From the NCBI GenBank assembly GCA_000934665.2, contig JYFJ02004132.1, positions 1-34,700 on the forward strand: a stretch of 34,700 nucleotides of DNA, in the 5' to 3' direction. The position numbers and the translations under genes are program-made. Below are positions 1-34,700 of this stretch, piece after piece. The DNA is from Catajapyx aquilonaris. Taxonomy: Eukaryota. The first letter of the stretch is position 1. The number at the start of each line of letters is the position of its first letter. The notes beneath the pieces are model-generated. The model was given only the letters and a program-made list of their open reading frames with translations. It was not told where the DNA came from and did no database searches.

Positions 1-526
1 CTGTTCTGGTGTTCGCTGGAGGGTTTCACATGAGGTCACTAGCTGCCAAACCACAGGCCAAATCCGTCGGAACTGGCCAGACCCGGGTGTGTCAATAAAT
101 AGGCCTTCCGGTCTGTTCATTGTTGGGTGCAGTTGGCGCAACTGAGACAGGTCAACAGGCAGCGTTGTTTAGTTACCAGCAAATAATAGTTCTTGTAGAG
201 TCAGGACCAGGACATGCCTTACTCAGGGGGCCTGTTTGAGGGCCGCCCAAGGGCTTCTAGTGTTCTAACAGTACAGTCTGCATTGGGCATTCTCTCATTA
301 ATTGGTACATGCATGGGCATTGGACCTAATATCAGCAGGTGCTAAGACTGGTAACTAAACAACGCTGCCTGTTGACCTGTCTCAGTTGCGCCAACTGCAC
401 CCAACAATGAACAGACCAGAAGGACTATTTATTGACACACCCGGGTCTGTCCAGTTCCGACGGATTGGGCCTGTGGTTTGGCAGCTAGTGACCTCATGTG
501 AAACCCTCCAACGAACACCAGAACAG
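1..526. repeat. Long inverted repeat (foldback), arms 1-179 and 348-526; probably extends left of the window
   Basis: 348-526 is the reverse complement of 1-179 with about 5 substitutions; 168-bp spacer. Confidence 0.92.
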
Positions 527-605
527 GCCTGTTTCCCACGGATGACCCTTTTTTCCCTCATTAATATTGTTACATGGGCATTAGACCTAATATCAGCAGG
601 TGCTA
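312..605 (+). repeat. 33-bp direct repeat (312-344 and 573-605) bracketing the right foldback arm
   Basis: CATGGGCATT(G/A)GACCTAATATCAGCAGGTGCTA occurs twice, 261 bp apart, each copy preceded by CTCATTAAT. Confidence 0.85.
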
Positions 606-761
606 TTCCCGATTCTCCAGAAAGAGCCAGAAAGCATCTCTTAGCAACCACCTGCTTATAAACAAGCAGCTTGCGCGATTTTTCCAATAACTACTGGTGC
701 CATAAAGTTGGATCACCCTGTATATATATAGTATATACTAGTATATAAAGCTAAAGGCAAT

Positions 762-1294
762 GGATTTCTTAGAGTGAACTGCTGGGCCCATGGCCCCGCC
801 CCCATACAAACTTCTCTCCTCCCTCCTCCCCAACTTCTCCCCCCCACCACCACTTTGGAACCATAACAACATGTATCCCTCCGCCAGAGCCGGACAATTC
901 CGATGGTGCTTATGCGCGCCGAAAAGAAGTGAAAAGAAGAGATTCGACGAACACCGTTGCCTTGGATTCGAACGATGCTTCGAAATTACGCGGGCACGGA
1001 TCCCGATGCTCTTTTGTCTCTCACCTTGAAAGTAGTCCCCATGTGGCAAGGTTGCTGATTTTAATTTTTCTATTACGCTATTCTAAATAATGCTTTAGTG
1101 TTCATAAATTATGTCAGAACCAAATAATTGATATCGGTCGAATTCCTTTTTAAAATACACCGTCAATTACATTTATGTATTTTCACCTGGCAACCTTACT
1201 GTGACGCACGGTCATACAAGCGACCCCATTGGTTCGCCCGGGGGGGGGTGTCTGTTCACTCTAAGAAATCNTGTCTGTTCACTCTAAGAAATCC
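762..1294. mobile_element. Putative MITE / non-autonomous DNA transposon with 18-bp terminal inverted repeats
   Basis: GGATTTCTTAGAGTGAAC (762-779) and its exact reverse complement GTTCACTCTAAGAAATCC (1277-1294). No coding capacity; TSD not clear. Confidence 0.6.
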
Positions 1295-1464
1295 GTATGT
1301 TGAGTTGTATATGCTGCAGTATAGTAATACCGAATGTCCAGAAACACTCACAAGTCAGTGTAATTAAAACTAAGCAGGTCTGCTATGCCAATGGCGAATC
1401 CAAGGCTTGATGGAAGCATAGTGATTATTTTGTAGGGAGGTAGACACAAGGGGTTAACCACTTC

Positions 1465-1554
1465 GGTACTCCGGTGTACACCTGCAGTGGTACTCCCGGG
1501 TACGGTACTCCTTAGGTACCTTACTCTTTGGTACTCCTTGAATTTTGGTACTCC
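1465..1554. repeat. Cluster of short GGTACTCC motifs
   Basis: GGTACTCC at about 1465, 1489, 1504, 1530 and 1547, plus a GGTACC variant, irregularly spaced. Confidence 0.6.
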
Positions 1555-1979
1555 AGTGGACACTTTATAGTCGAATGGTTAAGCCCTTGGGTAGACCGTT
1601 GGTCACACATGTGCCATTGTGGGTTCAGCTGCAGGTTCAGCCGGCGGAAATACCTTACAATGGCACCTAGAGCAATATAGCACTCATTCTCGAATCATTC
1701 ACAGGCTCCGAATAATATACATTTGTCACCTAAGGGCCGTTTGCATCAACGCAAATTAAGGAGGAATCTTGTGATTTCATTGACAAAATCGGAGATTTTC
1801 ACTAATTTACAACTGGCCTAGTTAAGCCTGCTAACACTTCAACATTTGTGGTGCATTTCCCCCCGGTCTCTCCAGAGCATTGTGGAGAACTCCTGTGTTC
1901 CACGAAGTAGCCTACTGTACATTGATGGTGCCACCATAGATATTAAGGGTGCCACGATAGACATGGCGCCAGGTCTATT

Positions 1980-2022
1980 TCTCTTTCAATCGCCGCATTT
2001 GAAATGCGGCGATTGAAAGAGA
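1980..2022. repeat. Perfect hairpin/palindrome with 21-bp arms and a 1-nt centre
   Basis: TCTCTTTCAATCGCCGCATTT-G-AAATGCGGCGATTGAAAGAGA. Confidence 0.92.
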
Positions 2023-2269
2023 GTAATAAAGAAGGTTATTACTCTTGAGCTTATACAGAGAAATATCCGCTTGAGAACTCTAAATAATTCAGGGATTCTT
2101 GTATCAATCAAAATGTTATTTTCCCCACACAGCCGAGTAATTTGCACAGCGTCCTTTCCCAATTGATTGTTTGCTCGCAGGTACGTAAAAGTGTCGCCTA
2201 TAGAATTTCTTGGTGGGAGCCATATACGGTACTGGGTTCTGGAGAGTTCAACAGAATAAGCAATTTCCT

Positions 2270-2612
2270 CCTGTAACATCCGAATGTTCAGTAACCGTCC
2301 TTTTTGTACGTTGTCATTATGGAATGAATGTTCACCGATCGTTCTTATGCCTCAATTTTAACATTGAAAACGTTGATTGGTACGGCATTTTAATATGTAC
2401 AATATCCATTTGCTGATTAGCCTTTATTGGACGTAACTTGTTAAGGAGTGTTATGTTAGCTATATTGTCGCGCATGAACTACACATTATAAAATCCAATG
2501 TCCAGTATTGAACATTCACTTGATATTCACTGAACGTTTACCTAACACTGGACATTCAGAACATTGACATGGGCATTCGTGGACCTTCACTAAATGTTCA
2601 CATGTTTCTGGG
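2270..2612. mobile_element. Degenerate remnant of a repeat-rich non-autonomous DNA element
   Basis: Many AATGTT/AACATT/GACATT motifs in both orientations, ending in ATGTTTCTGGG. No matching left end seen. Confidence 0.35.
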
Positions 2613-3589
2613 GTCAGTAACAGTGAGGTCATGTCCAAAGGGGTGTCGTAAAGATATCTGAGGTAATGGTTGCGTTATACCAGTCCAATAATTAATATTC
2701 CCGTAAAACATGGGCAGATATTTTTACTCGCTATATTAAATCAGAAACAATGAAGTCGGCCACATGTATGATTTTATTCCTGTATACTTACTGCACCGGT
2801 ATAATAGAGGCGTACCATGAGAATTAGAAATGAGGGAAAAATAGGATTTTAAAAAAGGTCTCACATATTATATCATTACTGATACAGGGTTCCTGGACGT
2901 TTTCAAGTGAATATTTTCCATCAAAATTTTCCCTCCTTCCCCAACTGTCCCATATTGATCAAAATAATATAAAGCCCTTTAAGTAAATGCCAGTTCGGCC
3001 AGTCTAATAACGCGCATCCGTGAGAAATAGGCAGTATCTGCTATCGTTGAACATAAGAGGCTGCCATTGTTCACAAATATCATTACGTGCATGTCATGAA
3101 CAGCCTTGTGAACAGCCCATACACTATACGTATACCCTACCTCAACTCTAACAAAAGAAACCCCACATTACAATCAAACGTGACTCAATCCCGAAAGACA
3201 GTTGGATCTGAAGAGAACATCCTAAGCTACGTCAGTGAGTAGTTCCATTTCCATCAGCACTCCAAGCAAACCTTCCCCATGTTGGGCTGCACTCCAGAGC
3301 ATGTCGGCAACCAGAAGAGGGCCAACACGGGGCGGTGACAAAGTGCAATATTAATTTCCCACCATCCGGCCATTTAGGAGGCCACCCTGCAGGTTTATTT
3401 GGTGGGGCTTTCCTCATTCGGGGAGTTAATCTGTCCGGATGACTCACTGTCATTCAAATGGCTGCAGAGATGAGCCTAGAACCGTCCTGTTGTGGTTTCT
3501 CCCCACCCACTCTGTTTTCCCGGGTATCTATTGTTCCGCTTGTCGCTATCCGTAAAAGTGGGAGAACGGCTGATATAGTCGTCAATAAG

Positions 3590-3720
3590 ACGTGACGGCG
3601 TACGCCTAGTACGTCACGTACTCATGTGACGTCACATCGTAATCCGAATTGCGACATGCACGCGCACGTGCTATCGATAGCCCCCCGCATCTGATATATT
3701 CAAAGGGCCGGAAGTTGTAG
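3590..3720. promoter_or_regulatory. CpG-rich promoter-like motif cluster (CRE, E-box, DRE, ETS)
   Basis: TGACGTCA 3627-3634, GCACGTGC 3664-3671, TATCGATA 3672-3679, CCGGAAGT 3708-3715. Confidence 0.5.
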
Positions 3721-4094
3721 TGGCGGTATAACTATGCAAATGTGTTCCATTAACGTCACTCCGTTTTTAGTGATTTCTATCGGGTACGCTCAGGTTCAAA
3801 ATGTGCTAGCCATTAGATTGTACTCGATCGGTTCACTTATGGGTGCACGTGTTGTAATGAACTAATGGTAGACACTCGTAAAAATTAATAAAAACACTCA
3901 TACTGAATACCTGTGCGTTATTGTACGCGTAATTTCGTCCACCTTCTGCAGTGTTTACATAATGCAGCAATGATAGCAACGCTCTGTAACAATATGAATT
4001 TGTTTCATTATTGTCATATTACATTGTTAAAGCGTGGTTGTCTCGGTGAAATAGATGATCTATCCAGGATTTAACGGATTACTGGCCCCAAATA

Positions 4095-4723
4095 CACTAA
4101 ACCCCTGTTGTTGGACACCCCTACATGTTGGACACCCCTCAATGTCGGACATTTTTTCAGTAACCGTGGAAAAGGCTATCTATTTGTATGGGCACATTAG
4201 CTCTTAAGTTGGACACCCCTCTATCCTGGAAGTTGGACGCTTTTTGTCACCTAAGGTACACAGTGAATGGGATCAAAAATCTCCGTCCAGCCTGCTGATT
4301 TTTCAGGTCGTTACTGTGCGGTATGCCTTGGCCTCCCAACCAAAAGTGAAGGACACCATTTACGCAGCCCGAAAACTCATCGAAACTGAAATCATGGTGT
4401 CTATATACTCAGGCCAAACTGAAACAGTCCAGGGTGACTGATTTCTTTTGTAAAAAGTGAGCGTCCATATCAGTCGCAAAATCCTGTAATGTTGTATTGT
4501 ACTGTACTTTAGTCTATCTGTTCTCTACGGATAATACATTATTATACTGTACACTACGTACTGTAATAGTTTTTATGAAGGTGTTTTCTTCATGTTAAGG
4601 CATGCATGACCGTATACCCTCCACAGTACTGTATACTGTAATACATCTCTCTAAGTTAGACACCCCTCTATATCGGACATTTTTTGTGGAACCGTGAGTG
4701 TCCAACTTAGAGGGGTTTTACTG
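4095..4723. mobile_element. Tc1/mariner-superfamily (pogo/Tigger-like) non-autonomous element
   Basis: Left end TA|CACTAAACCCCTGTTGTTGGACAC; the right end reads TA|CAGTAAAACCCCTCTAAGTTGGACAC on the reverse strand. TA target-site duplication. Subterminal (TT/TC)GGACA(CCCCT) repeats at both ends. 629 bp, no transposase ORF. Confidence 0.8.
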
Positions 4724-7700
4724 TAATGAATTTCATCCGTTAAACCATTGGTATATAATCTAAGTGACGCAACGGGGGCCTAAATATTGGCGTGCTGTCG
4801 GATGGTGACAAGCTATTTATAACCTTCAGAAGCTGGGCTGGGAATTATGTGGAAATCGGTTGCTGCCGAGAGCATTAGCTTCCAAACAACCCTGTACTGT
4901 ACAGTCTATACAGTAACGACTTATCATCATGAGTGTTCGACTTGGGTGTAAACATCGAAAACAAAAACAACCTGTAGGTCTAATAAACCATTTAGTCAAC
5001 TCTATTTCTGTAGAATTTTCACTATGTGCTTACGTTAGAGAATGTGGCAAAAAACTACACGGCCGCGGCCGGGATAAAACTATAGTCAAGACTTGTCAAT
5101 TTAAAGCACCTGAACTTCCTTATGGTTCCCCGGAGGAAGAAGCCTTGAGAACAAGACGAGCAAGGTTAGTTCCAAAGGGACGGTAAACTCGTAAAAAAGA
5201 AAACAGCGCGTTATCCGCAGGAAATTGTTCATCAGCATCATCGCCTCGGAGCAGCAGATGGGAAAATTTTCTGGGAAATAATCATGCGTTTCCAGCATTG
5301 TGAAGGACAGGGAACATCAACGGCCTCGGTGTGTTCTACTTTCATGAACTTATGAAGGGAATAAGGGCAGGTCGTATGAACACAAATTAAGAAAATCTCC
5401 ATTTATGACTGGTTATGTAATTGTGAATTCTATTCGTAATTGCACATTTTCTCTCAGTTTTCATACAACCGGCCCCATAGTAGTTAAATATATTTATCAC
5501 ACTCTTACATTTTTAAGACGCGAGTAAGTTTTGGAGCCCAGTATAGTTCGAAAGTCCGATAACAAACAATTGTTCTCAATAACAGGTGCCCTTTCAACTA
5601 GCATTTGAATGGCGCAGGAACAGCTATTCATATCCAATCGGTACGTTTTAAAAAGAGAACATCCGACGGCTATGAGAAGGACAATAGTGCTGACGCTTGT
5701 CAGCAGGAAGGAAGGTCGGATGGTAAAAGACGTCAGTCGTTTCATGAATGACAAGTAGTCTGCCTGAGAAATGAGCCATCTACAGTTCAGTGGCTTAACT
5801 GCGATTCAGAGAAAGCGTACTACCCTCGCACATATTCAATTTGGTCGCAACAAGTGCGTATCACGTGTGAGACGTCTTCGTTACGAAAGCATGCATGAGT
5901 TGTCCTTGGCAATGACAGTGCGACGGAAGACAAGTGCACTTGCGGCGCACTAGGTAGTAAATACTACATTCATTCAATGTTATCGCCGTCATTTCGGTAT
6001 ACACAACGGTGCATCAATGAAATGTCCCTCTAAAATGAGGCGGTAAAAATGCAAGACTAATATTGCACTGTATATTAATGTTATGTTAAATAAGAGGAAT
6101 TAATATATTATTACCCAAATCATGCTGCAGGAGTCAACTGTCAACTCTTTATTATTGTTAAGAAGCGCCTCCAAGAATGGTGAAGAAAAGAAGTTAAGAT
6201 AACAATTGCTAGGAATTTATCATGTATTGAAACCTTTGAATCTATACTTCACTCTCCAAAGTCCAAATAAAAGGGATGGTTTTTGACGTTTCAGATAAAA
6301 TCTGTGCAATTTTTTGGCAAGTTTACGGACTACTTTTTAATTTCATATGAAAACAAAAAATTAATGCTGGTTAACTACTAGTGAGACCGAACAGTTTCAA
6401 CTGAAACCGATGCAACAATAAGAGGCAACGCATGTTAAACGTGGCGAAATATGGGAGCATGAAGAATAATCATTCACAATCAAATATTGTAAAAACCAAC
6501 CATATGCGATATTTTTATGGATATGTTTTGATTAGTGACCCCATTCACTATTTCTGATTTAATTGTAATTATTATAGAGGCCTTCAGGAGGTCTTGCCGT
6601 ACCCTTGTTGCTGGTCTGTGGCATACAGCGTAGGCGGATCGTGACTAAATTCCCCATGGTAAAAGATAAATGACTCTTGAAATGACTACAGGTCTGCGTC
6701 ATGAGTACTTTACCATGATTATTAGTAGACCTACTTGTATGATTCGAGGTTTTTAATATTGGACTGCTTGGCTTGATGACACGCCACTAATTCATGCAGC
6801 TGTATAAGTGGGTGATTCAGTGAATGCTTCCACATTAATATATTTAGCATTATTGTTAATGTTTCATTATTTCAATTTATAACGTTAACATCTATATCCT
6901 AATAATTACAGTGCTCAACGGCCATTGTCAAACAAATCACATCCATGCTCCAGGTGTGTTGTAACTATTCATTCTTAAATTTCGTGTAAGGTACCATTTC
7001 TATGGTTCACAGTTGTAACTCTTGACTAATGCATGCAAGACAATCTCGGTCAAAAGCAGTGTATTTGCGCTATTACCTTTAAACTATACATGAAGTTTCA
7101 ACAATTTCTGCCGAAAACCCCCCTCCAATGATTTATTTAATATTATCACAGCACCAATTTAAAGTGACTCACTGCATATCATATCAAGAGCTTCTAACTC
7201 TGTATGATATGCAATTGAGTCGCCTCCCCCTATATACACCATGCGTGACATGTGTGCAACACATGACGTCACGACGTTTAAAAAAAACTCCAGCTGGAAT
7301 AGGCATATCAATATGGTTGAATAATTCAGGAGAGGAAGTTTGTAGTGGTGGGTTGATAAGGGTCTGACCTACATTGTGGAGGGCACCAAAAAGTTGGCGT
7401 GATCTCCTTCACACACAACGATATAGTAGCCCTATGCCGGATACTACGAATAGAACACCACTATTTTCTACCCCCTTTCCATCCCACCCCACCATGACCA
7501 CTTTCCCCAAAAAGGCCCTTGTCCCAATTCTCGCAAATTTTCCGTCCTATACTTTAGGATGGGATATTGTGTTGAGGTGGGTCCTGGCTCTTGGTCTTCT
7601 GGGATGCTAGCCAATATTTTTGGGAGACGGGACTAAAACGGTGCCATTTTTTCTCTCACGTGAGATCATCGGACAGTGTTAGATACAGCCCGAGTAAAAG

Positions 7701-8803
7701 CTGGATTAATGCCATAAATACGGCAACAATCGTATTTCAACTCTATAAATACGTTCGCACATGTTGAGGATTTCCGGATTGTGGTGCAGTCATTTGCGAC
7801 ATATTTCGACAGAATTGTGGCACGCATATTGAGTTCACCGTAATGTCACGCTAAGTGTAAGCCCCCACGCTAGTCAATAACGTTACACCAAGTTTCGCAA
7901 CTGTCGAAATCCAATATCGCGGGTACTTGACCGCCGACGTTGCGGGATCCCCGAACTATCAGAAAAATAACCACAGCGGAGTCTGCGCTGTGATGCGGAT
8001 GCTGCGACCTATGGCGAAAGGTCAGAAAAATAATAAATACCCTACGCAACTATACAAGTGATGCAAACTGCCTTGCATTATAATCGCCCATGATTAATTT
8101 TAGTAGCGCCACTTAATACAGTACTAGGTAAGGGTAATAAATTGAACATAACTCTGGCATTAAGACGGAACCAGTAAATTCTAATGGTTACACATTATTA
8201 AATGAGCAATTAATTTGAACCCAACAAGCAAGCCTCTTTTATGGCCTTTCAACTTATTGACCCCCCCCCCCTTCCCCTGCAATAAATAAATCTGCATCAA
8301 TGTACATTCCAACCCACTAATTTTCCCCTATTGATGCATATCAGGACTATGTCACCCGCGTCGCAATATTAGTTATGATACATCCATACGAAACCTGAGC
8401 TCTAGTCATCCCCTAGGCTTTCACTATTCACCGCAATATGTTCGCAACCACTCATAGCACGCACCCCCACCTTGCACTATTGTGTCCTCATTGAATCAAC
8501 CTGATAGTGCCGACCTTGGATTAAACAGCGATGATTCATACTACCCTCCCCCCCCCCTCCCCCACATGAAACTACGTCACCCCAACAGAGTCGCGCTGAT
8601 TGTTAATAACAATTCCGCGTGTATTATATGCAGTGGGTACGTTGTCGTCCTTGGGGTGGGCAAGGTCCCCCATTCACCTTGAAAATGAATGACCCGTCCC
8701 ATTCGCACCGTGCTGCCAGCAGACGCCAACTAGCGTCCTCCACTCGCATCTGCCCCGATATGAGTCATCGCCCATCGCGGTAGCTGCTGTCTGTTTGCCG
8801 CTT

Positions 8804-8966
8804 ATGCCAGCCCAGCCAGCGCACATTCGTGGCTTGGAGTCCGGAGCGCGTGGTTCGGATTCAGAGCTGCTCCATATTACTTGTGTGGACTGTACAGTGT
8901 TGGAGGAAACAGCTGTACTGGCGGTGGATTTCTGCATTGGCACGACGGTTCGGCATGATTATTCTG
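8804..8966 (+). CDS. DUSP10: Putative first coding exon of DUSP10/MKP5-like gene (N-terminal extension MPAQPAHIRGLESG...VRHDYS/G)
   Basis: ATG at 8804 is the first in-frame ATG after an in-frame TGA at 8690. The frame is open to a consensus donor TCTG|GTAAGT at 8966/8967. Its 163 nt (phase 1) match the phase of the acceptor at 11389. I recognise no homology, so it could be a 5'UTR exon instead. Confidence 0.6.
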
Positions 8967-9987
8967 GTAAGTGGAGGTGTTTGAAGGTGTCTGGAGTGTG
9001 TGATTTACCGCAATATATTGTTGGATATTGTCAAATTCATGTATATTCAAGCAGGCACATTTTATTTCCAAGCTGACATTTTTACAGATAGGGAAGATTG
9101 TAAATAAAATTTAAATGGACAGTCAATATGTAATTATATCGTGCAATCTTACTATTGGGCTTGTAGTGAGCAGGTAAAAATGTATTGGCTTCCGCCTGGA
9201 GCAGTCGATATCATAGTGACAACGTGTGTACATGGTAAAGTGCAATATTTATGACCTGGGGCTTCGATTGTTGTCCTCGGTACAATGCTGCACCTTACGT
9301 GTAAGTAAACAAAGTAGTATTATCTGGAAGATAGGTTATCAGGCCATTTTTTTCATCCAAAGGTGATATATACACCTTATGAGTCATAGCTGGCGTGCAT
9401 CCAAGTCTTTTACTGTATATTACTTAAAATAATCCCAAGTAAAAAAAATTTTGCCGCTTGCTAACCGAAGGTTGAAAGACGGTAGGTTTACAGTAACTAG
9501 CGCAACGTTTGAGTCATCCGACAAGGCCATAATAATGTAATATTGTTGAAACTGATGGGTCAGCAGAGCAAACAGGAAATACGTTAACTAGAATGTAACG
9601 CATGATCTCCACTTGTAGATTCGCAACTGGATCCCGGGCCCGACTCCCACGTCATATTTGCGAGGATCCGGACGCGAAATAGTTTTCGTTTGTTTGTGTC
9701 GAGTGTGCTCTCACGAGTCATAGGTTAAGTCAGCGGCAGTTCCCAAAACAGTGATATCACTTTTTTTGCCCCTTTATTCCCGAACCTGTTTCAAAATTCA
9801 GTCACCCCTGCCGGCCATGATTCACGGTGGTTTCGCAACCCACGTTTCTAAATCGAGGATTAATCAGACAACATTTGCATCAGGGTGACTAAAGCTATTG
9901 TAGGAGTTGGACTGGGGGTGGNGGGTGAAAAATGAAAAGTGACAAAGCGATAGTATGAACGATACCGATTATTACATATGTTTTTTT

Positions 9988-10007
9988 TCTCTCTCTCTCT
10001 CTCTCTC
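9988..10007. repeat. (TC)n microsatellite
   Basis: About 10 TC units after a T run in intron 1. Confidence 0.85.
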
Positions 10008-11388
10008 ATCTTCTACTGGTCACTTGTCTGATAAGGAGATGTGAGACGTTGAATCATCATTGGGCTTGGGTCAACTTCGCCCAAGATCAATGGCCGGTTT
10101 GTGTCGGCACGTGATCACAGATCCGAAGGGACTTTTCGTAGGCCTGAGCTCGGTCACGTAATCCTCGAGTGTCTTTACGCAATAGGCTTTTTAGGTGCTT
10201 CGAAGAGGATGCGTCACGGATATTTCGCTCTTGAGTCAAAAAGTAACCCGGGCAAATTCTTCGCGGACTTTCTGAATCATCCGGACAGATGTGGGCTCGG
10301 GAACACCTTATAAGTGGGTTTGGGCAAACCCCGGGGCATTCCATCAGGGCGTGCTCCGTTCGGATTATTAGTGTGACGGGTCACTGTAATTATTATAGCC
10401 GGCTATAATGGATGGCCCTATCGCGGGGGATTGTTCCGTGTCGACCGGTCACTTGTCAAATTAGGGCTGATAATGTGCAAAAAAAATAACATGGTCACTA
10501 TCCTGTAAAATGACTTTGAGACATGAGTAGTACGAGCTGAAATGAGTTTGTGGAATTAATGCTGATAAGTTGTACATTGTACCCCCAAGCAGTGGAAGTG
10601 AACTGTAATGCGATCCGATTTGTTAAAAAAATTAATGGCGAAAGTCTGCGTCAGACGATACGGCTCCCATGGAATATGACTCCAGAACATGGGACGTCCT
10701 AGGCTGACACGAACCGTAGAAAAATAATCACCTTGATTTACGCCAGCCCATATGAACAGCGTTTATTGTCTTACCGTCCCGAAAATAGACATTTATGCTT
10801 ACGTCGGTATCTGTGCTAGCACGTGACCCCTGCCTTACTCACGTTTCTAATTCTGATTTGGATGCTGGGGAGTCTTTGAGGAGGGCAACACACTGAGATG
10901 GGGGAGTTGGAAAGGCGTTTTTCCTAATTTTGGCCCTGGGGCTGTTCCTTTCTGAGCCAGCTGGCGAGGAATTTCTTTTTGCCCCCTCTCTCCACCTACT
11001 GGATATACCATACAAAGCTGAGGGTTCCTGAGGAACCCTTCCACTAGGTAGCAAGGGATATACGTGTTTGGCTGGTTGCCCTCCTGGAGTCAACAGCCCA
11101 CCTCGTGTGAAGCTGCCTGCTTTTACTCCTAGTTTAAAACGTGACTCATGGCCAGATTATGAGGTCCCTAGGCGCGACTACATGGGCAGGGCTGCACTTA
11201 TCTCGACTTTTGTACTTGTCAAAATTCACTCAGGTAGGAAGTTTGAATTATCCAACGAGAATGTCACATTGCAAAGTAATCCTCCTTAGAGACAAGTCTA
11301 GCCTGATCCCCCCCTGATAATGCAGCTGCATACCAATGAATGGCGTGCCATATTGGCAACTCACCATGTATTTATAATCTGTCTGCAG

Positions 11389-12108
11389 GTCTGCTGAAGA
11401 AGCCACCTCGTCCACGCAAGTTCCGGAAACTACGGATGATGTCTTGGGAAATCGCATTCCCCCTCCCTCCCCCTCCTCCTTCCCCTACTACCATGTTGAA
11501 TGATCGAAATAAGCGTGATCGACTTCGGTTAGCCCTAAGTCGGAGCCTGAGTGAACCTGGAGAGGACATGATTGTGACATCCCCAACAATGGCGACAGCT
11601 CCTTCTTCGGGGCTTATGACGCCCGTTGTGGGTCAGGGTTCAGTCCCTCACAAGAAGTTCCGCGTGGAAGCTGTGAGCCTTCCAGCCAGCCCTTGCTCGG
11701 AGAGTTCAACTCTTCAGCGTGCCCTCACCCTCAAGAGAGTGCGCAGCATAGGACCGGAGATGCTGGCCAAGAAGCTCCGGAGAAGCGGACTGAAGCAAAA
11801 TAATCCCGGATTCCTGCTGGTGGATTGTCGCACCTTTATTGCCTACAATATGAACCATATCAGGGGTGCCATTAATGTCAACTGTTCCGATCGGTTTAAC
11901 CGCAAGAGACTGCAGCAGGGGAAGGCTTCGTTGTCGGACCTGGCTACCACCAAGGAGGGCAAGGACATGCTGAAGAAGAGATGCTACAAGGAAGTCATCG
12001 TGTACGATGACAATACGTTAGACTTGGAGAGACTGCCGCTCAGCCATCCTCTTTACCTGGTCCTCAGTACCCTCACTGAAGACAACCGGGAACCATTCTT
12101 CCTCTTAG
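11389..12108 (+). CDS. DUSP10: DUSP10/MKP5-like exon 2: Pro/Ser-rich N-terminus plus most of the rhodanese (Cdc25-homology) MAPK-binding domain
   Basis: Acceptor TCTGCAG|GT at 11388/11389 and donor TTAG|GTAAGT at 12108/12109. The translation contains LVDCRTFIAYNMNHIRGAINVNCSDRFNRKRLQQGK...EGKD...KEVIVYDDNT...HPLYLVL...EP. This closely parallels vertebrate DUSP10 as I recall it (IIDCRPFMEYNKSHIQGAVHINCADKISRRRLQQGK...EGKD...KEIIVYDENT). Confidence 0.93.
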
Positions 12109-15100
12109 GTAAGTTACATGTCCTTATTCTGTTGTAATTACTGACTCAGTACCATGTAACCTGCAAGTCATTCTAGTGTAGGCTACACCTGAATCGCTAG
12201 TATCCGTTCTTTATTTATACACCTTGTATCGACCGATAGGCACGTTCACCTGAACGCATTAATGGCACGGACCTCATAAAAATTCTAACACGCAGGTAGG
12301 AAACGGTTCGATATTTTCTACCCAGTGAAGGACCGAAGTAGCGAGCATTCCACAAAAATGACGAAAGCTTTCAGGCATTCCCCCCTCCCGGACATATTTG
12401 GTACTGTCATGAATGTAAATCTGAGCATTATGATTCACTTTCGTTGAGAAACCAAGATTCCTTGAACCCCACATGTTTGGCAAGAATGTTACCCGCGGGA
12501 TGGGGTGCACGTGGAAGGAAAGGATTCAATGGCCGGTTATCTTCGGAGAAAATGATGACCCTCGCCGTCTGCTCCCTTAAGTCTCAAGGATAATGTCTCG
12601 TCACCTGAGACGCGCCCGTAACCATTATCTCTAGTCTGAGGCTGCTGTGCGAGTATCATGTTCATATCACTGACTAAGAATTTTTTTAGTATGGATTTGC
12701 ATATGCCGTTTGTTCATTATTCAAGAATTTTTGTTAAACTTTTTTGAGAAAATTCAAACTGGTTAGACTGGCCCGACAACTTGCTGAGGAAATGAACGCA
12801 TCAGCGTGACATGCATCAACTTTTCCAACACAAACAATGCATAACATGAGTGAGCAGCGAACAATAAACTCGATTTAAGATATAAGTGCAATTGCGGGAT
12901 TTCGACTTAGCTAATGAATAACTTGCACTTTCTATAGATAAGGCTGCATCTGCAACATACCTGTACCGACGGTTGCATAGTTTCATGGATACCTGAAGGT
13001 CAAATGCAATCGGTGACCTCAGACTTTGCCACTGTTCTTTTGGCACACCCTGTACACGCCCGTTCTGGATTCTTCCAACCCAATTTGTTTCGCAATATAA
13101 TGTTAGCATGCATACGTGATTCACACACGCGAACACTTCGCGTAATATCCGGAAATGTCCTAATCATTTGTTGAAGCAAAGAATAGAACAGGAAACAAAA
13201 AAATTGTCCCCATTGATGAAAAGAACCAGCATTAACGTCAAACATCAGAAGACTCATGAACGACAAGCCGGAACAGATCAAACAGTAATCTTCAAACATG
13301 AGTGACGTCCGAATATTTTTCCGGGTGGTCATCCGAATTTTTTTGTGCCCTCCATATACACTTATATCCTTAGTTAATATTGACATTTCTTGCCGGAGGT
13401 TCAGGGTCTTTTGCACACGCTCGACTCTCTGTGTGGCATGTTGTCAATTGAACATGGTTAACCCTTTTACTCAGTCAGTTGCGAGGATTCGAGTGACGTC
13501 AGTGCAATTTTTAAAAGGCGGCGCGTTTTTTTTTTTTTTACTTTCCTAATTTTATTTTTTTATTTTTCGGAGCCAATTTGCATCCGTCCCAAAACACCCT
13601 ACACTTGGCATGGAAAATTACTAGAGAGGGGGTCACGCCTTGCTTCCTGGCAACGAATGGGTGACTAAGCAGTTGCACGTTACAATCCTTCTCATGTGAA
13701 GCTAAATGGCACACGGACACTTTAGTCCTGGCAGATAAAGACCACTAGTAGAGGCGGCCTGGCATACGTCAGTGATATTTTTCAGCCTTGCTAAGGACGA
13801 TGCCGAGAATGTACCAACCAGCTGGTGCTTACATCACCGTAGACATTTTACATGCACGTTTTTTGTGCGTAAATATGCGCAGTAACAGGGAAGTCAAAGC
13901 AGTTATCGCAAAAAAATACGTATCATGGAAAAGGCTTATGTATAGTAAACAGTCGTGACACTCGCCAGTTAATGTAAAGAATTCCGAGTGGCGTAAAACT
14001 AGGCTCTAGATCAAGCTTCTGAATTATAAGCTAATTCTTGGGGACGTTCCAATATGTTTTTTGAAAGGTTCAGAATGCCGGATCGGTATGCATGTCACTT
14101 CAGTGGATTTCACTTTAATATAGAATGTAGCGGATACAATTTCAGAATACTACAGTCAATATGCTATACCGCTATACACATACCGAGTAGGCATATAAAT
14201 TCCTTCAGTTTTCAAATGGAATCCATATGCAAATTCGGGATTGGAGGGTAATGATGCAGCATAATAATGAGCCCATGTTCCCAAGCCCTTACATGCCTCT
14301 CAAGAAAGTAGCTCCCATTATCATGAGGAAACCCAACTGGGTAACATATCAATTCGTCCTTCTTGTGGTTGCCCAGGTCGAAGTAAAAGCAGGAAGTCGA
14401 TTGCAAATACAGGAAACGAGCAAACGTTTTCTCCAGCGTGCGAATTTCCTCTCGTGGGCCGCCCTATTGGACGTATTCCTGCACACGTGGACAAATTTGG
14501 GCATGGACAAACCACAGTCGCCCCTGACCTCAACTAAACCAGGGGTTGAAGACCAGTCCCCTGGGCTGCACGATGCCTTTGCGATCTTATCTGGCTGACA
14601 GTGGTACCCTCGCGTGACGTCACCAAAAAATCTCAGCACAGATTGATATACATGCCGGGGAATGCGAAAAAGAAAAGAAAAAAAAAAGTTGTAAGGACTC
14701 CTACAAGGCTGCAGTTGCCATGTTTGGAAGATTCAACCTTGGTTTAGGAAGTGATCGCGAATGACGCGATTAGTCCGACGTTCGCCAATATATTCTTGTG
14801 CAGTATTCCAAAACTTCCGCTTAATGATGCCAATATGTTCACTATGAGATCAGTATGATTATATGACGCCATTTTGACCCTACAACCGAGATTTGGACCG
14901 CATATAAAGATTCCACTTGAGTGTCCCTCTTCTTTGGGGGTATTAAATCGACGCAATTCGGTTCTTCTCTGAACCAGCAGACAAAGAAATGGTTGGTTGT
15001 AAAGGAACCCTGATGGATAACGGTCCCTTTTGCCTCAACTCAACAGAATGGTCCTGGGAGAGAGGAAAGAGGGAGAGGGGTGGTGGTGAAGGAGGAGCAG

Positions 15101-18100
15101 ATGGAATTCCAGGGTGGGGAACCTGGTTGTAAACTCAAGACTCTTCGGAAGACAAGGGCCTGTTGGACCGGACCAGACGCTAGTAGATGACCTTCTGGGC
15201 CGACCTACACAAGGCTGCCCACTTTGGTTTACTAGCGAGATATTTTGCTGGTGCACGTACAGTACAGCAATTGCACCGTGCTGTAACCCTGATTCCATCG
15301 CGTGTATATGGAAAAACAATGCAAGGATGACTCATACGCGGACAATCTTATGTGCCAAGACCTTGTTTTCGTAGGCTGTGCCCCTAGGTTTCTGAGAAAA
15401 TATGCCAGGATTCGAGTGAAAATGAGAGTGCAGTCGGGTCAGTGACATTCCTGGTTGTCGCGTCTATGTACGGCTTGGCAGGACATGTTCCCTTCTTTTT
15501 TCGAAATACGTGTAGGAGCTTAGGGTTGGTCTGAGTGGGATTTGTTGTTGACCTAATGAGTCGCCGCGAGTAAACAACAACACTCACCAGTCGACTAGTC
15601 GAGACAGATTTTGCCATTACGAAATGCTGGGATGGTCCGACACAAACCGGTACGTTCGGGGGTAAATTGGTATTAATCCTACTGCTATTTTTATAGAGCC
15701 GGCTCGTTAGTCATGGCTATTATTTCGTACGATGCTTTTGAGCCGCGGTCGATTCTTCGAAAATAAGTCCCGCTATGGAATTAGTATCCTAACTTATAGA
15801 CACGCGGACAATCCACCTGTGAGTCATGGAATTCCCCCCCCCCCTCCTAACCTTCGAGGTCTCTTGACGTCGTTGAACTGCACAAAAAAGGACGCAGGCG
15901 CTGAGACGCATTGGTGTACTGTATACATGTGACGTACTTCTGGAAGGATTTCCCAAATGCGGTCGCGTTGCTGTCACTCAACGCAATTTTATGAGCATAA
16001 AAGACGCAATGTCACAACTCTCGTGGAACTTGACGCTCTCATTGACAAAAATATGACACATATGCTTAAATGGAATGATCTCACCACAGTATTTGATGAA
16101 TGGACCAGTGTTCTTCGAAATCCAACAAACTGTTTGCACAAATGCTGGAAGGCAGATCGATCCAAGTCCAATAACGACTTACTTCCCTCCCCAATCTGTT
16201 AGCTTCTCGGGCAAACATTTTCCACCCCGGATGAAAAGTTTGCAAATGTTTTTAGTAATCAGTGCCTTTTTCTCCCTATTTGCCCTGTTGGCGGGAAAAT
16301 GTTGCCACTTGGGAGCCAATCCCTCCCTCCTCCCCATCCCCTCTTTTTCGTCCATCCATCCCTTTTATTTCCCCCATCATATCCCTGATTCATGCCTGGT
16401 CCCCTAACTGGGTGATTCAAAGGTCCCACCCACCCCCCCCCACCCTCTCCATCCCTCTTTTTACTAAGCCCACAAACGCGCATAAAATAATTGCGCCCCA
16501 TTGGGCTAATTAGAATGCAATGAGTTGTCACTTCATTACGTCACACCTATATACTCCAGCGTGGATCTAATCACCAGGTTGTCAGGGGAATAAGTTAATT
16601 GACCATGTCATAGTGTTCGGGTAGGGTATGGGGGGGTGGCGAGCAATTTAAGTGGTTACAGGACATCCTCCGGGGATTTTTTGGGGACACCCTTCATGTG
16701 CGGGTGGGGAGACGGGGTCTTCCGTAAATTTTAATTAAGCCGTCCAGGATCTTCATCGAGGGGCAGTTACAAGAGTTTTGCGAGTCCTGAGGGAGTCGTG
16801 GGTTACTGGAGATGTGATTCAATGGGTCGTGTAATGAAGCGCTCGACTGAGCCAGCCAATCGGGAGAGGATTTACTGGTTTGTTGCCGACACCTGTAGCT
16901 TGGTTTGCATAAGCCACAGGATGAGAGTTTGCATCGTTGGTATGTGCTATGATCGAGGACTTTTAAATTCCAGAACATTTGGGGCTATTGTGTAATTACT
17001 ATCGGGAGGGATTAGATATCCGTACCTATAAGGCGCAGAATATCGCTGATAGAACTGTTCATATCATATCACTCGTAATTCATGCGTTATACAGCAGTAT
17101 GACTATCGTTGTTTGCTTCAAGTTGATGAATTATCGTCGCGCCTCATGCCGCGATGTATTGGAATAATCTTGCTCATTTCCTGCAAAAGCATCAGAACTG
17201 ATAGGTGAGTCAAAGAAGAAAAAAAATCCTCACTGTTGATAAATCATAATCAGAAGAAGCCAAGGGAAACCACACTGACATGTCCTCGGCTCAAAACAAT
17301 CCCGGTCGGTTAAAAACAACTGCGGAAACGTTTTTGGCCGCAGCTTTGAAATGTAAATAGTGTCGCACGGTGGCATGCTACAAACAGAAATGGCGGGATT
17401 GACAGGCATGTGTGTCCCTTTATACACCGATTGTCGCCTGAGTGAGTCAAGCTTATTTCCTGGGCTACCAAACGGATGTCCCTTTCCGCTTCCTCTTTTC
17501 CACGTTGGCCAAAGGCCCCTCTCCCAGCAGCACAGATGCGTTTCGGTTACGTAAACTTGGGGGACCATTCAGCTCTGTCCGACCCATGAATGGAGGTATG
17601 GCTCGGTATAGAACATGTTTCCTAACGTAAAGTGGCCTTGACGCAAAATGTTACATGGGATGGGGAGAATTCGTGGCCACGCCTATATGCTCTTCGTCTG
17701 TGCTGACCCATCCAATCGCCACTCACTATCGTATCCCCTGTCACATTCGAGGACGAACAACACGAACAGTCGAACGTATACTGTACGTGAGAGTTGTAGT
17801 GTGAGTACGGTGATCAAATATTACTACGGTACATACAATTAATCGTTGGGAAACAGAGGATAACCCCGTCGTATATGACCTGTAGTAGGTTATACTTCGT
17901 GCACCGAGAGCATTGTATTCCTATCACAACGCAAATACTCTGAAAATGGAGCTTCCGTCTCCTCCCATATAATAACCTATGGTAAAGCACGGTAGGTTCT
18001 CGTGTGTTCACGCACGTCGGTTTTTTTTCCATTCTGGAGGATGAGCCAAAATAAAGTATGACTTATCTCCAAGGTCGGAAATGTATTTTGCCATGACCGT

Positions 18101-18179
18101 CCATAATGAAGGTTCCGGATGAGATGCTCCGAGTTGACGTAGTCCCTAATTGGTGGACCTTATTTTCTTCCGATTATAG

Positions 18180-18542
18180 GTGGCCATAAAGAATTTTACC
18201 GTCAACATCGCGACCTCTGCGAGGACACCCTGATGTCCTCCCCTCGCTTAGGAATCAACACGAACCTGTCGTGTCCAGCCATGGACATTCCACAAATGGT
18301 GCCTATGGACATCGAGAGTCATCCAGCATCCCGAGTGCTCCCCTTCCTCTACGTGGGCAACGAAAGAGACGCATCGGACCTACAACAGCTGAAAGGTCTT
18401 GGCATCGGAAGTGTCCTGAACGTGACTGCGCACCTCCCGGGCTTCCATCAGAAGCATGGTATTCGTTACAAGCAGCTGCCGGCCGCCGACAATGGTCACC
18501 AGAACCTCAAGCAGTATTTCGAGGAAGCATTTGAATTCATTG
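18180..18542 (+). CDS. DUSP10: DUSP10/MKP5-like exon 3: end of the rhodanese domain and N-terminal half of the DSP catalytic domain
   Basis: Acceptor TTTTCTTCCGATTATAG|G at 18179/18180 restores LLG-GHKEFYRQHRDLCE. It continues with DIESHPASRVLPFLYVGNERDA...VLNVTAHLP...YKQLPAAD (general-acid Asp) NGHQNLKQYFEEAFEFI. Donor ATTG|GTGAGT at 18542/18543; 363 nt, phase 1/1. Confidence 0.95.
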
Positions 18543-21500
18543 GTGAGTCTCCTCTTGATATTAGGGTGTTACAACAATGGCTGTCACTCTCTTTACAAAT
18601 GAAATTTTTGGATGGCCCATGTTGGAACACCCTGTCTCTATACAACATGTATTACATTCAGTAACCGGTTTAATCCAGAATGATGACATCATAAACAGTT
18701 CGCTCTATGTGTGTGCTAATACGTGCATCGATGGTGGTGGGCAGGTTAGGGGAGGCATCTGCGATCGTGGTTATGAATATTCAGAAGCCCAGGCCACAAC
18801 CCCTCCAGCACCATACACACGCAGATCTCCCCCCCCCCCTCATATATTAAAAGGATATGGTCCCATTTTGTACTAAGTACAAAAGCAGGGCCTTCATTTC
18901 AGGCACGTACCCCTCCCCTCATGTTGGGTTGAGGGGCGCCTGCAAACTAGAGGAATTCATTAAACCGCGGTCATTGTTTTTTTAATCAACTAATTAACTG
19001 CATATCGACATTGGGGCCACATTGTTGCAAAACTAATCCATCAGTTTGATGTTGGGCCGGGCTCATCGTGTCTTGTTCCGGAAGGATTTTGCGGGCGAGC
19101 TCGGTTAATCACGAAAATCCGGAGTGCGTGAGGGACCAAATGGGGAGGACTTCCTTCACACCAGTGTCCCACAGCAGGCCAGTGTAGACTCACCCTGTTG
19201 TCTGGGATGGGGTAAATGACGCAAACCCCGGCTCTCCCGTGGGACTCCCCGAATTGTTGAATGCCGAGGGAGGGGTAGGGGGGAGGGCGAAATCTCTCCC
19301 TTGCCAGCCAATTACTTAATTCAATCCAGGCGATATCTTGTGGAGAGGGCGCACAAAGGAAACCGTATCAATTTGTGATCACCATAATTGGCTTTGGATT
19401 CAGGTTTCCCGGAGTGAGGGTGGGACAATTTGGGTTAGTTCGAGGATAAATGCTACCCATTTATCATGGCTGATTTATACAAATGGAGTCGAAATTTTTG
19501 CGATGAACTCACTTATTACGCATATTATCAGAACAAAGTGGCACGCAGACTGCATGGGGAAAGTAACACGCCTGGGTGTCTACACAAACCGCAGTCAGCA
19601 ATGATTCTCAGAAGAAACCCTGGGTGACTACAGGGAAAATTGACCATACGTACTTTCCGTCCTTCAGATAACGATAAGCAAAACGCTGTATAATATGTGA
19701 GGTGGCAGCCTGCAGCTGGTATGACTCATCACCAAAGCTGCACCATTTTTGTTGTCACTTACTGAGGGTTTCTGACGTCGAACGTACCCGATATAACTGT
19801 ATGTAAATATATACGAATTACATACCGGTATTGCAATAGTACTTACTGGTGTTTCGTCTGTAGATGAACGGAGCCACCTTCTGCTAAATATTCAGGTTCA
19901 TGTACCCGGATCTGTGTCTAGCCCGCTAGTCCAAACAGTTGACCATGGATACGCAATATTGTTGCGTACGGGGGGGCAACGCAGTTTTATCAAAAGAAGA
20001 CTCTATTGCGTGTCACACGGCCATTGGCCTTATCACGAAACCGAATGTAACCTCAGGGGTGTATTTAATTTTCTTCTCCCCTTTTTCACCTGTCTGTAAC
20101 TCTCCTTTTTGTGTTAGTTTTTTACTTTGGGGGAAAATCAGCCTCGCCATATGTTTCTTGATTCCGGACTAGACGATACGAGCGAGCAATCGAGTGATAA
20201 GCTTCGGTCGACATATGTCGTTTATATGGCCCACAGCTTAAGATCTCAGCAGGAGTTTAGACGACGCTGGTGACACACGTTTTAGCAACGTTTGTCGGTG
20301 GCGACAGGAAAGGGCTAATAAAGCCTCGTGTAATTTGAACCTTCAGTATTATAAAATAACGGTGGCAGCCTTTCCCCCTTGTACGACCCTTATGAATTAA
20401 CCATACCCGATATTCAATGCCCAAAAAACGGTAGGGGTGAAAAATGTGCAACGTACAGTACATGGAAAACGGCTCCCTTCTTGTTTTGAAAAGAGTGACC
20501 CCGAGTGGCATCTGGGTTCGACCTTGCCGAGGAACTCGATGCAAACATGACCGCCTTGCCTGCGGGGAGGTTAGTGGCCAAGGAGATAGGAAGGAATGTT
20601 CGGCCTCACTGCCTCTCGTATAGCAGCTTATTATCACCGGTTTTTTTTATTTTAAAAAAGGAAAATAGAAAACGTACACGTGCTCTGATTTGTATTGTGT
20701 TTCGAAAAAAAAAGGGTGTGCATAAAATAGCAGGAAGATAAACCCTTTCACCTGCCATTCACGCTCCGTTCTCGTTATGATGAATGCATAATTGACGATG
20801 TGTGCTGTGAGTCATGAAGTTGGCACACATTTTTACCGCGAATATTATCTACTCTTAAAAATTACTTTAAAAAAACACCAGGTATGATATTATGATATTA
20901 TGTCCTAAGTGAAGATGGGGTTATAACCGGATTTTCATATTGGCCAAACTTTTTTTAGTTATTTGTAACACCTGATCTGTACAACCTGAGAAAATAGTTA
21001 ACCATTTAAATCCCCAGCCATTTGCAATGTTAAATCGCCGCCAAATGTCATCCGGTTTGTGGTGCAAATACGCTAACGGCAAAGGATCAGCATTGGTGAG
21101 AAGCGAGGCCGCCTGAGTCAGCACTGGGGGAAGGCGGGGGAACATAGGGAGGAGAGGGGGGTTGAAAGCTGCCAGCTGCTGACTCACCTGCCCGCCGGTA
21201 AAGGTAGATCGAGTGGAGAAATGAGAAGGGGGGGAGGGAGGGAGGTTCAGATTGGCAAAACGTATGTCGGTTTCGAGCCTTTTGTTCTGTACACGTCTTT
21301 GTCACAAAGGGGAAGAAATTCCTTCAATAAATCGATTTCTGATCGTAACAAAAGGGACAGGTGTAATGAAAATTTTCGGCAGGTGTCTTATATGTTTTTT
21401 TTTTGCGTGTTGTTATGTTGGCCGGCCTTTTAAATCCGGAGGTTGTGAAAAGCAGGTGGCAGGAAAACGGTACTAACTCGGGTATGTTGTAAGCCCGCTT

Positions 21501-23904
21501 CAAAAAAAAACCTTGGATTCTTTTTTAAAACGCTGTCGTTACTATTACTTTTAAATTTAGAAAAGGGTGGGAGAAAGTTCAGGCCTTTTTGGTACACACA
21601 AACGATCCAATTTCGACCCAACCATTAAGGGTCAGCGCACCGTGAGTCACAATAAATCTGGACATTCTTCACGTGACGCAATTTCCAACCATCACACGTC
21701 CCACGCTGAATAAAAAAAAACACACAACTCATTCCTTACCTGGGAAAAAATAATGCCTGGAGCTAACTTGCCAAGAAAAATTCCCCTGTAGTTCATTACC
21801 TCATTGCTGATCTGTAAGCCCCATTCCGTGATCACCTCACGGCTGTACACTCAAAAATTCACCGAAACAGGTCACTCACTAACCTCCCGTGACGTAAAAA
21901 AAACTACGCAATTTTAGCTTTCAATCTTAAGTACTATGAGTCATTCAAGGGCGTCTTAGATACCCCCCCTCACTCACTCACCCCCTCTCAGTACCCTCCT
22001 TTATGTTGTAGGTACTTCATCCCCTTCCACTTTTCTGCGATGTATCGAAACTCGAGCTACGTCTTTTTAAAGGAATTCCCCTCTTAGACTTACCCTCTTT
22101 TGGGATGGGGGTCAGAACGTAAGGGAAGTTTTATAAGAGCTGTGAGTCACCTTTAGGGAGTCTGGGAAGATGAGAAGGGAGGCTTTTGCTTAGGGGAATG
22201 GTTATCTCGAGGTGAGGGTGGGGGCTGGAGAAAATGGGAGCACCTTTTTTTTTCTTCTTGCCAGGAAGTTGTAGGGGGAGAAGTCATCAGGGTTTTGGTT
22301 ACATATAGAAGGATGATTCAGTGATTCCTTCTCAACTGTGAAAAGCTAATTATCGAATATAGTCTGATTGAGGAAATGTTCTGGAAAACTGGCTTTATAG
22401 TTGGAGGGTTGCGGCATGTATTATTTGTGCCTCATTTTCCCGTTGGTAATTACAGTGTGTTGTAACTTACATTTTTTTTTTCCTCTCCGAATATATCCAG
22501 GTTTGATTCCCACCTGCTCAACCCAAGCTATTATAACAGTCAGTGGTCTGCAGTTATGCCCCGCCTGATTAGCCAGTCTAATCAAAAATGTCCAAACTAG
22601 CATGCAAGAAAGCGTGTGCCCATTACTTTGAAAGGCTTTGGGAACAATTTCTCTCATGTCGGGCATGAGACCTAGCTACCAAGTCTGCCGTTCACCTGGA
22701 AAGGGAGAGGTGGGAGAGGGAATGAAGGGGAAGGTAAAGGGGGGAGAGGCAAGGAGCGAAACGAAGATGACTCACACCGAAATTTTGCAAAGTTGGCCTC
22801 GGGACAAGAGGAGCATAAAATCACGAGTTCTGATCTCTACGCTTCTGCCTATCTGTTCGACCAACCGCTCTTCGAAATGTAAGAAAAGTCCTGACTAGAA
22901 AACCCACCTTATCCAGTTATTTAAACCACGACATTAGCTTCCGCGTTGTACCGCTTGTTTAGAAAGGGACCAACAACCTCTGGCAAGTAGATCTCAGTTG
23001 TCCTCCTTTTTCCCTCGACTCCATTCCAATCCGTGCACGTGTCTTCCATGGACGTGCACTTGTCATTTTAAATAAGGAACGAACAGCGCGACATTGAGAC
23101 TTCTTTATATTGCCGAATTTTTTTTTCAAGATAACCTTGGATTGCGCCACTTGCTCAAGGGAAACCCTCTGTATGATTCACCTACTGTTTTCATTAGGGA
23201 AATAGGAAAGGTGGTACACCTCCCCCCCCTTTCCTGCATGAGAAATTGGAACACATTGTTCCAACCCCACCACGGCTCATTTCACCTGCTTATTTTCTAC
23301 CCAAACAATGGCCAAACCTCAACCGATTTTTTTTTTAAACTAGAGAGTTGGAGGGGGGTAGGAAATGGAATGGGCACATCGTTGACAACGACTCGGGAAT
23401 CATAAAAAAAGGGATGTGACACGAGGGGAGACATATACTCTCAAGGGTGTGATTATGCTTCGTTATTAACCCCACTTCACTGATTCACCAACGCGGTTTC
23501 GTGGCAGAGAGCCAGAATAGCGACGAAGATGATGCAGTAGAGAAAAAAAAAGTTTTAAAAAACCACTCGAAAGATGCCGCTGGGGATTGGGGGCATCCCC
23601 GAGATTTTGCTAAATGGGGGATGACATACACAAACATTGCAAAAGAGTAATTCCCCTTCCATTTTTATGAAGATGTTCGCTTCCCACGAATTATATTTAT
23701 GTATTGCAACGCGTGAGATTAAAACGTGCAACAGCCTTCACCTAAGAAACTGGCACGTATGACGCACACATTACAGCAGGGTATATTGTGACCAGTACCG
23801 CAAATTTTATACATATGTTGTCATGGGCAGGTTCTGTCCTAAGTGTCATATAGTGCATGGCTATGACAAATGACTTCTAACCGCAAACTATTTGTCCTTC
23901 TCAG

Positions 23905-24212
23905 ATGACGCTCGCAAAAATGGCTGCAACGTTCTAGTCCACTGCCAAGCCGGTGTGTCCCGCTCTCCGACCATCGTCATCGCCTACATCATGAAGCACA
24001 AGCTGATGACCATGTTGGAAGCCTACAAGCTGGTCAAGAACCAGCGACCTATCATATCTCCGAACCTCAACTTCATGGGCCAACTTCTAGAGTTTGAACA
24101 AGGACTTCGGGCTGCCAAAAGTGAACCCGACTGCAAACCGTGTCACCAATGCTGTCATTGGACGCACCAACCAAAGGAAGAGGTCTCCTCCGGATGCAGT
24201 TGTAGCGTTTGA
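23905..24212 (+). CDS. DUSP10: DUSP10/MKP5-like exon 4 (terminal): catalytic P-loop and C-terminus
   Basis: Acceptor TTTGTCCTTCTCAG|AT at 23904/23905. Encodes [23 protein letters not shown]...[26 protein letters not shown], i.e. the HCxxGxxR signature (Cys codon 23943-23945) and the MKP AYxM and [11 protein letters not shown] motifs. Stop TGA at 24210-24212. Confidence 0.96.
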
Positions 24213-25956
24213 CCCTGACTTCAGCCCCGGTTATCTTAGAGACTTGACCAGTTCATGGATGAGAATGAACTATTTTTTTTGCGCTTGTTCAGCTGACTAC
24301 AGAAGTGCCTCAAAGCATGACGTGGTGCTTTTAAAACCTCTTTAGTTTTGAATATTTTTTTTCCATGCGTTTTCGAGAGGAGTCTGGCGGATGGAGGGAG
24401 GCATGACCTGCATTTTGTCAGACCCCCAAGTTCCTCCGACCAATAGGAACGGAGTTACTAGATGATGTGTATAAATCTCCGTTTAGGGCTCCTTCGAAAC
24501 CGCTTCAGAAGTCATGGCAATAAGGCCGGAAAATATCTTGTACCATTTAAATCTCACCACAGATATTAAGTTCAATCCTGACAACCTCATACGAGGTTTT
24601 AAAGCATCACGGCTATTGTATATATCAGGGGTGTGAATATATATTTTGTAACCGTTGAGGGTACACACCCCGGATGGAGATTTGAAGCTAGGTAGTGTGC
24701 ATTAAGTTTTAAAATCAAAATGCTGCCACGACAATTACAGGACTGTTGTCAAAAAAAATGCACCTTGTTTCTGTGAAACTATAAGTGTATACCTCTGACA
24801 ATATTTTGGAAACACATGGCTGAAGTCTTCCCCGTTCAGTAGCCACAAGTCGACTTGACATGTTTTAATTTTTCAACTGTAATGCACACTACAATGGTGT
24901 GCTGTCCACCCCTCCAGATTCACACCCTCCTTTTCCTTTACCCCCCACCCCTCTTATTCCAATTTTTTTTCTGCAAACGGGAATGGCGAAGGGAGAACTT
25001 TCTGTGTGACGTGTCCTTTCAAACGGTGGCGCTTCCGCGGCATATTGATATAAGGCCTTTTGTGCCCTGTCAATCCACGGAGGCCGCTCTCCCAGGCCGG
25101 GGTCATTTCCATAGCCCCTTTCCTCCCCCTACCCCACCCCTCACTATTCATCGGTGCATTAGTCACCAAGCCAGGTCCTTTTCATGAAGTCTAGGGCTAC
25201 CGAATTAGAACCGGCATTATCAGCCATATGTTCTCATCTACAACACAGTCATCACCCACCCCAACTGTACTTGGCCCCGAATTAAATCTGGATTGTATTC
25301 CAGCTGCATTTGGGCGATTGAACCGACATTATTGGTAATCAGGTTAAGCTGCTGCCACTTGTCACCTAAGCTATCCCTCCCCATTGGTCCAACCCTCTTG
25401 TTTGGTCAACAGAACAGAGTGACCTCACTTCGATTTCTGACCCCCTTCAGGTTTCATCTGTTCCATCCGATGACGGTCCCAGTATTAGCTCCTAAGGAGA
25501 ATGATTTACGAGCTCGGTTCGATATGCGTCTTTTGCTACCCCTAGCACACTCTTTGCCACGCCCCTCCCATTTTTTCAAATGAAAAAGTGATTTCATCTG
25601 CTCAGAGTCAACTAGGGTGGTTCAGCATTATTACTTTTTTTTGTCCTAAATATCTAGTCCATCACGTTAGTCATAAGAGCCAATTAAGTTTACTACATCT
25701 GTGATGATTGTAATTCAACACCTCAACTGCGAGAGTGTGATGTGTGTCGGCGATTTTTTAACGCCCATGTTCTATTTGTACAGTGCTTCACTTTTTAACC
25801 ATTGTAATATTAAGCCTCTATTTATATACTACTAAATCCTATTTGAAAAGAAAAAGGAACATCTATTTAAACAAATCACCTCGGAGTCACTATTGTCTTG
25901 TGTAACTGATCCAGTGACATGTTCAGAAGTGAATAAAAAATATCATGAATACAACA
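24213..25956 (+). other. Putative 3'UTR of the DUSP10-like gene
   Basis: Runs from the stop codon to the first AATAAA I found (25932). It has an AU-rich terminal block (TATTTGTA, TATTTATA, TATTTAAA at ~25770-25870). The end position is approximate. Confidence 0.6.
24767..24779 (+). promoter_or_regulatory. Constitutive decay element (CDE)-like stem-loop, Roquin-binding type
   Basis: GTTTC-TGT-GAAAC forms a 5-bp stem with a UGU triloop and matches the UUCYRYGAA CDE consensus. It lies in the putative 3'UTR. Confidence 0.55.
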
Positions 25957-25966
25957 CTGTTGTTTT
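25932..25966 (+). terminator. Polyadenylation signal with downstream GU/U-rich element
   Basis: AATAAA at 25932-25937, CA dinucleotides ~15-20 nt downstream, then TGTTGTTTT. Confidence 0.65.
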
Positions 25967-28511
25967 CATCCTATACCTTCTGGGAGGGTCATATGTAGGT
26001 ATTATTCCAGCCACAAACCCTGTTTAAAAAAAAAAATGCAATTCGTCGAAACAACCTTCTCAAACTCTCCTGTCACGCAGACAACATTCCCTCACAGGGC
26101 TATAATTGGGAGTTGGTGTTATTTTCCGACAAGCCACGCCTCTCTTCTCTCTCTCCCCCTCATCAGACTCATCTTTGGGATGTTGAGGGAGATGACTCAG
26201 TTGACCTGAAGATGAGTGTTGACATTGATCTTGGGTTGGGGTGCGGTCCAGCTCTGGCAGGGAGGGGACTGGAAGATGAGTTCGAAGTGCGGGGGAGATA
26301 GATAGTTACCACGTGTTCCATCTTCGAATTGGGGTGGGAAGGTATGGAGGGGAGGGCATTGATGAACCATTCACACGTAATGGGTCTGCCAACCAGCAAC
26401 ATTGTACTAAAAATCAATTAAGTGAAATTGAGAGATGTATGTTGCATGTATTTTGAAGAATGAGGATATAGGCTACGACCGTCGCCATACTAACGAGTCT
26501 TTCGTTACACCCCCATAATGATAAGCCTGCGGGGCTACAAATTGAGGGCTGAGAAGGAAAATTGTGGCTCTCCGGGATGCCGATAAGCGTCAATAGACAC
26601 CCAGTCAGCCTCAGTTGTGTGACTCACATCCAGAGGGATAAAACCAAAACACTATATACTATATCCCCCAAACGTGTCTCCCCGGTTTTGCCTGTGTGTA
26701 CAGTCACTGAGTCAACCAAAGTAACTGACAATGTGTGAGGATATTTATTCAGTAATGGTTTCCTTTCTAATGAGGCGATGCTTGTCTGAATCACGCGGCT
26801 ATTAGGACGCTCGGGGGTGTATGGGGAGAGGTGGAGGGAAAGGGGGGAGGGAAACAAGAGATGGGGAAGACATCATCACATTGATTTCTGGGTCTCTCAC
26901 CCCCCCCCCCCTCCTTTTCCTACACCCCCACCGATTGCAAATAGCCTATTGATCCCTCCAATTCAAAAATTAAGCTCCGGAGCTTGAATCTGGGATCCCT
27001 TTATCGCTCTTGTCCTTTCCTATTTTTTCCAACTTATTCCGATGCAGGCCACCCAACAGGAAAAGAGAAGACAGTCTCATCTGATAGCCATGACATTTCC
27101 ATAACAACACGGTCCCATATCGGCCACTTGTAAGCCGCAGACCAGTGCCTATGCAGATTGGGCTGGCTTTTGTTGCGTAATTAATGAGACGAGGGGTGGG
27201 ATTCAATCAAGCTATGGCCAGCTTAGCATCAACCAGTGAGTCTACAATACTTCAGACTTTTTTTTAAAAGAAAGGTCAAACGTCGTTCAGATCATTGTCA
27301 TTCTGATGATGTAGACTAGTACTTGCTTATGTCAAAAATGTCATGATAATCCTGGAAGGTTGGCTGAGCGCAGCACAAGAGAGGTCAACAGAATTCCATA
27401 CAGTGCAGGATGCACTGAAGGTCGTTACCTTGTTAATGAGTTTAGCTTGCTTCAGGTGAGATGTCATGTAGTCAGCAAGATGGTTCTATTTCGCAGAATT
27501 AAAATTTAGAAGTTTTACCCCGTATCGTATAGTGCACATAGGGATTTTCCGCAAGTGACATTACTCATAGATTCACGACTCATCGCTGCCACAACATCAG
27601 ATAGCACTGCAATGTCACGCCACGTAATAGGACGTCTTTTAGCACGATTTCTACAAACTTTTCTTGTCAATAGTCTACTAATAGGAGGGTTCTATATTGT
27701 TCATATACCCATATGAGACAATACGTGCATGCACAGGGTGTCAATAAAGTATAAAATGATCATTACGTCATCTTTTATAGCACAAATAGCTCTTCATCTC
27801 ATTAAGTGGCTAGAATAGGAGGCACTAATTGCAAACCCAGTCCACCATCCCTTCTAAAAGCATGGAATGCGCTCCAAGGCACACCTGTTACACAAAAGGC
27901 CAAATCCGCATGGCGTCATCCACTCAATCAGAACCGCACAGTCGCACACACATGACCTCACCACATATGACACACACGGCGTTCTAAAAGTGAGAAAACT
28001 GGTTCCAAGTGAGAGTTCGTTGTGCTGCACATACTGTATACGCTGGTGGGCATGTCCATTGACGCCACGTCTCGAAAATTGATGGTCCAACGGAGGAGTA
28101 TAATAAAAAACAAGAGTGGTGACCATCCTTGCAAGTCACGCAGTGTGAGCTCATAGACGAACATAGAGACCCACGTGGGTTACCCTAGGTTAATACCCTC
28201 GCTACAATAACACTGCACGTTCATTTCGTAATTTAGAACTTTCATTTAGAGAGGCTAAAAATGGCCACATACTAGGCCTGCAGGTAGAATTCACGATTTT
28301 GATGCCCGACTGTGCTGTTAGTGAATAAAGACCGTCATTTTGCCGCCAATGTTCCTGTAAGACGCAGGGTACATACTTATAAAAAGTAGATCCGGTCTAT
28401 AAAATAATAATGTACGATTATATCAGTCTTGTATAATTCCTTTTGAAATGCATCGCTTCGTGAGAGTTTTGTTGTAGAAAAATGAAATAAATTCCCAGCC
28501 TGAAGGTATTC

Positions 28512-28513
<2 letters not shown>

Positions 28514-28551
<38 letters not shown>
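28514..28551. repeat. (TAT)n microsatellite
   Basis: About 12 perfect units. Confidence 0.95.
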
Positions 28552-28552
<1 letters not shown>

Positions 28553-29955
28553 GTGAAATATCTTGACTTTGGCTTCTTGCCCGCTTATTCGTGTTTTAAG
28601 CCCATAATAGCGTTATGAAATGACATCTGTTCTGGTGCCACGGGATTGCTTCGAGTAGTTGCTTTTTTCAACTTGTTTGTCACAGGTAACCTTGAGTGAT
28701 TAAGAATATTGTGCTACTGGTTTAATGCAGAAAGGATTATTCTCCGAGCATGCGTGTTAAAATTATACCAATCATAACGACAAAAAATGTAAGCTAACTC
28801 TTCCAATGGTACCATCACCAAGCTTTTTCTCTTTCACTTTCTGTGTTTCCTATCTCTTTACTCTTCTATTGCCATTACATCACGCATGAGTTGTCACGCT
28901 TGTTCAATGATTAGAAGCAATAGAGATCCCCATCGAGAGGAGTCCGGCACGCTATCTTGTTTGATTAATCCCATGTAATATGCCTCGGTACCTTCCAATA
29001 CCCAGTGACATAACATAGTAGTACGGATGGGAATCGATACCGAGACCGCAGATGGTCTCACATACAATTAATTAGTTCCCAACTTCATTAATTGAATTGA
29101 CAGTCTGGAGGACGCCCTCCATTCGCAGCGTGAGGTATGTCCAAGAAATAAATCCTGAGCAAGTGTCAGTAGATTACTATACGTAATAGATCCATCCTAA
29201 ACTGGAATGAACTCGTTGGAGGATAATCCCTCATCAGCAGTTAATAACACCGTTGGTCGCGTACCAATTTTTTTTTGTCCGTACCTGGTATGCCATATGC
29301 GTTCCACGTGTCTTCGTAATATTATAATGCCCTTGAACACTTGATTGGCATGTAACAGTCCGGACGCGCTTTCCAGCCAGCTGTCACGGCTAAAAATTTG
29401 GTGACTAAACCCCGGTAATACTGTAAATAAAAACACGTGGGGGAGGTGGCAAACGGTTTTCCTTTGTGCACATGGGGGCCACGTGGCAAAATTGGGCCTT
29501 AGGCTGACGTCACAAAAGTCGCGATCCATCTGTCTGGCGGATGACGAAGTGGTCAAAAGAGAGGAGGGTTGCCCCTGGCCCCGGTGAGCTGTCCTAAACC
29601 GAAAGTGACTAGAAAACGTTCCCCCATGACCCACCCCGCCCACCCTCCAATATCTCCCCCCCCCCCTCCTTTTAACCCGACCAATATTATACCACCACCT
29701 ACCCCAACCATGTGTATGCCTGCTGTCCAGCAGCCTGAATATTTAATCGAAGTGAATCACTCGCACAAAATTTAGTGATTTTCTACCCCCCACCCCCTTT
29801 CCCACTTGAGCTAAATTAAGTCAAAGCGGGCAGCCAATTTAGCACCCTAGCAGGAATATAGACATGTCACGGCCCCTTTTTTCGCTAAGATGAATTAATT
29901 GGATTTTAGTTTTAAAGTATTGTTAGTTTATGGTCTCATGTGTCGAAAATATTCC

Positions 29956-30032
<77 letters not shown>
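29956..30032. repeat. (AAT)n microsatellite
   Basis: About 25 perfect units followed by degenerate TAT/AAT. Confidence 0.97.
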
Positions 30033-30035
<3 letters not shown>

Positions 30036-33000
30036 TTATTTAACTATTGTCGTTATTGTTATTGGATAATAATAATTATTATTCCATAAAGCGTGCCATA
30101 AGCTGACAATTTTTATAACCTTTTTGTGGGCTTATTTAGGAACGGGTTAGTCATCTCCATGAATCGCGTAAAGACATTACAAAATAATGATTTCATAACA
30201 CGAAAAGGCTATCAAAACACATGTAGTACTGCACAAAAATAATAGTCGCTATTAACCAACACTTTAAAAAATGAGGGCGAGTGAACGAAGAGGTTTCATT
30301 CCATCACCATCGTTGAAATCTCCCCATGAATAAATCTGTCGCCACAATTTAATAAATAGGCGCAAATGAGTCCAGACCACCCTGACATAGAAATTCCGTG
30401 AGCTGACACACACGATGAGTCCTACATGACTTTTGAGCGATGAAGAGGCCTCCGGGTGACCTCAGCGGAAATTGCATCCACTTCCCTCCCTGATAAAACC
30501 CGCCAAGTGTGCTGCCAGAAACGACGATACTGCTTTTTTAGTAAGGGGTGTCAGGCTAAACGAGATATCCTGCTATTCTATGAGATCACTCTGCTGTAGT
30601 TCCCATGTATCGCTTAGCCAGTAACCACATCGCGTGAACTTTATAAACAATCGTCGAATTACGCACCCACAAGTAAACAATAATTGGTTTCGTGATAGTA
30701 AACAAATGAGTCAAAAAGAATGAGTCCAATACTTTACTCAGTTCTTCTGTGAATTTGTGCATGAGCTGTCCTGGTTGATAACATGTACACCTGTACTCAG
30801 TGTTTGGCTTGTTCCACAAGCAAATATAATTAACAAAATATACATCACTTTTCCTGCCTGTCCGACCAGACTCAGCGCGTGATGCATCCTGATAATGAGG
30901 TGTGCAAGCCCAACATTGACACCCAGCCTCTATCTGTATATCAACACGAACTAGTCATGCCCTAAACGTGCATGTTGTTTCACTTCTTCCAGACCTCCGG
31001 CAACAATTCGCTGGTGACGAGGAACGATGACATTTTGGTGCTTCAACCACTTACATGAAACCCCCTCACTTATAGGATGAGTACTTAGCCCCATCAAATG
31101 TCGCGCTAAGCCCTAACACCAACATTGTTGTCGCAGCCCCTTTGACTGTCTGTGACAAATGAGAAGCTGTTGATCATGCAATTACCCGTATTATTGGCTC
31201 CGACTCTGATTGAATAATCGAGAAGGGAGCAAAAATTCGCGAGACTGTCTGGCTTCTTCCAATTCCTTGACCACTCATCTTCCATACTGACAAACTGTAA
31301 CCGGGAGGTGGTGATTCATGAGCGTGGACCATTAATCAATGAATTAGTAAACACGTGGCATTGGGTTGAGGGCTAATCAGTCGGCTGGGCCTTATGTACT
31401 GGGCGGATCAGGTTCGTATGGCTCATACCCAGTGTGATTCACCCATCCCTCTCTACTGTGTATACCCCCTGAAAAGGTTGGAAAGGACAACCCAGGGTGT
31501 GTCATGCACCCCCTTCTGTACCCTCACTCACTCATTCATTCATTCACCGGGNTCCCCCCCCCCCCCCCTCAATTCAGTGCGAATTTTCCTATCCTCAATC
31601 ACCGCTTCCATTATTTTTTTACCCCAGTCCCCAATACTCAAAACGTTCGAAATCAGTGCGACCTCTCACCCCAATGCTTCGAGACCATTTCCATCAAGCG
31701 GGTCAAAGTACAGTTTATACCGATAATGAAGTGTATACTCGTTATAAATTCAAAACATGTATATATTTAGGTTATTGCCTTTTTATATGCACGCATGGAC
31801 TTCATTTTAACAGATGGCCATGTGTTAAAAATCCTCTCACGTGGGATCCATCCATATATGGGTCAATTTCTAACCTGCACCGTTACTACCATCACCTGTC
31901 AGACGACACCCTTAAATACCAGTCATACCACATTACATATAACAACAACCATGTTATTGTCCCCTTTTGATCCAAATATCGCAATAAGTTCCCACGCTAC
32001 ACTGACTCAACCCAAAAAAAGTGAGTGGAATGACAGAATGAATCGAGAGGCGGCTGACAAAAAAAATAAAATAATAAAAACACCACCGGTTGACCATTTG
32101 GAGCGTACAAGGATGACGCGGTTGCGTCCTGGGTGACGCAGCCCTCGATTACTCACAGGATTGGATGGATGTGGAAACAATGGCGGGACCCAAAACCACT
32201 CCAGATCACGCGTCCCAAGGACTGAGAACGCGCTAATATTGTCCCCATCCCCGGATAATCAGCTTGCTGACCTCCCCCCCTATTCTTTTCTTATTCCTAC
32301 CCCATCATCCATTCACCATCCAGCTGTACCGTTGCTGCTGGTTGCCGGGGATGAGGTCAGGAGATTTTAGGGAGGGCGAGGGAGTGACACACAATGTCAA
32401 GGGTCAGCGTGACGTATATGGGAAGAGGCGATGTGTCGCTTGGGTGCTTCCTCACCCTGGGGGGGACAGCCCTGGGGATGTATGGGGAGAGATCACGTGG
32501 TTCAATTAGGGATCATCGCTTCTTCATATGCTTCAACTCCCCCCTAAACGCCAGTTGGGCTCTGGCTATCCGGATAATACGCCACAATGGCTTGTATTGC
32601 TGGTGTGTGCAGGTGATGCCAAGTCATCAGATGTTTTGGGTTTGTCTGCACTTACGACTAGAATATTTGTGGAATGTATAGCAAGAGAAAAAAGAAGAAG
32701 AAATATGATGAGTATAGAACGAGTAGAGGTTTTAGTACTCGTGGCTGTATCTGGCGCAGGAGGATGCTTGGTGCGACATTGTGTTTTTTGTGCGACGACT
32801 GATGACAATGAGATGATTAGAGAGAGAGGAGAGAGAGGAGAGGATGAGGGATTGTGTCGTCTCCTGTCATAAAACATGTCATATGTTTATGTACATTGCT
32901 TTTATTTATTATATCATTGATAGAATTGATTTCCCAGCCTACACAGTGTCATAATAATAATAATTTACCATATAATTGGGTCATGATTTTGTGTAAAACC

Positions 33001-33243
33001 CACACGGCAATAATAATAATTGTGGGTAGTGCTTCTGACCCTTTGGGTACAAGCACTTTGACCTTTATTTATTTATTCTTTATTGATCGGTGTTATATTT
33101 TGGTGCCTATTCACTTGAATAGAATAGAATAGAATATTAATTTTTCTTCATATCAATTTATTACTGTCTCTCGCAGCGATCCACAAGTATTTTTTCAATA
33201 GTGCAGGATTTTAGCTACCGGTATGACAAGTTTTAAGCAAGTT

Positions 33244-33397
33244 TTAAAAACAATGTGTATGCATGGTACACAGCGTTGTGCTAAAAAAAATATGCAAATT
33301 GTGTACTGCAATAACTAATGTACATAATGCAGTACACAATTTGCATTTTTTTTTTTACATCGCGACGATGTGTACCATGGATGCACGTTGCTTTTGA
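33244..33397. mobile_element. Imperfect palindromic MITE-like element
   Basis: Core ATGCAAATTGTGTACTGCA (33292-33310) is the exact reverse complement of 33328-33346. Pairing continues outward through the A/T runs and CATGGTACACA/TGTGTACCATG, to about 65-bp arms. Confidence 0.7.
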
Positions 33398-33469
33398 GAG
33401 AGTGCCCCTTGAATTATATCAGTTCGAGAGTGACATCTTGTGATGATGGTGGTGGTGTACTGCAGACGG

Positions 33470-33570
33470 AATAATTGAATCGGTCATTTGGAAAAGGGGT
33501 CATCTCCAGCGCATTTCCAGAGGATATGACCCAGATATGACCCCTTTTCAAAATGACCGATTCAATTATT
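33470..33570. mobile_element. Short palindromic MITE-like element with 34-bp arms
   Basis: AATAATTGAATCGGTCATTTGGAAAAGGGGTCAT (33470-33503) pairs with 33537-33570 with one mismatch; 33-bp spacer. Confidence 0.72.
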
Positions 33571-34209
33571 TGTGAACATACGGTACGCAGTTTCTTATCC
33601 TTTTTTGTTTTGTTTTTGACGAGTATGAGAGTCGGTGCTCTTCATGTGTGGGAATCTATTATTTTCTTTTAGTGGACATTTCTCTTTTTAGGCCTTCTGT
33701 ACCAGGTAGAGTGGCCATTTCCAAATCTTCAGAAAGAAGGACACAGCTGGTAGGTATATCGTATATGCTTTACACAGTACGCAATACATTGTGTGACCCC
33801 CTGACCTCGGGTCACACCCTGACTAGCTCAGTAACGCAGGTTCAGTTGGAGAAAAGATGTCAGACTGAGAGAAAAGGGTGGAAGAAGTGGCGGGGGAAAC
33901 TGGAAAAGCTAGGGAAATGATGGTTTCTGATAACATACTGTATAATGTTAATGAATATGCCTTTTTTATAACTGAAACACACAAATTGCCATATTATTTT
34001 ACTTAACACACTAATAAGGCTAAAAATGTAACCTAAGTCAAACATTTTATGGTGAATGTTTAATTGTATAAATTCCCGGAGAAAATATACAAAAATATAT
34101 TATGAGAATTTATTTGACAAATGACACTACATTGAGATGAATGGTATTATTTTTGTGGCGCCCTTTCTTTACCATAAGTACATGCTGGAGAGAGTGTTAG
34201 TATCGAAGT

Positions 34210-34285
34210 AATGTAGTGGTCTAGGGGTTAAGACTCTCTCCTCGTAACCTGAAGGTTGAAGGATCGAATCCTGAAAAAAAAAAAA
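34210..34285 (+). pseudogene. Degenerate tRNA-like sequence (tRNA pseudogene or SINE head)
   Basis: Pol III A-box-like TGGTCTAGGGG (34217-34227), loop-like CTCGTAA, B-box-like GGATCGAATCC (34261-34271), then an A run. The anticodon and acceptor stems do not pair. Confidence 0.5.
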
Positions 34286-34414
34286 CACGTCGTTTCTTTT
34301 TATCGCTATGGACCTTTCCCGCTGTTACTTCATCTCTCATTTCACATTTATTTCTCTTTGAAGTGCATCTGGTAAATAGGCTAGACCCTTCCAACATTCA
34401 CAAATTCGTTGCAC

Positions 34415-34485
34415 CAGAGCGTGGCTTTGTGGTAACGCATCAGACTCTCAATCGGGAGATGCGGGTTCAAATCCCGACTCTCCGT
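34415..34485 (+). mobile_element. tRNA-derived SINE head / tRNA-like sequence
   Basis: A-box-like TGGCTTTGTGG, imperfect anticodon arm TCAGA-CTCTCAA-TCGGG, T-arm CGGG-TTCAAAT-CCCG containing B-box GGTTCAAATCC, and a partial acceptor stem AGAG/CTCT. Confidence 0.6.
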
Positions 34486-34700
34486 GGTTGAGAGGCAGAA
34501 AAAAAATTTGCAGCCGACATCTCTGGCCAAGATGGCGACTGTTCCTTCGCAGTTTACCCAACACTTCTTCAGGAGTGTAAGAGGACCAGCGAAGAGGGGG
34601 GGAGGGGTGGAGAGGGGGAGGAAGAGGAGGGTGGGGAGATTTTTCTCTTTGGAAATTTTTAAGACACCTGCTTACTGGGAGGGGGCGGTCACTTTTTTCG

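Follow-up and report, generated by a model that had tools for sequence, protein, structure and literature searches.

The closest described counterpart of the locus analysed here is the puckered (puc) gene of Drosophila, reportedly the subject of a cited study by Martin-Blanco in 1998. Fly Puc is not known to have the N-terminal MAPK-binding domain, whereas the Catajapyx protein described below keeps it. According to the available sections of PMC8623796, puc is an immediate-early JNK target with four exons that encodes a feedback phosphatase, and its enhancers are intronic and densest in intron 3, with much of the intronic enhancer activity persisting in hep mutants and thus JNK-independent (section 2.7). 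The accessible part of PMC4610234 adds that the puc regulatory region carries AP-1 motifs, and an orthology table in an extract of PMC6264519 pairs puckered with DUSP10/MKP-5. The JNK-puckered brake is textbook knowledge in flies; its cis-basis is thinly covered in the literature examined, and most arthropods are unexplored. In the literature searched, leaving aside the supplements of PMC4610234 (Table S1) and PMC8623796, we found no locus-wide AP-1 density count for DUSP10 or puc, and the accessible portion of bioRxiv 10.1101/772533 held nothing on puc sites.

We analysed a stretch of 34,700 nt from Catajapyx aquilonaris (contig JYFJ02004132.1), referred to in full as the window, which is bounded by contig ends on both sides and contains a DUSP10 gene with many AP-1 heptamers in its introns. 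As far as the cited sections describe the fly gene, the two loci would be alike in having an orthologous JNK-class phosphatase with four exons, an intron-centred regulation richest in intron 3, AP-1 motifs and JNK negative feedback. The loop has been shown genetically in the fly, whereas the Catajapyx locus is known from sequence alone, and the available sections on puc mention a single conserved element that matches Jun/CREB but give no locus-wide AP-1 count. The BRV-B element at wg/Wnt6 offers a second likeness, since there too a JNK target gene has several AP-1 consensus sites in or close to it; in the part of PMC4786413 at hand, a wound enhancer needs no more than three AP-1 sites, and their deletion abolishes wound activation. 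BRV-B is, however, one compact three-site element, while the DUSP10 locus has 18 putative sites over 14 kb. In homotypic transcription factor site clusters (extracts of PMC4621482 and PMC4692483), exemplified by Ci/Gli density at Hedgehog targets, a feedback gene of a pathway likewise has one motif in excess in its non-coding DNA. The DUSP10 excess differs in spanning three introns instead of one enhancer of about 1 kb, and our knowledge of it comes from base sequence only. Mammalian DUSP10/MKP5 has the same domain layout and provides the best structural matches, and its MAPK-induced expression has been proposed as negative feedback; the available text of PMC6480380 names other factors at its promoter, in contrast to the locus described here, and no intronic AP-1 array.

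Between positions 8761 and 22774, 18 exact matches to the AP-1 heptamer TGA(C/G)TCA (TGASTCA) are found, eight of them in the intron-3 stretch 19722-22774. This recount is identical to that of the first-pass annotation, which had reported at least 18 in 14 kb, and all eight outlying sites that it had listed (3181, 3440, 7165, 26193, 26620, 26708, 30707 and 32003) lie at exactly those positions. The genome as a whole (285.6 Mb) holds 40,445 TGASTCA sites, or 1.98 per 14,014 bp, giving a 9.1-fold excess (Poisson P 5e-12); the large excess claimed in the annotation thus stands, with its figure of about tenfold corrected to about ninefold. Across the whole window there are 26 sites. In 100 dinucleotide shuffles, a control which the annotation had proposed, the mean was 4.61 and the highest count 13, and no shuffle reached 26. 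TGASTCA also ranks first among 64 like-built pseudo-palindromes and, under the region's own second-order Markov model, is the top heptamer of 8761-22774 after the A/T homopolymer.

For a background from the same genome, we placed 140 tiles of 10 kb at random on contigs 1-6007, weighting each contig by its interpolated length; the tiles mix introns, exons and intergenic DNA and so do not form an intron-only control. These tiles contain 195 TGASTCA sites (mean 1.39, variance 1.35, maximum 5), with none reaching six, and GC content does not account for their counts (r -0.03). Three consecutive 10-kb tiles of the DUSP10 window have 6, 8 and 10 sites, and its best 10 kb has 13. No 3053-bp span of the random tiles holds more than four sites, compared with eight in intron 3. 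With the dispersion parameter set to its lower 95% bound, 18 sites in 14 kb have a P of 1e-7, equivalent to 0.003 windows per genome. When 20 random genomes were simulated, the fullest 14-kb window of each carried 10-12. The density is thus far above both the genome's own count and the mixed tiles.

The dense tail of the distribution was approached by searching for three TGASTCA sites with gaps of at most 300 bp, which gave 290 matches genome-wide; the first 50 listed fell into 32 loci, of which 15 were examined and 17 left out (C1, three tandem arrays, six repeat-like loci and seven beyond C149). Tiles seeded on these 15 triples have 3-8 sites, while the same centring rule gives 10 and 13 at the DUSP10 locus. 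Other dense loci do exist, with eight sites at C115 and six at C4524, which makes the real tail heavier than a Poisson one. The genome-wide number of triples (290 against about 70 expected) was dropped as evidence of functional clustering, since a reversed control clustered too (100 against 11) and many triples are tandem repeats. Among the loci sampled, the DUSP10 locus is extreme for AP-1 sites in its genome. Its excess is genuine, is specific to this one heptamer, lies in non-coding DNA and goes beyond what composition or repeats account for.

The gene lies on the forward strand. Contigs of sequencing run X5 span 8799 to 25950 and skip three GT-AG introns, for which reason we read the run as RNA-derived, silent as it is on level or condition. 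Exon 1 (8799-8966) takes its 5' limit from the end of the spliced contig and not from a mapped start, and an in-frame ATG at 8804 would give a protein of 517 aa. The MAPK-binding, rhodanese-like domain is encoded in exon 2 (11389-12108) and the first half of the phosphatase domain in exon 3 (18180-18542), followed in exon 4 (23905-25950) by the catalytic motif, a stop at 24212 and a 3' UTR that extends to about 25950 with an AATAAA near 25932. All four exons are free of TGASTCA. Intron 1 (8967-11388) carries four sites (9380, 9510, 10232 and 11142), intron 2 (12109-18179) five (12142, 15328, 15820, 17206 and 17443), and intron 3 (18543-23904) eight within 3053 bp (19722, 20808, 21114, 21180, 21643, 21937, 22143 and 22768). 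The claim that the sites lie across the introns accordingly holds for 17 of the 18 but not for the heptamer ATGAGTCAT at 8761-8767, which sits in the promoter or 5' UTR, 38 bp 5' of the spliced contig. A further three sites (26193, 26620 and 26708) lie 3' of the transcript end at 26193-26714, within 770 bp.

The annotation's naming of the gene as DUSP10 is borne out by its homology, human DUSP10 being the best PDB match for all three coding exons tested (E 5e-30 for exon 2, to 3tg1_B, 2e-23 for exon 3, and 8e-27) and the best named homologues being mostly arthropod (insect and crustacean) DUSP10 proteins. Exon 2 separates DUSP10 from DUSP16 clearly (E 5e-30 versus 1e-11), and the same genome has separate DUSP7-like and DUSP16-like genes. 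The N-terminal rhodanese-like domain is present, with a basic kinase-interaction motif, NRKRLQQGK, that aligns with human SRRRLQQGK; the general-acid Asp loop is intact (LPAAD, aligned with human LPATD), as is the dual-specificity catalytic motif HCxxGxSR, and there is no internal stop. By its predicted translation, the spliced gene encodes an intact arthropod MAPK phosphatase of the DUSP10/puckered type, whose product would, by orthology (PMC6264519, PMC6480380), be expected to dephosphorylate JNK and p38.

For a comparison beyond this genome we used a metagenome scan with a DUSP10 alignment, in which 80 of 198 relatives were listed; all cross-species counts rest on these 80, which were sorted post hoc, after the counts had been seen. 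The sorting gave 17 DUSP10-like fragments of genomic DNA that share an intron position with the Catajapyx gene, 22 DUSP10-like records that were spliced or without introns, seven uncertain records, 32 other DUSP loci and two that were unused (L237 and L277). The 17 fragments include no near-duplicates. About 14 of them, with the last exon, group with named DUSP10s (tree support 93/85 on 70 columns, not starred), whereas L217, L236, L242 and L271 are without the last exon and are assigned by BLAST. Among the matches listed, these fragments (78 kb) hold 33 TGASTCA sites against 13.0 expected, the expectation being drawn from each short fragment's own dinucleotide composition and not from a per-genome baseline; the largest of 100 shuffles gives 24, TGASTCA ranks first of 64, and 27 sites against 11.3 are left when L245 is removed. 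With the seven uncertain records included, the 24 loci listed have 43 sites against 16.9, and the foreign excess keeps a P of 0.0008 even if a general twofold baseline is assumed. By contrast, among the same listed matches there is no excess in the spliced DUSP10-like records (9 against 9.4) or at the other DUSP loci (30 against 33.4), the latter being probably for the most part not from animals.

Within the 17 listed fragments the excess falls on the intron side, where this post hoc division gives 21 sites against 4.7 expected (4.5-fold), while the first 1.5 kb downstream has 6 against 2.4 and the DNA beyond 1.5 kb has 3 against 3.9. Counts above expectation are seen in 11 of the 17 loci listed, with the remaining six at or below it. 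Still among the matches listed, four loci nearest to springtail proteins (checked for L259) have 4 sites against 0.71, L244 and L245 together 4 against 0.19, L236 3 against 0.39, L248 4 against 0.66, and five loci without taxon placement 4 against 1.16; L242 has 1 against 0.69 and L271 0 against 0.18, and the two insect-like fragments listed show no excess (1 against 0.69). None of the non-coding DNA of these loci aligns to the window, so what the loci have in common is density and not position. On conservation in related species, which the annotation had put forward as a check, the post hoc counts show a density excess in foreign DUSP10-like introns and no alignable site positions. Taken together, these counts are suggestive of a weaker parallel AP-1 excess in the DUSP10 introns of other animals.

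We consider the best explanation, with a probability of about 0.7, to be a selected homotypic field of AP-1 sites in the DUSP10 introns that encodes the JNK-AP-1-phosphatase feedback known from Drosophila puckered. The introns would hold several AP-1-dependent enhancers through which active JNK induces its own phosphatase: JNK would phosphorylate Jun/Fos, AP-1 would bind the intronic sites and induce DUSP10, as in Drosophila, and DUSP10 would in turn dephosphorylate JNK and p38 and end the signal. With so many sites, the field probably acts in more than one tissue and in response to more than one stimulus (morphogenesis, stress and wounds), and not in wounding alone; the terms "hard-wires" and "wound-responsive" in the first-pass annotation are borrowed from Drosophila puckered. 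An excess in foreign introns without alignable positions may reflect site turnover under selection on site number. The site flanks also favour this reading: the RTGASTCAY type is preferred for AP-1, and 11 of the 18 sites have it, compared with 12,010 of 40,445 genome-wide (30%, P 0.006). Counted against the feedback reading are the hep-mutant activity of the puc intronic enhancers, the finding in the accessible text of PMC5793781 that most genomic AP-1 heptamers are inactive, the insect-like fragments and the six foreign loci at or below expectation, the low count at a second Jun-like gene (below), and the base directly beside the core, where A is not enriched (10 of 18 sites against 95 of 195 sites in the random tiles, P 0.37).

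The excess could instead be a by-product of TGASTCA-bearing repeats that inserted long ago and have since decayed. The genome does have an old dispersed repeat in which TGASTCA stands beside GCGGACAA (310 matches against 3 for the control, with one 19-mer of the repeat in 81 exact copies), and 22 of 269 sampled sites elsewhere share at least 17 of 20 flank bases with another site. Site 15328 with its flank (15327-15359, forward strand) resembles one copy of this repeat at 30 of 34 columns, where 2 of 193 random sites score as high, and site 19722 matches more weakly (5 of 193); one or two of the 18 sites may thus be relics. The flanks of the 18, however, match other sites at no more than 13 of 20 bases, no tandem array was found in 8761-22774, and that region drew no match when the window was compared by BLAST with 1.78 Mb of sampled genome. 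Read depth in the DNA runs stays level at 22-34 throughout 7501-27500, as expected of single-copy DNA in a test that reveals recent repeats only, with depths of 158-16,964 at the repeats upstream (1-1842 and 3992-4912). Removing both suspect sites leaves 16 (P 4e-10), and at least 16 of the 18 are of non-repeat origin, which makes a repeat source of the excess scarcely credible. GCGGACAA itself was dropped as a candidate co-motif because it marks the dispersed repeat, and its exact core was fixed by the search pattern. A functional role for just a few of the sites, with the remainder neutral or serving a neighbouring gene off the contig, would agree with the general inactivity of genomic heptamers, with the contig stopping where the window does on either side and with the lack of variants or alignable non-coding DNA at the sites; neither runs X1-X3 (a single sample that may be the source) nor X5 list any substitution in 7501-27500. 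A neutral process, however, yields about two sites and not 18, and density peaks inside the gene, at 0.8-1.7 per kb in the introns against 0.34 upstream and 0.48 downstream, a gradient that is alike in the foreign loci; we regard this explanation as very unlikely.

A further alternative keeps the sites functional but has them read mainly by other bZIP dimers or inputs (ATF3/ATF2-Jun, CNC-Maf, and ERK- or p38-driven Fos), so that the gene would receive general stress and growth-factor input in place of a JNK feedback signal. Among a panel of 25 patterns, whose P values are uncorrected, three others are raised: TGCTGASTCA (2 against 0.06), TGAWTCA (9 against 2.8) and TGACGYAA (5 against 0.94). 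The two TGCTGASTCA extensions, at 21114 and 21180 and 66 bp apart (21114-21186), are what we take to be ARE/MARE-like elements, and together with TGACGYAA and two CRE palindromes in intron 2 (13494 and 14615) they favour such dimers. Consistent with this, the available text of PMC5793781 describes AP-1 sites as bound by JUN, FOS, ATF and MAF dimers, with flanks separating active from inactive sites; in the portion of PMC6264519 at hand, overexpression of mosquito MKP5 also lowered ERK and p38 phosphorylation, and the JNK-independent puc expression points the same way. The plain heptamer nevertheless dominates, and neither CRE (P 0.16) nor the loose ARE (P 0.38) is enriched, NF-kB, EGR, SRF and heat-shock patterns likewise not being raised in the 25-pattern panel. 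We judge this alternative unlikely, though by no means negligible.

If the JNK-AP-1-phosphatase feedback reading is right, it would extend a known circuit and reveal no new mechanism. An excess that is ninefold, of non-repeat origin and seen again in orthologous introns supplies precise coordinates for reporter constructs and suggests an old loop, maintained through the number of its sites. The wider proposition, that a high AP-1 count in DUSP10/puckered introns is a feature conserved across arthropods and possibly all animals, with every site turning over, is one that we hold tentatively and at somewhat less than even odds. Were it true, few AP-1 fields in the genome would be as dense as this locus, its many sites could act as a dose sensor scaling phosphatase output to JNK activity, and the puckered loop would represent an ancestral cis-wiring that is legible from sequence.

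AP-1 density might also flag direct JNK targets in unannotated genomes; in the Catajapyx genome Jun scores as well. The Jun locus has 7 sites in 10 kb and 10 in 30 kb, the highest count among 17 bZIP-gene tiles, of which two others have 6 and fourteen have 0-2. One of the tiles with six sites covers two bZIP exons in tandem that are weakly AP-1-like (E 0.03), a second gene that we read as Jun-like has only 2 sites in 10 kb, and a clear Fos gene was not found among 18 bZIP matches. At nine other DUSP-like loci (16 tiles) the counts range from 0 to 5, with 5 at the DUSP16-like gene and 3 and 2 at the DUSP7-like gene. Separately, loci with an MMP domain, taken at 3.5 kb per locus, contain 7 sites in 17.5 kb.

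AP-1 heptamers (TGASTCA) are also found upstream of the DUSP10 gene and at other loci of the Catajapyx aquilonaris genome (G000). A possible distal enhancer lies in single-copy DNA 5 kb upstream of the gene (window 3181-3640), where two AP-1 sites occur together with several ACGTCA half-sites and, at 3627, a CRE palindrome. Farther upstream, window 1-526 forms an inverted repeat with arms of 179 nt (97% complementary) and belongs to a very high-copy, MITE-like element.

Three AP-1 sites precede the Jun open frame, all within 170 bp (L017:4647-4810, on contig G000:C466), and the 10-kb tile at this locus contains seven; this fits the known regulation of Jun by its own product. A divergent bZIP gene, duplicated in tandem, is located at L172 (G000:C2258:5001-15000), with three and two AP-1 sites 500-850 bp 5' of the respective bZIP exons. 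Judged by eye it may be Fos/ATF3-like, its Jun/GCN4 match being weak. The highest density among the other tiles seen, eight heptamers in 10 kb, occurs at L205 (G000:C115:29301-39300). At L249, a metagenome-scan locus assigned to the uncertain set, a DUSP10-like gene whose intron position is different has seven AP-1 sites in the 2.6 kb (2637-5280) that lie upstream of its last exon.

Within DUSP10 itself, intron 2 contains an unspliced 486-base contig from run X5 (window 14417-14902) that spans the CRE at 14615 and represents either a piece of pre-mRNA or a separate RNA. An out-of-frame six-codon ORF (window 8955-8966 + 11389-11397) crosses the junction of exons 1 and 2; the ATG at 8804 precedes it and the ATG at 11436 follows it. 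Polymorphism is apparently very low over window 7501-27500, where no substitutions are listed in four runs that come from two samples, although rare variants are lost from contigs.

About 8% of AP-1 heptamers sampled in G000 are located in repeats. TGASTCA followed by GCGGACAA marks an old dispersed family (310 matches genome-wide versus 3 for the control), with copies at L043:9216, L062:4850 and L185-L194, for example. Tandem arrays at G000:C14:40609-40955 and C132:63400-63559 carry TGAGTCA within the repeat unit and are natural multimers of the AP-1 site.
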